Origin: a virus
Taxonomy: Duplodnaviria; Caudoviricetes
Virus record (IMG/VR): IMGVR_UViG_3300048858_000099
Span: 5,373-69,372 of that record
Length of the DNA stretch: 64,000 nt
Reading direction: 5' to 3' (one strand)
In this document: positions 1 through 64,000 of the stretch, one piece after another
Position numbering within the stretch: position 1 is the stretch's first letter
Layout: every line of letters starts with the position of its first letter
The notes under the pieces: model-generated
The model's input: only the letters and a program-made list of their open reading frames with translations
Database searches by the model: none
What the model was told of the DNA's origin: nothing
Translations under genes and position numbers: made by a program

Positions 1-2188
1 TACCCAGCACGAGACCCATGTCGATGTTCAGCGCCCCGACGGGGTGCCTCGTGGTGTCGGTCAGTTGCCACGCCTTGCCGCCGTCGACATAGAACTCGAT
101 GGCGCTGGGAGTCCAGACGACGGCGTAGGAGTGGGGGACCGTTAGGTCAAGGCTGACCTGAGAGCTTGTGACGTTGTTGCTCGGATCGCGGACGTAGAAG
201 ATCACCTCGTCTGCCCCGCCGTCGCGGTGACTAAGTAGCCCGATGGCTCCGTCGGCGTAGTTGGCGCTCTTCAGTTCGACGACTGGGCCGTACCCTGGGC
301 CACGGTCGAGCTTGGCCTTGATCTCCCAGCGTCCGTACTTCTGCGCGTTGCCGTTTGCTCGCAACCCACCAACGAACGACCCGCTGCCGAGGATAGTGAG
401 GAACCCCTCAGACTGGATCGCTGCGGTTCCCCCAGAGACGGCAGGAGTTGTGAGCACAGAGTTTCTGATGATGTGCTCGACCATGGGCCGCCACACCGTG
501 CCCGCGGGCGGCTCGGGCCCGAAGGAAGAAGGCGGCGGAATCCCGTCGCCCCCGACGTTGTACGGGCCGTCTGACTCACCGGGCACCTTGCACCAGATAT
601 GCCCATGGCGTCGAGCTACGCCGTCCAATCCGTTCGGGCTATAGCGACTTCGCTCACCAAGCGCGATGCCCGTTGGGTTCTGCCAGTCCTGCGGGTTGGG
701 CGGGTTCTGTGCACCGTTGCGCGAGGTGTCGATGATGTAGCCAAGCTTGCCCTTCGGCACGCCGTACTGACTCTCCAGGATGTCGATGGTGCCGTTGGCG
801 TGCACCTCGCAGTCTGCCGTGGGTCGAAAGTTGGAGATGTTCTCGTTGATGCCATCGCACAGTTCGACGCCAGCCTTGGACAGCACGAAGGCCATGTCAC
901 TGGGGCCGAGCCATTGACTGTGACCGTTGTCGTGGTAGATCCGAGCGTTGATGCACTTTGCACGGATGCGCTTCACGCACTCCTTGAGCAGATACATGCG
1001 CTGGTCGAACTCGGCCTGAGTGATCTTGCCGCCGCGCAGCTCGCCGAGCACCTGCGGCAGGGCATCGGGCTCCAGGGCAATGACCGCGTATTGCTCGCCG
1101 ATGGCAGCGCACTGCTCGTCTACCCACTGCAGGTACTGAGCACTGTTCTGCGCGCCACCGCTGGCTGCTCCTCCGAAGTCGCGACCCAGGATGCTGTAGA
1201 AGATGAAGACGTTGTACTGACCGGCAGCCTTCGCTGCAGCCACGGCATTCGCCGTGACGTTCGAGCCAAGCGGCACCCACTCGATCCCGAGCCACTTGGC
1301 GCCGGCCGTGCCGACGATGTAGTCGATGCCCTTGAGGATCGCCTGGTCGCTGTAGTTGCTGCGGATGGTCCCGATCGTGTTCGCGGGATCTGCCCAGAGG
1401 TGCCAGCCTTCCGTGACCGGGGCAGCCGAGCCGCCTGGGTCGCCGTTGTTGTACACCGTCCAGCGCTGCCCGCTCGGGGTGGTGCCCTCCGTGAAGTCGT
1501 CGTAGTCGAGAAGCGTGTAGCCCGCGGGGGTGGTGGGAGTTGTCGAGCTTCCGCCGCCGCTCGATCCGCCTGTGTTGCCAGTGTCGTTTGACCCACCGAG
1601 CGTGACGTTGTTGTCGTAGGTCGAACGACTGGCGTGAGGAGTCCCGAGCCATGAGTACGTCTTACCCGGCACAGTGGCCGTGGCGGCGATGTCAGGGGTA
1701 TCACCGTCGAAGTAGGGCGTGGCGTTGCCCGCCGTGAACGCGAGGTTCGTAAACCAGCACGTTCCGGTCGAGGTCGCCCCGTAGGAGCCCAGGCCGAAGA
1801 TGACCTCGACGGTGGTGCGCTCCGAGACCGTGACGTTGACACCCTCGAAGGTCCAGGGCCGACTGGCGCCGTAGTGGCGCTGTGCGAGGACCTGGTACGC
1901 AGCGGTTCGGACGACGATGTGAGCGTTCGTGACGAGTTCGTTTGTCTGGTACTGGTACTGCAGGTAGTACGTGCCAGGGTCGAGCGTGACCGACATGATG
2001 CGGGCGCCAGCGTCACCACTCTGGCCCTCATGGAAGAAGAACTTGAACGCCGAGGTTCCGTTCGGGCCGTCTGTGGCCTTCTGCTCCAACTTGAAGTTGG
2101 GCGTGGTGGCGTTGCCTCCATACGTGGGTATGGAGGCAAGAGAGCCCTTAGCCCTGGGGTTCTCGACGTATTGCGTAGTGAGAGTCAA
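1..2188 (-). CDS. Tail-module multidomain glycosidase, 3'-truncated by the window edge: N-terminal beta-rich/CBM-like region, Gly/Ser/Thr linker, GH16-like (ConA) domain interrupted by a complete GH6 domain
   Basis: Not in the ORF track. Translated by hand from TTG at 2188 with no stop to position 2. GH6 motifs: GRDFGG, IALEPDALPQ (1052-1081), YHDNGHSQWL, NISNF, YIIDTSRNG (713-739), IWCKVPGESDG (566-598). GH16-like flanks: YTLLDYDDF..RW, YGRWEIKAKL, HSYAVVWTPSAIEFYVDG. Confidence 0.85.
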   Translation of the reverse strand, partial: MTLTTQYVENPRAKGSLASIPTYGGNATTPNFKLEQKATDGPNGTSAFKFFFHEGQSGDAGARIMSVTLDPGTYYLQYQYQTNELVTNAHIVVRTAAYQVLAQRHYGASRPWTFEGVNVTVSERTTVEVIFGLGSYGATSTGTCWFTNLAFTAGNATPYFDGDTPDIAATATVPGKTYSWLGTPHASRSTYDNNVTLGGSNDTGNTGGSSGGGSSTTPTTPAGYTLLDYDDFTEGTTPSGQRWTVYNNGDPGGSAAPVTEGWHLWADPANTIGTIRSNYSDQAILKGIDYIVGTAGAKWLGIEWVPLGSNVTANAVAAAKAAGQYNVFIFYSILGRDFGGAASGGAQNSAQYLQWVDEQCAAIGEQYAVIALEPDALPQVLGELRGGKITQAEFDQRMYLLKECVKRIRAKCINARIYHDNGHSQWLGPSDMAFVLSKAGVELCDGINENISNFRPTADCEVHANGTIDILESQYGVPKGKLGYIIDTSRNGAQNPPNPQDWQNPTGIALGERSRYSPNGLDGVARRHGHIWCKVPGESDGPYNVGGDGIPPPSSFGPEPPAGTVWRPMVEHIIRNSVLTTPAVSGGTAAIQSEGFLTILGSGSFVGGLRANGNAQKYGRWEIKAKLDRGPGYGPVVELKSANYADGAIGLLSHRDGGADEVIFYVRDPSNNVTSSQVSLDLTVPHSYAVVWTPSAIEFYVDGGKAWQLTDTTRHPVGALNIDMGLVLG

Positions 2189-2203
2189 CTGGGACCGGGA
2201 TGG

Positions 2204-2605
2204 CTACTGTTCTTCGAAAGTGGCCGCACCCGACGGGATGACTACCGGCTGTCCTGACGCGATGTCGAACGGCTGCGCGAGTGTTGTTGAGCCCGTGAGC
2301 TGCCCGCCTGTTGCAGATGTGTAGGTGCCGACGCCCTTGACGTTCCCCCACGAAGATCCAGCAGTACCGAAGGCGATGTCGGAGTTGTTCGTCACAGTGC
2401 CTGCGCCACTGGGGTCAGGGAACTTGCTGCCGATGTTGGCGAACCGTGCGTACCCCTGGCCGCTTACCTCCACCCCTCCGGTCCCGTCCTCGCCAGGCAT
2501 GGTGGTGAAGAGGGCGAGGTAAACCGTGCTGGGGTATGTCCCCTGGAGCGGCTTGCCAAGACGGAGGCGAAGCACCTCGTTCTCGAAGTAGTTGGACTTA
2601 CCCAT
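2204..2605 (-). CDS. Small tail fibre/baseplate-associated protein
   Basis: SNYFENEVL..VYLALFT..P..G..EVSG.GYAR pattern typical of small phage tail proteins; directly downstream of baseplate J. Confidence 0.65.
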   Translation of the reverse strand: MGKSNYFENEVLRLRLGKPLQGTYPSTVYLALFTTMPGEDGTGGVEVSGQGYARFANIGSKFPDPSGAGTVTNNSDIAFGTAGSSWGNVKGVGTYTSATGGQLTGSTTLAQPFDIASGQPVVIPSGAATFEEQ

Positions 2606-2613
2606 CTGGGCTC

Positions 2614-3753
2614 CTAGCTAGGTTGGACAGAGACGGACATGGAGCCCGCCTTGACGAGGGGTGCGACACCCGCGAGTACGACGTCTACGACGGGGGATGA
2701 GCCCGCGATGCGCTTGACGACCTGATCGACTCGCTTCACGCCGGGCACCTGGTCAAGGAGCGACACAAGCTCGTTGTGGTAGACCCCCTCCTCGAAGTCC
2801 CAGGTAGCTGGATCGAGGTAGGCGCGGAGTGCGGCGCTGGCCGATGCTGCAACAACGTCGACGTCGAAGCCCGCCTGGGCGATGAGGCGGGCGTCTACGT
2901 CGACCGTCGTGTACGTCGGGGCGATAGTCCGCACGACGAAGTTCACCTCGCGCTGGTCCTCGAGGTAGGCCGCAACCTCCGCGGACACAGAGGCAGGGAC
3001 CGGATTACCGAGCTGGTCGGCTAGGGCCACAGCCACCATGCGCTCGTTGTCGTAGGTGCCGTTCACGGGGTTGTAGCCGTCGATCGCGACGGCCCGGTCG
3101 ACACCGCTGATCCGGCGAGCGAGGACGGCGAAGTCTTGGGGATGGATGGGGCGAGGCGTCATCAGTCGCAGCTCTTGGCGCAGGCGGTCGAGGTATGCCG
3201 AGCTTGTCTCGGCATCGACACCGCCAGAGGTGGTCCCCGTAGTCACGACGCTGCGCACGAACGACAATGCGTCGGCCAGTTGGATGGCCGTCGGAGGGAT
3301 GCCGTTGTAGGCCGCACCGGGCGCGACAGCACGCAGCACCACTTCCCCCAAAGAGGTGGCGGTCTTGCCCGGTGCGATGGTGACCTGATCGACGACGCGA
3401 AAGAAGGCTTGCCGATCCGATGCGAGTTGGTAGCCGACGAGAGTGCCAGCAGGGATGGTGTGCCCCAGGTCGTCGTAGGCGGTCCACGTACTGTTGACCT
3501 GGGCCGACGCTGCGGCTGTAGAGGGGATGCCGTGAAGCGACTGGCCGGCGTAGCGGAAGATGTCAGCAGGCACCCGAGAGGCGACGTCGCGGTTCTCGGC
3601 AACCAGGCGCGCGAGGACTTCGATCATGGCGACTTCGAGGTGGCCCTCCTGGGGCACGAAGCCGTCAATGCGCTGGGCAAGATCGTCAAGAGCAGATGCG
3701 GCCAGATCGTCCGGGTCGGTTGAGAGCGGGATAGTGATGTACTCGTCGGCCAT
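2614..3753 (-). CDS. Baseplate J/gp47-like wedge protein
   Basis: 379 aa; GGVDAETSSAYLDRL and G..YN motifs; position after the gp25-like gene. Confidence 0.9.
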   Translation of the reverse strand: MADEYITIPLSTDPDDLAASALDDLAQRIDGFVPQEGHLEVAMIEVLARLVAENRDVASRVPADIFRYAGQSLHGIPSTAAASAQVNSTWTAYDDLGHTIPAGTLVGYQLASDRQAFFRVVDQVTIAPGKTATSLGEVVLRAVAPGAAYNGIPPTAIQLADALSFVRSVVTTGTTSGGVDAETSSAYLDRLRQELRLMTPRPIHPQDFAVLARRISGVDRAVAIDGYNPVNGTYDNERMVAVALADQLGNPVPASVSAEVAAYLEDQREVNFVVRTIAPTYTTVDVDARLIAQAGFDVDVVAASASAALRAYLDPATWDFEEGVYHNELVSLLDQVPGVKRVDQVVKRIAGSSPVVDVVLAGVAPLVKAGSMSVSVQPS

Positions 3754-4250
3754 CAGATCGAGTTCCAGGTCGCATCGCCCAACTGGTTCCAGGTGATCGA
3801 GCCCAGGGTGCTCCAGGTCGCGGGGGTGGTGGGGTCCGGCGTACCGGGATCAACCGGCGTGGTTGGGTCGGTCGGGGTCACCACCGCAGTGGACGTTGCC
3901 ATCGCATCGAGCACGCCGTAGTTCACGACCTCGGCCTTAGCCTTGACGAGCACCGTCAAGTTGCGCTGGCTGTCGTCACTGGGGCTCACGCGACTCGTCA
4001 CTTCGATCTCTGCCCGAGGCTCCCACGCTTCGATCTGAGCGGCGATGACGTCCCCAGCAGCGCTGCGGTCCGTCGTGAACGTCAGGTCGGGGATACCGAA
4101 GCCAGGTACCTCTGCCCGTTGCCCGACACGCGTCTTGACTATCGCCTCGACGCACTTCCCGATGTCTGTCAACGAGTTCTGTTCCACGACAACTGCGGCG
4201 CCAAAAGCACCGATCTGAAACGGGACGCGGAAGTGAGGGATGACTGCCAT
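3753..4250 (-). CDS. GPW/gp25-like baseplate wedge protein with a Pro/Thr-rich, TWxxL-repeat C-terminal extension
   Basis: PHFRVPF..G, TRVGQRAEVPGFG, IEAWEPRA motifs. Start reassigned to ATG at 4250. Confidence 0.8.
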   Translation of the reverse strand: MAVIPHFRVPFQIGAFGAAVVVEQNSLTDIGKCVEAIVKTRVGQRAEVPGFGIPDLTFTTDRSAAGDVIAAQIEAWEPRAEIEVTSRVSPSDDSQRNLTVLVKAKAEVVNYGVLDAMATSTAVVTPTDPTTPVDPGTPDPTTPATWSTLGSITWNQLGDATWNSI

Positions 4251-4255
4251 CTGCC

Positions 4256-4540
4256 CTACGAGCTTACGTCCCAGGCCACGATCCAAGGGCGATCCAGGCC
4301 ACTGCCCGCAAACATGACCAGGCACACGCTGCCCGGCTGTGGAGGCTGGTAGGCATCGCCGTAGCGGGCAGGACCGAAGAGCTTGGTCTCATCCCAGTCT
4401 GGTACGACGAACAAGGCGCGGTGCGCATCCTCGTCGACGGTGTGGATGACCCCTTCGATGCATGCGGGGACCTGCCAGTTTTGCGGTTGTGGCGAGGGCA
4501 GCGGCGAGAACATCGTTTCGAGGTTCGGTCGGTTCCTCAC
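4256..4540 (-). CDS. Small baseplate spike-like (gpV-type OB-fold) protein
   Basis: PQPGSVCLVMFAGSGLDRPWIV resembles the gpV/Vgr OB motif; synteny. Confidence 0.6.
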   Translation of the reverse strand: MRNRPNLETMFSPLPSPQPQNWQVPACIEGVIHTVDEDAHRALFVVPDWDETKLFGPARYGDAYQPPQPGSVCLVMFAGSGLDRPWIVAWDVSS

Positions 4541-6057
4541 ACCTTCTCCGTCCCGGCCATGACCTTCACCGGATCGACGGGGACGGACCCCGAGCCGGTT
4601 CCGCGACGGATCTCCCAGTGGAGGTGCACCCCTGTCGAGTTACCCGTGGTCCCGGCATAGCCGATGACCTGGCCCTTCTTGACGACCACCCCACGCTGGA
4701 CGATGTAGCGGTTGAGGTGGGCATAGCGAGACTCGTTTTGCTTGGCCGGCGGTGCCGACCCATTTGCGTAGGGTCCCGCTGGGGGCAGATCAGTGTGGGT
4801 GATCCGAATGACATTGCCGTAGCCTCCATCGTTGCCGACAAATGACACGACACCATCACGGGACGCCAGAACTTCCCGATTGAGTTCGACGGCGATATCC
4901 ACACCAGTGTGCGGTTTCACGATACCCGAGACGGGGTTCTTGCGAGCAGGGCTAAAACCATCGCTGATGCTATAACTGCCGTGGACTGGCCAAGACCAAG
5001 TGGCGTTGCTAGCGGCACCCGCCCCCGTGCCGGTTACGGCGCCGGTGAACTCCTGAACAAGTTTGGCGATCTGACCGAAGTAGCCATCGTCGATCCCTGT
5101 CTCGGCTTTCTCCTCGTTTGAGGTCGGCTCGGGAAGTTCAGGCATAGGAACTTGGAGGACGATCTGCGTCTCGGCCTCGAATAGGTCACGCGTCGACTCA
5201 GCGATGAACCACTTGCCGTTGGCAGGGCCGAGGTCATATAGCTCGACACAGGTACCCGGTGCCGCTGCGAAGCGTTCGGTTGCGGTGGTGTAGTCGGCGT
5301 TGCCCATTGGCTGGCCTACGTCCCAGTCGAAGTTGACGTAAGAGGTCAGTGACGGAAGCCCATCGGTGATGCGGAACGCGGGATCGCCGGCCGTGTAGGC
5401 GCTCATCGGCCCGACGTTGAGTACGCCGTCATCGACGTAGCAGTTCCAGTTGATCTCGGAGAACCAGCGCTTGATAGCGGTCCAGGTGTCCTCTCGGTTC
5501 TCGTCGGAAACTTCCATCCGGGCGCCTGTGCCCACATCGGCGGTATCTCCAGAACCGCTAAAGTATTCTAGGTCAATGGTGTCTGTTTCAGCGTCCTTGG
5601 GGACCGTGGTCAGGTTGCCGCGCGCCAGCTCCACCTGGATCGGCTGCTGAGTGTTGGCCCCGACCGCCATCCTGATCCACCCGATCTCGTCAAGGAGGGC
5701 CTGCGCTGCCTGGATGCGTGTGACCGAGCCGGATGCGAACTTGCGCGGCTCATCGTGGCGGCGCATCTCAGCCACGGCAAGGTCCTCAAAGGTCAGTTCG
5801 AGGTCATTGTCGTTCTTGCGGTGGGCGCATAGTTCGAACGACCGTCCGTCGAGCTGGGCGGTGATGCGCGAGTTGAGGAGGTTGGAGCGCAGCAGAGTTC
5901 GGTGGGGGTCGTGCACGGTGACGAGGAGGTTAGACACCCCGTCGGTTGTGCGCTTGAGGGATGCTTCAACAATGAAGGGCGCGAGTTCCGCCTTGAGCCC
6001 TTCTGACCCATCAATCTGAAGGCTGGACAGAAAGACATTCCTGAGGTCTTCGCTCAT
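4537..6057 (-). CDS. Baseplate hub (gpD-like) fused to a C-terminal M23 peptidase
   Basis: M23 motifs HTGVD, GGYGNVI, YAHL, STGVHLHWE. Start reassigned to ATG at 6057. Confidence 0.85.
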   Translation of the reverse strand: MSEDLRNVFLSSLQIDGSEGLKAELAPFIVEASLKRTTDGVSNLLVTVHDPHRTLLRSNLLNSRITAQLDGRSFELCAHRKNDNDLELTFEDLAVAEMRRHDEPRKFASGSVTRIQAAQALLDEIGWIRMAVGANTQQPIQVELARGNLTTVPKDAETDTIDLEYFSGSGDTADVGTGARMEVSDENREDTWTAIKRWFSEINWNCYVDDGVLNVGPMSAYTAGDPAFRITDGLPSLTSYVNFDWDVGQPMGNADYTTATERFAAAPGTCVELYDLGPANGKWFIAESTRDLFEAETQIVLQVPMPELPEPTSNEEKAETGIDDGYFGQIAKLVQEFTGAVTGTGAGAASNATWSWPVHGSYSISDGFSPARKNPVSGIVKPHTGVDIAVELNREVLASRDGVVSFVGNDGGYGNVIRITHTDLPPAGPYANGSAPPAKQNESRYAHLNRYIVQRGVVVKKGQVIGYAGTTGNSTGVHLHWEIRRGTGSGSVPVDPVKVMAGTEKV

Positions 6058-6719
6058 GGCAGTTTGAGCACCTGTCCGACCTTGAGCGTGCGTGGGTCGC
6101 GGATGCCGTTCAGGTTCGCCAGCTCTTGCCATCGGTTGGCGTTGCCGAGCTGGCTGGCGGCGATCCGCGAGAGCGTGTCGCCCGACTTCGCCGTGTACGT
6201 CTTGCCCGGCACGGCCGCCCCTGTCCCGGTGCTGACCTGTGCAGATTCAGCCCGCGCAGCAGCAGCAGCAGCTGGCGACTTCTGCTGCACGATGATCTCG
6301 GCCGGCACGTACTCCAGGAAGTTCAGGGTCAGTGCCTGACGGCTACGGCGTCCGTCCGATCGCCGCTGGCACTCACCCGAGTCATCAACCGATTCAAGAA
6401 CCCACACCAGGTCGGCGTGAGACATCGCGGGGCCAACGAGCTTCAGCAGGTCGGGCTCACTGCGGTCTTCGGGGCGGTGCATCCGGTCCTCGACAAGTCG
6501 GATCAGTTCTTCCACGTCGCCATCGGGCCAGGCGTCGAAGATGATCGAGAGCTTGCACGTCCACGGCTCCTCGCCCGTGAAGGTGGTGAAGCTCTTCCGG
6601 CGTGGGCGGCTGATTCGGTCCCACGTGGCAGAGCCGCCCGAGTAGCGAGGTGGGTCACCGCCCAGCGGGAGACCGACGACGGGCTGACCGCTGGAGAGCA
6701 TCATGGTGATGGTGGTCAT
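6054..6719 (-). CDS. Tail tube initiator-like protein with C-terminal LysM domain
   Basis: YTAKSGDTLSRIAASQLGNANRWQELANLNGIRDPRTLKVGQVLKLP is a LysM domain; ATG at 6719 overlaps the tape measure stop. Confidence 0.85.
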   Translation of the reverse strand: MTTITMMLSSGQPVVGLPLGGDPPRYSGGSATWDRISRPRRKSFTTFTGEEPWTCKLSIIFDAWPDGDVEELIRLVEDRMHRPEDRSEPDLLKLVGPAMSHADLVWVLESVDDSGECQRRSDGRRSRQALTLNFLEYVPAEIIVQQKSPAAAAAARAESAQVSTGTGAAVPGKTYTAKSGDTLSRIAASQLGNANRWQELANLNGIRDPRTLKVGQVLKLP

Positions 6720-8584
6720 CGACGGGCCAACTCTGCCTTGAGCCCGTTGACCACGAGCTTGGCGAGCTTGCGGTTGTCGGCACTGTCGGCGCCGCTGATG
6801 ACGACGGAACCAGGCTGGAAGACAACGCCACCCATTCCGCTCGGGGACACGGTGTCGTTGTCGAGGGGGCGCACGGTGGCCCCAGCGGGGAGCGTGAGCC
6901 ACTCGCGCCCGCGCTCACCAACCTGGACCGTGCCTGGGCGCGTCACATGCCCGCCGAAGGCGAGGCCGGGTCCCTGAGGTCGCACCGGAGAAGTCAGAGA
7001 CGAACCGAACGGGAACGTGTTGTTGCGAGCCTGCGGCATGGGTGAGGACGACCCGTAGGGACCGTCGTCGGGGAGCAGCTTGCCTATGAGACTGCCGGCC
7101 CCGCCCAGGATCTTGCTCGGCAGGCTCACGATCTTGGCGTAGACGCCATAGAGGTCGGTGAGGTAGGCGATGCTCGCTTGCAAAACGACTGTCAGGATTT
7201 TGAAGGTTGTAAGGATCGAGCTGCCGTGGTCGTTGAGGAACGAGTAGCCCTTGGTAGCGATCTCCGTCGCCGTACTGAGGAGGTCGAACACGAGCGGGAG
7301 TGCCTGCACCATGAATGGGATCGCCACTCCTGTCAGGTAGCTGCGAAAGACAGGGAGGGCCGACTTGACGCTCTCCCAGAGCCGCACGAGCGTCCCGCCT
7401 GCGCCCAGCTTGTTGTCGAGCTGGTTGAAAACCAGATCGAGGCCGCCCTTGTCGAACGCCATGATCAGCTCACGCACGTGCGGGGCAATGTCACCGATCT
7501 TGCGACCAACCCAATCGAGCGCTTTGCCCGCGCCCTTGGTCAGGAGCGGTATGCCCTTGCTCAGCTCGTCGGTCAGGGGCCGAAAAATCTTTGCCGACTC
7601 AATCCAAATCGTGTCCTTGAGGTTGGACAGCTGCCCAAGAAAAGTTCTGGATTGCTTGTCCATCGCGCCCTTGAACTGCGGGTCATTGGCGAGACCCCGA
7701 AGAACAACGTCTGCGGCTTGGCTACCCGAGATCCTTCCGGCTTCGGCATCCTTCATGACCTTGCCTTGCGAGCGACCAGAGGCGTCAGCTAGGTAGCTCC
7801 AGGCGTCAATGCCCCGCTCGGCGAGCTGGGTGTTGATCTCCTCCGCACTGAGCGTGCCTTTGGTACGCATCTGCTGAAGGGCAAGGACGATGCTGGTGAG
7901 CCCGTCGGAGTCGAGGTTGAGGGCACTGGAGGCGTTGCCGATCGCTTCCAGGGTGGGAAGCACGTCGTCCTTCTTCGTGCCCGTACCCATGAGGAACTGC
8001 GCTTGGGCTGCTACCTGCTGGGTGTCGAACGGGGTGTTGCGCGCGAACTCGTTGACCTGGCCAAGGAACTCGGTCCCAACCTGGTCACTCCCGAGGATGG
8101 TGCTGAATCCGATCTGACGCTGCTCCATCGTGCCTGCGGCCTTGAGCCCATAGGTGACGAAGGCCGCGGTTCCAGCCGCTGTAACTGCCGTCACGGCAGC
8201 TATGGCTCGAGCCAGGCCGGTCGCCACGCCGATAGCTGCCGACATTCGGCTACTCATGATGCTCAGCGAACTTGACGAGCTTCGCGTGCCGAGGTTCAGG
8301 CCGTTCTGCGCGGCGCGGGCTCGACGCAGCTCCGCAGTCAGACGGTTCACGCGCAGTTCCATGCGACGGACGGCTGCCTCAGCCTGACGCATCGCGTTGG
8401 TGTAGCCAATCGTCCCTTGCCGTGCATGGTTCAGTGCCCGACCAAGCGCCTCGACGTGCCGCGCGGCGAGCTGCGCCGAGAGGCCGATGCGGCGGATGGA
8501 CTCGGAGACGCGGGTGGCGTCCTGACGGAACTGTGACGCGCCGCGCAGACTGAGCTTGAGTTTGATTTCGTCGTCAGTTGCCAC
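6716..8584 (-). CDS. Tape measure protein
   Basis: 622 aa, Ala/Gly-rich; tape-measure domain signature (FARNTPF, KGTLSAEEINTQLAERGI); position after the chaperones. Confidence 0.9.
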   Translation of the reverse strand: MATDDEIKLKLSLRGASQFRQDATRVSESIRRIGLSAQLAARHVEALGRALNHARQGTIGYTNAMRQAEAAVRRMELRVNRLTAELRRARAAQNGLNLGTRSSSSSLSIMSSRMSAAIGVATGLARAIAAVTAVTAAGTAAFVTYGLKAAGTMEQRQIGFSTILGSDQVGTEFLGQVNEFARNTPFDTQQVAAQAQFLMGTGTKKDDVLPTLEAIGNASSALNLDSDGLTSIVLALQQMRTKGTLSAEEINTQLAERGIDAWSYLADASGRSQGKVMKDAEAGRISGSQAADVVLRGLANDPQFKGAMDKQSRTFLGQLSNLKDTIWIESAKIFRPLTDELSKGIPLLTKGAGKALDWVGRKIGDIAPHVRELIMAFDKGGLDLVFNQLDNKLGAGGTLVRLWESVKSALPVFRSYLTGVAIPFMVQALPLVFDLLSTATEIATKGYSFLNDHGSSILTTFKILTVVLQASIAYLTDLYGVYAKIVSLPSKILGGAGSLIGKLLPDDGPYGSSSPMPQARNNTFPFGSSLTSPVRPQGPGLAFGGHVTRPGTVQVGERGREWLTLPAGATVRPLDNDTVSPSGMGGVVFQPGSVVISGADSADNRKLAKLVVNGLKAELARR

Positions 8585-8587
8585 CGT

Positions 8588-8785
8588 CTACGCCTTGAAG
8601 AGTCTGCCTACAGCATTGCCGACCGCGACCCCGACCGCCTGGATCTCCGACTCCTTCTGCTGCCGACGGACGTTGAGGTACCGCTCGACAACAAGGTTGT
8701 AATAGCCCTGCAACCAGGACGGCAGGGACAGGTAGTGCTCGATGCTGATGCCAGCCAGGAGAGCCACCGCCGCAGCTTCCACCAC
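8588..8785 (-). CDS. Tail assembly chaperone, downstream (GT/E'-type) frame
   Basis: In frame with a -1 shift at GGGGGAA, giving QG-GIDGHPVVEAAAVALL. Confidence 0.7.
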   Translation of the reverse strand: MVEAAAVALLAGISIEHYLSLPSWLQGYYNLVVERYLNVRRQQKESEIQAVGVAVGNAVGRLFKA

Positions 8786-8796
8786 GGGGTGGCCGT

Positions 8797-9318
8797 CTAT
8801 TCCCCCTGGAACTCCTCGTCGATCTGCTCGCCGCGTTGTGAGGACCAGTCCTGCAGGGCCATGTACGTCTCAACGATGTCACCGTCGTTGACGTAGACGT
8901 GTCGAAGCACCGAACGAGCGGACGCATCCGTGAGGCCGAAGCGGGCGGCCATGTCGGCGTCGAACCGGGTAGGTGGTCCCTGGGGGTCGGAACCGAACGA
9001 GTACTTCTGCCCGTCGATGAGCGCGACGACGGATTCGCACGCTGCGATCAGAGAGTCGCAAGCAACGTCGAACCCGCGGTCGATGTCGCTGATGCCTCGT
9101 CGCTTGTCAGCGCGTTGCACGATCTTGGCTGACTGACCCACCTGCAACGGATTGAACGTGACGACGATCTCGGGGTCGGTCCAGTGCGGCACTCGTAGCT
9201 TGAGCTTGAGGCTGTCCTGGATCTCCTGGCGCCGCTGCGTGAGCTGCCCGAGGATCGAGGTCGGGTCGATTGGCTTGGTGTCGTCGAGCGTGACGTTGGG
9301 GGAGGGGGTGTCGCTCAA
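8797..9318 (-). CDS. Tail assembly chaperone (G/E-type)
   Basis: Between tube and tape measure; TTG at 9318 overlaps the tube stop; ends CAG GGG GAA TAG. Confidence 0.75.
   Translation of the reverse strand: MSDTPSPNVTLDDTKPIDPTSILGQLTQRRQEIQDSLKLKLRVPHWTDPEIVVTFNPLQVGQSAKIVQRADKRRGISDIDRGFDVACDSLIAACESVVALIDGQKYSFGSDPQGPPTRFDADMAARFGLTDASARSVLRHVYVNDGDIVETYMALQDWSSQRGEQIDEEFQGE
8800..8806 (-). other. Programmed -1 ribosomal frameshift slippery site GGGGGAA
   Basis: Heptamer immediately before the chaperone stop; the -1 frame is open into 8588-8785; same heptamer as in mycobacteriophage tail chaperones. Confidence 0.8.
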
Positions 9319-9728
9319 GAGATGGTTCCTTGGGGGGTCATGACGAGGTCGTAGTTGTCCACGTCGGCACTGTTGGCGTTGGCATCGCCTGGCGTGAGGC
9401 CCTTGAGGATGCCCTGGTAAACGATCGGACGGACGAACGCCAGACCATCTCGGTCGAGCGGCTGCTTGGACACGGTGCACTGGCCCTTGCCCACTCGACC
9501 CACAAGCCAGTGGAACAGCTCCGGGGCGTCACGATCGCGCTCGAAGACGCGAGTGACGGTGACGTCGCCGGTCGTTGCCGGACCGCCATACGCGCGCTCA
9601 GGCTGCATGCCGCCGGGGAAGTTTTTCGTGACGTCGGCGGTGACCTCGCCCCCGCTCATCATGGAGAAGGTGCCGAGGTTGCGGTCGTCGACGGTCACGG
9701 TGACGTTGTAGTTCTGCTGGGTTCCCAC
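9315..9728 (-). CDS. Contractile tail tube protein
   Basis: 137 aa, directly after the sheath; GTFSMMSGGEV, GDVTVTRVF, V.KQPLD pattern. Confidence 0.85.
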   Translation of the reverse strand: MGTQQNYNVTVTVDDRNLGTFSMMSGGEVTADVTKNFPGGMQPERAYGGPATTGDVTVTRVFERDRDAPELFHWLVGRVGKGQCTVSKQPLDRDGLAFVRPIVYQGILKGLTPGDANANSADVDNYDLVMTPQGTIS

Positions 9729-9736
9729 GGCGTCTC

Positions 9737-11182
9737 CTAGAAGCTCTGACTGATCGCCGTCTTGACGATCTGGATTTCCACGTACTCAGCCGTCGGGCTC
9801 ATGCGTACCCCGATGACCGCATGCAGCTCACCGTTCTCGATGGTCTGCGGCGTGTTCACGGAGTTGCTGACGTCCACGTAGAAGGCTTCGCCTGGAGTGT
9901 CGCCGTAGAGCGCGCGAGCGTTGTAGTGGCGCGTGAGCATGCCGGTCAGTGCGCCAGCGAACTCAGCCAACTTCTGGCCCTTGCCGTCAATCTGCTGGAA
10001 CAGGAACGACTCGGCGATGGCCTCCGCGTCGGAAACGATGACCATCCGTAGGCGCTGGTTCGTGAGCTGCCCCCAGGTGGGGTCGGTCGCCCGAGCGAGA
10101 GTGCGGTTGGCGTACAGCGTTACTACGCCGTCGAACGCGCGAAGAAGGTTGAGCCCGGCTGTGTTGAGACTGTCGCGCTCTGCATCGGTGTACGGGGCTT
10201 GTGTAAGCCCGAGCGCGTACTTGGCGCGACCCTGGGTGCCGGCCGCGGCTTCGTTGGGCGATCGGGTGGCGTCCGAGCGAGCCAAGAGGCCGGCAGCGAG
10301 AGCCGACGGGGGGACGACGCGGACAGCGCCGGCGAGCTGTGGGTTCGGAACGGTGATCCACGGCCCGAAGAGCGCACCGTACTCGTCACCCTGCAGGCCC
10401 TGGGCCTCACTGACCAGGACCGAAGCGGATGAGGTGTCAACGACGTCGAGAAGGGCCTGCCGATTGAAGGCGCGGGCGTGCGCGATGAGCGAGGCGCGAG
10501 TGTTGGGTGTCGTTGATCCTGGCACTGACACCTGACCGGGACCGAAGTCGGTCGTGAACTTCGTCAGCCCAGCGGCACGCACGGTGTCGCTGACTGCTCC
10601 GTAATCGTCAGTGCCACCAGTCAGGGCAGTTGCCGCGACGACCTTGGGGTTGAGTGAAGAGGCGTCAGACGGGAGGGTGAGCTTCACCCACCGTTCGTCG
10701 TCGTTCGCCCACGCGATGGCATCGGCTTGACTGGCGAGGCTTGGGGAACGGTCGACGACCCCCCGCGCAGCGTGGGTGACGACGATGACGAACTGACCCG
10801 AGGTTGCGCCCGCTTGCACCGCTACGGAGAGTTGGCCACCCCAGGCGCCCGCATCCCGAGCGGCCACCCGTAGCGAGTTGCCGTCGCTTGCGTCGGTCAG
10901 GGTCAGCCCAGCAGTCGTGGCACTCGGCCCAGCGACACGCTGGACGACAGCGGTATTCCCGCCCTCACGGAAGAAGGTGTCGAGCGAATCGAAGAGGAGC
11001 GACTGAGTGATGCGCGTCCCGAAGTAGCGATCGAACTCTGTCATGTTGCGGATGGTCTGAGGCTTGTCGAGAGGCCCACGCTCGGCGGCACCAACGACGA
11101 ACCATACGCCCGTCAGTGATGCACCAGAGCGCGCAGTAGGGCTGGTGCGAGTGGTGACGGCGGTGCCTGGACGGTACGGCAT
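9737..11182 (-). CDS. Contractile tail sheath protein
   Basis: G..ERGP, FFREGG..A.V.RV, VPPS, LN..G.N, FQQID, PTAEYV motifs. Confidence 0.95.
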   Translation of the reverse strand: MPYRPGTAVTTRTSPTARSGASLTGVWFVVGAAERGPLDKPQTIRNMTEFDRYFGTRITQSLLFDSLDTFFREGGNTAVVQRVAGPSATTAGLTLTDASDGNSLRVAARDAGAWGGQLSVAVQAGATSGQFVIVVTHAARGVVDRSPSLASQADAIAWANDDERWVKLTLPSDASSLNPKVVAATALTGGTDDYGAVSDTVRAAGLTKFTTDFGPGQVSVPGSTTPNTRASLIAHARAFNRQALLDVVDTSSASVLVSEAQGLQGDEYGALFGPWITVPNPQLAGAVRVVPPSALAAGLLARSDATRSPNEAAAGTQGRAKYALGLTQAPYTDAERDSLNTAGLNLLRAFDGVVTLYANRTLARATDPTWGQLTNQRLRMVIVSDAEAIAESFLFQQIDGKGQKLAEFAGALTGMLTRHYNARALYGDTPGEAFYVDVSNSVNTPQTIENGELHAVIGVRMSPTAEYVEIQIVKTAISQSF

Positions 11183-11187
11183 GGGGC

Positions 11188-11355
11188 TTACGACTCCTGC
11201 TTGGTGGTCTTGCTCTTGGCGCCGAGCGCGGGAGCCTTCTGCGGTACTTCGGTCAGGTTCATGGGGACGACCTCGAACTCGCCGACGTCACCGGGGGCAA
11301 GTGAGCCCTCTGGGGTGTCTACCGGGTAGGAGTTGCAGTTCTTGGCCCTGATCAC
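11188..11355 (-). CDS. Small hypothetical virion-module protein (55 aa)
   Basis: Translated by hand (VIRAKNCNSYPVDTPEGSLAPGDVGEF...); GTG overlaps the upstream stop. Confidence 0.6.
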   Translation of the reverse strand: MIRAKNCNSYPVDTPEGSLAPGDVGEFEVVPMNLTEVPQKAPALGAKSKTTKQES

Positions 11356-11984
11356 AGGCTGACCTTTCGCACGTCGATGTGCGTTGATTCGATGATGCGG
11401 CCGTCGAAGTCGCCAGGACCGTCGGACGGCTGAGAGATGCCGAGCTGGGTATCGAGAACCTTCTGAATGCCCACCTCAAATGTAACCCGCCCAACACCGA
11501 AGGTGCGGGAATCGCGGTCGTCAGCTTCCCCGTAGTCCTCGTCCATCCACACGACGGACTCGGCCGGCCCGGTCTTGACCGTCTCGGTCTCCTCGTCCCA
11601 GTAGGGCAGAGAGGGATGCTGTAGGAGCGCGGCGCGCATCGCTGCGCAGTAGATCTCGACCATCTCTTTCGTGACCTCGCGGTCCGTCGAGGAGAGGATG
11701 ACCACTGCCGACAGATCCCAGGACGCGGACCAGTAGTTCTCGTTGCGCGTCGGGTTGTCGGCCAGGCCTGGGCACATCACCACACACGCTGGTAGGTGAT
11801 CCTCCGGGAACGCTTCGAGGTCGTTCGAGCGTACGTAGGAGTTGAACGGCTCGAGTGCATTTCGCTCATGTCCTGACTGCACCGCCACCTCGCCGAGGTA
11901 GTCCGGCAGGAAGGTCTGCAGGGTACGGATTGCGGCCTGACTGACGACCGAGCCCGTGATGATGGTCCCGAACTGGCTGGGCAC
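11352..11984 (-). CDS. Tail completion/terminator-like protein
   Basis: Position between neck genes and sheath; acidic, 210 aa. Confidence 0.6.
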   Translation of the reverse strand: MPSQFGTIITGSVVSQAAIRTLQTFLPDYLGEVAVQSGHERNALEPFNSYVRSNDLEAFPEDHLPACVVMCPGLADNPTRNENYWSASWDLSAVVILSSTDREVTKEMVEIYCAAMRAALLQHPSLPYWDEETETVKTGPAESVVWMDEDYGEADDRDSRTFGVGRVTFEVGIQKVLDTQLGISQPSDGPGDFDGRIIESTHIDVRKVSL

Positions 11985-12472
11985 TACGCCCTCCGTCCAG
12001 TCAGCACGTAGCGCCGGAAGATGAGGCGGTACTGGTCCTTCTGCTTCTCGGTGAGGGAGATGGGACGGCGCCGAGGGAGGATCGGCTTGCCGTTGCGCAT
12101 CTTGCGCGGGCGCAGGCTGTGGTGGTACTTCGCGTAGGGCACTCGGGAACCGAACTCAAGTCTGTCGGCGCTGACGTCGTAGACGGAATCGCTGCTCCTG
12201 GCTGTCAGGGAACGCTTGAGTCGACCCGTCGCGATGAGAATGTCGAGCGGCTGACGACGCTGACGCTTGGCCGCGAGGGTGCTCTCAGCGAGCCGCTTCC
12301 AGGCTCCGTCGTAGGTGCTGAGGCCCTTCGTACCGAACGCCAGTGCCTCGTCTTTCTTGAACTGACGGTGCATGGCCGGGGCCACATTCTTCAGCGACGT
12401 GCGCTGGCTGAGCCGATGAAGGCGGCGGAGGACAGCCTTGTTGCCGGTGACCGTGAGGCGAGCGGTTACCAA
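11984..12472 (-). CDS. Virion morphogenesis (Mu gpG-like) neck protein
   Basis: W..LAESTL, ILIATGRLKRSL, FGSRVPYAKYH, LPRRRPI motifs. Confidence 0.85.
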   Translation of the reverse strand: MVTARLTVTGNKAVLRRLHRLSQRTSLKNVAPAMHRQFKKDEALAFGTKGLSTYDGAWKRLAESTLAAKRQRRQPLDILIATGRLKRSLTARSSDSVYDVSADRLEFGSRVPYAKYHHSLRPRKMRNGKPILPRRRPISLTEKQKDQYRLIFRRYVLTGRRA

Positions 12473-12927
12473 CGGACGCCGCTTGCTGGGGCGCCGACAG
12501 CTGGGAAGCCGTAGGCGGGCATGCCGGAAGTGATGACCGTGCCGCCGTCTCCGGGGTCCTCAGTCCCCTCCGCGGTTGCGGAGATGAGCAGTGCCAGCTC
12601 CTTGTCGTACTCAGCCATGAGGGCGTCGTACGCGGAGCGATCGGTCTCTAGCTGCTCCGGGAAGTAGGCACGCTCGATCCAAGCGGCGGCGAGGATCGCG
12701 GCAGCGATGCCGGCCGAGTCCTCAAGACGCTCGGGCATCTCTGGGCCGACAGCGGACTTGACCCGTCGGGCAGCGTCGGCAGCGATGGCTGTCACCTGCA
12801 CTGCGGTGGGACGCGTGGCGTCGGTGAACGTGTCGAGGTAGCGGGTGCTTCGCAGCTCTTTCGTCCGGGTCGGGATGTAGCCCGCGACCTGGGCCACCGT
12901 CGGCACCCAGGTCGGCGGCGTGGCCAC
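12466..12927 (-). CDS. Head-tail adaptor protein
   Basis: Synteny; helical 153 aa protein. Confidence 0.65.
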   Translation of the reverse strand: MATPPTWVPTVAQVAGYIPTRTKELRSTRYLDTFTDATRPTAVQVTAIAADAARRVKSAVGPEMPERLEDSAGIAAAILAAAWIERAYFPEQLETDRSAYDALMAEYDKELALLISATAEGTEDPGDGGTVITSGMPAYGFPAVGAPASGVRW

Positions 12928-13712
12928 TAGGCCTCGGTGAGCTTGGTCAGCCCCTCGATGACGCCCTTGCGCTTCTTGCCCTTGTCGGCCTGTTCGGCCT
13001 CCAGGAGGGTGGCAACGTCCTCGGGGTGATCTTCGGCGTAAGCCAAGACGGCACCCTCGTTGCCTTCGAGCACGGTGGGGGCATCGAGCGCACTTGCTGA
13101 CGGGTCGAACGTCTCGGTGCTCGGGATGCCCTGGCCGGTGGTGTCAGCGGGGAGCAGGGGCGCCGAGGTGTGAATGCCGTCGAGCGCGTCAATGACTTCC
13201 TTGCGCTTCTGGCCGCTTAGCTCCGCCGTACGCAGAGCCGACACGGTCTCGGGACGCTCCGTTGCGTAGGCCACGATGTCGGCGACGTCACCCTTGACTA
13301 GGGCGATCGGGTCGAACGAGAGCTGCGCGGCGTCCAGGGTGGGGGACGCGGGATCCTTCCCCAGGCGAGCCCGCAAGCCCTTGAGGAGGTCGGCGCGCTC
13401 TTGGCCCCGCTCCTCTTCGACCAAGATCTTGTCGACCAGACCGAGCGGGTAGCTCGCGGCCTGGGCAAGGATCTCGGGGATGCGACCCGAGTCGAGGTAG
13501 CTGATGACCTGCTGGACGGAAGCGTTCTCATTCAGCTCAAGGAGCACCCCCGGCACCATCAGCTCGTCGTCGACGCTCGTGACAGCGCCCTTGCCTTCGA
13601 GACGCTTGAGGTCTTCTGCGTCGAAGTCGATGACGTCCCCGCGCGATGCCGACAGCGCAATGCCGTCCTTGGTGTAGTTGACGCCTGCCCAGACGACCTT
13701 CCGGAGCGCCAT
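12927..13712 (-). CDS. Head-module protein with three ~45 aa internal repeats
   Basis: Three modules of the form (G/A).V..V.(A/S)Y......V..(L/I)...E......R..(V/L)(I/L)..L. Confidence 0.6.
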   Translation of the reverse strand: MALRKVVWAGVNYTKDGIALSASRGDVIDFDAEDLKRLEGKGAVTSVDDELMVPGVLLELNENASVQQVISYLDSGRIPEILAQAASYPLGLVDKILVEEERGQERADLLKGLRARLGKDPASPTLDAAQLSFDPIALVKGDVADIVAYATERPETVSALRTAELSGQKRKEVIDALDGIHTSAPLLPADTTGQGIPSTETFDPSASALDAPTVLEGNEGAVLAYAEDHPEDVATLLEAEQADKGKKRKGVIEGLTKLTEA

Positions 13713-14632
13713 TAGCCGCGCACTCCGGTGATCTGCAGGATCGCGTAAGGGTTGTCCACGAACATGGCCGGTCGGACCGAGGACTTGACCGTGAACTTCT
13801 CCACGAGTTTGTCCTCGACGCTGACGGTCTGGAGGGGCTGCTCCACGCGGTACTGGCCAACCTGGCCGGCACCCGCGATGGCGTACACCGAGCCAGCGGC
13901 TACGTGGGTGCTCACGAAGAGCACGTCGAAGCCGTAGTCCGAGAGGACGGCGCTGAGGTCCTGGCCGTAGAAGAGGCGCAGGGTCGTCATGTCACGCGGG
14001 TGGATGACCAGCGTGTTGTAGACGAGGCCAAGCTCTCGGAGGTCGTTGGTCTCGATGACCTTGGCGAGGTCAGCGATAGGCGTGAGCGCCGGAGCCGTCG
14101 GGTTCGAGCCGTTCGGGATCGCCGCGGTCCAGTTGTGACCCTCGATGATGCCCGCACCGCCGAGACTGGCGATGCCCTTGTTCAGCTCTTCGAGCGCCCG
14201 CAAATTGAGCTTGCGGATGATCGAGTTGGCGAGCTGGACGTTGTTGCGACCGAGCTGACGGATGTCGTTGCGGTCACGAGCCTCGTAGGTGTACTCGTAC
14301 TCGCCACCCCACTTCTCGGGCGATGCCTGGCCGAGGACCTGGCGGTTGAAGGTGACCAGCGGGAACGCGGCTCCGGGGGCGACCTGGGCGACGTCGCGAA
14401 CCGGGTAGAAGTCGTTCAGACCCTGGCTCTCGAAGATGATCGCGCCGCCTGACATGCCACCGCCGTTGTCGAAGATGACGTCGAGTAGGAAGCGTGAGCG
14501 GTTGATGTTGAGGTAGTCGGTCAGGAAGCGGTTGGCTCGCGTCGGCTCCTTGACGAGGGTGTCCGCCGAGTAGACGGGACCGTTAACGCTGCCCGGGTCG
14601 AGGGGATACATGGTGGGTGCAGGTGTTGGCAC
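13712..14632 (-). CDS. Major capsid protein
   Basis: 306 aa, after cement and scaffold genes; VAPGAAFP, PEKWGG, NTLVIHP motifs resemble actinophage capsids. Confidence 0.85.
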   Translation of the reverse strand: MPTPAPTMYPLDPGSVNGPVYSADTLVKEPTRANRFLTDYLNINRSRFLLDVIFDNGGGMSGGAIIFESQGLNDFYPVRDVAQVAPGAAFPLVTFNRQVLGQASPEKWGGEYEYTYEARDRNDIRQLGRNNVQLANSIIRKLNLRALEELNKGIASLGGAGIIEGHNWTAAIPNGSNPTAPALTPIADLAKVIETNDLRELGLVYNTLVIHPRDMTTLRLFYGQDLSAVLSDYGFDVLFVSTHVAAGSVYAIAGAGQVGQYRVEQPLQTVSVEDKLVEKFTVKSSVRPAMFVDNPYAILQITGVRG

Positions 14633-14640
14633 GGGCGCTC

Positions 14641-15057
14641 CTAAAGGATCTCGATGTAGACGACGGCGCCGCTAGCTGCCGTGGTGTGGGCTTTGCCAAC
14701 GTGGACCGTGGTCGCACCGCTCGATGCGCGGGTCTTGGGCTTGCCAGCGGTGCCAACCTCGATCGGGTCGTTGGCAGTGATGTTGCCGTCGGCGACCATG
14801 GGGACGACGTTGCCGTGGCGGAGATAGGCGACCTTCTTGTTGCTCGCGCAGTCCTGCGCCGAGACACCAACGGCCGCGGTGCCGGCCGCTGCCGTGGCTA
14901 TGCGGAAGTTACTGCCGTCGGTGGCCGTGGTCAGCTCGGGACCGGACTGGATAGTTCCCGAGAGGCCGACGAACGTGCCGCCAGTGACGGGGGCGGTGCA
15001 GTGACCAGTGAGGTCAGGGTCACCGCCGCGGTAGAGAGGGATGCACTCGTTGGCCAT
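14641..15057 (-). CDS. Capsid cement/decoration protein (DUF2190-like)
   Basis: GVSAQD, ADGNITANDPIEVGTAGK, VGKAHTTAASG patterns; start ATG at 15057. Confidence 0.75.
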   Translation of the reverse strand: MANECIPLYRGGDPDLTGHCTAPVTGGTFVGLSGTIQSGPELTTATDGSNFRIATAAAGTAAVGVSAQDCASNKKVAYLRHGNVVPMVADGNITANDPIEVGTAGKPKTRASSGATTVHVGKAHTTAASGAVVYIEIL

Positions 15058-16565
15058 TATGCGTTCGCCTTTCGGACTGAGAGGAGACTTCCCCACTCGG
15101 CGGGATACTCCGCGGTCTCGCTGGCTTCGACGTCTTCGCCATGACCGCTGTGACCCTGCTCGGTGACGTTGATCGTGCCCTTGGGGAACGACTCGATGGT
15201 GGCGCGCACCTCGGAGGCGTTGACGCTATCGAGCGCCTTGCGCCACTGGCCCTTCACCGCAGGAGCGATGCGACCGTCCTTGAGTGCGGCGGCGATGAAC
15301 TCATCGTTCTCGCGCGCCTCGGCGGCGAGACGCATCTCGCGGAGGCGGCCGAGTTCAGCCTGTGACTCGTTCCACGCCGCGGCGTCGACCATGACAGTTT
15401 CGGGCGTGACAGCTTCGTCAGCCTTCTGCTGCGGCACCGTGACGGGCGGGGAGCCCGGAGGAGTGGCGGGTGGCGTGTCGTCGTCCTCGTCGCCCTCTGG
15501 CTCGATGTTCGAGTCGGTGGTCACCGGAGCGGTCTTGAGGCCAGCGATGGCCTCCGCGATCTGCTCATCGGTGGCACCCTCTTCGAGGCCAAGAGCCTCC
15601 AGGTGTTCAGGGTTCACGGGCTGTTCCTCGCTTGCGTGGATTGAGTCATTCGACCTATTGACATCTTTAGCAGGGCGCGACTTCTCGGGGGTGGAATACC
15701 AGGTGGCTCCCGAACCGTCTGCGGCAGAAGCGGCTACGTCCTCGGTGACCTCTTGAAAGACTTCTTTGACCTTGACCGCCTCGCCGAACGTCACCGAGTC
15801 GTCGTTGGCGTTGGTCGTGTAAGGCACCTTGAGCAGGTACGGGACGGTGCGATCGTCGCTGACGATGAGTTCGGGCGGGTCTACGAACGTTGCTCGAATC
15901 CACCGCGCGTAGTAGTCCTCTTGGTCGAGGCTGTCGTAGTACTCGCGGCGAATGTCATCGGCCGAAACTGAGGCCTCGATGTTCTGCGACTTCTTGGGTT
16001 TGGTGGGCATGTCTGGTCCTTTCGCGACGACACCACCGTCGTCGTCTGCAAGTGAGGCGGCCACCACGAGTTCGTCTGCGTCGACGAACGTGATGTCATC
16101 GACGGACTCGGCGGTCGCGAGGGATTCGATGTCGGCCAGTGTGCTGATCGCTGGGTACACGGTGCCGAGGAGGGCGTCCGCCCGGAGGACGAAGGGGTAG
16201 ACCTTGCCGCGGGGGGTCGGGTACTCGAACCGCCCTTCGATGGAACGGCGCGGGTACATGGTGGGCATGTTGTCGTCGAGCCACAGGGGCATGTCAACGT
16301 GATCGCCGTAGAGGGTCATGCCGTCTGCGGACAGACTCAGGTTCACAACCTTGCCGAACGCGGGCTCGCCGCCGTTGGCGGTCAGCTCCGTGTTGTAGGG
16401 CGACTTGTGCCCGAGTTTGATGACGGCCGGTCGAACCGCAGGGTCGAGAGACGCGTCGACGGCCGACTGCAGATGTTCCTGGGTGAAGGTCACCGGGCCG
16501 GTCGAGAGCGGCCACTCTTCGCCTACGTGGATGAGTTCGATGCGCTTGCGTACGCCACCTGGCAT
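15057..16565 (-). CDS. Mu-like prohead protease/scaffold fusion
   Basis: VIKLGH, PAFGKV, YPRRSIEG, ALLGTVYPA, then a scaffold-like tail with AALKDGRIAPA. Start reassigned to ATG at 16565. Confidence 0.85.
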   Translation of the reverse strand: MPGGVRKRIELIHVGEEWPLSTGPVTFTQEHLQSAVDASLDPAVRPAVIKLGHKSPYNTELTANGGEPAFGKVVNLSLSADGMTLYGDHVDMPLWLDDNMPTMYPRRSIEGRFEYPTPRGKVYPFVLRADALLGTVYPAISTLADIESLATAESVDDITFVDADELVVAASLADDDGGVVAKGPDMPTKPKKSQNIEASVSADDIRREYYDSLDQEDYYARWIRATFVDPPELIVSDDRTVPYLLKVPYTTNANDDSVTFGEAVKVKEVFQEVTEDVAASAADGSGATWYSTPEKSRPAKDVNRSNDSIHASEEQPVNPEHLEALGLEEGATDEQIAEAIAGLKTAPVTTDSNIEPEGDEDDDTPPATPPGSPPVTVPQQKADEAVTPETVMVDAAAWNESQAELGRLREMRLAAEARENDEFIAAALKDGRIAPAVKGQWRKALDSVNASEVRATIESFPKGTINVTEQGHSGHGEDVEASETAEYPAEWGSLLSVRKANA

Positions 16566-16609
16566 TTGCGGACCAGCGTAGGTCGAACGACCCAGGGGGA
16601 GCGGGACGG

Positions 16610-17236
16610 TCAGCTGGGACGGTAGCCACGAGCCGCTACAACGTGAAGCGTTGCGGCACCGAGCGAGAGCGCGATGAGCGCCGAGTTCTTGACCTGGATC
16701 TGGCATGTGGTCGTCGTGCGACTCGCCAGAACGGGGGATGCGCTCAAGCTACCCAGCAGTCCAGAGGGCGACGTGATGGAGCACGCGATGCTGTAGTCGG
16801 TGTTGGGTGCCGGGATACTGAACGTAACGGTGACGGTGCTGACGGCCCCGATTGAGGTGGCCCGTCTGGCCGCCGTCCTGTCATCCAGCCAGTACTTCGT
16901 AGCGTTCAGGGCCGCAATCTCGCTGTTCAGGCTGTCTGCCTTGTTCATCGCCGACGTGGCCGTACCGCCCGCACTGTTCGCCTTCGACATCGCAGCACTG
17001 GCCGCAGCCGCGAGCTGCTGGTGTGCAAGTTCGGCGGCAGCGATCTCGCCACTGGCCTTATCTGCTGCAGCCTGCAGCGCGGTGAGGTCGTTCTTCTTGG
17101 CGGCCACGGCCTCTAGGTCGGTAGCGACCTTCTGGGCGCGGTCGGCAGCAGCCTTCGCCTCGTCAGCGGCGGCTCGCGCTGTCGCCGCGGCTCGCTGAAC
17201 CGCCTCTACCTCCTTGTGGGTTGCGTGCTCGGGCAT
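16610..17236 (-). CDS. Fibre-like protein: Ala-rich coiled coil plus C-terminal beta domain
   Basis: ATG at 17236 coupled (TGATG) to the upstream frame; C-terminus TVTFSIPAPNTDYSIACS resembles fibre tip domains. Confidence 0.6.
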   Translation of the reverse strand: MPEHATHKEVEAVQRAAATARAAADEAKAAADRAQKVATDLEAVAAKKNDLTALQAAADKASGEIAAAELAHQQLAAAASAAMSKANSAGGTATSAMNKADSLNSEIAALNATKYWLDDRTAARRATSIGAVSTVTVTFSIPAPNTDYSIACSITSPSGLLGSLSASPVLASRTTTTCQIQVKNSALIALSLGAATLHVVAARGYRPS

Positions 17237-17712
17237 CAGATGGGGGAGGAGTTCCAGACCCCACTGGTGGTGGCCGTGAACCGCCAACGCTGGCCGTTCG
17301 TATCCGTCATGACGACACCCCGCAGCGGGTCGGTGATCACGACGTCCTCGGAGCCAACCTTGTCGACCTTCTCGTCATCAGCGGCGGCACGCGCTTAGGC
17401 CTCGGTGTCGACCGCGGCCAGAGCCTCGTCGAGCACGGTGGACTGAGCGCTACTGGCGGCGGTGACGATCCGCGTCTGGAGGTCAAGGACTGCAGCGCGT
17501 CGGTCGTCGACCTCGCGGGAGAGTGCCTGGCTCAGCTGATCGACGGCGCGTCGGCGTAGTTCGGCCTCGGGGACCGGGCCGGCGTCTGGTCCCGCCAGTT
17601 CGAGAAGGGCCAGCAGACGGTCGATGAGGTCGAAGTTCCCGGCGACCTCTGCGGCAGTGAGCGGTCGTGCCGCGGGGAGGGTGAGCCCGACACGGGCCTC
17701 GGTAACCGTCAT
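17236..17712 (-). pseudogene. Fibre-like gene interrupted by an in-frame TAA at 17395-17397 (nonsense mutation or readthrough)
   Basis: Frame continues after TAA as ARAAADDEKVDK...GVVMTDTNGQRWRFTATTSG...PI-TGA, and that TGA overlaps the next ATG. Confidence 0.6.
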
Positions 17713-17740
17713 TGCTCACCAGGCTAGTTTCGGGAACGAC

Positions 17741-17776
17741 AGAGGGCAGTGACCGCGGACCTGGTCACTGCCCTCT
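17741..17776. terminator. 14-bp inverted repeat downstream of hsdM
   Basis: AGAGGGCAGTGACC-gcggacct-GGTCACTGCCCTCT. Confidence 0.7.
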
Positions 17777-17788
17777 TTAGACTCACCC

Positions 17789-19273
17789 CTAGTCTGTTTC
17801 GACGTACGCCTCCAGCGATGCCGCCACCGCTTCGAACTCGGCGAGGGCAGCAGTGAGGTCCTCGACGATCTCGCGCGCGATCACGTCTGGCGCGGGAAGG
17901 CTATTGAGATCTTCGAGAGACTCATCCTTGAGCCACTTGAGGTCCAAGTTTACGAGCTCTCGGGTGATCAACTCGTCAAACGTGAAACGCTTGAACCGCT
18001 CGGACTCGACCCTTTCACCCCGGGGTTTACCGATCAAGTACGAGTCCACAAAATCTTGCAGATGCTCCCGCAGTAGTGGTTGGCGTTTAAGCGTGAAGTG
18101 CTTATTTGTCCTCATGTCGTACACCCACATGGCCTCTGTCCATGGTTCTTCGCGAGCGGGGCGCTTCTCGAAGAAAAGAACGTTTGCCTTGACTCCGGGC
18201 TTGTAGAAGATGCCCGTCGGCAGGCGAAGCATCGTGTGAAGGTCGAAGTTGTTGAGTAGGTGACGTCGGATGGTCTCGCCCGCGCCGCCCTCGAACAGGA
18301 CGTTGTCCGGGAGGACAACGGCCGCTCGCCCATTCATCTCCAGCAGCGTGCAGATGTGCTGCATGAAGTTGAACTGCTTATTCGCCGTCGTGGCAACGAA
18401 GTCCGCTCTTTCGATCTCGCGATCCTCATCCACTTCGCTGCCGTCGGCAGCGACCATCTTCATCGAGGACTTACGCCCGAAGGGCGGGTTCGATAGCACG
18501 ACCGAATAGCGCTCGGCAGGAGGAGCAATCAGGGAGTCACGCACCTCTATGAGACTGTCTCCGCTTGGGGACCCAATGCCGTGAAGGACCATGTTCATCG
18601 CAGCTAGTCGAGCCGTGTTGTCGACGAGTTCGATGCCATGAATAAAGGCCTCGTTCAGATGCTTGCGCTGCGTCGGCGTGTAACTTTCCGCGTCTTGAGA
18701 TGCGAACTCGTGGGCGACGAGCAGAAACCCACCCGTGCCTGCTGCGGGGTCTACGACTCTGTCATTGACGGTCGGTTCAACGCATTCGACGACGGCTTGA
18801 ATCACGGAACGAGGCGTGAAGTATTGGCCCGCACCGGACTTGGTGTCCTCCGCGCCACGCGCCAACAGCTCTTCGTACGCGTCCCCCTTGATGTCGACGC
18901 CAGTGGCCGACCAGTTCTCCTTGTCAATTAGATCCTTGACGAGGCGCTTGAGCTTTGCTGGGTCCGCGATACGGTTCTGAGACTTGCGGAAAATCTGGCC
19001 AAGTACGCCGGGCTTACTCCCCAGGCCTTGCAGGGTCCTGCGATACTGCTCTTCTAGTGCGGCCCCGTCGGCACGCACCAGCTTCTGCCAGGAGTACTCA
19101 GGTGGGACGATGACTTCCGGGCGAATCTTGCGATTCTCGCGTTCGTCAGCCATCTTCAGGAAAAGGAGGCAGGTCAGCTGCTCTGTGTACTCAATAGTGC
19201 TGACACCCTCGTCGCGAAGATGATGGCAGTAAGCCCACAGTTTCTCGACTAGCCGGCGAGACTCAGCGCTCAT
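17789..19273 (-). CDS. hsdM: Type I restriction-modification methyltransferase subunit M
   Basis: GQYFTPR, DPAAGTGGFL (motif I), NPPFG (motif IV, N6-adenine type). Confidence 0.97.
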   Translation of the reverse strand: MSAESRRLVEKLWAYCHHLRDEGVSTIEYTEQLTCLLFLKMADERENRKIRPEVIVPPEYSWQKLVRADGAALEEQYRRTLQGLGSKPGVLGQIFRKSQNRIADPAKLKRLVKDLIDKENWSATGVDIKGDAYEELLARGAEDTKSGAGQYFTPRSVIQAVVECVEPTVNDRVVDPAAGTGGFLLVAHEFASQDAESYTPTQRKHLNEAFIHGIELVDNTARLAAMNMVLHGIGSPSGDSLIEVRDSLIAPPAERYSVVLSNPPFGRKSSMKMVAADGSEVDEDREIERADFVATTANKQFNFMQHICTLLEMNGRAAVVLPDNVLFEGGAGETIRRHLLNNFDLHTMLRLPTGIFYKPGVKANVLFFEKRPAREEPWTEAMWVYDMRTNKHFTLKRQPLLREHLQDFVDSYLIGKPRGERVESERFKRFTFDELITRELVNLDLKWLKDESLEDLNSLPAPDVIAREIVEDLTAALAEFEAVAASLEAYVETD

Positions 19274-20504
19274 CGGTCACTCCTTCTAGGCGCATGGCAG
19301 TTTGCAGTGCGCGGCGTCGCAAGGCTCCGCTGCGAGCGTGAAGACTGGTCAGTTGTGAGGTAATACGGCTCACCCCGAGGTTGGCGCTTGTGTAGTCAGC
19401 GATCTGTTGGTCTTGTTCTCTGGAGTCACTCAATGGAACCAGCACCGACAGCAGGTTCTTTTGCGATATGTTCCGCATGCTGTCCTTAGTGCCGGTTGCA
19501 AGCCCACTAATTTGTTGACGCACTGACTTGGAAGAGAGCACCGCCTGTAACCATGCTCCATTGACACCCTCGCGTAGCGACAATCGCATGCTCTTGTCGC
19601 TTAGCAGCAAACGAGGACGGGTCTCGCCAACTAGAACAGAGGCTCCTACATATTCTTCTGTGTTCGCGCGGCTGACAAGGAGGTCACCCTCACGGATTTC
19701 AAAACGGGGATCAATCAGGTGGGCGTCGACGAACTTGTTCTCTTCGGGTCGGAAGCTTCCCCACGTCATGGCGCTGACTTTGACGATTCCCCATTCGTTC
19801 TCGGCAGCAGCGCGCGTTGCCTTGCCGAAAGACTTACCAGCGGTGATTGACGAGACGTAATGCGTCAAAGGCACAACGGGGCGTCCTGTCAGAAAGAAGT
19901 TCCCGGAGTAGGCGTGCTGGAGGCGCGCCGCCCTTTCTCGAGCGGTGAGCAGTGCCGCTTCCGCTACTTTAAGGCTGGAAAGTTGGTCGTCCAGGAAGTC
20001 CGAGATGCGCTCCTGGGTGGGAAGTGGCGGCCTGTTGAAGGGCAGTTCCGAGACAGCAGCTTTCCCGATCTGCGGAAGAACTGAGCCGTTGGAAAGACTC
20101 TTGAGATCCAACGCTTCAAACCAGTGCATCAGGTAGCGAGCCGATACGTCGGGGCCAGGGATTACTGCCATGCAGTTCAGGTCGACCGCTCCTGGGACCC
20201 CAAGCCTGCGCTTCTTATTGGTTGCAATGGCGCCCCCCGCTTTTGGGAAGATGATCGCACCCGGTGGAAGCATGCGCAGTGACAGCGCCTTGGCTTCTTG
20301 CTCCGAGACGTACACACGACTGTGGGTCATGGTGGTCGGGTGGGTGTTCATATCGCCCACCTTGAAGAAAGGGATCGTGCGTCCTGTGTCCGGACGCCCC
20401 TCAAGAAACTCAGCCAAGCCCTTAGGTGTCTTGCCCGGAACGATGTCTGCGACTCGCTCCATCGTCGTGTCGTCCCAAACGACGCTCGGGATCGAATCGG
20501 TCAT
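19263..20504 (-). CDS. hsdS: Type I RM specificity subunit S
   Basis: Two TRDs with a PPLPTQERI..LD conserved region; lower GC than its neighbours. Confidence 0.93.
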   Translation of the reverse strand: MTDSIPSVVWDDTTMERVADIVPGKTPKGLAEFLEGRPDTGRTIPFFKVGDMNTHPTTMTHSRVYVSEQEAKALSLRMLPPGAIIFPKAGGAIATNKKRRLGVPGAVDLNCMAVIPGPDVSARYLMHWFEALDLKSLSNGSVLPQIGKAAVSELPFNRPPLPTQERISDFLDDQLSSLKVAEAALLTARERAARLQHAYSGNFFLTGRPVVPLTHYVSSITAGKSFGKATRAAAENEWGIVKVSAMTWGSFRPEENKFVDAHLIDPRFEIREGDLLVSRANTEEYVGASVLVGETRPRLLLSDKSMRLSLREGVNGAWLQAVLSSKSVRQQISGLATGTKDSMRNISQKNLLSVLVPLSDSREQDQQIADYTSANLGVSRITSQLTSLHARSGALRRRALQTAMRLEGVTDER

Positions 20505-23263
20505 GCCGTCAGCCTGTCGTTCAGTTCGTCGATGAGGGCAATGGTCCGGTCGCCCAGGTCCCGTTCAAGCCCAGCGATACCACCTCGTTCACTGAAGGGT
20601 GCAACGTCGAGGGCGTCTTCCGATAGTCCTGCCGATGACGCGATCACTTCGGCCATCCGGTCCAGCCACCATCGTTCGTCCTCGTTGAACACCACGCCCG
20701 CCTGTTCCTGCTGTGTCAGCCACGCCGTGTACCGTTCGCGGACTGTCTCCGCGTAGGGCACCAGCTCCACGTCGACGCCCATCGTGTACCGAAGCAGGGC
20801 GACGAGGTCAGTCAGGGTGTGCGCCTTGCTCTTGCGGACCTTGCCGGCGTCAACCGCCTCGTACGCCGCCCACAGCAGCTCGGGAGTCCAGGAGTGCGGA
20901 GGCCGAGCGATCCGGTCCGCCAGCTCCTTGATGTCGTCGAAGGAGACGCGACGTTCCTTGGCCTCCTGCAAGACCTGAATCGCGGTGATCTCGTCTCGGT
21001 GCTCATCAAGATAGGTGCGCCATGAGTCCACGATCGACTTCGCTCGGTCGGTGTCGACGACTCCGTAGGCGTCGACGAGCTCGTCCTTGCTCACCTCGTC
21101 GATGACGCGGTCCTTCGCCTGGCGCATCTCGAGGATGCGGTTGCGGAAGTCTGGGTTCGAGGCGAGGGGCTGCGTGGCGTTGACGATGAGGTCGCGCACC
21201 GCCTTGTCCGGATCGGCCGCTGTGGCCTTCACCTGGGCCTGCAGATCCGGGTCCACCGCGTCGACCAGGCCGCGAACGATGTCCTTCACGGGTCCACCCG
21301 CCACGCCGTCCAATTCATCGCGCTCGGCTGGCGTCAGTTGCAGCTCAAGAGCAGCCAGCCGGGAGGCGAGCGTGGCCGCTTCAGACTCGTTGAGCGTCAG
21401 CGTGGCAGCCTTGCCAAGCAACTTCTGCAGTGAGATCGACTTCTCGCGGTTCAGCGGTGGCTCGACGAACGCGTGGTCGGTGACTCCGATGGCGTCGACC
21501 AGCACGAAGCGCGTCTTGGCCTTGGCGTCGGGGGTGACGAGCTGGAAGTCCGACGGGTCGATCGTGCGGGCGCCGCGGCCCTTCATCTGCTCGAAGTACT
21601 GAGCAGAGCGGACGTCGCGCATGAAGATCAGGCACTCAAGCGGCTTCACGTCGGTGCCGGTGGCGATCATGTCCACGGTGACGGCGACACGGAGCGTTGA
21701 GGACGTCCGGAAGGACTGCAGCGCCTTCTTCGGGTCCTTTGCGTTGTAGGTGATCTTCGCGGCGAAGTCGTTGCCCTTGCCGAAGACCTGGCGGACGGTC
21801 GTCACCACCTCTTCGGCGTGTGCGTCGTCCTTGCAGAAGATGAGCGTCTTAGGGACCGTCGATCGCCCCGGGAAGATGTCCGTGAACACCTTGTCGCGGA
21901 ACGTCTCAAGGACCAGACGAATCTGGGAGGTCGATGTCACAGCTCGGTCGAGCTGGCCGCCCGTGTAGGCGAGGTCGTCCTCAAGCTCTACGAGCTTCTG
22001 CTTCCGCGTACGGCGATCCACGGTCGGCACAACCGTGCCGGCGTCGATCGTCGAGCCCTGCTGGGTGATCTGGGTGACGATCTTGTACAGGTCGAAGTCG
22101 ACGTTCACACCGTCAGCCACAGACTGTGGATAGGTGTACTCCGAGACCAGGTTCTGGCGGAAGAAGCCGAACGTCTGCTTCCCTGGCGTTGCCGTCAGGC
22201 CGACGATGTGGGCATCGAAGTACGAGAGCACGCCCTGCCAGTTCCCGTAAATGGATCGGTGCGCCTCGTCGACGATGATGAGGTCGAACGACTCCGGGGG
22301 AAGCGAGGCGGAGTACTCGACCTCGACGGGCTTTGGCGGGACGTAGTTGTCGAGGTTGGGATCGTCAGCATCGGTGACGGCTTGGCCGCGAAGCATCGAG
22401 TAGACCCGCTGGATGGTCGAGATGACGACGTGCGTCGACCCCAGGGCTCCCGCGCTCGTCAGCTTGTCTGCGTTGTACAGCTCCGTGAAGCGACGTTTGT
22501 CGTCAGGCGCCCGGTAGTTCTGGAACTCGCCCAGCGTCTGGTCGGCCAAGTTGTTCCGGTCCACGAGGAAGAGGACTCGGTGAAAGCCGCCCCACTTCAG
22601 CAGGCGGTAGCAGGACGTGACGGCGGTGTACGTCTTGCCCGCGCCGGTAGCCATCTGGATCAGCGAGCGATCGTGCTGCTGAGCGGCGAGCGACTTCTCG
22701 AGCCCCGTGATCGCCTCGACTTGAGCCGGGCGTAGCGGCTTCACGTCTAGCTCGGGCAGGGCCTGGACCTTGGCCCGCCAGGTGGGGCGATCTGGGTCGT
22801 CGTCCGCGTCACGGAGCGCGCGAGCGAGAGTCGAGGGCGTCGGGAAAGCGAAGATGCGCCGCGATCGCGGGTCCGGGTCGTAGCCGTTGGTGAAGTGCGT
22901 CTCGGTGCCACTGGCCTCGAAGACGAAGGGGATGCGGCCGTCCTTGGTTGTGGCCTTGAGCTGCACGTCCTTGGGCAGCCCCGAGGAGTACATGGCCGAC
23001 TGCCACTCGACGCCGGAGAGTGTGGTCCCCTCGGGCTTGGCCTCGATGACGCCCACGACGTGCTTGTCGACGTACAGGAGGTAGTCGACTCGGCCGTGGC
23101 CGGGCTTCATGATCATCTCGCGGACGGCCTGGCCGGCGCCGTCCCACAGGTTGATGTCCTTGCGATCCTGGACAGCCCACCCGGCCGCGGTGAGTTGAAC
23201 GTCGATCAGGACGCGGGCGCGTTGCTCAGCGGTGAGGTTCGACTGCTGTCCGTGGTCGCTCAT
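20501..23263 (-). CDS. hsdR: Type I RM restriction subunit R
   Basis: DY..Y..VIEAK nuclease motif, MATGAGKT Walker A, IIVDEAHRS, GLTATP, QMKGRGAR; EcoEI-R-like C-terminus. Confidence 0.97.
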   Translation of the reverse strand: MSDHGQQSNLTAEQRARVLIDVQLTAAGWAVQDRKDINLWDGAGQAVREMIMKPGHGRVDYLLYVDKHVVGVIEAKPEGTTLSGVEWQSAMYSSGLPKDVQLKATTKDGRIPFVFEASGTETHFTNGYDPDPRSRRIFAFPTPSTLARALRDADDDPDRPTWRAKVQALPELDVKPLRPAQVEAITGLEKSLAAQQHDRSLIQMATGAGKTYTAVTSCYRLLKWGGFHRVLFLVDRNNLADQTLGEFQNYRAPDDKRRFTELYNADKLTSAGALGSTHVVISTIQRVYSMLRGQAVTDADDPNLDNYVPPKPVEVEYSASLPPESFDLIIVDEAHRSIYGNWQGVLSYFDAHIVGLTATPGKQTFGFFRQNLVSEYTYPQSVADGVNVDFDLYKIVTQITQQGSTIDAGTVVPTVDRRTRKQKLVELEDDLAYTGGQLDRAVTSTSQIRLVLETFRDKVFTDIFPGRSTVPKTLIFCKDDAHAEEVVTTVRQVFGKGNDFAAKITYNAKDPKKALQSFRTSSTLRVAVTVDMIATGTDVKPLECLIFMRDVRSAQYFEQMKGRGARTIDPSDFQLVTPDAKAKTRFVLVDAIGVTDHAFVEPPLNREKSISLQKLLGKAATLTLNESEAATLASRLAALELQLTPAERDELDGVAGGPVKDIVRGLVDAVDPDLQAQVKATAADPDKAVRDLIVNATQPLASNPDFRNRILEMRQAKDRVIDEVSKDELVDAYGVVDTDRAKSIVDSWRTYLDEHRDEITAIQVLQEAKERRVSFDDIKELADRIARPPHSWTPELLWAAYEAVDAGKVRKSKAHTLTDLVALLRYTMGVDVELVPYAETVRERYTAWLTQQEQAGVVFNEDERWWLDRMAEVIASSAGLSEDALDVAPFSERGGIAGLERDLGDRTIALIDELNDRLTA

Positions 23264-23538
23264 GATGGACGGAGAGTACCGATCACCTCGGACACGGAGC
23301 GTGGTGATGAGTGGCGTGACCCTCGAAAGGGGGACGCGGTGCCGAAAGCGAGGGGCTGGCCACGGCCTGCGGCTTCCCCTCCGAGGCCGGGCCAGCTGCA
23401 GCAGTGTCGCACAAGTGTTCGAACGGTGTCACGCTCGTGGAGCGCTGAGCCATACGTCTCAATGTGGTCTCTGGGGCTCGTATGGACTGCTCTGAGGGCT
23501 TAGGTTGTTGCCAGAGGCGTACGACAACATGCGACACA

Positions 23539-23571
23539 GTGCGTCGTGGTGCGACGCACAGCGACATGTCG
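23539..23571. promoter_or_regulatory. Palindromic operator-like sites upstream of the small two-gene unit
   Basis: GTGCGTCG-tggtg-CGACGCAC (23539-23559) and CGACATGTCG (23562-23571). Confidence 0.4.
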
Positions 23572-23612
23572 GACGCCGATGAGAGCGTACGGAGCGAAGG
23601 AGGAGAGACGCC

Positions 23613-23825
23613 ATGACGATTGCCGAACTTGCCGCCCTCCACACCGGAGTGACCGTCGAAGACATCGACCTCGACGAGGTGCGCGACAACCTGGACCATG
23701 TGGCTAAGCGCTACCTGGACATTGACGGTGCCACCTTCCTGGCTCGCCGAGCGGCAGGCGAGTACGACGGCGTCGACACGCCTGCGGTGATGCGCGTCAT
23801 GGACGTCGCAGAGCTGCTCGACTGA
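23613..23825 (+). CDS. Small acidic protein, putative antitoxin
   Basis: 70 aa; strong RBS (AAGGAGGAG); stop lies 12 bp before the 189 aa gene. Confidence 0.6.
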   Translation: MTIAELAALHTGVTVEDIDLDEVRDNLDHVAKRYLDIDGATFLARRAAGEYDGVDTPAVMRVMDVAELLD

Positions 23826-23837
23826 CACCATCTCGGG

Positions 23838-24407
23838 GTGCCAGGCCGAACGCCCGCTGAAGCGGTTACCGCCTTCGTAGAGCCCCTGCAGGCTGCCCTG
23901 GGCTGTCTCGCCATTGGTGCACGCATCAGCTGCAAGCCCAGCCGGAGCCCGAAGCTGGGGTCCGACGCCAAGTGGATCATCAACGCTGGTGGCGGCTTGA
24001 GCTTGCGCAGTGTCGCTGGCGACCGCGATCTCGTCTTCCACGCCTCTATGGAGTGGAAGGTCATCCCGGACACTGGCCCGAAGGGGCCATGCCGCGTGAC
24101 CACGTTGGGCTACAAGTACAGCCTCGACGACGGTGGTGCTGAGCTGTGGGCGATGCACTGGCACCCGCGCGGCTCCTCCCCCGTCCACGAGCCGCACATG
24201 CACCTCGGCTCGGCGATGGCCACGGCCGGCCGACTCATCGACGGTGCGCACCTGCCCGTCCCGCGCCAGTCGTTCGAGGACGCTGTGCGCTGGTGCGTGA
24301 CCTTCGGCGCCAAGCCGGTACGTGACGACTGGGAAGAGCAGCTGAGGCTCGCGGAGCAGCCGCATCTCCTGCACCGCTCTTGGGACAAGACCAGCCCAAT
24401 CGTCTGA
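23838..24407 (+). CDS. Uncharacterised His-motif protein, putative toxin/effector
   Basis: MHWHP..SPVHEPHMHLG..HLPVPRQSFED..DWE; loosely reminiscent of DUF2290/TumE-like proteins. Confidence 0.6.
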   Translation: MPGRTPAEAVTAFVEPLQAALGCLAIGARISCKPSRSPKLGSDAKWIINAGGGLSLRSVAGDRDLVFHASMEWKVIPDTGPKGPCRVTTLGYKYSLDDGGAELWAMHWHPRGSSPVHEPHMHLGSAMATAGRLIDGAHLPVPRQSFEDAVRWCVTFGAKPVRDDWEEQLRLAEQPHLLHRSWDKTSPIV

Positions 24408-24447
24408 ACTGCAGACGCGGGCAGGCGATGATCGCTACGTTGCGCGC

Positions 24448-24954
24448 GTGACACCCGACGAGCTGGCCTGGTCCCGCTTCGAGATGGCCTGGAACCACCT
24501 CAACTCGGAGATCCAGATCATCTGGACGCGCTTCAGCGCCTTTTTGATCATCGAGGCAGCCCTCATTGCCTTCGCCGCTCCTGGAGACGACGACCTCACC
24601 ACAGGCCTCACCTGGGTTCTGAAAGTCGGCGTCTGCCTATTTGGCGTAATCGTTTCCGTGATCTGGTGGGGAGTCACGCACGCAAGCCTGCAGTGGCTTG
24701 AACACTGGAGGTATGTGGCCTACCGCCGAGAACAAGACCTGGATGGCATCACTGATCGAGATCCCACCACCAGGACTGGCGTGCCCGATAATGACCTGAC
24801 TTTTCTGTGGAAGAGTGCGGAGCCGATGACGTCTGATTCCCCTTGGGAGAAGGATTGGCGCCCCACGCGAATTGCGGCTTGGACCCCGCCTTTGCTTGCG
24901 CTGTTGTGGGTGGGCCTCGGCGTGTTTTACGTTCTCGCGCACCGTGCGGTCTGA
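24448..24954 (+). CDS. Multi-TM membrane protein, possibly RipA/SLATT-like pore former
   Basis: E.Q.IWTRFSAFL-TM-TM-W....S..WL..W pattern plus a C-terminal TM. Confidence 0.55.
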   Translation: MTPDELAWSRFEMAWNHLNSEIQIIWTRFSAFLIIEAALIAFAAPGDDDLTTGLTWVLKVGVCLFGVIVSVIWWGVTHASLQWLEHWRYVAYRREQDLDGITDRDPTTRTGVPDNDLTFLWKSAEPMTSDSPWEKDWRPTRIAAWTPPLLALLWVGLGVFYVLAHRAV

Positions 24955-24960
24955 GCCTGC

Positions 24961-26391
24961 ATGACAGATGAGAGCCGCGAGGGCGGCAACCCAACGGCGT
25001 CGGCGGACGCCACGACCAAGAAGCGGCCTCAAGGCCGAATGGCGCTATTGGTCGGTCGACGGCTGGACGATTTGACCGCCTGGGTGAGGAAACGTCTCGC
25101 CCTGGCCATCGTGTTGGCCGTGCTCTTGGGCCTGTCGATCATCTTCCTTGGCGTCTGGAAACTGCCCGAGTGGTTGGTCAATGAAGACCTCTACAACCGC
25201 AGGACACAGCGGGTCGAGATGCAGGAGGCATATAACGCAGCTCGGACGCCGGTTGGAGTTGTGTTGGCCGGGACCCTGGCGGCTGTGGCGGCAGGTCTTG
25301 GTGTGCTTATAAATCACCGAAACGTCGCCCTTGGTCGTGAACAGCTCAAGGAAGCCCAAACTAAAGACGCTAGAGATCGCGAGCAATACCGTGACGACAT
25401 CAAGATCGCCGGGGAGAGGGATCGGCTAGACCGCGAGCAATACCTTGCCGACGTTCTTCGTGCCACGGCGAAGGACCAAGCGGATCGCGAGCAGTGGCGT
25501 GAGGAGCAGTACGCCAAACGCTTTCAGGATGCCGCAAGGATGCTGGGAGACGACAAGGCCGCGGTCCGCTTGGCAGGCGTTTACGCCATGGAGAAAGTAT
25601 CGTTCGATTGGCAAGATCAGCGACAGACATGCGTTGATGTGCTTGCTGCTTACCTTCGCCTCCCTTGGCCATCGGCCCAAATAGCGGAGGAAGTGGGTCT
25701 ACGTCAGACCATCGGGAAGCGGTTGGTCTCCATCTTGGATACGGACAGCGAATCCATGGTGCTCGACCTGACTGGAGCGGAGCTGCGTCGATTCGAAGTG
25801 AGGTACCTGAAGTGTGGCACGCTAAGTCTGGATAACGCACTCTTGGTCGACTCTCACGTTCATTGCATCGCGCGTAGAGGGAGCTTCAGAGGTCTTAAGA
25901 TCGCAGGTGAGACGTTTGTTCAGCTGAACGGTGAGTACGGAACCGCCGACAGTTGGCACGGTCCCTCCGTTCGGCTGCTTTCCGGAAGGGGAACCCTTTA
26001 CTTGCATATTCCCAACGGTCACGAGAAGTTCAACAAAAAACCCGTCTACCTCGGGGGAATAGTTGTTGAGTCCGGAGCTGAGCTGTTGATTACGGTGCAA
26101 GCCGAAGGTGGCAACCCCTTCGAACTCATTTTCCGCGATATTGAGGTTCGGGGGCAATTGCACACAAGCGTGTTTTTCGACGAGCTATCGCCGAGTTCGG
26201 CGAGAATCTCAATGTCGGGGAGTGTTGAAGACTCAGGAACCGTCGGCGTACGCGCGGGGGCTTATGCTGGCACGGGGAATGAAATCCTCTCCGAGGTGAC
26301 TGCGAAACTCAAGAGGGCCGACGGATCGATGTATATACCGGAAGTGGGCAAACAAGCGCGTCTCGTTGACAAGTTCACCTCGCAGCCTTGA
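24961..26391 (+). CDS. Membrane-anchored protein with the actinobacterial pentapeptide-protein-type core and a divergent beta-rich C-terminus
   Basis: Two TMs, then RFQDAARMLGDDKAAVRLAGVYAMEKV..QTCVDVLAAYLR and DLTGAEL. Confidence 0.65.
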   Translation: MTDESREGGNPTASADATTKKRPQGRMALLVGRRLDDLTAWVRKRLALAIVLAVLLGLSIIFLGVWKLPEWLVNEDLYNRRTQRVEMQEAYNAARTPVGVVLAGTLAAVAAGLGVLINHRNVALGREQLKEAQTKDARDREQYRDDIKIAGERDRLDREQYLADVLRATAKDQADREQWREEQYAKRFQDAARMLGDDKAAVRLAGVYAMEKVSFDWQDQRQTCVDVLAAYLRLPWPSAQIAEEVGLRQTIGKRLVSILDTDSESMVLDLTGAELRRFEVRYLKCGTLSLDNALLVDSHVHCIARRGSFRGLKIAGETFVQLNGEYGTADSWHGPSVRLLSGRGTLYLHIPNGHEKFNKKPVYLGGIVVESGAELLITVQAEGGNPFELIFRDIEVRGQLHTSVFFDELSPSSARISMSGSVEDSGTVGVRAGAYAGTGNEILSEVTAKLKRADGSMYIPEVGKQARLVDKFTSQP

Positions 26392-26590
26392 GCGAAGTGG
26401 TGCCGGCGTGTAGAGATCAGTCGAAGACCACTTAGCAAGCGCCCCGTTTGCTCTATCGGCTAGTACTGACTGAGGCGGTCAACTGCGAGCTCGGGCACGT
26501 CTGGATCCGGTTGAGGGATAACCACAACGGGATCGTTCGCTGCATACAGCAACCGATCGCCGAAGTTGCGAAAGCCCCAATCGAGGCTGG

Positions 26591-27892
26591 TCACGATGCC
26601 ACTTTCAATAGCGCCGACGGCAACTCGTTCGAGATGGTTGACGAAAGCGCGCCGACGACGTAGTCCGCGAGCAGTGGCCATGTTGCGTGATACATATCCC
26701 AGGGACTGCGACGCGCTGTAGGTGAAGCGCTGTGCAGATCTAGCTGGCGTTGCGCATGACGCGTTAACCAAGTGTCGGCCGGCACGCTCGATTTAGAGTC
26801 GCCTTGAATGCAGTGCGCGAGGCCATCCAGCGCAACGTAGCAAGCCATCCTGTTGGCGTCGCCGTCATCCCCGCCGGGGTAATAAATGTCAGCGCTTCCC
26901 GCCTTGTAGACCGTGCCGCCTGGAGCCAGTTGAGGCGGGGATGAGAAAAACACATCCGTCATCGATCGGTAAACGAGAGACGCGTTCACTAAGGATGCTG
27001 CTGGAATCTTTCCCGTCGATAGAGCAAACGACAAGCCATTGATCCAGTTCTGGGCGAGGGAAGCGACGTAGTTCGCTGCAATGATGTTGTGGTTGTAGAG
27101 ATATCCACCTAACTCAATGTTAGAGCCGGCTTTGAGGGCCCATCCAGATAGTCCATTATGAGGGCGCTTCGACGTGGGCGTTGCAGGAGTTGCGGTAGCA
27201 GAGATGCAGAATTCGAGACCTTTACGCAACCAAAGCTCCGCATTCGCATGTTCTGGAAACGCACCCGCGGTGAGCGTGAGAACCCACCCGTTCCACGAGT
27301 TCTCTTCAGCCTTGGAGTCTGCAAACGGGAAGAAGAGGACGCGCCCGGAAGGATCTCGATAATATGGCGGGGGGTAAGCAAGGAAGCGATTGGACTCGCT
27401 GACCATCATGTTCTCGACTCGCTGCTGTTGAGCAGTCGACAATTGCGACCACAGCAGGCGCGCGCCACATGCTGCAAACGCGACCCAAAGAGCTCCTTGC
27501 CAGCGGTATGGGAACGACGCTTCGAGCTCAAGCATTGCAGTTGCCGGATCACCCCCCCAATTGCCGCCGTTTGCGACATGCGTCTGAGCGAAGGAATCGA
27601 TCAAACGAACTGCCGTCGCTTGAATCTCCACGGCTGAATATGCCGACACGCCGGGGGTGATCCCGCCAGTGGTTACGAGCACAGCAAAGCTAAAAGCGAT
27701 GCTTGCGGGCGGGCGGAGGTGTTCTTCGGCAACACCGCCAAATGACGCAATTGTGCCCGAGCCAGGATAAGTCGCGTTGACCCATTGCATCTGAGTGTCA
27801 ATGCAGTTTGTGGCTGCCCGTCGTACTAGCTCGCGATTTGCATTCGTTAGTGACCGAGGTGCGATTGAAGAAAAGACTGGATCAAAAGTCAT
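26591..27892 (-). CDS. Hypothetical helical protein, possible (alpha/alpha)-barrel polysaccharide lyase-like
   Basis: 433 aa, Trp/Tyr/Asn/His-rich (WQGALW, DSKAEENSWN, NHNIIAANY); lower GC. Confidence 0.45.
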   Translation of the reverse strand: MTFDPVFSSIAPRSLTNANRELVRRAATNCIDTQMQWVNATYPGSGTIASFGGVAEEHLRPPASIAFSFAVLVTTGGITPGVSAYSAVEIQATAVRLIDSFAQTHVANGGNWGGDPATAMLELEASFPYRWQGALWVAFAACGARLLWSQLSTAQQQRVENMMVSESNRFLAYPPPYYRDPSGRVLFFPFADSKAEENSWNGWVLTLTAGAFPEHANAELWLRKGLEFCISATATPATPTSKRPHNGLSGWALKAGSNIELGGYLYNHNIIAANYVASLAQNWINGLSFALSTGKIPAASLVNASLVYRSMTDVFFSSPPQLAPGGTVYKAGSADIYYPGGDDGDANRMACYVALDGLAHCIQGDSKSSVPADTWLTRHAQRQLDLHSASPTARRSPWDMYHATWPLLADYVVGALSSTISNELPSALLKVAS

Positions 27893-27895
27893 GTG

Positions 27896-29191
27896 TTACC
27901 CGTACACGAAGATGACGCGAGCCCAACCGGGCGATCCGTTGCCGCCGGCTCCAGCAGCGTTGCCGTTGAGAGACGCACCTCCGCCACCACCGCCCGCCCC
28001 TTTAACCGATGCAGTAGCTGTCCCACCTGCTTGTGCAGGACCAGTGATTGAAGCAGCACCGCCACCCGAACCTCCGCCACGCCAGCCGGGCATACCTACC
28101 GCGCCAGAAGCAGGGCCTGCGCCACCGACGATGCCACCGGCGAACTGAGTGTTGCCCTGGTTGAAGCAAAAGCTGCCGCCGCCGGCGCCGCCGTTGCTGG
28201 CGGCATCGGCGGCGCTGATTCCGCCTCCAGCCCCTCCGGGACCTGAGGCGCCTGAGTAATTCGCGTTTGGGTTGCCACCTATCCCTCCCGACGTCGAGGC
28301 AGACCCACCCATTGTCCCTGGTTGACCACCGCTTCCAGGAGCTCCACCGACACCGTCTGCTGCCGAACCACCCGATCCGCCTACTGCACCCTGCACGCGA
28401 AAGGTGTAGCTGCCAGCTGTAAATGTCGTAGTCCCGCCATCACCACCTTTGCCTCCGTTTGTGTCGTTGGCGCCGCCAGCGGAGCCGCCAGTTCCACCCG
28501 CGCCAATGGTGACGGAGTATGTGGTCCCAAGATTCGCGGCCGGTATCCAGAAGTCTTCAAAAACACCCGCTGAACCACCACCACCACCACCGCAACGGAC
28601 GGTGCCAGCAGCGCCGCGTCGTCCACCACCACCACCACCGCCACCACCAACGAGGCTGACGAGAACACCCACTGCGCCCTCCGGTATGGCTTGGCCAGAG
28701 ACCGAAGTGAGATGCTCAACGGCGACGCGTCGGCCTTGGTTGTAGGTCGCGTAGTTGGCGTCGAGAGCCGTCTTGCTTCGCCGATCCGAACCGACCTTCC
28801 ACGCGGTCCCCGACCAACGGAGGGTGACTCCAAAGCCAACCGTCGAGATGGTCTCTAAGGTGGAACCACCGTAGGTGAGCGAGAGTGCGTTCGCGCCAGC
28901 AGCTAGGAGGATCTCGACTTCGTCACCGTTGTCGGGTGACAACGGCAGGGGCTGAGATATTGCGGCCGCAGTCGTATCAAATGAAACGCTGTGCCATGGC
29001 AGCATGGCGTAAGAGCTGGTTTTCAGCCCTTGATCGCTAAATCGTTGGCGCTTTGTCAACAGCGACAATCCAAGGGTCCGAAGAGCGACGTTCAGACGCT
29101 TCGCCCAGTTGTTCTCGTCTACAACACCGCTCGCCGAACCGGGAGCAAGGAACTCAATCTCATCGACATCCGTGCCTGGGTACTTGGCCAT
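27896..29191 (-). CDS. Glycine-rich tail fibre-like protein
   Basis: LVGGGGGGGGG, TYSVTIGAGGTGG, GAGGNGSPGWARV typical of Gly-rich fibre domains. Confidence 0.8.
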   Translation of the reverse strand: MAKYPGTDVDEIEFLAPGSASGVVDENNWAKRLNVALRTLGLSLLTKRQRFSDQGLKTSSYAMLPWHSVSFDTTAAAISQPLPLSPDNGDEVEILLAAGANALSLTYGGSTLETISTVGFGVTLRWSGTAWKVGSDRRSKTALDANYATYNQGRRVAVEHLTSVSGQAIPEGAVGVLVSLVGGGGGGGGGRRGAAGTVRCGGGGGGSAGVFEDFWIPAANLGTTYSVTIGAGGTGGSAGGANDTNGGKGGDGGTTTFTAGSYTFRVQGAVGGSGGSAADGVGGAPGSGGQPGTMGGSASTSGGIGGNPNANYSGASGPGGAGGGISAADAASNGGAGGGSFCFNQGNTQFAGGIVGGAGPASGAVGMPGWRGGGSGGGAASITGPAQAGGTATASVKGAGGGGGGASLNGNAAGAGGNGSPGWARVIFVYG

Positions 29192-29210
29192 CCGTGACTC
29201 CTAGGTTTGG

Positions 29211-29234
29211 GGCAGGTCGATGCGAGGACCTGCC
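29211..29234. terminator. Hairpin between divergent genes
   Basis: GGCAGGTC-8 nt-GACCTGCC. Confidence 0.4.
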
Positions 29235-29334
29235 GGGGTGAGGGTGTGCGATGCGGAACCGCTGAAAGGGCTGTCCACGACATCGCACTCGGCCGTACCG
29301 TGATCGCTCGGGAGCGTCACGACGGGGAGGCGAC

Positions 29335-29754
29335 ATGGGCTGGTTCGGCCGGCAGCGGCACGAGGACGAAGAGCAGGACCGCCGTGTCGCACAGATGAGG
29401 GCTGACTACTACCGCCAGCTCGAGGAAGACCGTGTTCGTGACGCCCGCAAGCGTGATGACGAGTGGCGCCGGCGGTACGCGCGAGACCAGGAAGACCACC
29501 GGCGTGAGCAGTTACGCCGGGACGACGAAGCTCGGCGGCGGCGACTTGTCGAGGACGACCAGCGGCGTCGAGATGAGCAACGCCGACTGGACGACGAGCG
29601 CAGGCGCGAGGACTTGCGCCGGGCTGAGCTACGTCGTCAGGAGGAGCAGCGGAGGCGCGAGGAAGAGCGGCGCCGCCAAGAGCAGGAGCGGCGTAGGCAA
29701 GACGAGCAGCGTCGGCGAGATGACGAAGCACGCCGTCGTCGGGGTGGCTGGTAG
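29335..29754 (+). CDS. Highly charged Arg/Glu/Asp/Gln-rich protein (single alpha-helix-like)
   Basis: RBS GGGGAGG; repeated RRxDE/RRxEE units; opposite strand to its neighbours. Confidence 0.6.
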   Translation: MGWFGRQRHEDEEQDRRVAQMRADYYRQLEEDRVRDARKRDDEWRRRYARDQEDHRREQLRRDDEARRRRLVEDDQRRRDEQRRLDDERRREDLRRAELRRQEEQRRREEERRRQEQERRRQDEQRRRDDEARRRRGGW

Positions 29755-29760
29755 TCCGCA

Positions 29761-29814
29761 TCACGCGCCGAACGGGGCCGAGCCGAAGGGGGCTGAGCCG
29801 AAGCCGCCTTGGGA
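29761..29814. repeat. Direct repeat copy 1 (54 bp, 1 mismatch with 31341-31394)
   Basis: tcacgcgccgaacggggccgagccgaagggggctgagccgaagccgcc[t/c]tggga. Confidence 0.95.
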
Positions 29815-29910
29815 GGGGGGCTGCACAACCAAGGCCGCCATGAAGTCCAGGCCGAGGTTGTTGCCGAGCGAGCCCGGAGTCATGAGGTACGTGGGCGCGC
29901 CGAGGGCCAT
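29761..29910 (-). CDS. 49 aa protein ending SQGGFGSAPFGSAPFGA
   Basis: ATG at 29910 overlaps the stop of 29910-30185 (TGATG). Confidence 0.55.
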   Translation of the reverse strand: MALGAPTYLMTPGSLGNNLGLDFMAALVVQPPSQGGFGSAPFGSAPFGA

Positions 29911-30185
29911 CAGTCGTCGTTCCTCAGCCAGGCCCAGGTGGTCGACCCCGACTCCGTGTACGCCCATAGGGTGTCCGGGCCATTGAGCGGCATAGGCACG
30001 GTCGCGCCGGCCAGCAGTGGCCACCGCTGGCCGACCTGTATGTCCTCACCGCCACACCACAGCGTCACCGAGCCGGTGTTCGTGAACAGGAAGCTCACCC
30101 CGAGGCGGGTGCTGTCGGGGGACGATGGCAGCTCGATCGCCGCGGGGGTGGTGGTGGAGGTGCCCTCTTTGGCAGCGAAGGTCAT
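29910..30185 (-). CDS. Small beta-rich hypothetical virion-module protein
   Basis: 91 aa ORF coupled to the downstream gene. Confidence 0.6.
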   Translation of the reverse strand: MTFAAKEGTSTTTPAAIELPSSPDSTRLGVSFLFTNTGSVTLWCGGEDIQVGQRWPLLAGATVPMPLNGPDTLWAYTESGSTTWAWLRNDD

Positions 30186-30262
30186 ACGTCGACCAGGCTA
30201 GTCGCGGACATTGACAGGCAGTTGGACCAAAGGCCCTCACGCGAGGCCACGATCTAGATACG

Positions 30263-30733
30263 GTGCGTGACGTGCAACCCCTCGCGTTCCAGACTGCGGC
30301 GACCGTCGTTCCTACCGTTGCGATCGCGGTCGCGATCTCGGGCAAGTTCTTCCTGCCATCGACCTACGACGACAAGGTCACATACCCGAGCTGGCTGGCG
30401 GGGTGGATCAAAGAGTACTTGTGGCTCGTCGCGCTCCTGTTTCTCGCGTTCGCTGTGAGAGCCGAGCGCGTAGCGATGGGAGTTCTTGCGCGAGGGTCGG
30501 GTACGCCTGAGGAATGGAGTCAGGTTAAGTGGTCTCTGATCATCATGGCGGTCATAGGAGTGGTCGGCGTTGCTGTGCCGTCAGTGGCGGCTCGGATAGG
30601 GACGTCGAGGGCGGCGGTCGACAACGCTAAGGAGCACGCTCCGGTCTACGTCGCTAGAGAGGGCGCGCAGGCGCTTGTGATCTTCTACGCCATCTCGTTC
30701 GCAGGGATCGCCGCCATCGCCCTCTGGACCTAG
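30263..30733 (+). CDS. Multi-pass membrane protein
   Basis: Four hydrophobic segments; opposite strand. Confidence 0.65.
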   Translation: MRDVQPLAFQTAATVVPTVAIAVAISGKFFLPSTYDDKVTYPSWLAGWIKEYLWLVALLFLAFAVRAERVAMGVLARGSGTPEEWSQVKWSLIIMAVIGVVGVAVPSVAARIGTSRAAVDNAKEHAPVYVAREGAQALVIFYAISFAGIAAIALWT

Positions 30734-30734
30734 G

Positions 30735-31238
30735 TCAGTCACAGAACGACGAGGCGGGGTTTGTGCGCTCGTAGTAGTTCTCGCCCTTATAGACGATCCA
30801 GCCGGCCACTTCAACGCAGTGGCCTCGGGCGGGAACGGACACGGGTCCGGCGTAGTACTTGTACTTCGTGTCGTATTTGGCTGGCTGGGGGTCGCTGTCC
30901 ATCACGACGGGCGAGGTCTCGTGGCAGTCATCCCAGTACGGCTCTGTCTCGTAGCACTTCATGACGTACACATGAGTCTCGAGAGCAACCCCCACCGTGG
31001 GGCCTACGTGGTTCAAGACAGCGCAGTTTCGGCCGGTCTTAGAGTCGTAGTACGCCTTCATCTCAGCGATCTTTATCTTCTGTTTGTCGACAAATGACCA
31101 CGTCTCGAGGAGCTTGCCTGGGCACTTCCCCACCGGAGCCGCCGCCGCAGCCGGCTGGGCGGTAGCTAGCGCTGCAGGCAACAGCCCAAGCGCCAGTGCT
31201 GAAGCGATCGCTGTCAGACGTTGCTTGGTCGACCTCAT
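30735..31238 (-). CDS. Secreted protein, Streptomyces spore-associated protein A (SapA)-like
   Basis: Signal peptide MRSTKQRL..AQPAAA; YYDSKTGRNCAV, YKYYAGPVSVPARGHCV motifs. Confidence 0.6.
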   Translation of the reverse strand: MRSTKQRLTAIASALALGLLPAALATAQPAAAAAPVGKCPGKLLETWSFVDKQKIKIAEMKAYYDSKTGRNCAVLNHVGPTVGVALETHVYVMKCYETEPYWDDCHETSPVVMDSDPQPAKYDTKYKYYAGPVSVPARGHCVEVAGWIVYKGENYYERTNPASSFCD

Positions 31239-31340
31239 CGTGACCCCCCGAGCGTGGCTGGTGACGTTCTGGGAGCACCGTAGCCATGTGGGTGACACTT
31301 CGTGAGGGTGTTCCCTTGATCCGATCGAACTACATGCGTG

Positions 31341-31394
31341 TCACGCGCCGAACGGGGCCGAGCCGAAGGGGGCTGAGCCGAAGCCGCCCTGGGA
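31341..31394. repeat. Direct repeat copy 2
   Basis: First 48 bp identical to 29761-29808. Confidence 0.95.
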
Positions 31395-32375
31395 TGTCGC
31401 CAGCTCAGGCCATGCCTCAACGAGCCCCGGCCATGTCCCGGTCCAGGCACCGTTCACGAACTCAACGATGTGCGGGATAGTCACCGTGTCGCCCTCGTCG
31501 TCCGTGATGGTGCAGGCCAGTTCGATCACTCCCGACCTGTCGCACGTCACCGTGGCCGATGGCCCCGAAGCCGAGACGGAGGCGTAGGCCCCCAAGGGTG
31601 CCGCCGCCACGCTGTAGGCGTAGGTCACCGCACCGTCGTCAGGGTCAGTTGCCGACGTCGTGAGCGTCGCGGAGTCCCCAAACCATGCCCGGCGGTACTG
31701 GGAGGCCGCCACGGGCAGCAGGTTCGGCGGCACCACGGGTCCTGGGTAGGCGTCAGACCGCACAGCCCAGTCGTCGAACAGGTGACTCGCGATCGTCGTG
31801 TCGTCCACGGCCCCCAGGCGCAAGTACGTCGGCGCACCACGGAGGCCGGCCGTGTCATCTCCGTCGAAGGAGTCGAACAGCTCCCAGGTGTCCGAGGCGG
31901 TGTAGACCCGCAGCGCGGTCGTGCCCGTGCCCTCCTGAAACCGTCCGAAGACCTCGAAGCGCATCCAGGTGTCGAGCGGCAGGGGCTGCGTCTGGTGGTA
32001 GCTCGTGCCGTAGGCGTTGCGGAGGCGGATCGTCCGATCTGTCCGGAGCTCCAGGTCCATGCACGAGCCCGCGGTGTTCCCGAACTGCAGGATGCGGTGG
32101 TTGCTCGTTGGCGTTCCGAGCTTGGCGTTGAACCGCGCGTACGACTGGCCGTCGTTACCCGTGGACCACTCGACGTACGCCCTGCCAGGCGTCGAGCCAA
32201 CCGCCGTCTGCAGAGCCAACGAGCCGTGAGCGACCGAGGCGTTCGTGTACCGGACGATGGCACCAGCCGCCGAGCGGACGACGTTCTGGAACGCGTCGGG
32301 GAACGCACTGTTGCCCGTCGTGACGTCGGTGAGGCTTGGGGCACCGGACTCGAAGCTGTTGGCCTTGGACGTCAT
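31341..32375 (-). CDS. ConA/LamG-like plus PKD-like domain protein ending GGFGSAPFGSAPFGA
   Basis: PLDTWMRFEV (lectin-like), TSATDPDDGAVTYAYS..ITDDEG (PKD-like); ATG at 32375 overlaps the upstream stop. Confidence 0.65.
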   Translation of the reverse strand: MTSKANSFESGAPSLTDVTTGNSAFPDAFQNVVRSAAGAIVRYTNASVAHGSLALQTAVGSTPGRAYVEWSTGNDGQSYARFNAKLGTPTSNHRILQFGNTAGSCMDLELRTDRTIRLRNAYGTSYHQTQPLPLDTWMRFEVFGRFQEGTGTTALRVYTASDTWELFDSFDGDDTAGLRGAPTYLRLGAVDDTTIASHLFDDWAVRSDAYPGPVVPPNLLPVAASQYRRAWFGDSATLTTSATDPDDGAVTYAYSVAAAPLGAYASVSASGPSATVTCDRSGVIELACTITDDEGDTVTIPHIVEFVNGAWTGTWPGLVEAWPELATSQGGFGSAPFGSAPFGA

Positions 32376-33247
32376 GCATACCCAGGGGAGACGTAGGACT
32401 TGCCGGGCTTGCTGCTCACAAATGAGGTCCGCCCGTTCGGGGCAAGCCGCACACCCTGGCCCCACCACGACGAGTTCGTGAGCAAGACCTCGCCTGGCCA
32501 TGCCTTGGACGGGCTCGGCCTCACCCAGAATTCGCGGGTGGCGATCTCGGGTCGTGCACCGTTGCCATCGGCGACCATGTAGCCGGCGGCACCAGAGTCG
32601 GCTGTGCCTTCGAGGTAGACCCGGCTGAACTCATAGAGACCGAGCGGGGTAAAGACGTTCGGCTTCTCCGGGTGGGCGAACTGGTGTGGGTTCAGGAAGA
32701 ACCCCTGGTAGCCATACCGCGCGTAGAGGCGATCCACGCGCAGGTTGGTCGGTCCGTTCCATGTCTGGATGACGTCAGAGTGGTTGCCCGACTCGGACCC
32801 GAGGATGGGGTCCGGGAACGCCGCGTTGCAGATCTGCACGCTGAGGCCGGGCTCGCCCTGGCTGTCGATGTCGATGCCCTCACGCGGGTAGCCCGAGACC
32901 CGCAGACCCTCAACGTGCAAAGTGCGCGCCTGACCCTGGTCGGGGTGGCCCTTGACGAACAAGCCGCGGCGAAGTGTTCCGTGATCCTCCCCGAGGTCTG
33001 TGGCGAAGAAGACCTCGAGGTTCCTGGCGACGACGTTGCGACCGCCGTTCAGTTCGATTCCGGAGTCCTGCGTCAGCGTCACCCCGCGACCGTCAACGAT
33101 GTAGTCGCGGTTCGGGTCCATCATCGCTCGGCGCCCTGTTGGGGTGTTCGAGAGCCGGATGGTGAGCGGGTCGACCAGCGTCGGCGGTCGATACCTCAGT
33201 CGGCCGTCGTCTTGAAGCGCGCCGTTGCCGAGGCGGTGCAGCGGCAT
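32372..33247 (-). CDS. Putative parallel beta-helix carbohydrate-active protein
   Basis: GGRNVV, HVEGLRVSG, EGID, HSDVIQTW, LRVDRL, GYQGFFL beta-strand/turn repeats. Confidence 0.55.
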   Translation of the reverse strand: MPLHRLGNGALQDDGRLRYRPPTLVDPLTIRLSNTPTGRRAMMDPNRDYIVDGRGVTLTQDSGIELNGGRNVVARNLEVFFATDLGEDHGTLRRGLFVKGHPDQGQARTLHVEGLRVSGYPREGIDIDSQGEPGLSVQICNAAFPDPILGSESGNHSDVIQTWNGPTNLRVDRLYARYGYQGFFLNPHQFAHPEKPNVFTPLGLYEFSRVYLEGTADSGAAGYMVADGNGARPEIATREFWVRPSPSKAWPGEVLLTNSSWWGQGVRLAPNGRTSFVSSKPGKSYVSPGYA

Positions 33248-33537
33248 CAGTCGACCGTCTGGATCCAGGAGTCTCGCGAGAGGGCATCACCAGGTGGCAC
33301 CGGGCCGATGCGGAAGTACAGGCCGTTGGGCACCTCACTGACCGGAGCCCGCTGTGTGTAGCCGTCGTTGTAGAGGTCCACGCGTAGACCCTGAGCCGCA
33401 GCCAGGACCGTCACCGCATCGACCAGGGCGTCGATCGTGGCCTTGAGCGCCTTCGAGTTGCTGTTGATCCGAGCGGGGGAGTTCCGAAGCAGGTCGTCGC
33501 CCGCGATGTCGATCAGGTTGGGCTTCTGGATCGGCAT
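33247..33537 (-). CDS. Small fibre-anchor-like protein
   Basis: N-terminus resembles that of the upstream spike protein. Confidence 0.55.
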   Translation of the reverse strand: MPIQKPNLIDIAGDDLLRNSPARINSNSKALKATIDALVDAVTVLAAAQGLRVDLYNDGYTQRAPVSEVPNGLYFRIGPVPPGDALSRDSWIQTVD

Positions 33538-35348
33538 CAGATTCTCGTGTGCAACGTGAGGTGGGCGAACGTGACCGGGGTAGAGCCGTCACCAGCGTGG
33601 CCGACGATGCGGATCAGGACGTCGGTCTTGGCGGCGGGAGGCACCGACACCCACCCGAAGTTCTGCTTGAGCCCCGCTGCGCCGTCGACGTCGAGACGGG
33701 CAGCGCTCTCGGCGAAGTACGTCCAGCCTGAGGCGCCCGTCAGATCGGTTGTGTACTGCGGACGGAGGTACGAACCAGTCGGGCCAGGTGAGGTGACGCC
33801 GGCGACGAGCTTGAGATAGTTCGAGCGTCGGAGGTCCTGCGCCTCGTAGAACGCGGCGCTGCCGCCGTAGCGGTAGGCGGGCGAGATGTTGCCGACGCTC
33901 GGGTCGCCAGGGGTGCCCGATGGGATCACGAACTGACCTGACCCCATCGGGAGGGTGAGCGCATTCTCCTTGCCGCGACGGATGTCCGGGTAGGACCGCA
34001 CGCGGGCGGACGGCGGGCCGGTCCAGAATCGAGTGCCCTCGTCCATGATGCCAAGGTTGCCCGTGGAGTTCGCCGTGACCTCGAGCGACTTCGTGAGTCC
34101 CCAGATCTGGCCGTGGATCGTCGAGCCCGGTTCGATCCAGTCGGCGTAGACCCCGACGTCAGATGGGGTGTAGACGCCGTTGTTGGAGTCGTTGTCCTCG
34201 ACGTTGACGTTGAGGTTGAGCGCCTGGACCCGGCACACGCGCAGGCCCTCAGCGCCGCGCAAAGCCAGACCGGCGAACCCGCCCCCGCCTTGGCCGTCGT
34301 CGCCGTTCGACCCGTCTCGCCGTAGCTCGGCGTTCGCGATGCTGACGTGCTGCCCGCTGCCGTAGGCGCTGACGGTGATGCCGTCCTGCGCGTTTCGGTC
34401 GGTGTGGATGCCCGTGAGCGTGATGCCGCCGTTGCCCGAGCCACCGTCAACCACGATGCCTGATCCGCCCTTGTTGAAGACGGAGTGGAGGTCGTGCGCC
34501 TCGATCTGACCGGGGGAGGTGAAGCGGATGCCGTGGCCCTCGTTGGACACCGCGAGCAGCCCGTTGATCTTCGCGTCGGTGAGACCGTCGAAGTGGAAGC
34601 CCTCCTGGTCCTGCGTCGCGCTCGTTCCCGCCGACCACACCTGGATGTCCCGGAACCTGCCGCCGCGAGGGCCGGTCGAGCCGTAGGGAGCTGTCCAGAC
34701 GCCGCGGCCCGAGGTCTGGATGATGTTGACCTCAAGGGCCTGGAAGCCGCGCACGAGACCCTTGACCAGAATGCCGTGGACGAGCCCGGTGCCGCCCGGC
34801 CGTTTGCTCTTGCCATCGAGACCCACGCCGACGATCGAGCAGTTCGCCGGCTCCACGCCGTCGTTCAGCGTGGCGTCTTGGGCCAGCACCAGAGCCTCGC
34901 CCGTGAAGCCGTCCATGGCGATGAGGCAGCACCCCTGGATCACCTGCTGCAGCGAGGCCCCAGCGAAGTTGCTGGGGTAGGAGAAGTACTCCGAGCCGGG
35001 CCCGAGGATGCGTTGCGCTTCGCGGCGGTACCGAACAGGCCGGATGGTCGGGTAGTTCTTGCGGCCCAGCGTCAGCACGCCGCCCTCACCGAGGTCGACC
35101 ATGGCCGTGTCGAACGCACCGGACCAGCCCACGCTGGCGTCGTAGCTGGATGAGAAGTCGCGGTCGATGTTGAGCGCGTCCCACGAGGACCGGACGAGGG
35201 TCGGGATGTCGCCGACCTCGATCTTGCGCGCCTCAAGGTCGTTGACCGCGTTCTTGAGCGTCGTGGCGATCGTGTTGAGGTCTTGGCGGCTCTGGTCCCT
35301 CAGGCTGTCGTCCGGGTCCAGCGTTGGTAGCGAGTCGATGAGCGCCAC
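33537..35348 (-). CDS. Tailspike/depolymerase-like right-handed beta-helix protein
   Basis: AFDTAM..GGVLTLG..YP, RILGPG, repeated N.G.GI/DGI units. Confidence 0.8.
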   Translation of the reverse strand: MALIDSLPTLDPDDSLRDQSRQDLNTIATTLKNAVNDLEARKIEVGDIPTLVRSSWDALNIDRDFSSSYDASVGWSGAFDTAMVDLGEGGVLTLGRKNYPTIRPVRYRREAQRILGPGSEYFSYPSNFAGASLQQVIQGCCLIAMDGFTGEALVLAQDATLNDGVEPANCSIVGVGLDGKSKRPGGTGLVHGILVKGLVRGFQALEVNIIQTSGRGVWTAPYGSTGPRGGRFRDIQVWSAGTSATQDQEGFHFDGLTDAKINGLLAVSNEGHGIRFTSPGQIEAHDLHSVFNKGGSGIVVDGGSGNGGITLTGIHTDRNAQDGITVSAYGSGQHVSIANAELRRDGSNGDDGQGGGGFAGLALRGAEGLRVCRVQALNLNVNVEDNDSNNGVYTPSDVGVYADWIEPGSTIHGQIWGLTKSLEVTANSTGNLGIMDEGTRFWTGPPSARVRSYPDIRRGKENALTLPMGSGQFVIPSGTPGDPSVGNISPAYRYGGSAAFYEAQDLRRSNYLKLVAGVTSPGPTGSYLRPQYTTDLTGASGWTYFAESAARLDVDGAAGLKQNFGWVSVPPAAKTDVLIRIVGHAGDGSTPVTFAHLTLHTRI

Positions 35349-37477
35349 TACGCCTCCGTGCGCAGCTTGACCACGAGCTTCCCGCGGCAGCGGTCAGAGC
35401 CGAGGCATGAGCGATAGCGGCCACGGCCGTAGTCCTTCTCGCCGTCTTCGATGGAGTCGTAGCGCTTCTCGTCGATCTCGCGGCAGGGCTTGCAGGTGGC
35501 TGGGTCCAGCAGCTCACTGGCTTGCACTGCCTCGACGTCACCCTGGGCGAGGGCGGCAAGGCGACCGGCCTCTTGTGCTCGTGAGAGGGCTCCTTGCAGG
35601 CGGTCCTTGACGTAGGAGTCGGTGAGTCCGTTGAGGTGGTCTGCCACAGCGACCGCGATGGCCGTAGCTGTTAGACCAGCGCCGACCAAGGACATGGCCT
35701 CACGACTGGCCGCTTCCGAGATGGAGGCCGCCATGACCGTAGACAGAGCCTCCGCGGTCTGGCGCAGCTCTTCATCGAGGGCCGCAAGGTCAGGTGCTTC
35801 CAGCTCCACCCCCTGGTACGCAGCCTCCTGTAATCCGGCCATGACACCGCTCGACGCGAGGGCGGACATGGCCGCACTCAGGACATCGGCGCCGGCGGGC
35901 GTAGCGCGCAACTGGGCGAACCCGAGCTCGTCGTCGGGGGATAAGCCCTCGATCAGGGCCACCAGCTCTGCCACAAGCGTCACCTTGACCGTGACGCGCC
36001 AGCGGAGCAGGAGAGCAGCCAGCGCCGCGAGGAGTGCTGCGTCGAGGGTAGCGAAGTCGATGCCGGCCTCTTGCTCAAACTCGTTGGGCTCTCGGTTGCC
36101 CGTCTGGGGCTGGTCACCCTCCGCGGCGTTGACCACGTTGAGTCGCGGGCGACGAGAAGGATGTTCGTCGCGAGCAGAGGCAGCGACCTCGACCAGTTTG
36201 GGAGCGGCGGGGACGGTCACTGGCTCGTCGGGGTCTTCTTCCTCGATGGGCTCAGGCAGCTTGTAGCGGTCGCGGACGAAGGCGCGCAGGTCCTCGTCGG
36301 GTTCGATGAGCCCCGCGTTGGTGAGCGACACCAGGTCGACCACAGCGGATGAGGGATCGTCGTCACGCTCGAAGGTGAGGAGGGGCACCTGCTCGTCGAT
36401 GCCGAAGTTCAGATCGACCAGATCCTCGATGACGTGCTCGTTGGTGGTCGTCATGTACTCCCTGGCGATGGTCTCCTGCGCGAGGGAGAAGAAGTCGGTG
36501 AAGGACTCACCGAGGGCGCGCGAGCCGGTCTGCGTTGTGCCGAGGTCCATGAACATTGCGAGGAACGCACGGCTCATCTGCTGGTCGTGGTAGCGCATCG
36601 AAGCGATGGTGTCGGGAGTAGAGCCCTCAACCCCGACGAGGCGGAGTCTGGCGCCGTAGGGGAGTGCGCCACCTGAGCTGTCCCCGACGCGGTAGGCCAT
36701 GGCCAGGTTGTTCAGCACCGCGATCTCGGCCGGCGTTGCGTTCTCGTGGGCCTCGATGATTGGCACGCCCGCGCCCGTGCGCTCGTGGCGCACCACGTCG
36801 ATGCGCATGAGCTTGTCCTTGGCCACGAAGGGCCGAAAGCACGATCGCATGATCGAGCGCCCCCGCCAGTTGCCGCCCTCCTGGTCGTGGAGGTAGGCGA
36901 CCAGGTTGTCTACCTTGATCTCGATGCCCGTCTGGAGGCCGTAGAGGCCGTTTCTGCCGGGGATCGGGGAGCCTGCCGGGAGCTGCACGATGGACTTGAG
37001 GCCGCCGTCAGGCGAGACGCGGATCTCGCTGATGGTCAGCGGCATGCGGATGCCCAGCTTGTACAGGTCGAGGAACTGCGTGGTCTCGTTGTACTGGTAC
37101 TTCTGCTCGAAGAAGGCATGTCCGTAGACGAGGCTCAGGAGGGCGTTAAACAGGTGCTTGTCGTGGTTGAAGCGTCCGCGCTGACGTCGCTGGGGGACCG
37201 GATCTGCGTCCTTGATGGGCAGGTTGAAGTTCTGTGCGACCAGCTGGACAACCTCGTCCCGTGCCCCGTTGGGGTCGATCGACCAGCGGTAGCGACGGAT
37301 CGGGAGTGTCGTTGCCAGGAGGAGCGCCGCGAGCTGGGAGTCGTTGCGCATTTCGTCGTACATGCGGATCGACTGTGGCCACGCGAGACTGGGGGCTGTC
37401 TCGATCGTGTCATACATCGAGTTCCAGGGTTCTGGCCCGGGGTTCGCGTGACCCTGTTCGCGTTGTTCATTTGCCAC
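35348..37477 (-). CDS. Portal protein (DUF935/Mu gp29-like) fused to a MuF-like head morphogenesis domain
   Basis: Portal motifs DSQLAALL, YGHAFFE, GNWRGRSIMR, ERTGAGVPI, GSRALG; C-terminal LLDPATCKPC..C.G..RCRG. Confidence 0.9.
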   Translation of the reverse strand: MANEQREQGHANPGPEPWNSMYDTIETAPSLAWPQSIRMYDEMRNDSQLAALLLATTLPIRRYRWSIDPNGARDEVVQLVAQNFNLPIKDADPVPQRRQRGRFNHDKHLFNALLSLVYGHAFFEQKYQYNETTQFLDLYKLGIRMPLTISEIRVSPDGGLKSIVQLPAGSPIPGRNGLYGLQTGIEIKVDNLVAYLHDQEGGNWRGRSIMRSCFRPFVAKDKLMRIDVVRHERTGAGVPIIEAHENATPAEIAVLNNLAMAYRVGDSSGGALPYGARLRLVGVEGSTPDTIASMRYHDQQMSRAFLAMFMDLGTTQTGSRALGESFTDFFSLAQETIAREYMTTTNEHVIEDLVDLNFGIDEQVPLLTFERDDDPSSAVVDLVSLTNAGLIEPDEDLRAFVRDRYKLPEPIEEEDPDEPVTVPAAPKLVEVAASARDEHPSRRPRLNVVNAAEGDQPQTGNREPNEFEQEAGIDFATLDAALLAALAALLLRWRVTVKVTLVAELVALIEGLSPDDELGFAQLRATPAGADVLSAAMSALASSGVMAGLQEAAYQGVELEAPDLAALDEELRQTAEALSTVMAASISEAASREAMSLVGAGLTATAIAVAVADHLNGLTDSYVKDRLQGALSRAQEAGRLAALAQGDVEAVQASELLDPATCKPCREIDEKRYDSIEDGEKDYGRGRYRSCLGSDRCRGKLVVKLRTEA

Positions 37478-37518
37478 TGGCAGGAGTCCTCTAGCTGGCC
37501 TTGGCAGCCAAGGTTAGA

Positions 37519-39066
37519 TCACCACTTCAGCGTCATGATGTTTCCCGCGATGGTCTCGCCTCGGTGAGCCGCGAGGTCGACCTTCTGCACCCCGTGACGG
37601 AGCAGGATGCGCACCGCGTGGACAGCGCTGTCGAGCCGGTCGGGAGAGAGTCCAGCGGAGTCGGCAGTCGTGGTCCGGATCTGCTGCTCCAGCTCTGGGA
37701 AGTTGCCCACCGGGTGCCAACGTTTGGTTCGGATGGCGTCCTGGAGGCTGAGGGCGCGGTCGAACTTGGTTTTGTGTGCTGGCTCTTCACCGATCGACAC
37801 GTCAGTAACTGCCATGCGCTCCATGGCGCCTCTAAGGGCAGACTTGATGGCATCGACGCCCTGGTTCGGCTCGTAGATGATCTGACCGGCTTCCCAGTTC
37901 ACCGCGGCCGCAACGGCGCGCTCGGCCCACTTGTCGACGGGTAGGCGGCAGGACAAGTCGTCCATGAAGTACACGTGGCCATCGGTGCCCAGGCGGCTGA
38001 CGGTGATGCCGGTCTCGTCGCTGCTGGGGGTGTTTGAGACCGCAGGGTCCACAAAGACCAGGGTGCGAACCGTATCGAAGGGATGGTGGCCCGCTGTCCG
38101 GCGCCGTGTTGCCTCGATCTCCTCAGCCGTAGCGATCGCGCCCTCGACCACATCGACCTCGTGCTGCACCTCGGTGAGGAAGGCGCGCGGACCGATGTCG
38201 TTGAGCAGCGCCTCGTACGTGCCGACCGAGGCTCCGTCCCAGGTGGGCTCGCCGCTGGTGATCCGGTAGGTGCCGTCGCGGCGGACGTCGAACGCGAAGT
38301 CGCGGAGACCCGGGATGGGGCCGATGACCGTGCGGTTCCGAAGGAAGTCGGCGCGGCCGTCAGCCATGCGCGCAAAGATGCTGTCGGCATGGATGAGGTT
38401 CTGCACCGCCAGCACGGCGACCTTCTCGGAACCAGCCGGGATGATGCCCTTGGTGATGACGTCGATCTTCTTGGCCGTCGTCCGAGGGGTGTCGGACGCC
38501 TCGTCGATGTCGTCGATGACGATGAGGTCGGGGCGTTGATCTTCGACACGGATACCGCGAGCTGCGGTGTCCAAACCCAGTGCGTCGACGGTGAACCCGG
38601 TCGCAGTACGCAGGCGGTTGCGCCGCCACCCCTTGGCGTTACCGAACTTGCCGACCAGGCGCTCGCCCATCTCGGGGTAGTGCTCCTCCACGGTGGCGGA
38701 CTCAAGCATCGCGCCAATCGTGGCTACGTGCTTGTCCGCCTGGTCTTGCGTCTCGCACACGTAGACCACGTAGCGGCGGCACTGACGCACTCCGAGAGCG
38801 ACGACACCAAGTTCCGCGGTCGTGGACTTCGCGGCGCCACGAGCGAGGATCGCGACCATGGAGCTTGGACGGTCGTTGATGCCGATGGACCAGATCCAGC
38901 GCCAGATGGTGTGGTGGTGGTCGGCCAGAGGGTACTTCGCGTAGCCCGGGAACATCGTGTTCAGCCAAACCACGTAGTCCTGCTCGATGGCTTGGCGGTC
39001 CGACGTCAGGTGAGGGAACAGCAGATCAGCGGCGACCTCGAAGGCTGATCGCGGCGCAAGGGTCAT
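37519..39066 (-). CDS. Terminase large subunit
   Basis: Walker A ARGAAKST, Walker B LIVIDDID, nuclease FVDPA and DRLDS. Confidence 0.95.
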   Translation of the reverse strand: MTLAPRSAFEVAADLLFPHLTSDRQAIEQDYVVWLNTMFPGYAKYPLADHHHTIWRWIWSIGINDRPSSMVAILARGAAKSTTAELGVVALGVRQCRRYVVYVCETQDQADKHVATIGAMLESATVEEHYPEMGERLVGKFGNAKGWRRNRLRTATGFTVDALGLDTAARGIRVEDQRPDLIVIDDIDEASDTPRTTAKKIDVITKGIIPAGSEKVAVLAVQNLIHADSIFARMADGRADFLRNRTVIGPIPGLRDFAFDVRRDGTYRITSGEPTWDGASVGTYEALLNDIGPRAFLTEVQHEVDVVEGAIATAEEIEATRRRTAGHHPFDTVRTLVFVDPAVSNTPSSDETGITVSRLGTDGHVYFMDDLSCRLPVDKWAERAVAAAVNWEAGQIIYEPNQGVDAIKSALRGAMERMAVTDVSIGEEPAHKTKFDRALSLQDAIRTKRWHPVGNFPELEQQIRTTTADSAGLSPDRLDSAVHAVRILLRHGVQKVDLAAHRGETIAGNIMTLKW

Positions 39067-39094
39067 GCGCCACGATACCTACCCTGACTGTGGG

Positions 39095-39268
39095 TCAGAG
39101 GTTGCCGCCCGCGAAGAGGAGAAACAGCACGAACACGAGGGCGATGATGCCGAGAGCCATACGCTGGTTGCTGACGCGACCCTTGCCGAACTCGCCACAC
39201 GAGGGGCAGCGCTCAGCGTTGGACGACATCTTGTGGTTGCAGGTACGGCAGGCGACGAGCTGGGCCAT
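39095..39268 (-). CDS. Zinc-ribbon plus TM small protein
   Basis: Translated by hand: CRTC..CPSCG then a hydrophobic helix. Confidence 0.65.
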   Translation of the reverse strand: MAQLVACRTCNHKMSSNAERCPSCGEFGKGRVSNQRMALGIIALVFVLFLLFAGGNL

Positions 39269-39360
39269 GGTGACTCCTCAGTGGGTCGGACAGACCTTCG
39301 TAGTCTCGGAGCCCTCTAGAACGCCCCTGAGCAAGGTCACCCATTCGGGTCCAGGTGCCG

Positions 39361-39528
39361 TCAGTGCCCGTACTTCCGCAGGAAGTCGTCCAGCGCCTTG
39401 GCCACCACCTGCGACGGCTTCACGCCATGCTGCGCGGAGAAGGCAGACAAGCGGTCATGCAGAGGGGCGTCCACGGTGACGCTGAGCGCCACCCTGCGGA
39501 GCTTCGCCTCCTTGGACGGTCCCCGCAT
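39361..39528 (-). CDS. Ribbon-helix-helix DNA-binding protein
   Basis: Translated by hand: VALSVTVDAPLHDRLSAFSAQHGVKPSQVVAKALDDFL. Confidence 0.7.
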   Translation of the reverse strand: MRGPSKEAKLRRVALSVTVDAPLHDRLSAFSAQHGVKPSQVVAKALDDFLRKYGH

Positions 39529-39827
39529 CAGGCCTTGTCCTCAGCCCAGTCCCAGATGAAGACGCCAGCGGCCACGATCAGCGAGAGCCCGTTGGAGACC
39601 GCCCAGGCCGGGAACCAGAAGGGCGATGTCAGCAGGAGCAGTGGGAGGACGACGACGGCCAAGAGAGGTAGGCCCACGAAGACTCCGAGCACCACGCCCA
39701 GCACGACAAGGGTGTTGCTGGCGGTCTGGCCGGCCGTGGGCTGGTTGACGACGACGTAGGGAGCGGGGGCCGACTGAGGACGTGGCACCCAGCCTCCTGG
39801 TTCGACGCACGTGGTCTGGTCAATCAC
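39528..39827 (-). CDS. Small membrane protein
   Basis: Long hydrophobic stretch; coupled stop/start. Confidence 0.6.
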   Translation of the reverse strand: MIDQTTCVEPGGWVPRPQSAPAPYVVVNQPTAGQTASNTLVVLGVVLGVFVGLPLLAVVVLPLLLLTSPFWFPAWAVSNGLSLIVAAGVFIWDWAEDKA

Positions 39828-40123
39828 TGGGGGTCCGCCAGGCCTGTGATCTTGAGAGCCGCGTACGGGTTCTTGACGCGCGGTATGTGCACGAAGTCAT
39901 CGAAGGCCGAGGGGCTCATCAGGAACGCTTGGCCAGGAGGAACAGCGTTTGAGGTGACGATGGGGATCTCGGATCCGGGCACCACCTTGTCGGTCTCGCG
40001 GCCGGCCCGTAGCCCGGCCTTGAGTTCGCGCAGCTCCCGGCGCGTGCGCTGGTACTGACGGTCCACCAAGACAATGTGGGCGGTGAGGGAGAACGCCACG
40101 AGGGCGAAGGCTAGATAGATCAC
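39824..40123 (-). CDS. Hypothetical protein with N-terminal TM
   Basis: Overlapping start/stop with both neighbours. Confidence 0.55.
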   Translation of the reverse strand: MIYLAFALVAFSLTAHIVLVDRQYQRTRRELRELKAGLRAGRETDKVVPGSEIPIVTSNAVPPGQAFLMSPSAFDDFVHIPRVKNPYAALKITGLADPQ

Positions 40124-40386
40124 GACTCTCCGAACCAGTCTCGCAGTTTCTGTGTCGTGGCCGTCCTCGCGGCGCGCATTCGTTCCATCTCGGCGGCCTC
40201 GGGGTACGTCGCCACGATCACCACCTCGTTCTGTTGGAAGGTTTCGATCTTGAGATCAGGTGCCAGGACGACGGCACGACCGTCCTTGAGAACCGTGAAG
40301 GGTGCGAAGCCGCCATGTGGCAGCCACATCTCCAGGTGGTCATCCGTGAGGTCCCGCACTAGTACCTGCTCGATGCCTATTTCCAT
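40120..40386 (-). CDS. Hypothetical protein
   Basis: Good RBS (AAGGAGA). Confidence 0.6.
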   Translation of the reverse strand: MEIGIEQVLVRDLTDDHLEMWLPHGGFAPFTVLKDGRAVVLAPDLKIETFQQNEVVIVATYPEAAEMERMRAARTATTQKLRDWFGES

Positions 40387-40459
40387 GTCTGTTTCTCCTT
40401 GTTGAATGAGGCCAGTCGGCCTCCAATGGGTAGGTGTTTAGCGATGAAGTGGTTGCTAG

Positions 40460-40636
40460 TCACGCGGACCTCCTGATCCACCGGTTGAAACGGTGACGGA
40501 GGGAACGGTCCTCGGTGTAGTGGCGGCAGGCGCAGCGGTCTCCGTGGCAGCGGAATACGCTGAAGCCTCCATCGGGTCTGATGTAGGCGCGGTGCTCAAG
40601 AGCGTTGTGGCCGCAGCGGCAGTAGCGCTCGTTCAT
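40460..40636 (-). CDS. Small Cys/His-rich protein
   Basis: Translated by hand: CRCGH..EH..C..CAC. Confidence 0.5.
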   Translation of the reverse strand: MNERYCRCGHNALEHRAYIRPDGGFSVFRCHGDRCACRHYTEDRSLRHRFNRWIRRSA

Positions 40637-40866
40637 GACCGCTCTCGTGCTTTGGCTAGGTCCGTCTCGGACTGCATCGCCAACCAGTCGCGGGCGTCGA
40701 CGTCGAGCGCGTCCTGAAGCTGGATCGCTGTCTCAGCTGTGATGCGCTTCTTACCGTTCATGATCTCACTGAGGGCTTGGTAGGGGCGGCCCATGACCTG
40801 AGCGAGATCCCGTTGGTTCCAGCCCCGCTCTTGCAAGAGGCTGCGGATCAGGTCACCCGCCGTCAC
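40633..40866 (-). CDS. XRE-family HTH protein, HigA-like
   Basis: GWNQRDLA..GRPYQALSEIMNGKKRITAETAIQL..W..Q. Confidence 0.8.
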   Translation of the reverse strand: MTAGDLIRSLLQERGWNQRDLAQVMGRPYQALSEIMNGKKRITAETAIQLQDALDVDARDWLAMQSETDLAKARERS

Positions 40867-41014
40867 GACTTCACATCTCCACGTTCGATGTGGAACTGCG
40901 TGTGCTCAGTTCGCATGCGGGTTCGACTGAAGCAGAGAGGGCAGGTCGTGTCGCTGATCGAGTAGCCGCGTTTACCCCAGGCCTCAAGCATCTCCAGGTT
41001 GGTGGGCTTGTTGG

Positions 41015-41560
41015 TCATGACTCACCAGCCAACAGCGCTGCAAGCTCATCGCCAGTGATGGGCTCGCCGAAGCGGGTTCCGTCGAACAGGTACAGCGCTT
41101 CGATCGGCGCGTAGGAGTCCTTGATCCGCCGAATGTGGTCGACGGTCAGTGCCTTGTTCAGGAACTCCGTGGGGAACATGACGAGGTAGACCGGCTCTGG
41201 TGGCTGTAGTGCTGCCTGGAGGGCGCGGGCTGCATCGAGCACACGACCGTCGCCGTCTGCCTCGAAGTACCGCAGCGCGGCAGTCATATCGTGCTGACGG
41301 TTGTCCTGCTTCTGCAGCCACGCGAACGCCGCCTGGTTCAGTTCCTCTTGCAGCTTGGCTACGTCGGGAGCAGGTTCGACCAACTCGTAGCTGTAGGAGT
41401 AGCGGTAAGGACCGCTGGTCTCGTCGCCAACAGCCAGGAAGAGAGTGCCGGCCTCGTTGGTGGCTTCCACCTCGAACACAGGTGCGCGCCGCGCGGCGTC
41501 CTTGTAATAGAGGGGCTGAGGCCGGTAGCAAACCCTGTCGCCTACCTTGAACACGGTCAT
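41015..41560 (-). CDS. Hypothetical protein
   Basis: Start reassigned to ATG at 41560 (MTVFKVGDRV). Confidence 0.6.
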   Translation of the reverse strand: MTVFKVGDRVCYRPQPLYYKDAARRAPVFEVEATNEAGTLFLAVGDETSGPYRYSYSYELVEPAPDVAKLQEELNQAAFAWLQKQDNRQHDMTAALRYFEADGDGRVLDAARALQAALQPPEPVYLVMFPTEFLNKALTVDHIRRIKDSYAPIEALYLFDGTRFGEPITGDELAALLAGES

Positions 41561-41723
41561 GGCGCCACCTCCGAGCACTCAGCTACAGCGTGAGCACCGA
41601 TGCAGGCCTCGTAGGCTCGTACGGCTCCCTCGGTACCTGTGACAGTGATGACCCCAATGAGGATCACAACGGCAGTGAGGATGATGGCTACGACGTCGGG
41701 CGTGGGATCTGAGGAGCGCTTCA

Positions 41724-42008
41724 TCAGTCCCACCCGTACTTGTCGTTCACTGCTTCGCGGAGGTCTTCGAGGGTGTCGGCGCTGATGACTTCGCGCGCGC
41801 GGTTATACCGCCAAACCTCTTCGTGGAACTGGCCGTCAGCGAACCAGAGGTAGCCCCGAAAGTTCCAGGCGAAGTGGTTGCCGCTCTTGCCATCCTTAAG
41901 GCGCTGCTGGAGCTGGGGGTCGATGCACTGGTCGTAGTTGCTGATGCAGGGTGTGTCACTGCCAGCGGCGTAGAGATCCGCTGGCAGGGTTGGTGAGGCT
42001 TCAGTCAT
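41724..42008 (-). CDS. Hypothetical phage protein
   Basis: Start ATG at 42008 after a GAGG RBS. Confidence 0.6.
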   Translation of the reverse strand: MTEASPTLPADLYAAGSDTPCISNYDQCIDPQLQQRLKDGKSGNHFAWNFRGYLWFADGQFHEEVWRYNRAREVISADTLEDLREAVNDKYGWD

Positions 42009-42237
42009 TGGTTCCTCTCGGGTTGGGGGAGGGGGAGAACTGCGAGATGAACGCCACGCTTTCGAGCGTGGGGTGGACGAGGTTTGCCGCGTCTGCCCAG
42101 ATGTTCCGGATGCGCTCGACGGACAGGTCGAGCGCGTCCAAGATGGTGCGCCCACTGCCTGGCACCAAACGAAACCGTTGAGGTTCCAGGCCGTACTCAG
42201 CAGGTAGGCCGGGCATGAGGTCCCAGGGGCCGGTCAT
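42001..42237 (-). CDS. Hypothetical protein
   Basis: Coupled to its neighbours. Confidence 0.5.
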   Translation of the reverse strand: MTGPWDLMPGLPAEYGLEPQRFRLVPGSGRTILDALDLSVERIRNIWADAANLVHPTLESVAFISQFSPSPNPRGTND

Positions 42238-42467
42238 CGCTTGTTCCTCAACACTGACGCCAGGGTTTCAGCAAACTCATCGAAGGACTCACCATCGTGT
42301 TCGCCGCTGTCGGTCACGATGATCTGCAAGCCGCTGGTGTCGGTGTTGGGATATCCCCAGAACACCGACGAAAGAGCATTCATGACGTCTTGGACGCCGG
42401 GAGCGGCCTGGACTGCTGGCACGTAGCGCACACCATCGATACGCACACTAGGAATTCGATCGGTCAC
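42234..42467 (-). CDS. Hypothetical protein
   Basis: Coupled to its neighbours. Confidence 0.55.
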   Translation of the reverse strand: MTDRIPSVRIDGVRYVPAVQAAPGVQDVMNALSSVFWGYPNTDTSGLQIIVTDSGEHDGESFDEFAETLASVLRNKR

Positions 42468-42724
42468 TTGCTGTCCTTCTTGAATCGCGGAGTCACGTTT
42501 CGGCCGGTGGCGGCACTGCTCGCGCGGGGCGTGGTGATCTCGGGACCGTGCTCGCCGCGCATGACCGGCTTGTCTGCCTGAACTGCTCGACGCAGGGCTC
42601 GCCGGATGGTCGTGGCCAGGGACCGCTCGTCCTTGTCGGCAAGGGCCTTGAGCTCGTCACGGAGACTTCGCGGGATGCGGATTGTCATGGCGACCTCATC
42701 GTCGCCGGGGTGTTCATCATGCAT
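42464..42724 (-). CDS. Arc/CopG-like ribbon-helix-helix regulator
   Basis: MTIRIPRSLRDELKALADKDERSLATTIRRAL. Confidence 0.75.
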   Translation of the reverse strand: MHDEHPGDDEVAMTIRIPRSLRDELKALADKDERSLATTIRRALRRAVQADKPVMRGEHGPEITTPRASSAATGRNVTPRFKKDSK

Positions 42725-42801
42725 TGGTGCAAAACCTAGTCCAGTAGGTGGCGTCTTGCTACCGTTTTCGTGTCTAGTTGCAACAAACTGGGTCGATTGA
42801 C

Positions 42802-43491
42802 CTACTCGGCAACGATCCGAACACAGGTTTCAGCTTCTTCATCTGTCGTCCAATGCGAGCTATTGGCGGGGACGTTCACGTGCACGTGCACCTTCTTCGC
42901 GCCAGCAAGAGGAACTGTCGCTACGAAACGAACAACTCCTGTCGCGTCTGGACCAGCTTGGGCATCCACCAGGATCTCCTTGTCATCGTAGGAATCTTTC
43001 GACTCACAGGACGAGTGAGCCGTGATCACAGCAGCGTTGGTGTTCTGTAGGTTGACGGCAGAGACCTCGATCCGGGCGGCCCCATCGGCAACTGTCACGT
43101 CGATCGAGGGCTTCGACACCTGTCCGTTGGACGTCACAGCCCCGTAGATGCCGCCCACTAGTGCCAACGCGCACGGGATGCTCGCGGCTATCACTCCGCC
43201 CCCAGCTCTCTTGTTGCTGCCGGGGTACTTCTTCCGGTATTTCACCCAGGCGGGTATCACGGTGGCAGCGAACAGGCCGAGGGCAAGGATGGAGAGCCCC
43301 ACGATCGACTCCCAGACGTAGCTCCTGACCACCTGTGCGACCTGGTCAGACTTGAGGCCGACGACGCTGAGGACAGTCACCAGCAGAGCGGTGACCTTGG
43401 CCGCGTCAGGGAGCGCATCTTTGATCGCCTCATGACGCTCGGCCGCTTGATCGCGGGTCTTGACCGTCGCGGGCTCACGCTCTTCAGCCAT
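42802..43491 (-). CDS. Membrane protein with C-terminal beta domain
   Basis: Three hydrophobic segments. Confidence 0.55.
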   Translation of the reverse strand: MAEEREPATVKTRDQAAERHEAIKDALPDAAKVTALLVTVLSVVGLKSDQVAQVVRSYVWESIVGLSILALGLFAATVIPAWVKYRKKYPGSNKRAGGGVIAASIPCALALVGGIYGAVTSNGQVSKPSIDVTVADGAARIEVSAVNLQNTNAAVITAHSSCESKDSYDDKEILVDAQAGPDATGVVRFVATVPLAGAKKVHVHVNVPANSSHWTTDEEAETCVRIVAE

Positions 43492-43654
43492 GGGAACCCC
43501 CAGTCGCTCGACTGGCCCGATTATCTAGACAGCTTGCTCACTCGTCTGGCCCTCGCTAGGGGGACAGCCTGGGTCGGCTCCGACGCCCGGTGGAGTGCTC
43601 CGGACGGGTGCTCTTGGCTACAGGGCTGGCGAGAGGTGCCCGACAGCTGGAGGT

Positions 43655-44401
43655 ATGCGCTACATCGGACAGGCCAAGTTCCGGGCGGCCTTGCCGTCAG
43701 ACGCCAACTTTATGTCCTTGAAGGGCCCTCGGACCCTCTGGGTGGACGGGCTCCATGGGTCGTTTTACGACTACTTCCCGAAAGAATGTTACGTAGACCC
43801 CCACGGGTCTGAAGACTGGATGCGATCCGCACGAGAAGCGCTGGCCGACATCGATGCAGGCAAGCCAATCTGCGTGTGGGCTACGGACGAGAGCGACAGA
43901 TGGCTGTACCTGGTCTTTGATCAGCTGTGGGAGGTTCCCTATTCGGAGGAACAGACCTTCGACGCCTACGACCAAGATCAGATGACCGCCAAACGTGACG
44001 CATTCATCGCCCGTTGGGATGCCGGTCTCCTTGACGAGGACGAAGACGTTCATGAGGACCCCTACGAGGACTGGTCCAGCCTCGACTTGGTACTTCGAGC
44101 GGAAGCATTGAAGCGCAAGAACGACGTCGCACACACAGTCTCGCGGGCGAAGGCTTCAGTGGGGGCCTCAGTGGGAGCTTCATCGTTGGGTTCCGGTGCA
44201 GGGTACGAGCGTCGCTCCATCGCCCAGGACGTCAAGATGTTCGTCTGGCAGCGCGACCAAGGGAAGTGCGTCTACTGCGGCGACAACCGTGACCTGGAGT
44301 TCGACCACATCATCCCGGTGTCCATGGGTGGCTCCAACACCGCTCGGAACCTGCAGCTGCTCTGCGAGCCGTGCAACCGCTCCAAGGGCGGGAACCTGTG
44401 A
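43655..44401 (+). CDS. HNH endonuclease with N-terminal extension
   Basis: RDQGKCVYCG..LEFDHIIPVSMGGSN..NLQLLCEPCNRSKG; ATG at 43655 after GGAGG. Confidence 0.9.
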   Translation: MRYIGQAKFRAALPSDANFMSLKGPRTLWVDGLHGSFYDYFPKECYVDPHGSEDWMRSAREALADIDAGKPICVWATDESDRWLYLVFDQLWEVPYSEEQTFDAYDQDQMTAKRDAFIARWDAGLLDEDEDVHEDPYEDWSSLDLVLRAEALKRKNDVAHTVSRAKASVGASVGASSLGSGAGYERRSIAQDVKMFVWQRDQGKCVYCGDNRDLEFDHIIPVSMGGSNTARNLQLLCEPCNRSKGGNL

Positions 44402-45048
44402 CCGAACTCCACGACCTGCTCCGCGCCCGTGAGGGCTGGGTTGAGGGCATCGAAGCCGCACGCGCGCTGCTGGACGACCGCCGCGACCATGTGAAGCGCG
44501 CCGTGGACGGCTACGGCGACGTCTACAAGGGTCGTCGCGCGGCCATGGTTGTCGACGTGGTGGCCAGTCGGCAGCGGGGCTACAAGGACCGAGTGCTGCC
44601 CATGGTGGCCCGGTTCGAGAGAACCGGAGCGGCCGAGAGTTTGCAGGTGCTGGGGGACTACGGCCCGGAGGGCGGCCTGGGTCTCATGAGCAGCGAGCCC
44701 GAGACGATCAAGCAGGTGGCAGCTGGTCTGTGGCGGTACTGCGTGGACCACGAGCTGGACGAAGAGGCCGGCGTCCGTTCCTGGGCCGAGTCCGTCGAGC
44801 CGTTGCGGTTCATGTTTCGCTACGACGATTACGTGGGCGCCACGAAGGGCGTCGGGGTAGCGCTATTTGCCTACGCCCGGATGCGCTCGGGGGCCGATGC
44901 CTTGAAGCCAGACCAGCGGGTGCGCAAGAGCCTGACCCGGTTGGGCTTCCGCACGCCGCCGGGTGACGCCGAACTGGTGGCGATGGCCGAGTGCGTTGCG
45001 GTCGAACTGGGTGTCAGTCGACTGGAGCTTGACCAGCTCCTCTTGTGA
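44398..45048 (+). CDS. Helix-hairpin-helix (HhH-GPD-like) DNA glycosylase-fold protein
   Basis: KGVGVALFAYARMRSG.D.LKPDQRV; GTGA overlap with the HNH gene. Confidence 0.55.
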   Translation: MTELHDLLRAREGWVEGIEAARALLDDRRDHVKRAVDGYGDVYKGRRAAMVVDVVASRQRGYKDRVLPMVARFERTGAAESLQVLGDYGPEGGLGLMSSEPETIKQVAAGLWRYCVDHELDEEAGVRSWAESVEPLRFMFRYDDYVGATKGVGVALFAYARMRSGADALKPDQRVRKSLTRLGFRTPPGDAELVAMAECVAVELGVSRLELDQLLL

Positions 45049-45079
45049 CGGATCATGGGCACTGCGGGCCCTGCTGGAG

Positions 45080-45391
45080 TCAGACGCGCTTGCCGCAGTT
45101 CGGGCACGGATGGATGGCCACGCCGCCCTGGTAGTACTGCTTGATGGGCCTGTGGTCCGCGCACGAGGACGTCGAGGAGACGCTGGGGTTACTGGCCGAC
45201 CAGGACTTCTTCAAGATGAGCCAGCCCACGAAGGCGAGCCCGCCGCCCATGCCTCCCAGGAGCGCGATCGCAGCGGCGCGCATCCACAGCTCAAGGTCGT
45301 CCTCGGTGAACGCAGCGTAGACACCTGCGATGGCCATGGCGGAGCCGCCGAGCAGCATCGCCCCGCCGATGATGAGCCCCAGGCACCCCAT
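45080..45391 (-). CDS. Two-TM protein with C-terminal zinc ribbon
   Basis: Hydrophobic N-half; C..H..CPNCG. Confidence 0.55.
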   Translation of the reverse strand: MGCLGLIIGGAMLLGGSAMAIAGVYAAFTEDDLELWMRAAAIALLGGMGGGLAFVGWLILKKSWSASNPSVSSTSSCADHRPIKQYYQGGVAIHPCPNCGKRV

Positions 45392-45470
45392 GTGAGCGGA
45401 CGGTATGGGGTCCGAGACCTGCTTGGCTAGCGGTTCCGCCAGGTCGCTCGGTCAGGGGCGTCTGAGCAGG

Positions 45471-45650
45471 TCAGGAGGGCGGGCGAAGGCCCATCTGACG
45501 ACGCGGCTCGCGCACCTCGACCAGGACTTCGCCGTTCGCGCCGAGGATGACACCAACCACCGGGTCTGGGTCGTCGTCCGAGAAGACGGTCATGGGTCCT
45601 GGGCTGGGGGAGTCGTCCCAGTAGGGCTCAGGCTCGTGCCAGTAGCTCAT
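45471..45650 (-). CDS. Small acidic hypothetical protein
   Basis: Translated by hand; ATG overlaps the TerS stop. Confidence 0.45.
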   Translation of the reverse strand: MSYWHEPEPYWDDSPSPGPMTVFSDDDPDPVVGVILGANGEVLVEVREPRRQMGLRPPS

Positions 45651-46180
45651 CCGGCTTCGAGCTGCAGGAGCGTGGCACGGACGAGCTGGGGCGCCTTGGC
45701 CTGCTGGTCCTTGGTGAGGCCGAGGCCGTCGAGGATGGTGCGAATGGCGATGGCGAGCATCTGGCCCTGGGCCTCGATCACGCGCACCTGTCGCTCAGCG
45801 ACACCGGCGTCCATGGCCGTCTTGGAGAGCTTGCCGGCCCGGTCCAGCCACTCCCCGTAGAGCTTGTGCCAGAGAGCTGCGGACGAGACGCCAGACGGGT
45901 CGTCCTCGTCGGCCTGGGCCATCTTCTCTTGCAGCCACAGCACCTCGGCCCAGCTGCGCCGGATCGCACCGTCGAGCACGGAGTAGGGGTCGACGTTGGG
46001 TGAGTCGAGCACCATGTTCTGGATGACCTCGCGGGCCGCAGCACGCTTACCCCCTGGTGAGGCTCCCGAGTGGTACTTACATCGCCCTGAGTGCTTGTGG
46101 TCTGTTCCGAAGCCTTTGACCAGCTTGCAGGTGGTGCCGTCCTTCTTGTTTGCACCGCACAAGCCGTCGTTCATCACCAT
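45647..46180 (-). CDS. Terminase small subunit-like protein (HGGxSTG-type)
   Basis: CGANKKDGTTC..GRCKYHSGASPG followed by a helical domain. Confidence 0.65.
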   Translation of the reverse strand: MVMNDGLCGANKKDGTTCKLVKGFGTDHKHSGRCKYHSGASPGGKRAAAREVIQNMVLDSPNVDPYSVLDGAIRRSWAEVLWLQEKMAQADEDDPSGVSSAALWHKLYGEWLDRAGKLSKTAMDAGVAERQVRVIEAQGQMLAIAIRTILDGLGLTKDQQAKAPQLVRATLLQLEAG

Positions 46181-46239
46181 GAGCCTACTGAGTTATGAGT
46201 CAAGAGTTTCGTCACGGTGACGGAACTGCGAGGGGTAGG

Positions 46240-46575
46240 TCACGAGAATCGTCCAGGTCGTGCCGCGTCCACTACCTCGCGAGGGACGTTCAGCACCGCG
46301 GCGATGATGCCGCTCCGATGGATGGTCCCGTCTGGCTCGGTCTCGGGTGCGCCGAGCATGTACTCAGTGAGACGGCGGCGTGCAGCAGTGAGTAGGGCAG
46401 TGCGCGCGATCTCGACGGCGTTGTCGTTGGGAGGTTCCTCGAGGTCAGTCAGGCAAACGGACACGAGCGATCCCAGCTCACGCAGCTTGTCGCGAAGTTT
46501 GGGGTCGGTCGTCTCCTCCTCTGCGCACTTGAGTTGGCGCATGGCCTTGTTGAGGCGGTCGGGGACGGTCGTCAC
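46240..46575 (-). CDS. Hypothetical protein
   Basis: 111 aa ORF with plausible composition. Confidence 0.5.
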   Translation of the reverse strand: MTTVPDRLNKAMRQLKCAEEETTDPKLRDKLRELGSLVSVCLTDLEEPPNDNAVEIARTALLTAARRRLTEYMLGAPETEPDGTIHRSGIIAAVLNVPREVVDAARPGRFS

Positions 46576-46634
46576 GCCGTCTGGTCTAGTTCGCGCGCAA
46601 CGGCTTCGCCATGAGTCATCCGGCCCAGATGGTG

Positions 46635-47057
46635 TCAGGAGTGGCAGGAACTCTGTGCCTGCATCTGTAGCGAACGCAGGTCGTCCATCTGGTCCAGGAT
46701 CTGGTCGCTTGGAGGATCGAGCGAGGCGTCTCCGCCCATCTCGTCCATGAGCATGCGGTGACGTTCCGCCCCCAGATCCATGATCTGGAACGTCAGGTCG
46801 TCAGCAAGTGAGCAAGCCGCCTGTCTGGCCTGTTCCGCCTGCTCTGCTGCAGCTCCTGCTGCGTCCAGCGCCTCCTGGGACCGCATCTCTTCGATGCGCG
46901 TGGTTGTCCGTCGAGGCTCCACGGTCACGGTGGTCTCAGGAGCGGGGACCGTTTGCGTGACCGTAACCGTTGGCGCGGGTGCCGCCTCGTCCGTGCTGCT
47001 GCAGGCCGTGAGTGCCAGGACGAGCAGGCAGAGCGAAGCGAGGGAACGGTGTCGCAT
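46635..47057 (-). CDS. Lipoprotein
   Basis: Lipobox LTAC after a signal-like segment; Pro/Thr linker. Confidence 0.75.
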   Translation of the reverse strand: MRHRSLASLCLLVLALTACSSTDEAAPAPTVTVTQTVPAPETTVTVEPRRTTTRIEEMRSQEALDAAGAAAEQAEQARQAACSLADDLTFQIMDLGAERHRMLMDEMGGDASLDPPSDQILDQMDDLRSLQMQAQSSCHS

Positions 47058-47164
47058 GCATGGATTCTGTACGACGTATGTGACTGCACTGACCGATTCG
47101 TGCGGACATCACCCAGGCGGAACAGGGGGTGTCACTAGTTGTGGCACCCCACTACGCGAAGTAG

Positions 47165-47239
47165 CTCCGAGGGTGAGACTCGAACTCACCTCCATCACGG
47201 TTAACAGCCGCGTGCGCTCACCTGGAGTGCTACCTCGGA
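47165..47239 (-). tRNA. trnN: tRNA-Asn(GTT)
   Basis: Acceptor TCCGAGG/CCTCGGA, anticodon loop CTGTTAA, T-loop TTCGAGT; no encoded CCA. Confidence 0.9.
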
Positions 47240-47243
47240 AGGG

Positions 47244-47316
47244 TGCGCAAGGAGAGGGTTGAACTCCCGACTTCCGGTTCCGTAGACCGGCGCTCTATCC
47301 ACTGAGCTACTTGCGC
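47244..47316 (-). tRNA. trnR: tRNA-Arg(ACG)
   Basis: Acceptor GCGCAAG/CTTGCGC, anticodon stem CCGGT/ACCGG with loop CTACGGA, T-loop TTCAACC. Confidence 0.9.
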
Positions 47317-47317
47317 T

Positions 47318-47394
47318 TGGTGCGTCAGGGCGGAGTCGAACCGCCGACCGTGGGCTTAAGAGGCCCCTGCTCTAACCAACTGAGCTACTGACGC
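47318..47394 (-). tRNA. trnK: tRNA-Lys(CTT)
   Basis: Acceptor GCGTCAG/CTGACGC, loop CTCTTAA, encoded CCA. Confidence 0.92.
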
Positions 47395-47398
47395 AGAG

Positions 47399-47469
47399 CA
47401 CGCGCGAGAGGTGTCGAACCCCTGTTCCCGGGTTTGGAAGCCGGTGTCTTGCCGTTAGACGACGCGCGC
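47399..47469 (-). tRNA. trnW: tRNA-Trp(CCA)
   Basis: Stem CCGGC/CCCGG (C-C mismatch) around loop TTCCAAA; G73 discriminator. The Gly(TCC) register pairs poorly. Confidence 0.75.
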
Positions 47470-47816
47470 AGGACGAAGCGAGGTATTTCGCTTTCGCCAT
47501 CGCAGCGGTCGCTCGAAACAGGTCATGGAAACAGCTTAGTCGGAACCGCAGAGGTCGGCTGCGGTTCCACTGTGCGAGCTGCAATGCCCTGACAAGACGC
47601 GGGGTTGACCAGTCTCTGACTCGCACGAAGTGTCCGTGACTGGCGGAGTAGGCGCGCAGAGTCGCCTCGTTCTTAAGTCACGCCCCAACGTCGAACACAA
47701 ACCCGACAGCTACGACTCGCCCGCTCGGTATGCAACTTCTGCAAGTGCCGGGCCGTGACCTCCGCCAGACCGGAGTGATCCGCACACTAGCCGCTCGGCG
47801 GAACTAGACCGAGCGC

Positions 47817-48902
47817 ATGAACAGATCCGAAGTCCAGTCCAAACTACTCAGCCTGGGTGGCGAGAAGACCGACGCGTTCACCAACTCCGTGTTCGGTCTC
47901 GGCATCAACGATGCAGACACAGCCGAACAACTCCTGCTGATGGCCACCGTGCTCTCCGACAAGGGGTACGTGGGACCGAACTACCTCAGGACGGTGAAGG
48001 AGTGGGCCGCGTCACTGAAGGCGCCAGTGCCCACCCCGGCAACTCCTGCACCGTCAAAGGCCGTTGAGCCCACGCTGTACGCCGCCAGCAACCAAGCACT
48101 CGACCACGGTCACCAGCGTCTCGGGACCACGCCGCAAGGCGTCTGGGTCAACGGCTGGGGCGACATGGACCGGGCGCGTGAAGTCGCCCAGAAGGCCAAG
48201 GCCGCGGGTCAGGTGCCCCACCTTGTCGCGTACTACGCCGAGAACCGAGACAACGGTCAGTACAGCGCAGGAGGAGCCGCTAGTTCGCAGGACTACCGCA
48301 ACTGGGGCCGTGCTCTCGCAGACGCCATCCGGGGGTCGAACGCCATCGTGGTCCTGGAGCCCGATGCACTCACGCTCTACAACGGCACCCCTTCGACCCG
48401 GTACGCGGATCTGGGCTACGTCGGCAAGCTGCTCCTCGAAGCAGGCGCGAAGGTGTTCCTGTCGGCCGGCCACAGCCGATGGCTACCGGCCGACGAGGTT
48501 GCGAACCGTGGTCGCCAGGTGGGCTTCGGGAACTTCACGGGCTTCAGCTTCAACGACTCGAACTACCGCCCCCTGGCCGAGCAGGTCGTGTTCGCCGAGC
48601 AGGTGTGGGCGATGACGAACAAGGCCTACGTCATCGACACCTCGCGCAACGGGGCGGGCAAGGCGCCGCTCATCGAGGACGGGAGCGAGCGAGCGTGGTG
48701 CAACCAGCCCAGCCGGACGTTCGGCGAGCTGCCGACGCTCAAGCCGTCTCAGGGGGAGCACTGCTACGCCTATCTCTGGACGAAGCACGCTGGCGAGAGC
48801 GACGGGGCATGGAACCCATACAAGGGCGATCACAGTGCACCTGGGGCCGGTCAGTGGTTTGAGGAGTACGTGCAGGAGATGGAGCGGAACTCAGGCTGGT
48901 GA
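47817..48902 (+). CDS. Glycoside hydrolase family 6 (endoglucanase-like) with N-terminal helical domain and Pro/Thr linker
   Basis: ENRDNGQYSAGG, VVLEPDAL, SAGHSRWL, NDSNY, YVIDTSRNG, WCN, WTKHAGESDG; no obvious signal peptide. Confidence 0.92.
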   Translation: MNRSEVQSKLLSLGGEKTDAFTNSVFGLGINDADTAEQLLLMATVLSDKGYVGPNYLRTVKEWAASLKAPVPTPATPAPSKAVEPTLYAASNQALDHGHQRLGTTPQGVWVNGWGDMDRAREVAQKAKAAGQVPHLVAYYAENRDNGQYSAGGAASSQDYRNWGRALADAIRGSNAIVVLEPDALTLYNGTPSTRYADLGYVGKLLLEAGAKVFLSAGHSRWLPADEVANRGRQVGFGNFTGFSFNDSNYRPLAEQVVFAEQVWAMTNKAYVIDTSRNGAGKAPLIEDGSERAWCNQPSRTFGELPTLKPSQGEHCYAYLWTKHAGESDGAWNPYKGDHSAPGAGQWFEEYVQEMERNSGW

Positions 48903-49649
48903 GCCTTCTCGGCAGGACGTCTCACGTGCTGTGGGTTGCTTGTCGATCATGGAGTCTGTCGGTTCGGCGTCGACGGGGACAACATCACGCCACTTGCTGT
49001 TGCCATCAAACACAGCGCTAATCTCGCACCCGTTGCCGAACGTCAGGTGCAACCACACCTCGTAGTCTGCGGTCTCCAGACACGGCGACGGGACCCCCGT
49101 GTTCCTTGAGAAGTAGATGGTTGCTTTCATGCTTCTGCCCCCCTCAAGTATGGCGCCGTTCAGTGGTGCCTCCGGGGTCGTTGCAACGACTGAGTTCTCA
49201 AGGCCGCGGTTTTGGCACACGCCATCGCCATAGGTGAAGAATAGGACGGCCTGGACCTGAGCGATATCGGTTGGTGACCTTCCTTCGTTTCTCAGGCCGA
49301 AGTTGAGCTTGCCCACACCGAAGAACCACTCTCCAGGTCGGGATCCACTCGGGCTGTAGGCAACGGGGAGAGCTCCGGAGCCCTCAGCAATCTCTAGGTT
49401 TGCTTGCGCGGCACGCAAGGCTGACTCCGACGTTCGAAAGTTGACTACGCCGACGCCGATGCTGGTCACGAGCGCTAGGCCGGCAGCGGCTGCCGTAAGC
49501 CGCTTGTAGCGGAGGTCTCGCTTGTCGGCCAGGCGACTACGACGGTCGGCCTCCTGCTTCTGCTCCCACTCGACACGCTCGCGCTGCGACTTGGCGGCCT
49601 CCCACTCGAGGGCGTCCCGGTCGCTCGACTTGGCGCGTCGTCGTGGCAC
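48891..49649 (-). CDS. Single-TM protein with extracellular beta domain
   Basis: Charged N-terminus, one TM, Cys pairs. Confidence 0.55.
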   Translation of the reverse strand: MPRRRAKSSDRDALEWEAAKSQRERVEWEQKQEADRRSRLADKRDLRYKRLTAAAAGLALVTSIGVGVVNFRTSESALRAAQANLEIAEGSGALPVAYSPSGSRPGEWFFGVGKLNFGLRNEGRSPTDIAQVQAVLFFTYGDGVCQNRGLENSVVATTPEAPLNGAILEGGRSMKATIYFSRNTGVPSPCLETADYEVWLHLTFGNGCEISAVFDGNSKWRDVVPVDAEPTDSMIDKQPTARETSCREGSPA

Positions 49650-49742
49650 AGGGGGACGGTAGGGCCTGCGTCACCCCGGCCCCTGACGACACACTGGGGC
49701 GACACCCCCGCAGGTCCCATCCCCACCGCGGGGGTGCCGCGT

Positions 49743-50063
49743 TCAGGGGGTGCGCCGCTTGACTTGGCACCGTGGGTTGGTCCGCTGGCATTCAGGCCGT
49801 GTGCACCAGCGCTTCGGGTGCAGGCTGTAGGGCTCCTCGTCGCGCTCCCACTCGTCGACTTCCCACCAGCACGCCAGACAGATGGGGTTCTCGTCCGTGT
49901 AGGGGCTAGGCGGGTCCGTGATCGAGCGGTAGCGACCGCAGTAGCTCCACTCGGAGGAGCGCTGGTTCGCCGTGTGATCCCAGTCCCAGATGTGGAGACA
50001 GCCCAGTCTCTCGTCAATGACGTCGAGCACGATGTCGAAAAGGGGTTCGCTCGCTACTGACAC
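49743..50063 (-). CDS. Cys/Trp-rich hypothetical protein
   Basis: 106 aa; CLAC and C..P.C motifs. Confidence 0.5.
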   Translation of the reverse strand: MSVASEPLFDIVLDVIDERLGCLHIWDWDHTANQRSSEWSYCGRYRSITDPPSPYTDENPICLACWWEVDEWERDEEPYSLHPKRWCTRPECQRTNPRCQVKRRTP

Positions 50064-50166
50064 GAGAGGAGCGTAAAGACCTCAGAGGTGAATGCGGAAG
50101 GGCGCCGAGGAAGTCCCCGACGCCCTTCGCTTCGTATTGACCGCTGTTATCTCGTGGTGCCTTTTG

Positions 50167-50508
50167 TTACTGTCCGGTGGCTTCCTGGAACTTGACGAGA
50201 AGGTCGTTGCTGAGGCGTCCACGGTCGGAAACCTCGATGCCTTCCTTCTTCGCCCACTCCCGGACGGCCGTCGTGTCGACCTTGGAGCTCGGGGCCGCGG
50301 CAGCCTTCTTGGCCGGGCCACGACGTGCGCCGCCGCCAACGCGGCGACCAGCCTCAAGGTAGGGAGCAAGGGCCTCGCGGAGCTGCTTCGCGTGCTCGTC
50401 GTTGAGGTCAAGCTCGTAGGTCACGCCATCCAGCCCGAGCGAGACGGTCTCTTGCGCCTCGGAGCCGTCGAGGTCATCAACGAGGGTGATCTGCGTGCGG
50501 GAAGCCAT
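50167..50508 (-). CDS. lsr2: Lsr2 nucleoid-associated protein
   Basis: LVDDLDG..A.ETV..GLDGVTYELDL..LREALAPY..VREWA..GIEVSDRGRL. Confidence 0.95.
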   Translation of the reverse strand: MASRTQITLVDDLDGSEAQETVSLGLDGVTYELDLNDEHAKQLREALAPYLEAGRRVGGGARRGPAKKAAAAPSSKVDTTAVREWAKKEGIEVSDRGRLSNDLLVKFQEATGQ

Positions 50509-50770
50509 GACGGGATCATCCCATGGCGCAGCTACGTGATCTGGTCCTCACGCACCGAGAGAGCATGGATCTGGTCAAGGGCATCACGCCGGTCCTGAGA
50601 CTCGGCCTTGGCGATGCGGTGGTAGCGGACGATGGAGTGCAAGAGCCACGCGGTGCCGGTCTCCTGCCCAAGCACCCATGCTCGCGCGCCCGGCTCCCCG
50701 AGTAGGAGCATCAACGACCTGACGTGGATCTCTAGTGCGTCGTCCTGGTCGAGGTCGAAAGACCCACCCA

Positions 50771-51037
50771 CTACAGCCCAACCATGCGATCGACCGCTGA
50801 GGCCAGGGCCTCCTCCTTGACGTACACGAGTCCAGGGCACGCCTCGTTGACGCATGGCGCAGCGATGAAAGCGACTTTTCCCCTTGCGCCCTGGTTACGG
50901 CCGGTGGTGTCGCGCAATACGGACTCAATGACCTTGTGGCCGTGGCCGTCGAGCTTCTTGTTGTGCTGGGCCTTGTAGATGATGTCGCCCTTAGCGGTGA
51001 GCACATCGAGGAGCAGGGGTGCGGCTTTCTTTGCCAT
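50771..51037 (-). CDS. Hypothetical protein; a second frame (50532 to ~50773) follows
   Basis: RBS upstream; the downstream frame starts at an overlapping TAGTG or results from a frameshift. Confidence 0.5.
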   Translation of the reverse strand: MAKKAAPLLLDVLTAKGDIIYKAQHNKKLDGHGHKVIESVLRDTTGRNQGARGKVAFIAAPCVNEACPGLVYVKEEALASAVDRMVGL

Positions 51038-51193
51038 CGTGGTCTCTTTTCAGTTAGTGGAGTACTGCAATCCTCACGCTAAGCGTTCTTGGGCGCAGGG
51101 TCGATGAGTCGTTCGACTCATTTAGCTACTCCAGGAGGGTGGTCTTGGCGTCTGAGCCTGGCGTCTGTGGTCTGAGACGCCCACAGTCGAGCC

Positions 51194-51619
51194 ATGACCA
51201 CAGTGACGATCGACACGACCGACTACACCGACCTGCTTGCCCGCGTGGAGCGAGCCGAGGGACTGCTGGCGGGGATCACCGCCGAACTGAGGCGCTACGC
51301 CACGCCAACGCAGACGGGCCCAGCGGTCATGCCGGAGGGTGACCTGCGCCGCATGTTCGAGCAGGGCGTGAACAAGCCAGGGGACCAGTACCGTGCGGTC
51401 GTCGGCGGGAAGACCATCACTGCGGTCATCAACAACGTGGGCGCCATCGTCGTTAACGGGACGGCGTGGCACGGTCCCAGCCCGGCCATGAAGTCGGCCA
51501 CAGGAACCCAGCAGAACGGCTTCCAGAAGTTCTTCCGGGTGCGCGACAACGTGCGCATGCACGAGCTGCGGAACCAGGCGCGCGAGCGTGAGGGGCTGGA
51601 AGCCGTCGTCTGGAGCTGA
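51194..51619 (+). CDS. Standalone RAMA/DUF4357-like domain protein
   Basis: AVINNVGAIVVNGTAWHGPSPAMKSATGTQQNGFQKFF matches the G.I...G..f.SPS.A....NGW pattern. Confidence 0.6.
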   Translation: MTTVTIDTTDYTDLLARVERAEGLLAGITAELRRYATPTQTGPAVMPEGDLRRMFEQGVNKPGDQYRAVVGGKTITAVINNVGAIVVNGTAWHGPSPAMKSATGTQQNGFQKFFRVRDNVRMHELRNQAREREGLEAVVWS

Positions 51620-51853
51620 TTACGAGTCGCCGAGCGCGCGCCGGGCCTCACGGACCCGAGCCACGTTTGCTGCTCGGCGAGCCGGCGGCGCGGGCCGGTA
51701 GGTACCCTCGCGCTCACCAGGGCAGAGGACGTGGAGTAGCAGTCGTTCACCGTCGCGGTTCTCGAAGCGGGCACGGTGGCCCTGATGGATCAACTCGTTG
51801 CACTCTGAGCAGCGGGTGTTGGGGTACTTCACGTGGAACGTTCCGTCGCTCAT
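51620..51853 (-). CDS. Small zinc-binding protein
   Basis: CSEC..H.LC. Confidence 0.55.
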   Translation of the reverse strand: MSDGTFHVKYPNTRCSECNELIHQGHRARFENRDGERLLLHVLCPGEREGTYRPAPPARRAANVARVREARRALGDS

Positions 51854-52236
51854 AGCTCGACACCAAACGCGGCAAGGACACGTTCTCGTGGCACAGCTCG
51901 AGTCAGTATGGCGACCACGCGAGCGCGTGGAGCCTGTGCGCTGAGGTCATCGTCGAGACAATCGAGGTCGGGTTCGATCTCACCAACGGGTTCGACCTCG
52001 TAGACCGATCCGCCCAGGTGGCAGCAGTGACCCTCGTGCAGCGCGGCGAACATGGCCGCTGCTCTGACGTCGGAGGTGACGTAGACACGATCTTTGCGAT
52101 GCACCCGCTCGACCTGTGCCTGCATCGCCTTGTCTGAATGGTCCAGGTCGCTCACCGACACAGCTCCGGTCTCGGTGGGAGGAAGGATCGAGTCGCCAAC
52201 GGCCAGACCCGTCACCCCGCCGTGGAACCACGTCAC
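51850..52236 (-). CDS. Arr-like (rifampin ADP-ribosyltransferase family) protein
   Basis: WFHG..LAVGD.I.P, RVYVT, VYEVEPVGEIEPD: H-Y-D residues in Arr-like positions. Confidence 0.75.
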   Translation of the reverse strand: MTWFHGGVTGLAVGDSILPPTETGAVSVSDLDHSDKAMQAQVERVHRKDRVYVTSDVRAAAMFAALHEGHCCHLGGSVYEVEPVGEIEPDLDCLDDDLSAQAPRARVVAILTRAVPRERVLAAFGVEL

Positions 52237-52520
52237 GACTCACGCCCCTGCACCACAGCCCGCCAGACGTCCTCGGCGGGGATGCCGGCATCGAGGCAGG
52301 CCACGTACGCCACGTCGAACCGCTCGTTGAGCTGTGGCGGGATGTTGCCTGGGAAGTCCTCGGGCACCGTCAAGAGGCGTAGCTCCTCCCAGTAGGCCGT
52401 CAGTCGGTCCAGGAGGATGCGCTTGGCCACCATGTCGGAGTCGAAGACGATGGCCTCGATCTCGTCGGTCGTGACGCCGTGGTGGTCGGCAAGCTGCTGG
52501 ATCTGCTCGGCCGGGGTCAC
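52233..52520 (-). CDS. Hypothetical protein
   Basis: Coupled ORF. Confidence 0.55.
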   Translation of the reverse strand: MTPAEQIQQLADHHGVTTDEIEAIVFDSDMVAKRILLDRLTAYWEELRLLTVPEDFPGNIPPQLNERFDVAYVACLDAGIPAEDVWRAVVQGRES

Positions 52521-52741
52521 GCGTCCTCCCGAAGCCGCATCCAGTGCTCGGTGTCATCGTCGGTGCCCGGAAACGCGAAGTTCCGCACCCACCCGTCGAC
52601 AACGGAAGCCGCTGAGTCGAACGGTCTGACGGGGATGTCTCCCGCGATGGAGTACTCGTAGTCGGGGTGTGCTTCGTAGCGGTGCAGGACGGCGGCCAGA
52701 CGGGCCACCTCATCGGTCGAGGTCGGAGTGCTGAGCAACAT
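52517..52741 (-). CDS. Small protein with the VARLAAVLH..HPDY.Y domain
   Basis: Same motif occurs twice in 56916-57650. Confidence 0.6.
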   Translation of the reverse strand: MLLSTPTSTDEVARLAAVLHRYEAHPDYEYSIAGDIPVRPFDSAASVVDGWVRNFAFPGTDDDTEHWMRLREDA

Positions 52742-52743
52742 GA

Positions 52744-53022
52744 CTAGTCCTCCTTGGGGAAGCAGGCGTCAGAGAAGGCATGGTCCGTCTCGCCCCGGTC
52801 AGTGACCGACAGTCGGTTTTCATCGCAGCGTTCACATCGGAGAGCGATGTGGCATGGGCAGTAGTCCCGTCCTGCCTCGCTGCTCCATTCGCTGTAGCCC
52901 GCGTTCTCCGACAGAAGTTGCGCATCGGCGTAGAACGCGAACTCGTCGTGGTCTGCGGTCGCACATGAACAGTTCTTGTAGTCGCAGATCATCTTGTAGG
53001 CGGTGAGTTCAATCGTGGTCAC
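52744..53022 (-). CDS. Cys-rich hypothetical protein
   Basis: GTG at 53022; CD..C, CPCH, CERC. Confidence 0.55.
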   Translation of the reverse strand: MTTIELTAYKMICDYKNCSCATADHDEFAFYADAQLLSENAGYSEWSSEAGRDYCPCHIALRCERCDENRLSVTDRGETDHAFSDACFPKED

Positions 53023-53203
53023 TGGTGTTCTCCTTCGGGGGTAGGTCTGCTGCGATTGCGTTGAGGTGGGCGCGCGTCCAGAGGTAGGAGCGGCCGATCT
53101 TGCGGTGGGGCTGGAGGTGGCGACGGGAGACGCGCTTGAGTACGGCGTCGACGCCGATGCCCAGTTCCGCGGCAACCTCGTCGGTGGTGAGGTAGTCGTT
53201 CAC
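53009..53203 (-). CDS. Excisionase/MerR-like helix-turn-helix protein
   Basis: YLTTDEVAAELGI..V..R..L..KIGRSYLW. Confidence 0.75.
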   Translation of the reverse strand: MNDYLTTDEVAAELGIGVDAVLKRVSRRHLQPHRKIGRSYLWTRAHLNAIAADLPPKENTSDHD

Positions 53204-53670
53204 GTGCCGGTCCCCAGCTTGAGCAGCGAGGGCATGGCGCCGGACTGATAGGCCTCAGCGATCTGCGGACGTGCCCAGTTTCCGAAGGTTGATCCGTCCG
53301 GGAGCACGATGTGGGCCATGAACTCGTCCTCGAAGGTAGTGATGCCCGCCTCGACGGCTTCCAGTTTGGCCTTGATGGCGAGAGCCAGCGCGCGCCATCG
53401 TTGACGACACGCTTGCTCCCACGCCTTGTAGGCATCGGCCTCCGTGCGAGCTGTGCCCCTGCTCGGAGTGTGAGTGAAATCGCGGCTGGTCTTGTCCGGC
53501 AGGGGCAGCACGAACCGGATGTGACGCTGCTGGTGCTCGAACTGCACCACAGCTCGCCCGGTTTCCCAGCCGTAGGCAAACGAATCAGCGCCGTAGCGCT
53601 GCAGCGTTCGCTCGATCTCGCCTCGGCTGCTCTCCACGCTGACGCTGGTGCTCTCGGCGTACCGGCTCAC
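53200..53670 (-). CDS. Conserved phage hypothetical protein
   Basis: YAESTSVSVESSRGEIE..WRAL.L.IKAKLEAVEAGITTFEDEF; GTG at 53670. Confidence 0.7.
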   Translation of the reverse strand: MSRYAESTSVSVESSRGEIERTLQRYGADSFAYGWETGRAVVQFEHQQRHIRFVLPLPDKTSRDFTHTPSRGTARTEADAYKAWEQACRQRWRALALAIKAKLEAVEAGITTFEDEFMAHIVLPDGSTFGNWARPQIAEAYQSGAMPSLLKLGTGT

Positions 53671-54062
53671 AGCCCGAACTCCCAGCCGCGCACCTCGACG
53701 TCTGTGCTGCGGGTGTCCCGGTCCAGCTGCAGTGTGCGGAAGTAGCTGACCGTCGCCTGGGCCACCTGCGTCGTTTCGCCTCGGGGGCCAACGGCGCCAG
53801 TAACCACCACGTCTCCGTAGGCCGGGTGGATAGCGCCGCTGACGTCGTGCTGCCAGTGCACCAGGCGGGTGTTCAGCGGTAGCCCTGACTCTTCGTACCG
53901 GTCGTTGCACATGACCTCTGCGTCTGGGTGGGTCTGAGATTCGACGTATCCGCCGACGAGACGCTGCAGGTTCTGTACTTCCTTGCCGTTGTGACCGATG
54001 TCCACCAGGCGCACGGGCTTGGTGGGGTCTGCGGGGATGAGTAGTGCCTTCTTCGTTGCCAT
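53667..54062 (-). CDS. DUF3846-like protein
   Basis: LQRLVGGYVE, MCND..GLPLN, GDVVVTG; ends EVRGWEFGL. Confidence 0.7.
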   Translation of the reverse strand: MATKKALLIPADPTKPVRLVDIGHNGKEVQNLQRLVGGYVESQTHPDAEVMCNDRYEESGLPLNTRLVHWQHDVSGAIHPAYGDVVVTGAVGPRGETTQVAQATVSYFRTLQLDRDTRSTDVEVRGWEFGL

Positions 54063-54428
54063 ATACCTGCTGGTCTAGTCGGCATATCAGGACGCTGCCA
54101 TAGGTCGATCGACTCATTCCGTGGACTGATTCTGGAGCGCAAGGACCCACCCTTTCGTCTGGGGATCAGATCAGAAAGGTTCGGCTGGGCCGTCCGACGT
54201 AGGGGTGTCCGCATCTCCCTCTTGCCAACAGAGCGTCATGGCTTAGCTCTGCCACCCCTCCCCACTTCCTAGCCAGTGGTCGGCTGTCTGCCCTGCACGT
54301 ATGCCGTACAGAGAACGCCAGAGAGGTCGGAGCAACGGCTCTGCCTTCAAGTCGGGCGTCGGTGATCCCAAGTTTCGATAACGGGGTGTCCTCTCCTCTT
54401 GGAGAGTTGCGGCTGATGTCATCGGGGC

Positions 54429-54456
54429 TTGCCCGGCACTCTCAGTCGCCTATACT
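54429..54456 (+). promoter_or_regulatory. Sigma70-like promoter candidate
   Basis: TTGCCC-16 bp-TATACT. Confidence 0.45.
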
Positions 54457-54515
54457 GCGCTCATTCGTTTGATCCACAATCAACGAAGGTAGCCGTCTGT
54501 TTCGGGCGGATCAAG

Positions 54516-54554
54516 CAAACTCCCGCGGGCGGCCTCGTGCACCGCGGGAGTTTG
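54516..54554 (+). terminator. 13-bp stem hairpin, intrinsic terminator/attenuator-like
   Basis: CAAACTCCCGCGG-13 nt-CCGCGGGAGTTTG. Confidence 0.65.
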
Positions 54555-54583
54555 TCGTTCTCGGCTGCTAGCGTTTCGTCCTC

Positions 54584-54805
54584 ATGAACCACGAAACACA
54601 GTCGATTCACCCAGCTACTGCGGCGCTCTTAGAGTTCTTCAGGTACGACCACCTACCCGAGAACCTGCAGGCCGTCTCCAAGCCGATCTGTGAGCTGGCT
54701 CATGACATCGCTCACTCACAGCTCGCAGGCGGCGCGGAAGTCACGGCGGGGCTTCGCAAGCTGCTCGAAGCCAAGGACTGCTTCGTGCGAGCTGCTCTGG
54801 CCTAA
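54584..54805 (+). CDS. Small helical-hairpin phage protein, Acb2/Tad1-like
   Basis: FFRYDHLP..LQAVSKP..AEVTAGLRKLLEAKDCFVRA aligns by eye with the RE..A.TKLEEA hairpin. Confidence 0.55.
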   Translation: MNHETQSIHPATAALLEFFRYDHLPENLQAVSKPICELAHDIAHSQLAGGAEVTAGLRKLLEAKDCFVRAALA

Positions 54806-54983
54806 CGGTCGGCGGCTCAGCTACTCCGTTCGTGGAGCCAGTTCTGGGGTCCCTGAGCACGAACAACACCCTGTTTCCGCTGGAGATGCCAACTGGGTGA
54901 CGCACGGTCGACCCCGCGCCCTGCCTCCGGAGATGGTCTGTCTTGTCCAGCCCGGACAAGACACCACGACCGAGGAGCACCCC

Positions 54984-55328
54984 ATGTTCGAGAACGACAA
55001 CGACCTCATCCGCGACATCGTGGCCAAGACGCCGCAGGAGCGGGCCAAGTGGTTCGCCTGGCAGCTGCAAGACCTCGTCAACTTCGAGTGCGGCAACCCC
55101 ATGCTTGAGGGCATGTTCGAGTGGGAGGCCAAGAAGGAGGAGGCCACCAACGACCTGTACGACCACCTCGAAGCGCACCGCGCCCTCTTCGAGAACGACC
55201 CCGCCTACGCCCGTCACTACGCGGATATGGCTGAAGAGAACGAGATCTGGATGATCGAGAAGGCATGGGGCGGCGGGCAGCGCCCGGAGTGGCCTATGGA
55301 CGGGATCATCCTGCGCGGAGGGTTCTGA
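54984..55328 (+). CDS. Acidic hypothetical protein
   Basis: ATG at 54984 after GAGGAG; ends LRGGF. Confidence 0.65.
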   Translation: MFENDNDLIRDIVAKTPQERAKWFAWQLQDLVNFECGNPMLEGMFEWEAKKEEATNDLYDHLEAHRALFENDPAYARHYADMAEENEIWMIEKAWGGGQRPEWPMDGIILRGGF

Positions 55329-55361
55329 GCCTACGGGACTAACGACCTGGAGCTCGCGCGG

Positions 55362-55607
55362 TCAGTGAGCTTCCAGGTCGTCCCACATCGACTGGCCGAG
55401 CACATTGACCCACATCCAAGCTACCGCGCGTCGCTTCTCTGGGTCCGTGTCGGCCGAGTGTCGAACCTGCTCGCGGAAGAGCTGAACGAGGGCGGCTTGA
55501 TGAGGGCGTGAAACGGCCTCGATGGCGAAGATGCGTGCCATCGCTGTGTCCATCTCCTCCCCCGTCAGGACGTCCTCAGGGCGAGGGGGAAGCTGCTGAT
55601 CGGTCAT
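55362..55607 (-). CDS. Hypothetical protein
   Basis: ATG at 55607 overlaps the HNH stop. Confidence 0.55.
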   Translation of the reverse strand: MTDQQLPPRPEDVLTGEEMDTAMARIFAIEAVSRPHQAALVQLFREQVRHSADTDPEKRRAVAWMWVNVLGQSMWDDLEAH

Positions 55608-56434
55608 GACGTCTCCTTCGTGGTTTTCTTGGTTCGGTCCCACGTATGTGGCGCCTGAAACGCGATGATCGCCCGTGCCTCTCGGGCTGAGTACGAACGG
55701 AAGCGGCCATCCTTGCGGCGGTCGATGAGGTGGGGGTTTCGGGCGAACCAGTGGCCGAGTACGTCGATCGTCACTTCCCAGAGCTTCGACACCTCGGCGC
55801 TGGACAGACGTTCGTCATCAGGATCGGGTTCCATCCTTGCCCGGTGTGCCAGCCACGCATCCGCGTCAACGTGCCACCCAGTGGCGTCGGCCTTGCCGAG
55901 AACGTTCTTGTAGTAGTGCGTCAGGTGGTCGTGGCGGCACTTCTTGCAGTACCGGTTGCCTCGGCGGTCGCGGCCGGTGTTCTTTTCGTCAAACTCGTGG
56001 CCGCGCACGCACCAGCGCTTGGCCCCGTGGTGCACAACCTCGTCGGCGTTCAGCTGTTTCACCGCCATGGCCCGACGGGTGTTCTCGAGCGGGGTCACGG
56101 GCTGAAGGTGGAAGACCCCATCGGGGTTCACGCACTGCCTCACTCGACAGACATGATCAAGGTGCAGTGTGGGAGGAAGCTCTCCACGGAAGGCCATCCA
56201 CACGACCCGGTGGGCGCGCCGGCCGCTGTAGACGCCGTAGCCGTCACCGTCGAGACGGCCGTTCCAGATCCAGTGGCCCTCGGGCGTCACCGAGACCATG
56301 CCCATGATCTCGTCCTGGGTGAGCCGGCCGGTCATCATGCGCCACCCCTCGGCGCGGATGGCTTCAACGAGCGCGCGCTCTGATCCCGTCTCACGAGCAA
56401 GCTCGATAGCGGCTGCCAGGCGGTCGAGATCCAC
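55604..56434 (-). CDS. Phage HNH endonuclease (homing-type) with C-terminal extension
   Basis: WIWNG..DGYG..AHRVVW..LDHVCRVRQCVNP..HL..VT..EN, CVRGHEF..NT. Confidence 0.9.
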   Translation of the reverse strand: MDLDRLAAAIELARETGSERALVEAIRAEGWRMMTGRLTQDEIMGMVSVTPEGHWIWNGRLDGDGYGVYSGRRAHRVVWMAFRGELPPTLHLDHVCRVRQCVNPDGVFHLQPVTPLENTRRAMAVKQLNADEVVHHGAKRWCVRGHEFDEKNTGRDRRGNRYCKKCRHDHLTHYYKNVLGKADATGWHVDADAWLAHRARMEPDPDDERLSSAEVSKLWEVTIDVLGHWFARNPHLIDRRKDGRFRSYSAREARAIIAFQAPHTWDRTKKTTKETS

Positions 56435-56568
56435 GACTTACCGTGACACGAGGTTCGGCCTCCGTCGACCCCTATTTGCAACCAGGGACAACAGGGGACA
56501 ACGCGGGGCAACAACGGTCAGTGGCGTGAATCGGTGCGGTTCCGTGGTCACGATCTGGCGGCTAGAAC

Positions 56569-56922
56569 GTGGCGATGGAACACGCACAAGACCCCCGAGA
56601 TGAGGGGCGTGAAGACGATCGAACCACTCTGACAGAGCGGGTGACGCACCTCACGGACGCGCGCGACCGCTGGAAGGCCTACAACGACTCCTGCAAGGAG
56701 GACAAGCGCAACACCCACCTCCTGTCGAAGGACCAGCAGGCCGAACTGGTGTCGATCATGCGCGTCATGCCCACCGCCATCGGCAAGAGGGGCGAGGCCC
56801 CCACGTACCTCTTGAGCAACCTGTCAACGCGGATCCGCAGGGACGAACAGCGGCTCGGGGAGCTGACCAAGGCGCAGCGCGTCGAACTCCCGGAGCAGGG
56901 ACGAGGGGGGTTCTCGTGGTAG
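56569..56922 (+). CDS. Hypothetical protein
   Basis: 117 aa; ends QGRGGFSW. Confidence 0.6.
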   Translation: MAMEHAQDPRDEGREDDRTTLTERVTHLTDARDRWKAYNDSCKEDKRNTHLLSKDQQAELVSIMRVMPTAIGKRGEAPTYLLSNLSTRIRRDEQRLGELTKAQRVELPEQGRGGFSW

Positions 56923-57650
56923 ACGACAGCGAACAACGCGAGGTGGCACGGCTTGCCGCTGTGTTGCACCGAGAGATGAAGCATCCGGATTTCCTCTACG
57001 CGTCGGGTGTGGAGGGCAAGTTCGGTCCCAATCTCGATGAGGGATGGGTGCAGAACGCAGAGGTTCCGGAGCACAACACGTACTCAGATTGGTCACGGGG
57101 CGTCGTCCAGTACTGGCGCCGCCCGCTGCGGGCCGACGAGGGAAGTGCCCCGCGGGTCGTAGCTGGTTGCCTGGTTCCTCCCATCGGTGCGGTGTCAGAG
57201 ACCGAGCGACTCAGCGTGGTCCTGCACCACCTTGAACTGCACCCGGATTTTGAGTACCTGCAGGACAGGAGAGGCCACTATCTCGCCGAGCCTCCGGACG
57301 AGAGCTGGGTTGTCAACGAGCCCGCTACGGAGCGACACCGCACCTCATGGAAGATGGCCCTTCAGAACCATCGTTCCGGCAGTCGACCGGGGAATCGCTG
57401 GATGCGGCCTATCGGAAGCGCATTGCCGACGCGTGAGCGAGGGAGTTACCCCGCTCGCACCGTTCAGGGTCGGTTGATGGTGGCGGCGGACGGCCCCGCC
57501 GTCGGTCGGTTCGAGCCCGAGGGGCCGTTGGGTTACCGCGCCAAGACTGCTCCTGACGCTCTCGTGCGGAACACCCGTGAAGAAGCCGTAGACGACGAAC
57601 GTGTTTGGCGCACCCGCGGGATACAAGACCGAGAGGGGTTCTCTTGGTGA
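56916..57650 (+). CDS. Hypothetical protein with two HPD[FY].Y repeats
   Basis: Internal duplication; ends QDREGFSW. Confidence 0.65.
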   Translation: MVDDSEQREVARLAAVLHREMKHPDFLYASGVEGKFGPNLDEGWVQNAEVPEHNTYSDWSRGVVQYWRRPLRADEGSAPRVVAGCLVPPIGAVSETERLSVVLHHLELHPDFEYLQDRRGHYLAEPPDESWVVNEPATERHRTSWKMALQNHRSGSRPGNRWMRPIGSALPTRERGSYPARTVQGRLMVAADGPAVGRFEPEGPLGYRAKTAPDALVRNTREEAVDDERVWRTRGIQDREGFSW

Positions 57651-57952
57651 AGCAGATCGAGCGGCGCATCTGGGCACACTGGCGTGCGGAAGGGTTGCTA
57701 CAAGAGGCAGAGACGCTACGTGCCCGATCTCATGCAGTGGCTGACCGCGATGAGCGCGAGACCATCGACATCGACACCGCAGCCGACGACGCGTGGCACC
57801 GCTTCGGGGAGCACATGGACGAGCACCAGGACGCGTTGTCACCGAAGGCTCGGTGGTCTGCCTGGTACCTCTACGGCAGCCCCGAAAGGGACCTCAGCAG
57901 AATCGACCGCGACCGGCCTGTTGTCGATCGCGGTCAAGGCTTCGAGTTCTGA
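57647..57952 (+). CDS. Hypothetical protein
   Basis: GTG at 57647 overlaps the upstream stop; ends DRGQGFEF. Confidence 0.6.
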   Translation: MKQIERRIWAHWRAEGLLQEAETLRARSHAVADRDERETIDIDTAADDAWHRFGEHMDEHQDALSPKARWSAWYLYGSPERDLSRIDRDRPVVDRGQGFEF

Positions 57953-57953
57953 C

Positions 57954-58154
57954 CTACGGCCCGCCCCAGTCCGGGTGCGGCGTAGAAGTCAGGTGCCATG
58001 TGGCCCTCCCGCAGGGGATGAGCCCGTCGTCACCGTTGCACCGATAGACCCGCCACTCATGACGCCAGGCGTTGCCGTTGCGCTGCGCCTGGCGTAGCGC
58101 TGCCTTCGCCTCGTGCTTCGAGAGGTAGCCGACCTTGGTGCAGCGTTCGGGCAT
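57954..58154 (-). CDS. Small zinc-binding protein
   Basis: C.KV.Y..K.EAK..VYRC..C..WHLTS. Confidence 0.6.
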   Translation of the reverse strand: MPERCTKVGYLSKHEAKAALRQAQRNGNAWRHEWRVYRCNGDDGLIPCGRATWHLTSTPHPDWGGP

Positions 58155-58160
58155 GGCTCG

Positions 58161-58571
58161 TCAGAGATCGCCGCGTTTGGCGGGGGAGAGGTAGCCGAGT
58201 TCGCGCGCCTCGGCAACGTGGTCGTGGATCCAAGAGTGGTGCCAGGCACAAGCATGCAGGAGCACTTCCGGACGATGGTCGTGCCCCTGACTCTGACGGT
58301 TGATGTGATGGAACTGCGTCCCGTCTTCCAAGCACCGCAAGTGACGGCCGTCCCCGGCCGCGTGTTGATACTCGAACTCACAACGTCCACCGCTGCGTTC
58401 GCGAACTGCCTTCTTGGACCCTTCGAACCATGCACGGTCGTCCTGCTTGCGCTGTGACTGCTCGGCGAGGGGTCGACGGCGGATGGGCGTCCGCTTCATC
58501 TCCTTCATGCTGCGCTTCGGTTGTCCCGTGCTCTTGAGTGGCGTCTTCCGGGTGAGTGGCGTGCGCTTCAT
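58161..58571 (-). CDS. Small HNH endonuclease
   Basis: Basic N-terminus MKRTPL; RSGGRCE..HH..R..G..LLHAC..HH..IH. Confidence 0.75.
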   Translation of the reverse strand: MKRTPLTRKTPLKSTGQPKRSMKEMKRTPIRRRPLAEQSQRKQDDRAWFEGSKKAVRERSGGRCEFEYQHAAGDGRHLRCLEDGTQFHHINRQSQGHDHRPEVLLHACAWHHSWIHDHVAEARELGYLSPAKRGDL

Positions 58572-58798
58572 CGTGCCGCCCGGATCGCGTCACGAGCCAC
58601 CAACACCACGCCGATCACGATCATCAGGCCCACAACACCCCAGTTGCCAGAGGGTCGCAGCGAACGTTCGCAGACGACGAGTCCCACGCCTAGCGAAAGC
58701 ACCCCACAGAGCGCGGCGAGCACGCCCGCCAGACGCCACGGGTGGTGGACGACTGGCGGGAGGTGCTTGGGTCGGGGAGTTTCAAGCAGGAACGGCAC
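58568..58798 (-). CDS. Two-TM membrane protein
   Basis: Two hydrophobic helices. Confidence 0.55.
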   Translation of the reverse strand: MPFLLETPRPKHLPPVVHHPWRLAGVLAALCGVLSLGVGLVVCERSLRPSGNWGVVGLMIVIGVVLVARDAIRAAR

Positions 58799-59336
58799 CG
58801 AGTGCGTCCTTGATGTACTTGAACTCAGCTAGGTGCAGCTCGGCATCTTCGAGTGCACGGTGCGTCTTCTCCTGCTGGTCGAACGGCAAGAGCAAATCCT
58901 CACGGCCTATGAGGACGAGTGAGCGCCGAAGAATGCCTACGTCGATGTTGTAGTAGCGGAACCACCGATTGAGCTTGGGCATCTGCGCAGCTATGAAGCG
59001 GCGATCGAAGTGCGATACGCCCGAACCGCAAAGGATGAAGTCCTTCGGATGCCCCCACAGAGCCAGGGTGTTCGTCATTAGGAAGTCCACGCTGCCAAGG
59101 GTGATCTCGGATGCCCTGACTGCATCGAGAAGCCCGTTCGTCGTGTGCATGTCGCGCACGTAATCGCTGAGCTGATTCTCCCAGCCGAGAGGAGGGGAGA
59201 TCGCCCAGCCGTCCCGGGCGAGCACACTTAGATCACTGTCTGTGAGCACGAAACCTAGTTCAAGGATGGGGTCGTCATGCTCGTCGGTGCCGGTGGTTTC
59301 GAGGTCGAGCCATACATAGCTGGTCGGTCTTGACAT
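58782..59336 (-). CDS. orn: Oligoribonuclease (DEDDh 3'-5' exonuclease)
   Basis: VWLDLETTG, ILE..TDSDL, MHTTNGL, GSGVSHFDRRF, HRALED. Confidence 0.85.
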   Translation of the reverse strand: MSRPTSYVWLDLETTGTDEHDDPILELGFVLTDSDLSVLARDGWAISPPLGWENQLSDYVRDMHTTNGLLDAVRASEITLGSVDFLMTNTLALWGHPKDFILCGSGVSHFDRRFIAAQMPKLNRWFRYYNIDVGILRRSLVLIGREDLLLPFDQQEKTHRALEDAELHLAEFKYIKDALGAVPA

Positions 59337-59364
59337 CTAGTGCCTTTCGTTGCTGGTGTGAGGT

Positions 59365-60108
59365 TTAGTCGAAGGGGGCTTCATCGGGGTTGAGGGACCA
59401 GTCGCGCGCATCTTCTGGTCCCTCCTGCTGCTGCGCGGCGACACCGCTCCGCTCCTCGCCTTGCGTCGAGGCTGGCTCGTCAAGAGCGCCTACGAAGGAG
59501 TCAATGAGAGTGCGGCAATTGCGTTCGGCGCTGTGCGGCACAGCCCGGGCTGGGAACGGGAAGTGGGATCGCCATGCGGCCTTAAGCTCGGTCTGCTCGT
59601 CGGCGCTTAGCATGCCCTTGATGTAGGTCGTTAGGTCTACCGGAGCCGGCGTCGGGTCTGCCTGGTGGGCAACGTCCTGGTCGCCGTCGTCCTTGGCGTC
59701 ACTGATACAGAGAGTCTGCAGGAGCGCGTATTTGTAGGCCTGAGTGAGTGCCTTATTGGCGCCCTTGTCGGAGTTGTCGCGACCGAGGCCGTAGACCGGC
59801 CCCACCACGATCTTGTCTTCGACGCCGCCGGGACCGTACACGTCGTAAGTCACCGTGAGTTGTTCTTCGGTCCATGGCCGTTTATTGATCTCGAATTCCT
59901 TACATGTCCGGTCAATCACTTTCGGCACGAACACGATGCCGTACTTCGCAAAAAGCGGTTGGGCGTGCGCGGTGATCTGCTCAATGCCGCGGTACTGGTA
60001 GCCCTGGTTGCTGTTGTTGTCCTTGCCAATGGCCGGCAGGTCGGTCATGACGCGAGAGAGCGCTTGGACCACGTTCGTGGGAGCTTCGGGTTTTGGTGAT
60101 GATGGCAT
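59365..60108 (-). CDS. ERF-family single-strand annealing protein
   Basis: IGKD..N.QGYQYRGIE, DNSDKGANKALTQAYKYALLQ..I..DDGD; ATG at 60108. Confidence 0.85.
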   Translation of the reverse strand: MPSSPKPEAPTNVVQALSRVMTDLPAIGKDNNSNQGYQYRGIEQITAHAQPLFAKYGIVFVPKVIDRTCKEFEINKRPWTEEQLTVTYDVYGPGGVEDKIVVGPVYGLGRDNSDKGANKALTQAYKYALLQTLCISDAKDDGDQDVAHQADPTPAPVDLTTYIKGMLSADEQTELKAAWRSHFPFPARAVPHSAERNCRTLIDSFVGALDEPASTQGEERSGVAAQQQEGPEDARDWSLNPDEAPFD

Positions 60109-60109
60109 T

Positions 60110-60727
60110 TCAAGCCTTGTTCGAGTCAGAGAGGCAGTAGTCGTCGTGGTTGTCGCACCAGTCCTGGCAGTCACAACGGTCGGTCTTGGGCTTGCGCCCG
60201 TAGCCAACACCGAAGCCGGTGCCGAGGCAGTTGAAGCAGTGCGGGTCGATCCCGCGCGGGGTGTGCGTGCCCACTAAAGGCCAGCCATTGGTAGCAATGG
60301 CGGGCGAGACCAGTTCACTGAGGGCATCGAGTTCCCAGGCTGCCTCGAACTGTGCGAGTCGTTGTGGGACCACAATATCGAGACTGCAGCGGACCCACGG
60401 CATGCTGCGCTGCACGGTGTTGAGCTGAATGGTCCACAGGTTGGTTGCCTCGTCAGAGTTAACCGTCAACGCGTCGACGTTGTCGACCGCCAGCTTGTCG
60501 GCGAGCTGCCAGAGAGGGGAGAGTTGCGAGCTGTACGGCGTACGGCGAGGGCCCGTGAGGTCGACGCCGAAGCGCACGTAGGACTCGGCAATGAAGTCCC
60601 ACACGTCGTAGTCGGCACGTTCCGCGGCGCTGACCTTGGAAGCGAACTCAGTGAGTCCTTCGCAGACGGCATCGAATGCCCTATTGATGCGCTCTTGTGC
60701 TTGCATGTTGTACCTTTCGATTGTCAC
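60110..60727 (-). CDS. Hypothetical protein with C-terminal Cys motif
   Basis: CFNCLGTG..CDC. Confidence 0.55.
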   Translation of the reverse strand: MTIERYNMQAQERINRAFDAVCEGLTEFASKVSAAERADYDVWDFIAESYVRFGVDLTGPRRTPYSSQLSPLWQLADKLAVDNVDALTVNSDEATNLWTIQLNTVQRSMPWVRCSLDIVVPQRLAQFEAAWELDALSELVSPAIATNGWPLVGTHTPRGIDPHCFNCLGTGFGVGYGRKPKTDRCDCQDWCDNHDDYCLSDSNKA

Positions 60728-60789
60728 TGTGATGGGTGATCTAAGTGTGCCCGTTCTGTTTCGGCAGGACGGGCACTGCTGTTAGTGGT

Positions 60790-61008
60790 TTAGGGAAGAA
60801 GGTCGTCGACCGACACTCCAAGAGCGGTGGCCATCGGGCGAAGTCGTGAAGGGTGCGGAGATCGTGCGCCACTTTCATAGGCGCGGATCTCGCTGGCGCG
60901 CGCTTCGCAGTAGCCTGCAAGGAGTGCTTCGGACATGCGAGCGGCCTTGCGATACCGCGCGATGTTCCGTCCCAGCTTCTTGTTCCAAGGGGTTTGGGTC
61001 GTCTTCAT
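60790..61008 (-). CDS. XRE-family HTH repressor
   Basis: LGRNIARYRKAARMSE..LA..I..YESG.R.P..L..A.ALGVSVDDLL. Confidence 0.85.
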   Translation of the reverse strand: MKTTQTPWNKKLGRNIARYRKAARMSEALLAGYCEARASEIRAYESGARSPHPSRLRPMATALGVSVDDLLP

Positions 61009-61016
61009 TGACTACC

Positions 61017-61090
61017 TTTTTAGTCTTGGTGCAAGGAGTTGTCAATGAGTCGCACAAACTATTGACAACTTGTAGTCAGGCGATTAAAAC
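61017..61090. promoter_or_regulatory. Back-to-back divergent promoters with an inverted-repeat operator
   Basis: Plus strand: TTGACA (61062)-17 bp-TAAAAC. Minus strand: TTGACA (61045)-17 bp-TAAAAA. Inverted repeat AGTTGTCAAT..ATTGACAACT. Confidence 0.75.
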
Positions 61091-61172
61091 GGTGGTCGGC
61101 AAGTAATTGTCGACCCAGAGCGCCTGGTTCCCCCGCCAGGCGCCGAGGGAGCACCCATCACAAAGGAGACAA

Positions 61173-61448
61173 ATGACTTTTCTTACTAGAGACGGCATCG
61201 ACGTCAGTACCGCGACCGGCTTCCGAGCGTGGGCGCAAATAATCACTCAAGACCTGGCCGAGGCTTCAGTGCCAGTTCCGCTCGGTGTGGGCATGGCTCA
61301 TATCTGCGAAGACGACCTGTTCATCTCATCCATGATCTGCCTCGCCTGCGAACACCAGCTCGACCGCGCAGCGTGCGGAGACCGTGACAAAGACCTCGCG
61401 GCCGAGGGCGCAACTGCATTAGAGTTCATGACGGGAAGTCGAGCATGA
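61173..61448 (+). CDS. Early hypothetical protein
   Basis: ATG at 61173 after AAGGAG. Confidence 0.6.
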   Translation: MTFLTRDGIDVSTATGFRAWAQIITQDLAEASVPVPLGVGMAHICEDDLFISSMICLACEHQLDRAACGDRDKDLAAEGATALEFMTGSRA

Positions 61449-61792
61449 CGAACACCGCCACTGTGTACGAGCACGAGCCCTACCTCATGTCCATGGGCAG
61501 CACGGCCCCTGGGCGGCTGAACCTCGGAACCTGGATCGAGTGCGAGTGCGGCTGGATCAGCAACAACAGCACTCGGCCGGGGTCAGTCGAGAAGTCTCAT
61601 GAGTTTCACGTCTGGTTGGCCGAGACCTACCCGCGCGGGGAGGGCCTTGAGATCACTCGACTGCGCGCCAAGGCTTGGTGTCTGACTGACGTCAACACAG
61701 GCGAGCAGGTCAGCCCGAAGAACATGACGTGGGATGACAAGGCCACGGCGCAACGAGCACTGCGAATCCTGCGGGCGGGAGGTCGAGCATGA
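61445..61792 (+). CDS. Early hypothetical protein
   Basis: ATGA coupling. Confidence 0.6.
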   Translation: MTNTATVYEHEPYLMSMGSTAPGRLNLGTWIECECGWISNNSTRPGSVEKSHEFHVWLAETYPRGEGLEITRLRAKAWCLTDVNTGEQVSPKNMTWDDKATAQRALRILRAGGRA

Positions 61793-62106
61793 TCGACACC
61801 CGACAGCGCGGCTTCGTAGTCGCCGACGTGTCCAGTGCCCGTGGCATGACGTCCATGTCGTTCCTGACGATCCGCGGTCGCAGCATCGACCCGATCAAAA
61901 CCGTGACCGGAGAGCGGGACTGGACGCCCATCCTCGGTCAGGCCGTCGAGGTGTTCCCGACCAAGACCGAAGCCGTCAACGTGGCCGGCATGTACGGCGG
62001 CGGAGTGCTGGACTACGAGCGAGCGCAGCGCTACGACGCGATCCTGCGGGAGACCTGGACCCAGCTGCACCCGTCGACCTACCGGGAGGGCGACCGTGGG
62101 CTCTGA
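61789..62106 (+). CDS. Early hypothetical protein
   Basis: ATGA coupling. Confidence 0.6.
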   Translation: MIDTRQRGFVVADVSSARGMTSMSFLTIRGRSIDPIKTVTGERDWTPILGQAVEVFPTKTEAVNVAGMYGGGVLDYERAQRYDAILRETWTQLHPSTYREGDRGL

Positions 62107-62383
62107 ACCCGAAGACGTAGACGACGAGGCCTGGAACGAGACGAGCCACGTCACGCACCTCGTGCAGGAAGCGCACCGCCAGGCGAGGCCTCAGCGGATG
62201 ACACCAGCACAGTGGCTTGAGGGGCAGTTGCACCTGCTGACGCGCCGTGAACCAGACCCTCGGGACGTGGCAGCAACGCAGGCGGCGCTGGACATCGTGA
62301 ACGAGATGGACGGCATCTCACGCGGCTTGGACCCCCAGCCCCGTTGGCCCGAGCCACCGGGCCGTGGTTGGGAGTTGCTGTGA
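62096..62383 (+). CDS. Early hypothetical protein
   Basis: RBS GGAGG; overlaps both neighbours. Confidence 0.55.
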   Translation: MGSEPEDVDDEAWNETSHVTHLVQEAHRQARPQRMTPAQWLEGQLHLLTRREPDPRDVAATQAALDIVNEMDGISRGLDPQPRWPEPPGRGWELL

Positions 62384-62751
62384 CTTCAGACCTCACTCTC
62401 TCACCAGCAATGGTGAGGGCGGTCACTCAAAGTGCTGAGCATTACGGATGGACCTACATAGATGTTGGATCAATCCACAAGGGTAAAGAGGGCTGGGATG
62501 CGGTACTAAACGAGATCACAACCAGTGTAATTACCGCACTAGCGACCCACTTTGAGGACCCCGCCAACCATGCCGACTGGCTTGCTCTTGCTTCCACGGT
62601 ACCGATGACACAAGCCGAAGCAGATGCACGGATGGAACGAGAAGATTTCTGTCTAGAGTGCGATGAATTTACCGGCAGCATGCTCCACAAAGAGCTAGAG
62701 CTAAACGGTCATGAACCTTTGAAGCTTTATCGAGTCAGGGGAGCGCAATGA
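62380..62751 (+). CDS. Hypothetical protein
   Basis: GTGA coupling; lower GC from here to the end of the window. Confidence 0.55.
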   Translation: MTSDLTLSPAMVRAVTQSAEHYGWTYIDVGSIHKGKEGWDAVLNEITTSVITALATHFEDPANHADWLALASTVPMTQAEADARMEREDFCLECDEFTGSMLHKELELNGHEPLKLYRVRGAQ

Positions 62752-63556
62752 CGTTGGCTGATGAACTCAGATCTTTTGCATCGTCTTTGGATGAGTCATT
62801 CGACTACTTCAACCCAACTTTCACGCCCGTGGAACTAGCCGCGAACGCAGCGGACATCTTGTCGGAACGAGTCAGGGGAGCGCATGAGCAATAGGAGTAT
62901 CGACCTGCCGCCTTCTGCGCATCAGATTGACCCGCTGATTGCATACCACTGGACTTGTGACGAAGACCACGTCCACACGATCGACTGCCTCTACGTCTGG
63001 CACTACTGCCGAGACGTACTAGGCCCGAATACCGTCGCCCCTGGCGAAGAGTTTGGCTGGCGACCAGCTGGTGTGGGTGCTCACACTCTTGTGCAGCAGG
63101 AACCACTGACAATTACGGCGTCGGTCTATTGGCCGGAATGCTGCGGGCTTCATGGCTTCATCACTGAGGGAAAGTGGGTATCCGTATGACTGACCCCACA
63201 CCGACCGAACTAGCCAAGCGCGTCCTAGAGCTGGACAAGGCAGGCGTTCTACCCGAATGGGACGACAACGACCCAGCCTGGGGACCAGGAACTATCTCCG
63301 CCGTCATTGGACAAGTCCGGATAGCTCAGCACGTTAATAAGCACAACGCCGAACTCATTGTCTTCCTCCGCAACAACGCCGTGACCCTTGCTACTGCTCT
63401 GCTGGAAGCGGAGGATAATTGCGCCGCTAACGACGCTCTCATTGACCGGCTGCAGCATCATGCGCGTGAGTCATACGCCGAGCTGGCCGAGGCGCAGAAA
63501 CACATACGAGAACTCGAAGCTGAACGAGTTGTGGTTGATCGAATCAGGGGAGCGCA
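62731..63556 (+). repeat. Three copies of CGAGTCAGGGGAGCGCA at gene junctions
   Basis: 62731-62747, 62868-62884 and 63540-63556 (1 mismatch), each followed by or overlapping an ATG. Confidence 0.85.
62884..63189 (+). CDS. DUF6527-like Cys/His protein
   Basis: PLTITASV..CCGLHGFITEGKW. Confidence 0.55.
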   Translation: MSNRSIDLPPSAHQIDPLIAYHWTCDEDHVHTIDCLYVWHYCRDVLGPNTVAPGEEFGWRPAGVGAHTLVQQEPLTITASVYWPECCGLHGFITEGKWVSV

Positions 63557-63560
63557 ATGA
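63186..63560 (+). CDS. Hypothetical coiled-coil protein, paralog of the next gene
   Basis: PTELAKRVLELDKA..LATALLE..ELA.AQK.I..LE. Confidence 0.65.
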   Translation: MTDPTPTELAKRVLELDKAGVLPEWDDNDPAWGPGTISAVIGQVRIAQHVNKHNAELIVFLRNNAVTLATALLEAEDNCAANDALIDRLQHHARESYAELAEAQKHIRELEAERVVVDRIRGAQ

Positions 63561-64000
63561 GCGACGAAAACGAGCATCAAGGCTTGATTGACGACATCAA
63601 CTACTGCGCTGACCCCGCACCTACCGAACTAGCCAAGCGCGTCCTAGAGCTGGACAAAGCAGCAACGCCGCTGTCTGTTGAGATTCGTCAGCTGTGCGTC
63701 TTTGCTGGTGGCGTCCCCACGCCATTACTCACTGAACTTTCCGACACCGCGAAAACAATGCAGGGAAACACCGTGGCCCTTGCTACTGCTCTGTTGGAGT
63801 TGGAGAGCGAACGCGACAAGCGCAACAAGATTGCTCGCGAATCCGACGGTCGTATTAATCGTTTGGCGGCGTCTTTGGTAAAACGAGCCGGTGAGCGCGA
63901 CGAAGCAGTCGCAAGAGCCGATCATGCCAGATGGGAATTGGCCGACGCACAGAAGCGGATAGCTGACCTTGAGTACGAGGTTGAGGAGTACGGACGGTGA
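63557..64000 (+). CDS. Hypothetical coiled-coil protein, paralog of the previous gene
   Basis: 35 bp identical (63204-63238 vs 63623-63657) plus two further shared blocks. Confidence 0.65.
   Translation: MSDENEHQGLIDDINYCADPAPTELAKRVLELDKAATPLSVEIRQLCVFAGGVPTPLLTELSDTAKTMQGNTVALATALLELESERDKRNKIARESDGRINRLAASLVKRAGERDEAVARADHARWELADAQKRIADLEYEVEEYGR

Follow-up and report, generated by a model that had tools for sequence, protein, structure and literature searches.

A GH6 domain nested in a catalytically dead GH16 fold within a predicted baseplate protein of an actinobacterial prophage

Introduction

Tail-borne depolymerases are well known, and to our knowledge almost all of those studied target Gram-negative capsules or O-antigens. 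The first receptor required by Erwinia amylovora phage S6, an N4-like phage of a Gram-negative host, is host cellulose, and the phage encodes two glucanases, gp094 (GH48) and gp095 (GH5) (PMC9544554). These beta-1,4-glucanases of different families are presumed to be associated with the virion and to degrade a host exopolysaccharide that serves in infection; they are separate proteins without a demonstrated position in the virion, a nested domain, or a dead GH16 (PMC9544554). CslZ, the GH6 partner of the Streptomyces surface-glucan synthase, ties a GH6 enzyme to a surface beta-glycan of bacteria; it is encoded beside cslA-glxA and is a host lipoprotein serving synthesis (PMC9040799).

Bacterial GH6 endoglucanases such as Thermobifida fusca Cel6A (E2, PDB 1tml) and Mycobacterium tuberculosis CelA1 (1up0) are secreted and are either free-standing or linked to a CBM2. 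Wedge proteins of the P2 gpI or Mu gp48 type (Tail_P2_I) are typically about 200 aa long, with nothing attached. An autonomous glycosidase domain inside a GH16 jelly roll is represented by GluXyn-1 (1axk), an engineered Bacillus hybrid of a xylanase inserted in a GH16 glucanase, with both parts active.

Here, we describe a tail gene of an actinobacterial myovirus, which differs from the S6 pair in that a GH6 and a GH8 domain are joined in one gpI-type, predicted baseplate protein. The window analyzed is a 64,000-nucleotide stretch of IMG/VR record IMGVR_UViG_3300048858_000099, a provirus with an estimated completeness of 73%.

Results

Gene and domain order. A first-pass annotation of the window had reported a tail-module frame with no stop codon, encoding a GH6 domain nested in a dead GH16-like fold. 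Translation confirmed the frame, which occupies positions 2 to 2188 of the minus strand (729 aa) and is open up to the left end of the window. Upon leftward extension of the contig it became a single unbroken frame of 1482 codons, of which the window holds the 5' half; the gene extends 2.26 kb past the window's left end, and the extension adds a GH8 domain and a gpI-type baseplate domain. The sequence motifs on which the annotation relied were all found in the translation (YTLLDYDDF..RW, RD, EPD, HSQWL, DTSRNG, W.K.PGESDG, YGRWEIKAKL, GAIGLLS, and HSYAVVWTPSAIEFYVDG). From its N terminus, the 1482-aa protein consists of a predicted CBM4/22-like beta-sandwich, a GH16 jelly roll split by GH6, GH8, short repeats, and a C-terminal P2 gpI-type domain (Table 1). 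The N-terminal sandwich of 196 aa, GH8, and the baseplate anchor lie outside the first description. Pfam searches with the full protein returned GH6 (1e-31), GH16 (26 bits), GH8 (2e-16), and Tail_P2_I (21.2 bits), and no PHROGs family matched the N-terminal half. The open frame, its motifs, and its GH6 and GH16 matches are not due to chance.

Table 1. Features of the tail gene and of other genes in the window
Feature	Window positions	Residues	Strand	Evidence
TTG start	2188		-	
N-terminal beta-sandwich, CBM4/CBM22-like, putative carbohydrate-binding tip	1601..2188	1-196	-	Fold search, homologues
Gly/Ser/Thr-rich linker	1532..1600	197-219	-	Translation
GH16 jelly roll, first strands (LLDYDDF...RW..Y), ahead of the insertion point	1421..1531	220-256	-	GH16 profile
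Complete GH6, endoglucanase-sized, inserted in a GH16-fold loop	458..1420	257-577	-	Pfam PF01341
Rest of GH16 jelly roll, A-I-G-L-L-S for E-x-D-x-x-E	2..457	578-729, on to about 760 beyond the window	-	Pfam PF00722 and own profile
Gp80-like small tail or fibre protein, 133 aa, upstream gene	2204..2605		-	Pfam PF23140 1.6e-24; 54% identity to same-position K. vitellinus prophage gene
gpJ-type baseplate wedge subunit	2614..3753		-	phrog_6 4.9e-25
gpW/gp25-type baseplate protein	3753..4325		-	phrog_5026 7e-9, phrog_43 5e-5
Tail protein, C-terminal M23 peptidase (second, peptidoglycan-directed virion enzyme)	4537..6132		-	Pfam PF01551 2.3e-24; PHROG endolysin and peptidase matches
Second, stand-alone GH6 gene, 361 aa	47817..48902		+	Pfam GH6 1.1e-33

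The GH6 domain. Both GH6 and GH16 matched their Pfam profiles above the cut-offs. The GH6 domain, earlier placed at about positions 460 to 1410, gave a PF01341 match over residues 289 to 544 (about 494 to 1426 of the window, in accord with that placement), with an E value of 2.7e-32 and 113 bits for the window frame and 111 bits with the full protein (cut-off 27). Its sequence matches in the PDB include 6fao (1.8e-34) and 1tml (7.8e-29). The AF2 model has a pLDDT above 90 over this domain and shows the distorted alpha/beta barrel of GH6; in VIA it aligned to 1tml with a Z score of 36.7 and an rmsd of 2.0 Å over 280 of 286 residues, at about 29% identity. Like Cel6A and CelA1, the domain carries the conserved aspartates, namely, D337, D375, D420, and D540 of the RD, EPD, DxGH, and GESDG motifs, D375 being the EPD catalytic acid. 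Across an alignment of 46 sequences these residues vary little or not at all, and they are kept in homologues down to 36% identity. With all four present, the domain is predicted to be an intact, catalytically competent GH6 of the endoglucanase type. It differs from the two secreted enzymes in lying inside another fold on a predicted virion protein and in having Phe in place of the Cys of their RDC motif.

Nesting in a dead GH16 fold. Pfam PF00722 matched residues 612 to 725 (26.1 bits for the window frame, 26.2 bits with the full protein; cut-off 22). Since the Pfam GH16 model lacks the first two strands of the fold (matches start at profile positions 19 to 36), it cannot test the nesting, and our own profile was built from 113 actinobacterial GH16 proteins and the contiguous GH16 domain of P0004, a metagenome protein. 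The C-terminal GH16 part matched positions 49 to 222 of this profile (97 bits, E value of 1.4e-31), while residues 220 to 248, ahead of GH6, matched positions 9 to 36 at a score that is nonsignificant alone (-3.3 bits). The equivalent pre-GH6 pieces of two homologues matched positions 4 to 40 and 6 to 40 significantly (i-E values of 9e-5 and 1.6e-4), and in all three homologues (3/3) the profile match breaks at position 40/48 into colinear pieces. Upon in silico deletion of GH6, one continuous GH16 match was obtained (positions 8 to 222, 110.4 bits, versus 103.7 bits for the C-terminal part alone); this chimera outscored 400 of 400 controls (200 shuffled and 200 random-segment). The N-terminal piece compared pairwise with the contiguous GH16 of P0004 gave a nonsignificant score (z of 1.2 to 1.5).

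Structure prediction bore out the proposed insertion in part. The GH6 domain was modeled with high confidence, and GH16 structures aligned in VIA at Z scores of 11 to 13 over 155 to 175 residues, with alignments that begin at model residues 1 to 12 and span both flanks; the flanks themselves are poorly modeled (pLDDT from below 50 to 75), so that these alignments run over a model of low local confidence. Altogether, the split profile matches of the homologues, the deletion chimera, and the fold search support the nesting of GH6 in a GH16 jelly roll after its first strands. The engineered GluXyn-1 (1axk) is among the fold matches. The tail protein differs from it in being a natural insertion, with GH6 as the guest and a GH16 host that has lost its catalytic residues: GAIGLLS aligns to the GEIDIAE/GEIDIME catalytic motif, with the catalytic E, D, and E replaced by A, G, and S. 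The corresponding site reads A-I-G-L-F-T in Kineococcus vitellinus and E-I-R-L-F-Q in P0004. In agreement with the first-pass annotation, the GH16 part is by its residues clearly a catalytically dead, GH16-derived fold and not a GH16 enzyme.

The N-terminal sandwich and the GH8 domain. Residues 1 to 196 had no Pfam match and are kept in a K. vitellinus protein (P0153, 53% identity) and in P0004 (30%). The AF2 model of this region is all-beta and of low confidence (pLDDT of 56), and its VIA matches were mostly CBMs (Z scores of 12 to 13, 132 to 149 residues aligned); an Atlas lead gave CBM_4_9 at 0.93.

Beyond the window, the GH8 domain matched PF01270 with 60 bits (cut-off 24; 2e-16). Its best solved relative is the chitosanase ChoK (9e-24), followed by the cellulase CelA (4e-20). 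In the alignment, the catalytic acid E842 (SEG) falls on CelA Glu95, which is Gln in the 1kwf mutant; an ATDGD motif starts at residue 905, and its Asp is conserved. The position of the CelA base Asp278 is occupied by Asn (YNAIR), as in ChoK. In ChoK the proposed base, Glu309, is carried on a loop, and the tail GH8 shows a gap opposite this loop region. Because of the Asn at the base position and the apparent absence of the ChoK base loop, the activity of this domain is uncertain: it has the conserved acid Glu and the ATDGD Asp and no recognizable catalytic base.

The predicted baseplate anchor and prophage context. The C-terminal 208 aa gave a marginal match to PF09684 Tail_P2_I (21.2 bits versus a cut-off of 20.6) and matched about 50 stand-alone proteins of ~205 aa (33 to 47% identity, E values of 1e-14 to 1e-45), many of which are PF09684 positive. 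At the level of sequence, these residues are shown to be a P2 gpI-type module, homologous to the P2 gpI/Mu gp48-type wedge proteins, and we infer that it anchors the protein in the baseplate. What distinguishes the tail protein from typical members is an enzyme arm of 1270 aa added at the N terminus; GH6 and GH8 share a single frame with the structural gpI module, a fusion of predicted glycan-cleaving domains to a tail protein. The assignment of the gene to the tail module is upheld both by this domain and by its location between gpJ and the collar fibre gene. The gene order is sheath, tape measure, LysM protein, M23 protein, gpW, gpJ, the one small Gp80-like gene, the GH6/GH8 gene, and collar fibre; as in P2, the gpI-type gene follows a gpJ homologue. 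Since the record also has genes for a terminase, a Mu-type portal, a protease, and a capsid, the element is a phage rather than a tailocin; it is a temperate contractile-tailed actinobacterial prophage.

A second GH6 gene (Table 1) is separate from the tail protein and probably shares its substrate. It has 34% identity to the tail copy and 53% to its syntenic counterpart in the K. vitellinus prophage, and Ser replaces its DxGH Asp.

Distribution. The nested architecture is almost unseen elsewhere. Among 1.84 billion representative proteins, the whole nested module occurs in only two other clusters, a K. vitellinus prophage and one metagenome protein, P0004, in which the module has a siphovirus Dit anchor. 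A Baseplate_J protein, P0007, carries only the GH6 domain. The whole tail module is syntenic with the prophage of K. vitellinus T13, and the putative host of the IMG/VR record is called Kineococcus-like by reference to this syntenic prophage only. Locus searches of genome, viral, and metagenome contigs with single-protein queries found none, and a search with an alignment query found only K. vitellinus and ordinary GH6 genes.

In a collection of 50,697 isolated-phage records, there was no DNA match and no protein match to the GH8-gpI half; the nearest sheath proteins, from Gordonia and Arthrobacter phages, are 34% identical. The sole isolated phage with a GH6-like match in this collection is Streptomyces phage Gilgamesh (MN234216), whose gp72 "glycoside hydrolase" (30% identity) is encoded at the end of a minor-tail-protein block. 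Unlike the protein described here, gp72 is a separate 444-aa protein without GH16, GH8, or gpI parts; we found no functional study of it.

Putative glycan synthases in a related host. The first-pass annotation had put forward biofilm cellulose or a CslA-type glucan as a possible target. The K. vitellinus genome, from the one related host identified, has no match to Cellulose_synt PF03552. GlxA-type profiles (PF09118 and PF07250) had no match in it, nor in any control genome. It does encode two QxxRW processive GT2 genes, closest to hyaluronan synthases, so cellulose has no direct support from this genome and the target glycan may be another polymer. One of the two is a prophage gene immediately adjacent to the second GH6 and divergent from it, as cslZ is from cslA-glxA, and the other is chromosomal; CslZ, a host protein serving synthesis, is unlike the phage GH6 in this respect. 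This GT2 gene has no counterpart in the IMG/VR record.

Discussion

The most likely role predicted for this gene is that its product, carried on the virion, digests a beta-1,4-linked glycan of the host surface. We consider it probable, though well short of certain, that the product is a baseplate wedge protein with an enzyme arm (CBM-like, GH6 in a dead GH16, and GH8) that cuts such a glycan. With P2/Mu-type baseplates as the model, the protein would be present in about six copies at the baseplate periphery. On cell contact, the CBM-like tip and the dead GH16 fold would bind the surface polysaccharide, and GH6, and probably GH8, would cleave beta-1,4 bonds of the bound polymer; cleavage would let the fibre, along with the M23 peptidase and the tail tube, through to the wall. 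Family precedent suggests a cellulose-like glycan, and chitin/chitosan-like polymers are also possible.

The GH6 family consists overwhelmingly of beta-1,4-glucanases, endocellulases are the closest solved relatives of the tail GH6, and the prophage GT2 gene is missing from the IMG/VR record. These points make it unlikely, if still worth serious consideration, that the architecture and virion location are as proposed and the substrate is not cellulose but a chitin/chitosan-like or other beta-1,4 (or mixed-linkage) polymer from a GT2 of the hyaluronan/chitin-synthase type. That substrate would fit the ranking of ChoK ahead of CelA as the GH8 relative, the ChoK-like Asn at the base position, the K. 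vitellinus genome without a PF03552 match, its two hyaluronan-synthase-like GT2 genes, one of them adjoining the prophage's second GH6, and the action of some GH6 enzymes on chitin or xylan (Table 1 of PMC9040799). It is improbable that the enzymes act instead on a matrix polysaccharide of environmental or foreign origin (cellulose from plants or biofilm in the host's surroundings), easing virion movement, and not on a host-made polymer. No cellulose synthase was found in the K. vitellinus genome, which would agree with a foreign substrate. Soil and plant surfaces, where Kineococcus-type hosts live, would suit it as well. However, the six baseplate copies that we infer, beside a fibre and a wall peptidase, suit a cell-surface target, and the second GH6 kept in the prophage, with a GT2 synthase beside it in K. 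vitellinus, ties the enzymes to a polymer made by the cell.

We give slightly less weight, as similarly improbable, to the proposal that GH6 and/or GH8, like GH16, are binding modules without hydrolysis, and the arm a multivalent lectin-type receptor-binding protein. While GH16 is clearly dead, GH8 has no recognizable catalytic base, and the second GH6 has Ser at the DxGH Asp, the tail GH6 retains every conserved catalytic and substrate-binding motif, and dispensable catalysis would predict decay like that of GH16. Finally, the record is a provirus of incomplete estimated length, and the nesting might have arisen through an error of assembly or gene calling, or through capture of a host cellulase gene beside a tail gene. 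The chance of this is close to nil: the 1482-codon frame is uninterrupted, and the same domain order recurs in an isolate genome (WP_166613718 of K. vitellinus T13) and in a metagenome protein of independent origin that is 36% identical, which already contradicts it.

Going beyond the preferred reading, a virion-borne glycanase arm, it is tempting to view CBM, GH6 in dead GH16, and GH8 as a portable cassette, placed by actinobacterial phages on different virion anchors (gpI and Dit) and matched to a polymer that the prophage helps make, so that a lysogen would wear a phage-specified coat that only kin virions cut. We regard this as rather doubtful. Chloroviruses, which encode hyaluronan and chitin synthases, offer a likeness to the K. 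vitellinus prophage, with its hyaluronan-synthase-like GT2 beside the second GH6.

As predicted here, a single baseplate subunit of an actinobacterial myovirus combines domains of two beta-1,4-glycanase families with a CBM-like tip and a decayed glycosidase that has probably been reused as a lectin. The rare natural insertion of one glycosidase domain into another is useful for domain-insertion work, as a ready-made scaffolded enzyme, and the presence of the cassette on myovirus and siphovirus anchors shows exchange of host-range hardware. If the arm is active, Kineococcus-type actinobacteria are predicted to bear a beta-1,4-linked surface polymer that is a phage barrier or a first receptor.

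An open frame at the window's left end belongs to a long gpI fusion

The minus-strand frame 2..2188 stays open up to the window's left end and encodes 729 aa; every motif that the first-pass annotation had quoted from it is present in the translation. Pfam places Glyco_hydro_6 at residues 289-544 (E 2.7e-32, 113 bits; cut-off 27), and the GH6 region found here (458-1420) agrees with the earlier estimate of about 460-1410. Glyco_hydro_16 matches residues 612-725 over profile positions 36-155 of 175 only (26.1 bits; cut-off 22). Among solved sequences, bacterial GH6 endoglucanases come closest (6fao, 1.8e-34; M. tuberculosis CelA1, 6e-29; T. fusca E2, 8e-29). Leftward extension, as that annotation had proposed, was possible in the full IMG/VR provirus record, which has 69,372 bases and contains the window at 5373-69372; there the frame continues into a 1482-aa protein, P0002.

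Full-length P0002 contains Glyco_hydro_8 (residues 839-1145, 2.4e-16) and a marginal Tail_P2_I match (residues 1317-1435, 21.2 bits; cut-off 20.6). The latter is backed by about 50 stand-alone gpI-type proteins (~205 aa) retrieved with residues 1275-1482 at 33-47% identity and E values as low as 1e-45, of which many bear PF09684 or the name "tail protein P2 I"; gpI is therefore a small protein in most relatives. In P0002, gpI has acquired a 1270-aa N-terminal arm, in which imperfect repeats, poorly conserved in Kineococcus vitellinus, may act as a spacer or stalk. In two metagenomic gpI homologues, P0315 and P0318, a CBM_4_9 domain sits inside the gpI module rather than at an end, and the gpI baseplate subunit thus tolerates insertions as well as N-terminal arms.

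The N-terminal 196 residues of P0002 matched no Pfam family and are conserved in P0153 of the K. vitellinus prophage (53%) and in the metagenomic P0004 (30%). Modelling gave, with low confidence (pLDDT 56), a sandwich of nine strands; the folds that it matches best (Z 12-13) are those of phage fibre domains and of carbohydrate-binding modules, CBM4, CBM22, and CBM16 among them. The protein Atlas gave a CBM_4_9 lead. This region is probably a sugar-binding tip.

Features of the record and its homologues (tail genes in the reading direction of the P0002 gene)
Feature	Location	Strand	Remarks
Tail sheath	window 9737-11182
Tape measure	window 6716-8584
LysM protein	window 6054-6902	-
531-aa protein, C-terminal M23 peptidase	window 4537-6132	-
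gpW/gp25-like protein	window 3753-4325
gpJ	window 2614-3753
Gp80-like protein, 133 aa	window 2204-2605	-	Pfam PF23140 (named after podophage fibre protein); between gpJ and gpI fusion
P0002 gene	directly after Gp80-like gene	-	then collar-domain tail fibre gene, then small genes including weak holin match
About five imperfect 17-20-aa repeats	L003 (stretch reaching beyond window):3751-4068; P0002 residues 1165-1270	-	outside window; L.F.D.G......A.L, by eye; between GH8 and gpI module
P0002 GH16 N-terminal piece	residues 220-248		profile 9-36; -3.3 bits, not significant
P0002 GH16 C-terminal piece	residues 589-759		profile 49-222; 97 bits, 1.4e-31
P0153 (K. vitellinus) GH16 pieces			N-terminal, profile 6-40, 9.4 bits, i-E 9e-5; C-terminal, profile 48-221
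P0004 (metagenome) GH16 pieces			N-terminal, profile 4-40, 8.5 bits, i-E 1.6e-4; C-terminal, profile 52-221
Four phage tRNA genes (Asn-GTT, Arg-ACG, Lys-CTT, Trp-CCA)	window 47164-47469	-	just upstream of second GH6, at GT2's place in K. vitellinus
Stand-alone second GH6 gene, 361 aa	window 47817-48902	+	70-aa N-terminal domain of no known family, Pro/Thr linker, no signal peptide
Membrane GT2 (D, DxD, QQLRW)	L034 (K. vitellinus prophage stretch):13073-14770; contig C111 about 78.07-79.77 kb	-	adjoins second GH6, divergent

Evidence that the GH6 domain is nested in a GH16 fold

A GH16 profile was built from 113 contiguous actinobacterial GH16 proteins and the contiguous GH16 domain of P0004. 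It gave two colinear matches in each of the three homologous native proteins. Removal of residues 257-577 from P0002 in silico produced a single continuous match (positions 8-222, 110.4 bits), compared with 103.7 bits for the C-terminal GH16 part by itself; the chimera's score was reached by none of 200 shuffled N-terminal pieces (mean 103.3, maximum 108.0) and by none of 200 random 42-aa pieces of P0002 (maximum 105.0). In an AF2 model of residues 215-765 the GH6 domain is confident (pLDDT above 90) and the flanks are weak. A fold search with this model returned GH6 structures first (1tml, Z 36.7) and then about 30 GH16 structures (Z 11-13, 155-175 residues aligned), whose aligned ranges start at model residues 1-12 and end at 541-551 and thus draw on the sequence on either side of GH6; for circularly permuted or truncated GH16 entries the match is limited to model residues 395-546. 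Split profile matches, deletion chimera, and fold search together support the nesting suggested by the first-pass annotation, with insertion after the LLDYDDF...RW..Y strands, and our confidence rests mainly on the homologues and the chimera rather than on the local accuracy of the model.

Catalytic sites

The GH16 motif GEIDIAE/GEIDIME aligns to GAIGLLS in P0002, and all three catalytic residues are therefore gone, in keeping with the earlier description of a dead domain. The equivalent motif is GAIGLFT in K. vitellinus and GEIRLFQ in P0004, which retains the first Glu only; comparison of the three sequences suggests a stepwise decay. P0008 (Kocuria sp., 1261 aa) has a contiguous GH16-like domain with E-I-R-F-F-E (Asp to Arg) together with a C-terminal GH6, and the nested copy of P0004 reads E-I-R-L-F-Q. 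The GH16 site may have decayed before its association with GH6, or in parallel with it.

The GH6 domain of P0002 keeps D337 (RD), D375 (EPD, the acid), D420 (DNGH), and D540 (GESDG), four residues that vary little or not at all across a 46-sequence alignment. It is endoglucanase-sized, with 280 of the 286 residues of E2 aligned, and, unlike the exo-enzyme Cel6B, is without the latter's extra loops. In the GH8 domain, E842 corresponds to CelA Glu95, which is mutated in 1kwf, and ATDGD is retained. Asn occupies the position of Asp278, the catalytic base of CelA, as it also does in the chitosanase ChoK, and the residues of the ChoK loop face a gap in the alignment. Since no base is assignable, GH8 activity is plausible rather than assured.

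Gene neighborhood and relatives

The Gp80-like protein, also kept in the K. vitellinus prophage, may be an adaptor for the enzyme arm or fibre. With a LysM protein and an M23 peptidase in the tail module, the virion seems, from its gene content, to be equipped to cut peptidoglycan as well as glycans. Further along, the record encodes terminase, Mu-type portal, Mu-like protease, and capsid proteins, which identifies a phage and rules out a tailocin. Judged by the sheath protein, myoviruses of Gordonia and Arthrobacter come closest among isolated phages, with an identity of only 34%.

When residues 215-765 were used in a profile-free scan of 1.84 billion representative proteins, 2002 matches were obtained, only two of which cover the whole module. 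One (P0003/P0153, 65-70% identity) is from a prophage of K. vitellinus T13 syntenic with this record across about 60 kb, and has the domain order of P0002 plus one extra GH8 following the N-terminal domain. The other, the 1732-aa P0004 (36%), shares with P0002 the N-terminal domain, the nested module, and GH8, and contains a further GH16 that is intact (EIDLFE); at the C terminus it matches Dit, the distal tail protein of siphoviruses, and not gpI. Among other long proteins, P0007 pairs GH6 with Baseplate_J, and P0005 and P0013 pair GH6 with GH8. Among 50,697 phage records, GH6-like matches (both ~30% identity) were confined to gp72 of Streptomyces phage Gilgamesh, at the end of that phage's minor-tail block, and MT836874, an unannotated 10.5-kb "Bacteriophage sp." contig from human faecal samples. 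A literature search for GH6 or GH8 in phage tails found no paper.

Candidate substrates and a second GH6 gene

The second GH6 retains RD, EPD, and GESDG, with Ser replacing the DxGH Asp (LSAGHS), and has a syntenic counterpart in the K. vitellinus prophage (53% identity). Within the K. vitellinus genome, matches to GH6 and GH8 are confined to the prophage, GH6 being represented by two genes there. The adjoining prophage GT2, absent from the present record, and the second GH6 recall synthase-glucanase couples like cslA/cslZ; by this analogy, they suggest a prophage-specified surface polymer. The stretch at window about 50176-50532 (-) shares 42% identity with a K. vitellinus prophage gene called Lsr2 by Pfam (dimerisation and DNA-binding domains); its product is a possible phage-borne xenogeneic silencer.

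By family, the substrate of P0002 would be a beta-1,4-linked glycan. Erwinia phage S6 depends on host cellulose and carries glucanases (PMC9544554), and the GH6 protein CslZ accompanies a surface-glucan synthase of Streptomyces (PMC9040799). The main alternative is that the target may be chitin/chitosan-like or something other than a cellulose-like polymer, and the best solved relative of the P0002 GH8 is a chitosanase. The K. vitellinus genome gave no match to the cellulose synthase family PF03552 and contains two QxxRW processive GT2 genes most similar to hyaluronan synthases (chromosomal, 1e-22; prophage, 2e-14 to its closest solved relatives); the polymer may therefore be cellulose-like, chitin/chitosan-like, or other.

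The architecture and location of P0002 support the proposal of a glucanase mounted on the virion with a sugar-binding scaffold of its own, with catalysis and target predicted only. Tail-borne depolymerases are a known kind; the unusual features of P0002 are a natural glycosidase-in-glycosidase insertion, a single gpI subunit that bears two families of glycanase, and a host among the actinobacteria.

Follow-up and report, generated by a model that had tools for sequence, protein, structure and literature searches.

A second GH6 gene in a temperate actinobacterial phage

Why should a phage that carries a glycoside hydrolase of family GH6 in its tail encode a second, free-standing one elsewhere in its genome, and at which stage of infection would this second enzyme act? 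The question is raised by the gene at positions 47817-48902 of the window, by which we mean the whole 64,000-nucleotide stretch of DNA analysed here. The window corresponds to bases 5373-69372 of a 69,372-base IMG/VR provirus (record G000), the completeness of which is estimated by CheckV at 73%. The source phage is temperate, its host is a Kineococcus-like soil actinobacterium, and the provirus encodes a Mu-type head and a contractile tail. An earlier reading, made from the sequence only, had proposed that one GH6 enzyme serves entry while the other is released at lysis or acts as a fitness gene of the lysogen. Here, we assessed what the free-standing gene encodes, where it lies, with which genes it has been retained, and which of its possible roles agrees best with these properties.

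The free-standing gene encodes a true GH6 protein

The gene and the parts of its product are as follows.

47817..48902, plus strand: free-standing GH6 gene, 361 aa plus stop codon, ATG start (open reading frame, Pfam, PDB and fold searches)
47817..48020, plus strand: four-helix N-terminal domain, residues 1-68 (AF2, pLDDT about 90)
48021..48074, plus strand: Pro/Thr/Ala-rich linker, residues 69-86, 18 aa (sequence; pLDDT below 50 at residues 70-81)
48075..48899, plus strand: GH6 catalytic domain of the short open-cleft endoglucanase type, residues 87-361 (fold, alignment)
48246..48251, plus strand: RD motif, R144-D145, followed by Asn where cellular homologues have Cys (alignment)
48357..48365, plus strand: EPD motif, E181-P182-D183, at the GH6 catalytic-acid position; invariant and aligned with the EPD of Mycobacterium tuberculosis (Mtb) Cel6
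48792..48806, plus strand: GESDG motif, G326-E-S-D329-G330 (alignment)

The ATG start is supported by a metagenome homologue (P0002, 67% identical), which opens with the same residues as the phage protein. The GC3 of the gene is 0.82, similar to that of nearby phage genes. Pfam assigned residues 92-333 to Glyco_hydro_6 (PF01341) with an E-value of 1.1e-33 and 117.8 bits against a cut-off of 27, and the top sequence match in the PDB was Mtb Cel6/CelA1 (1UP0, E 3e-42). PHROGs and NCBIfam contained no family for the protein. The AlphaFold (AF2) model, with a mean pLDDT of 83, matched the same Mtb structure in Foldseek at E 1e-25 (TM 0.85 by target, rmsd 2.6), and all 50 of the top 50 Foldseek matches were GH6 proteins or scaffolds derived from GH6, with bacterial open-cleft endoglucanases ranking above cellobiohydrolases. 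As modelled, the protein has the distorted alpha/beta-barrel fold of the family.

In order to examine the active site, we used an alignment of 13 sequences, that is, the free GH6 and 12 relatives. Residues Y139, R144, D145, E181-P182-D183, D274-T-S-R277, K323, G326, E327, D329 and G330 were invariant. The (L/V)EPD signature reads L180-E-P-D183 in the free GH6 and its catalytic-acid Asp is kept in all 13 sequences; both the substrate-distorting Tyr (Y139) and the signature Asp (D145) are kept in the phage protein as well. The V-x-Y-x-x-P-x-R-D-C signature is relaxed, with Pro replaced by Glu and Cys by Asn, and the loop that follows the EPD motif is shorter than in Mtb Cel6 and Streptomyces CslZ. 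Throughout the clade formed by the free copies (described below), catalytic residues and reading frame are maintained. The initial description of a stand-alone GH6 with intact RD, EPD and GESDG motifs is thus confirmed by the Pfam and PDB matches, the fold and the alignment, and we conclude that the protein is a true member of GH6. Its family, fold and motifs predict hydrolysis of beta-1,4-glycosidic bonds with inversion.

The free GH6 lacks an export signal and the conserved cysteine pairs

Neither a hydrophobic N-terminal stretch, nor a twin arginine, nor a lipobox was found in the free GH6, and no 19-residue window resembled a transmembrane (TM) segment. The best 12-residue Kyte-Doolittle window within the first 60 amino acids scored 1.38 in the free GH6 and 0.78 in P0002, while 102 of the 121 retrieved sequences (nearly all cellular homologues) had a window of at least 1.8 together with at least 4 Cys. 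The free GH6 and P0002 have neither the hydrophobic N-terminus nor four Cys. The remark that the protein shows no clear signal peptide is therefore borne out.

The cysteines tell a similar story. Signal-bearing cellular GH6 proteins share four conserved Cys columns in the alignment (RDC, DCL, WCN and DGxC), which in bacterial GH6 endoglucanases make up both disulfides of the enzyme. At the same columns the phage protein has Asn146, a deleted loop, a Cys295 left without a partner, and Trp. This pattern fits folding in the reducing cytoplasm. As far as can be predicted from the sequence, absence of a Sec, Tat or lipoprotein signal and of any TM segment would put extracellular glycan out of reach of the enzyme as long as the cell is intact.

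The part preceding the catalytic domain had been described as a helical domain of about 80 aa with a Pro/Thr linker. Both elements are present, and only the length had to be corrected, as the domain comprises 68 aa and the linker a further 18. The helices span residues 3-13, 16-26, 32-48 and 54-68, with a pLDDT of about 90 whether the domain is modelled in the full protein or alone. When the first 81 residues were used for an exhaustive HMMER search of 1.84 billion representatives, there were two matches only, a 237-aa fragment in which the same domain is fused to GH6 and a 56-aa fragment. So far, the domain has been seen only in this GH6 clade, including P0002 and the copy in a Kineococcus prophage. 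It had no match in Pfam, nothing below E 3 in Foldseek against the PDB, and a best VIA-align Z of 7.2, which lies inside the helical-bundle background and corresponds to generic four-helix-bundle matches only. No paralogue of the domain was found elsewhere in the 64-kb window, and Pfam and fold searches recognised no cell-wall-binding domain or carbohydrate-binding module (CBM) in the free GH6.

The gene lies at the junction of early and late phage genes

Nearly all genes of the window are on the minus strand, and the GH6 gene is antisense to all its neighbours. The features which define its surroundings are listed below, from left to right.

45647..46180, minus strand: terS-like protein, start of the packaging and late genes (PHROG; 50% identical in the Kineococcus vitellinus provirus G001)
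47164..47469, minus strand: four tRNA genes, Asn-GTT, Arg-ACG, Lys-CTT and Trp-CCA, transcribed away from GH6 (ARAGORN, Rfam)
48891..49649, minus strand: convergent gene for a 252-aa single-TM protein, its 3' end overlapping the 3' end of GH6 by 12 bases
50167..50508, minus strand: Lsr2 nucleoid-associated protein on the early-gene side (Pfam Lsr2, 3.5e-27), conserved beside GH6 in G001

With the tRNA genes and the 48891-49649 gene on the minus strand, the orientation opposite to the neighbours, noted already from the sequence, holds. Read from right to left, that is, from the early side, the order is ERF recombinase, exonuclease, Lsr2, two small genes and the antisense GH6. It continues with a conserved 125-base non-coding element, the four tRNA genes, a lipoprotein-like gene, the terS-like gene, an HNH gene, the large terminase and a Mu-type portal; about 14 kb of island DNA separates these from protease, capsid, sheath, tape measure, an M23 protein, baseplate J and a tail protein of 1482 aa. 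The GH6 gene is thus located within the phage, at the junction of early and late genes. The possibility that this segment is host chromosome was rejected, since the terS-like, terminase and portal genes lie on one side of it and the Lsr2, exonuclease and ERF genes on the other, and since a colinear provirus exists; the phage origin of the segment, on which the sequence-only reading depended, is secured by these flanking genes and by the colinearity with G001.

The 252-aa single-TM protein has no family match and its gene is absent from G001. A scan revealed no sigma-70-type promoter near the GH6 gene in either phage, and 3' of the window GH6 gene there is one terminator-like site only, a weak one. 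The phage Lsr2, which has both the dimerisation and the DNA-binding domain, is two genes away from GH6 here and directly adjacent to it in G001.

Two further observations concern the surroundings rather than the gene itself. The stretch of about 125 bases that separates tRNA-Trp from the start of GH6 (47640-47770, probably on the minus strand) is a conserved candidate structured RNA. Rhodococcus phage REQ2 has an unannotated counterpart with 91% identity, and an exact 33-mer of the element recurs in four IMG/VR contigs; in REQ2 and in two further sequences (L019 and L020) it lies near tRNA genes. Eight predicted base pairs, including the closing stem, show compensatory changes among five sequences, and the element matches no Rfam family. 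The island, at 17789-31300 between the portal/MuF and the protease/capsid genes, carries a complete type I restriction system (HsdM, HsdS and HsdR), an 8xMP membrane protein and several large proteins without a known family; the island genes that we tested (HsdM, HsdR and three of the large ones) had no match in G001.

Two GH6 copies are retained in a diverged relative

The other GH6 of the phage is part of a structural protein, of which the window contains the N-terminal half.

1..2188, minus strand: tail/baseplate partner, N-terminal 729 of 1482 aa (record G000 3112-7560, L006; the remainder lies left of the window)

This protein has a GH6 domain at residues 290-544, a GH16 domain at 612-730 and a GH8 domain at 839-1145, followed by Tail_P2_I. 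The RD, EPD and GESDG motifs are intact in its GH6 domain, which is embedded in a multi-domain structural protein of the late operon, in contrast to the free copy. The two GH6 sequences are 28% identical over 260 aa, and the tail copy occupies a separate long branch in the tree.

The closest genomic relative of the free GH6 (54% identity) was found in Kineococcus vitellinus T13, in a 67.8-kb provirus (G001) that is colinear with the window provirus and has both GH6 genes. Between the two proviruses, the terminase is 74% identical, the sheath 58%, the portal 51%, Lsr2 46% and the capsid 37%; the tail glycoside hydrolase protein, whose G001 homologue lies within an open frame of 1904 aa, is 60-70% identical. 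With its 54%, against 37-74% for structural and packaging genes, the free GH6 behaves as a core gene of the lineage. The free copies (the phage GH6, the metagenome protein and the K. vitellinus prophage copy) form a clade with an SH-aLRT of 99. Origin of the free GH6 by recent duplication of the tail copy was rejected on the basis of the 28% identity, the distance in the tree and the presence of both copies in G001, in agreement with the first impression that the gene is not a recent duplicate. The survey for co-occurring GH6 pairs thus yielded one in a diverged, colinear prophage, and since both copies are found there, and the two copies within one phage are only 28% identical and lie far apart in the tree, the pair is older than the split of the two phages and each member has been kept. 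Judged by these sequence comparisons, such paired retention argues for separate, non-redundant roles of the two enzymes.

The flanks of the free gene vary. In the window these are the tRNA genes and the lipoprotein-like gene, and in G001 an RNA ligase, a small TM protein and a family 2 glycosyltransferase (GT2); the regions upstream of GH6 in the two phages could not be aligned. The G001 GT2 (L003 8288-9934, minus strand) is a multi-TM protein of 548 aa with a QxxRW motif, and it is closest to the chitooligosaccharide synthases of the NodC type, although the match (E 3e-34) does not nearly reach the equivalog cut-off. About 55 bases separate it from the start of GH6, which is transcribed divergently, and the RNA-ligase gene lies nearby; a surface glycan made by the prophage is a possible product. 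In G001, where GH6 and Lsr2 are convergent, a GC-rich hairpin with A/U runs on both sides separates the two genes (L003 11075-11112, plus strand) and is probably a bidirectional terminator. With this strong hairpin after the gene, the GH6 of G001 forms a self-contained unit.

Outside this lineage, such genes are scarce. A scan of viral contigs with the single free-GH6 protein as a query gave nothing; with an alignment as the query, the Kineococcus provirus was the sole match, and in metagenomes a single distant fragment was detected. Among 50,697 phage records searched by tblastn, gp72 of Streptomyces phage Gilgamesh and one unverified scaffold were the only matches, and the BFVD set of viral structures contained no convincing GH6 fold match, in collections from which records close to the genome of the window may be missing. 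On these counts GH6 appears to be very rare in sequenced phages (one annotated genome in 50,697 records). As for the hosts, the two prophage copies are the only GH6 genes in the 4.9-Mb K. vitellinus genome, and a search of the host lineage for a CslA-GlxA-CslZ cluster revealed no GlxA-type marker in Kineococcus. In Kineosporia, this marker and the GH6 genes are on separate contigs. Kineosporia sp. R_H_3 has two cellular GH6 genes, and a Glyco_trans_2_3 gene is found at a distance of about 3 kb from one of them (G004 contig 98, 42496-46780), possibly as a synthase-glucanase pairing.

A likely lysis cassette lies about 45 kb away

A likely lysis cassette was found left of the window, 3' of the tail-collar and tail-fibre genes (record G000, L006, 254-2423, minus strand). 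Its first protein, of 260 aa, has an H..D..HxH pattern, and its nearest ESM-Atlas clusters are a viral VldE-domain cluster and a "putative endolysin"; the VldE-like match (score 0.91, TM 0.74 by target) is a lead only, and searches of Pfam, PHROG, the PDB and phage sequences by tblastn gave nothing for this protein. The second, of 102 aa, has a single TM segment, and its C-terminal part is charged and probably forms a coiled coil. The third, of 108 aa, has three TM-like segments and is holin-like. Apart from one weak, sub-threshold Pfam match, the cassette proteins matched neither Pfam nor PHROG, and all three occur in the same order in G001. Pfam scans of about 95 open reading frames of the record, itself 73% complete, revealed no amidase, GH25, GH19 or transglycosylase, and the M23 peptidase of the baseplate module was the sole other wall enzyme. 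The free GH6 is outside the cassette, about 45 kb from it, rather than next to a holin gene as an endolysin would be. The view that GH6 is the only lysin of the phage was rejected because a likely lysis cassette is present after the tail genes.

Proposed release at lysis and its alternatives

The explanation which agrees best with these results is that the free GH6 acts as a soluble beta-1,4-glycanase which is not part of the virion and which leaves the cell at lysis; we give this a probability of about one half. An active, endo-acting enzyme would be produced in the host cytoplasm, and the cell would then be opened by a holin and an endolysin, the likely genes of which are located elsewhere in the phage. 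Because the protein has no export signal and its cysteines are lost or unpaired, it probably reaches its substrate only at that moment. Outside the cell, its substrate would be a beta-linked surface glycan of the same class as the one which the GH6, GH16 and GH8 domains of the tail would attack at entry, so that progeny might be loosened from the matrix and neighbouring cells stripped. The tail protein with its three beta-glycanase domains gives indirect support to a matrix polymer as the target. What we infer for the free enzyme is that it is expressed late or in the lytic phase, that it is released when the cell lyses and that it is no part of the virion, and also the nature of its glycan. 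The original proposal of release at lysis agrees with the absent signal peptide and the lost cysteines; the gene, however, lies outside the likely lysis cassette. Cellulose, named in that proposal as the matrix, would be a candidate target only, the Kineococcus host having neither a GlxA-type marker nor a GH6 of its own.

The main weakness of this explanation is the layout, that is, an antisense, autonomous gene away from the lysis genes. A self-contained antisense layout is typical of independently regulated genes, often expressed from the prophage. GH6 could accordingly be an accessory gene transcribed in the lysogen, where it would alter the lysogen's own beta-glycan, be it by glycan turnover beside a prophage synthase, by removal of receptors against superinfection, or as a public good supplied by a few lysing cells. 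Its orientation is opposite to that of the lytic genes, its site is a slot of variable accessory genes, and in G001 it is divergent from the NodC-like GT2 and followed by the bidirectional terminator-like hairpin, a layout that mirrors the divergent arrangement of cslA and cslZ in Streptomyces (PMC9040799). However, CslZ is a lipoprotein, whereas no export route of any kind (Sec, Tat, lipoprotein or TM) is available to the phage GH6; moreover, the window phage has no GT2 at the GH6 site, and the divergence of GH6 is core-like, unlike that of a recent acquisition. We consider expression for the benefit of the lysogen unlikely. Less probable again is that GH6 is the glycosidase partner of a peptidase-type endolysin and cuts the beta-1,4 strands of peptidoglycan. 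In its favour, the purified Streptomyces CslZ, a GH6 which is CBM-less as is the phage enzyme, cut peptidoglycan, cellulose and chitin in vitro while its catalytic Asp mutant was inactive (PMC9040799), the phage GH6 has no signal peptide, as in classical endolysins, the Pfam scans mentioned above found no other glycosidase or amidase of the usual kinds, and the sole endolysin candidate is the 260-aa protein with the VldE-like peptidase lead. Against this, the gene is away from the holin-like genes, its product has no recognisable wall-binding domain, activity of GH6 on peptidoglycan comes from one in-vitro study of a different enzyme, and a glycosidase endolysin could lie in the part missing from a 73% complete record. 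If GH6 did play this part, it would represent a new catalytic family of endolysins, having arisen from wall-remodelling enzymes similar to CslZ that lost their export and the conserved Cys, which we find quite improbable; to our knowledge, GH6 is not a recognised endolysin family.

Two other roles appear very unlikely. The four-helix domain might dock the enzyme on the capsid or tail, and a confidently folded domain, confined to this GH6 clade and joined by a flexible linker, does have the architecture of a docking module. The gene, however, is outside the structural block and on the other strand, the domain has no paralogue elsewhere in the window, and the baseplate protein already brings a GH6 to the virion. 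Just as remote is an auxiliary metabolic gene through which the host would use plant cellulose, or a gene without a current function. Glycoside hydrolases carried by viruses are often interpreted in metabolic terms, and the K. vitellinus genome has no GH6 beyond the two of its prophage; but the protein has neither a CBM nor an export signal, its closest relatives are of the short CelA1/CslZ type and not biomass cellulases, and the kept catalytic residues and frame in all clade members speak against loss of function.

If release at lysis is the right explanation, the phage would direct two enzymes of the same family against the beta-glycan coat of its host, the baseplate copy for entry and the free copy for exit. 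A layer of beta-1,4-glycan that has so far escaped study would then be indicated as a barrier to phages in Kineosporiaceae. The explanation would also mean that a GH6 can fold without the Cys pairs of its exported relatives, so that cytoplasmic expression should be easy, which is of practical interest. The colinear prophage resides in a cultured strain, K. vitellinus T13.

Comparison with known systems

Mtb Cel6/CelA1 (Rv0062; 1UP0, 1UOZ) and Streptomyces CslZ belong, like the phage GH6, to the short, CBM-less type of actinobacterial endoglucanases. They are about 34-40% identical to it and have the same catalytic motifs and the same size with an open cleft. However, both are exported, by a signal peptide or as a lipoprotein, and have kept the four Cys, neither of which is true of the phage protein, while the four-helix domain with its Pro/Thr linker is a feature of the phage protein which they do not share. 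CslZ is encoded divergently from a glycan synthase, as GH6 is from GT2 in G001; a processive GT2 next to GH6 is present only in G001 and not in the window. The exported or lipid-anchored state of the CslZ/BcsZ type is not found in the free GH6, which has no signal peptide or lipobox. The free GH6 thus departs from all characterised GH6 enzymes in that it has no export, no conserved Cys pairs and a private N-terminal domain.

Among phages, gp72 of Gilgamesh, annotated as a "glycoside hydrolase", is 33.5% identical to the free GH6 over 200 aa and belongs to another GH6 branch. Unlike the antisense free GH6, its gene directly follows the minor tail genes on the same strand, and it is the single copy in that phage.

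The closest parallels in the way of working come from other enzyme families. Bacillus phage phiNIT1 has two soluble depolymerases of capsule or EPS, PghP and LevP, which do not belong to the virion; they are synthesised within the infected cell and released by the burst against a polymer barrier (PMC6966330). They are phage-encoded hydrolases derived from hosts and are not tail spikes, and the same working mode is proposed here for the free GH6, which is likewise encoded by a phage, outside the structural genes, and has no export signal. Their substrates are poly-gamma-glutamate and levan and their families are unrelated to GH6; moreover, phiNIT1 is lytic, whereas the GH6 phage is temperate and carries a virion copy of the same family. 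The working mode suggested for the free GH6 would thus have precedents in other enzyme families.
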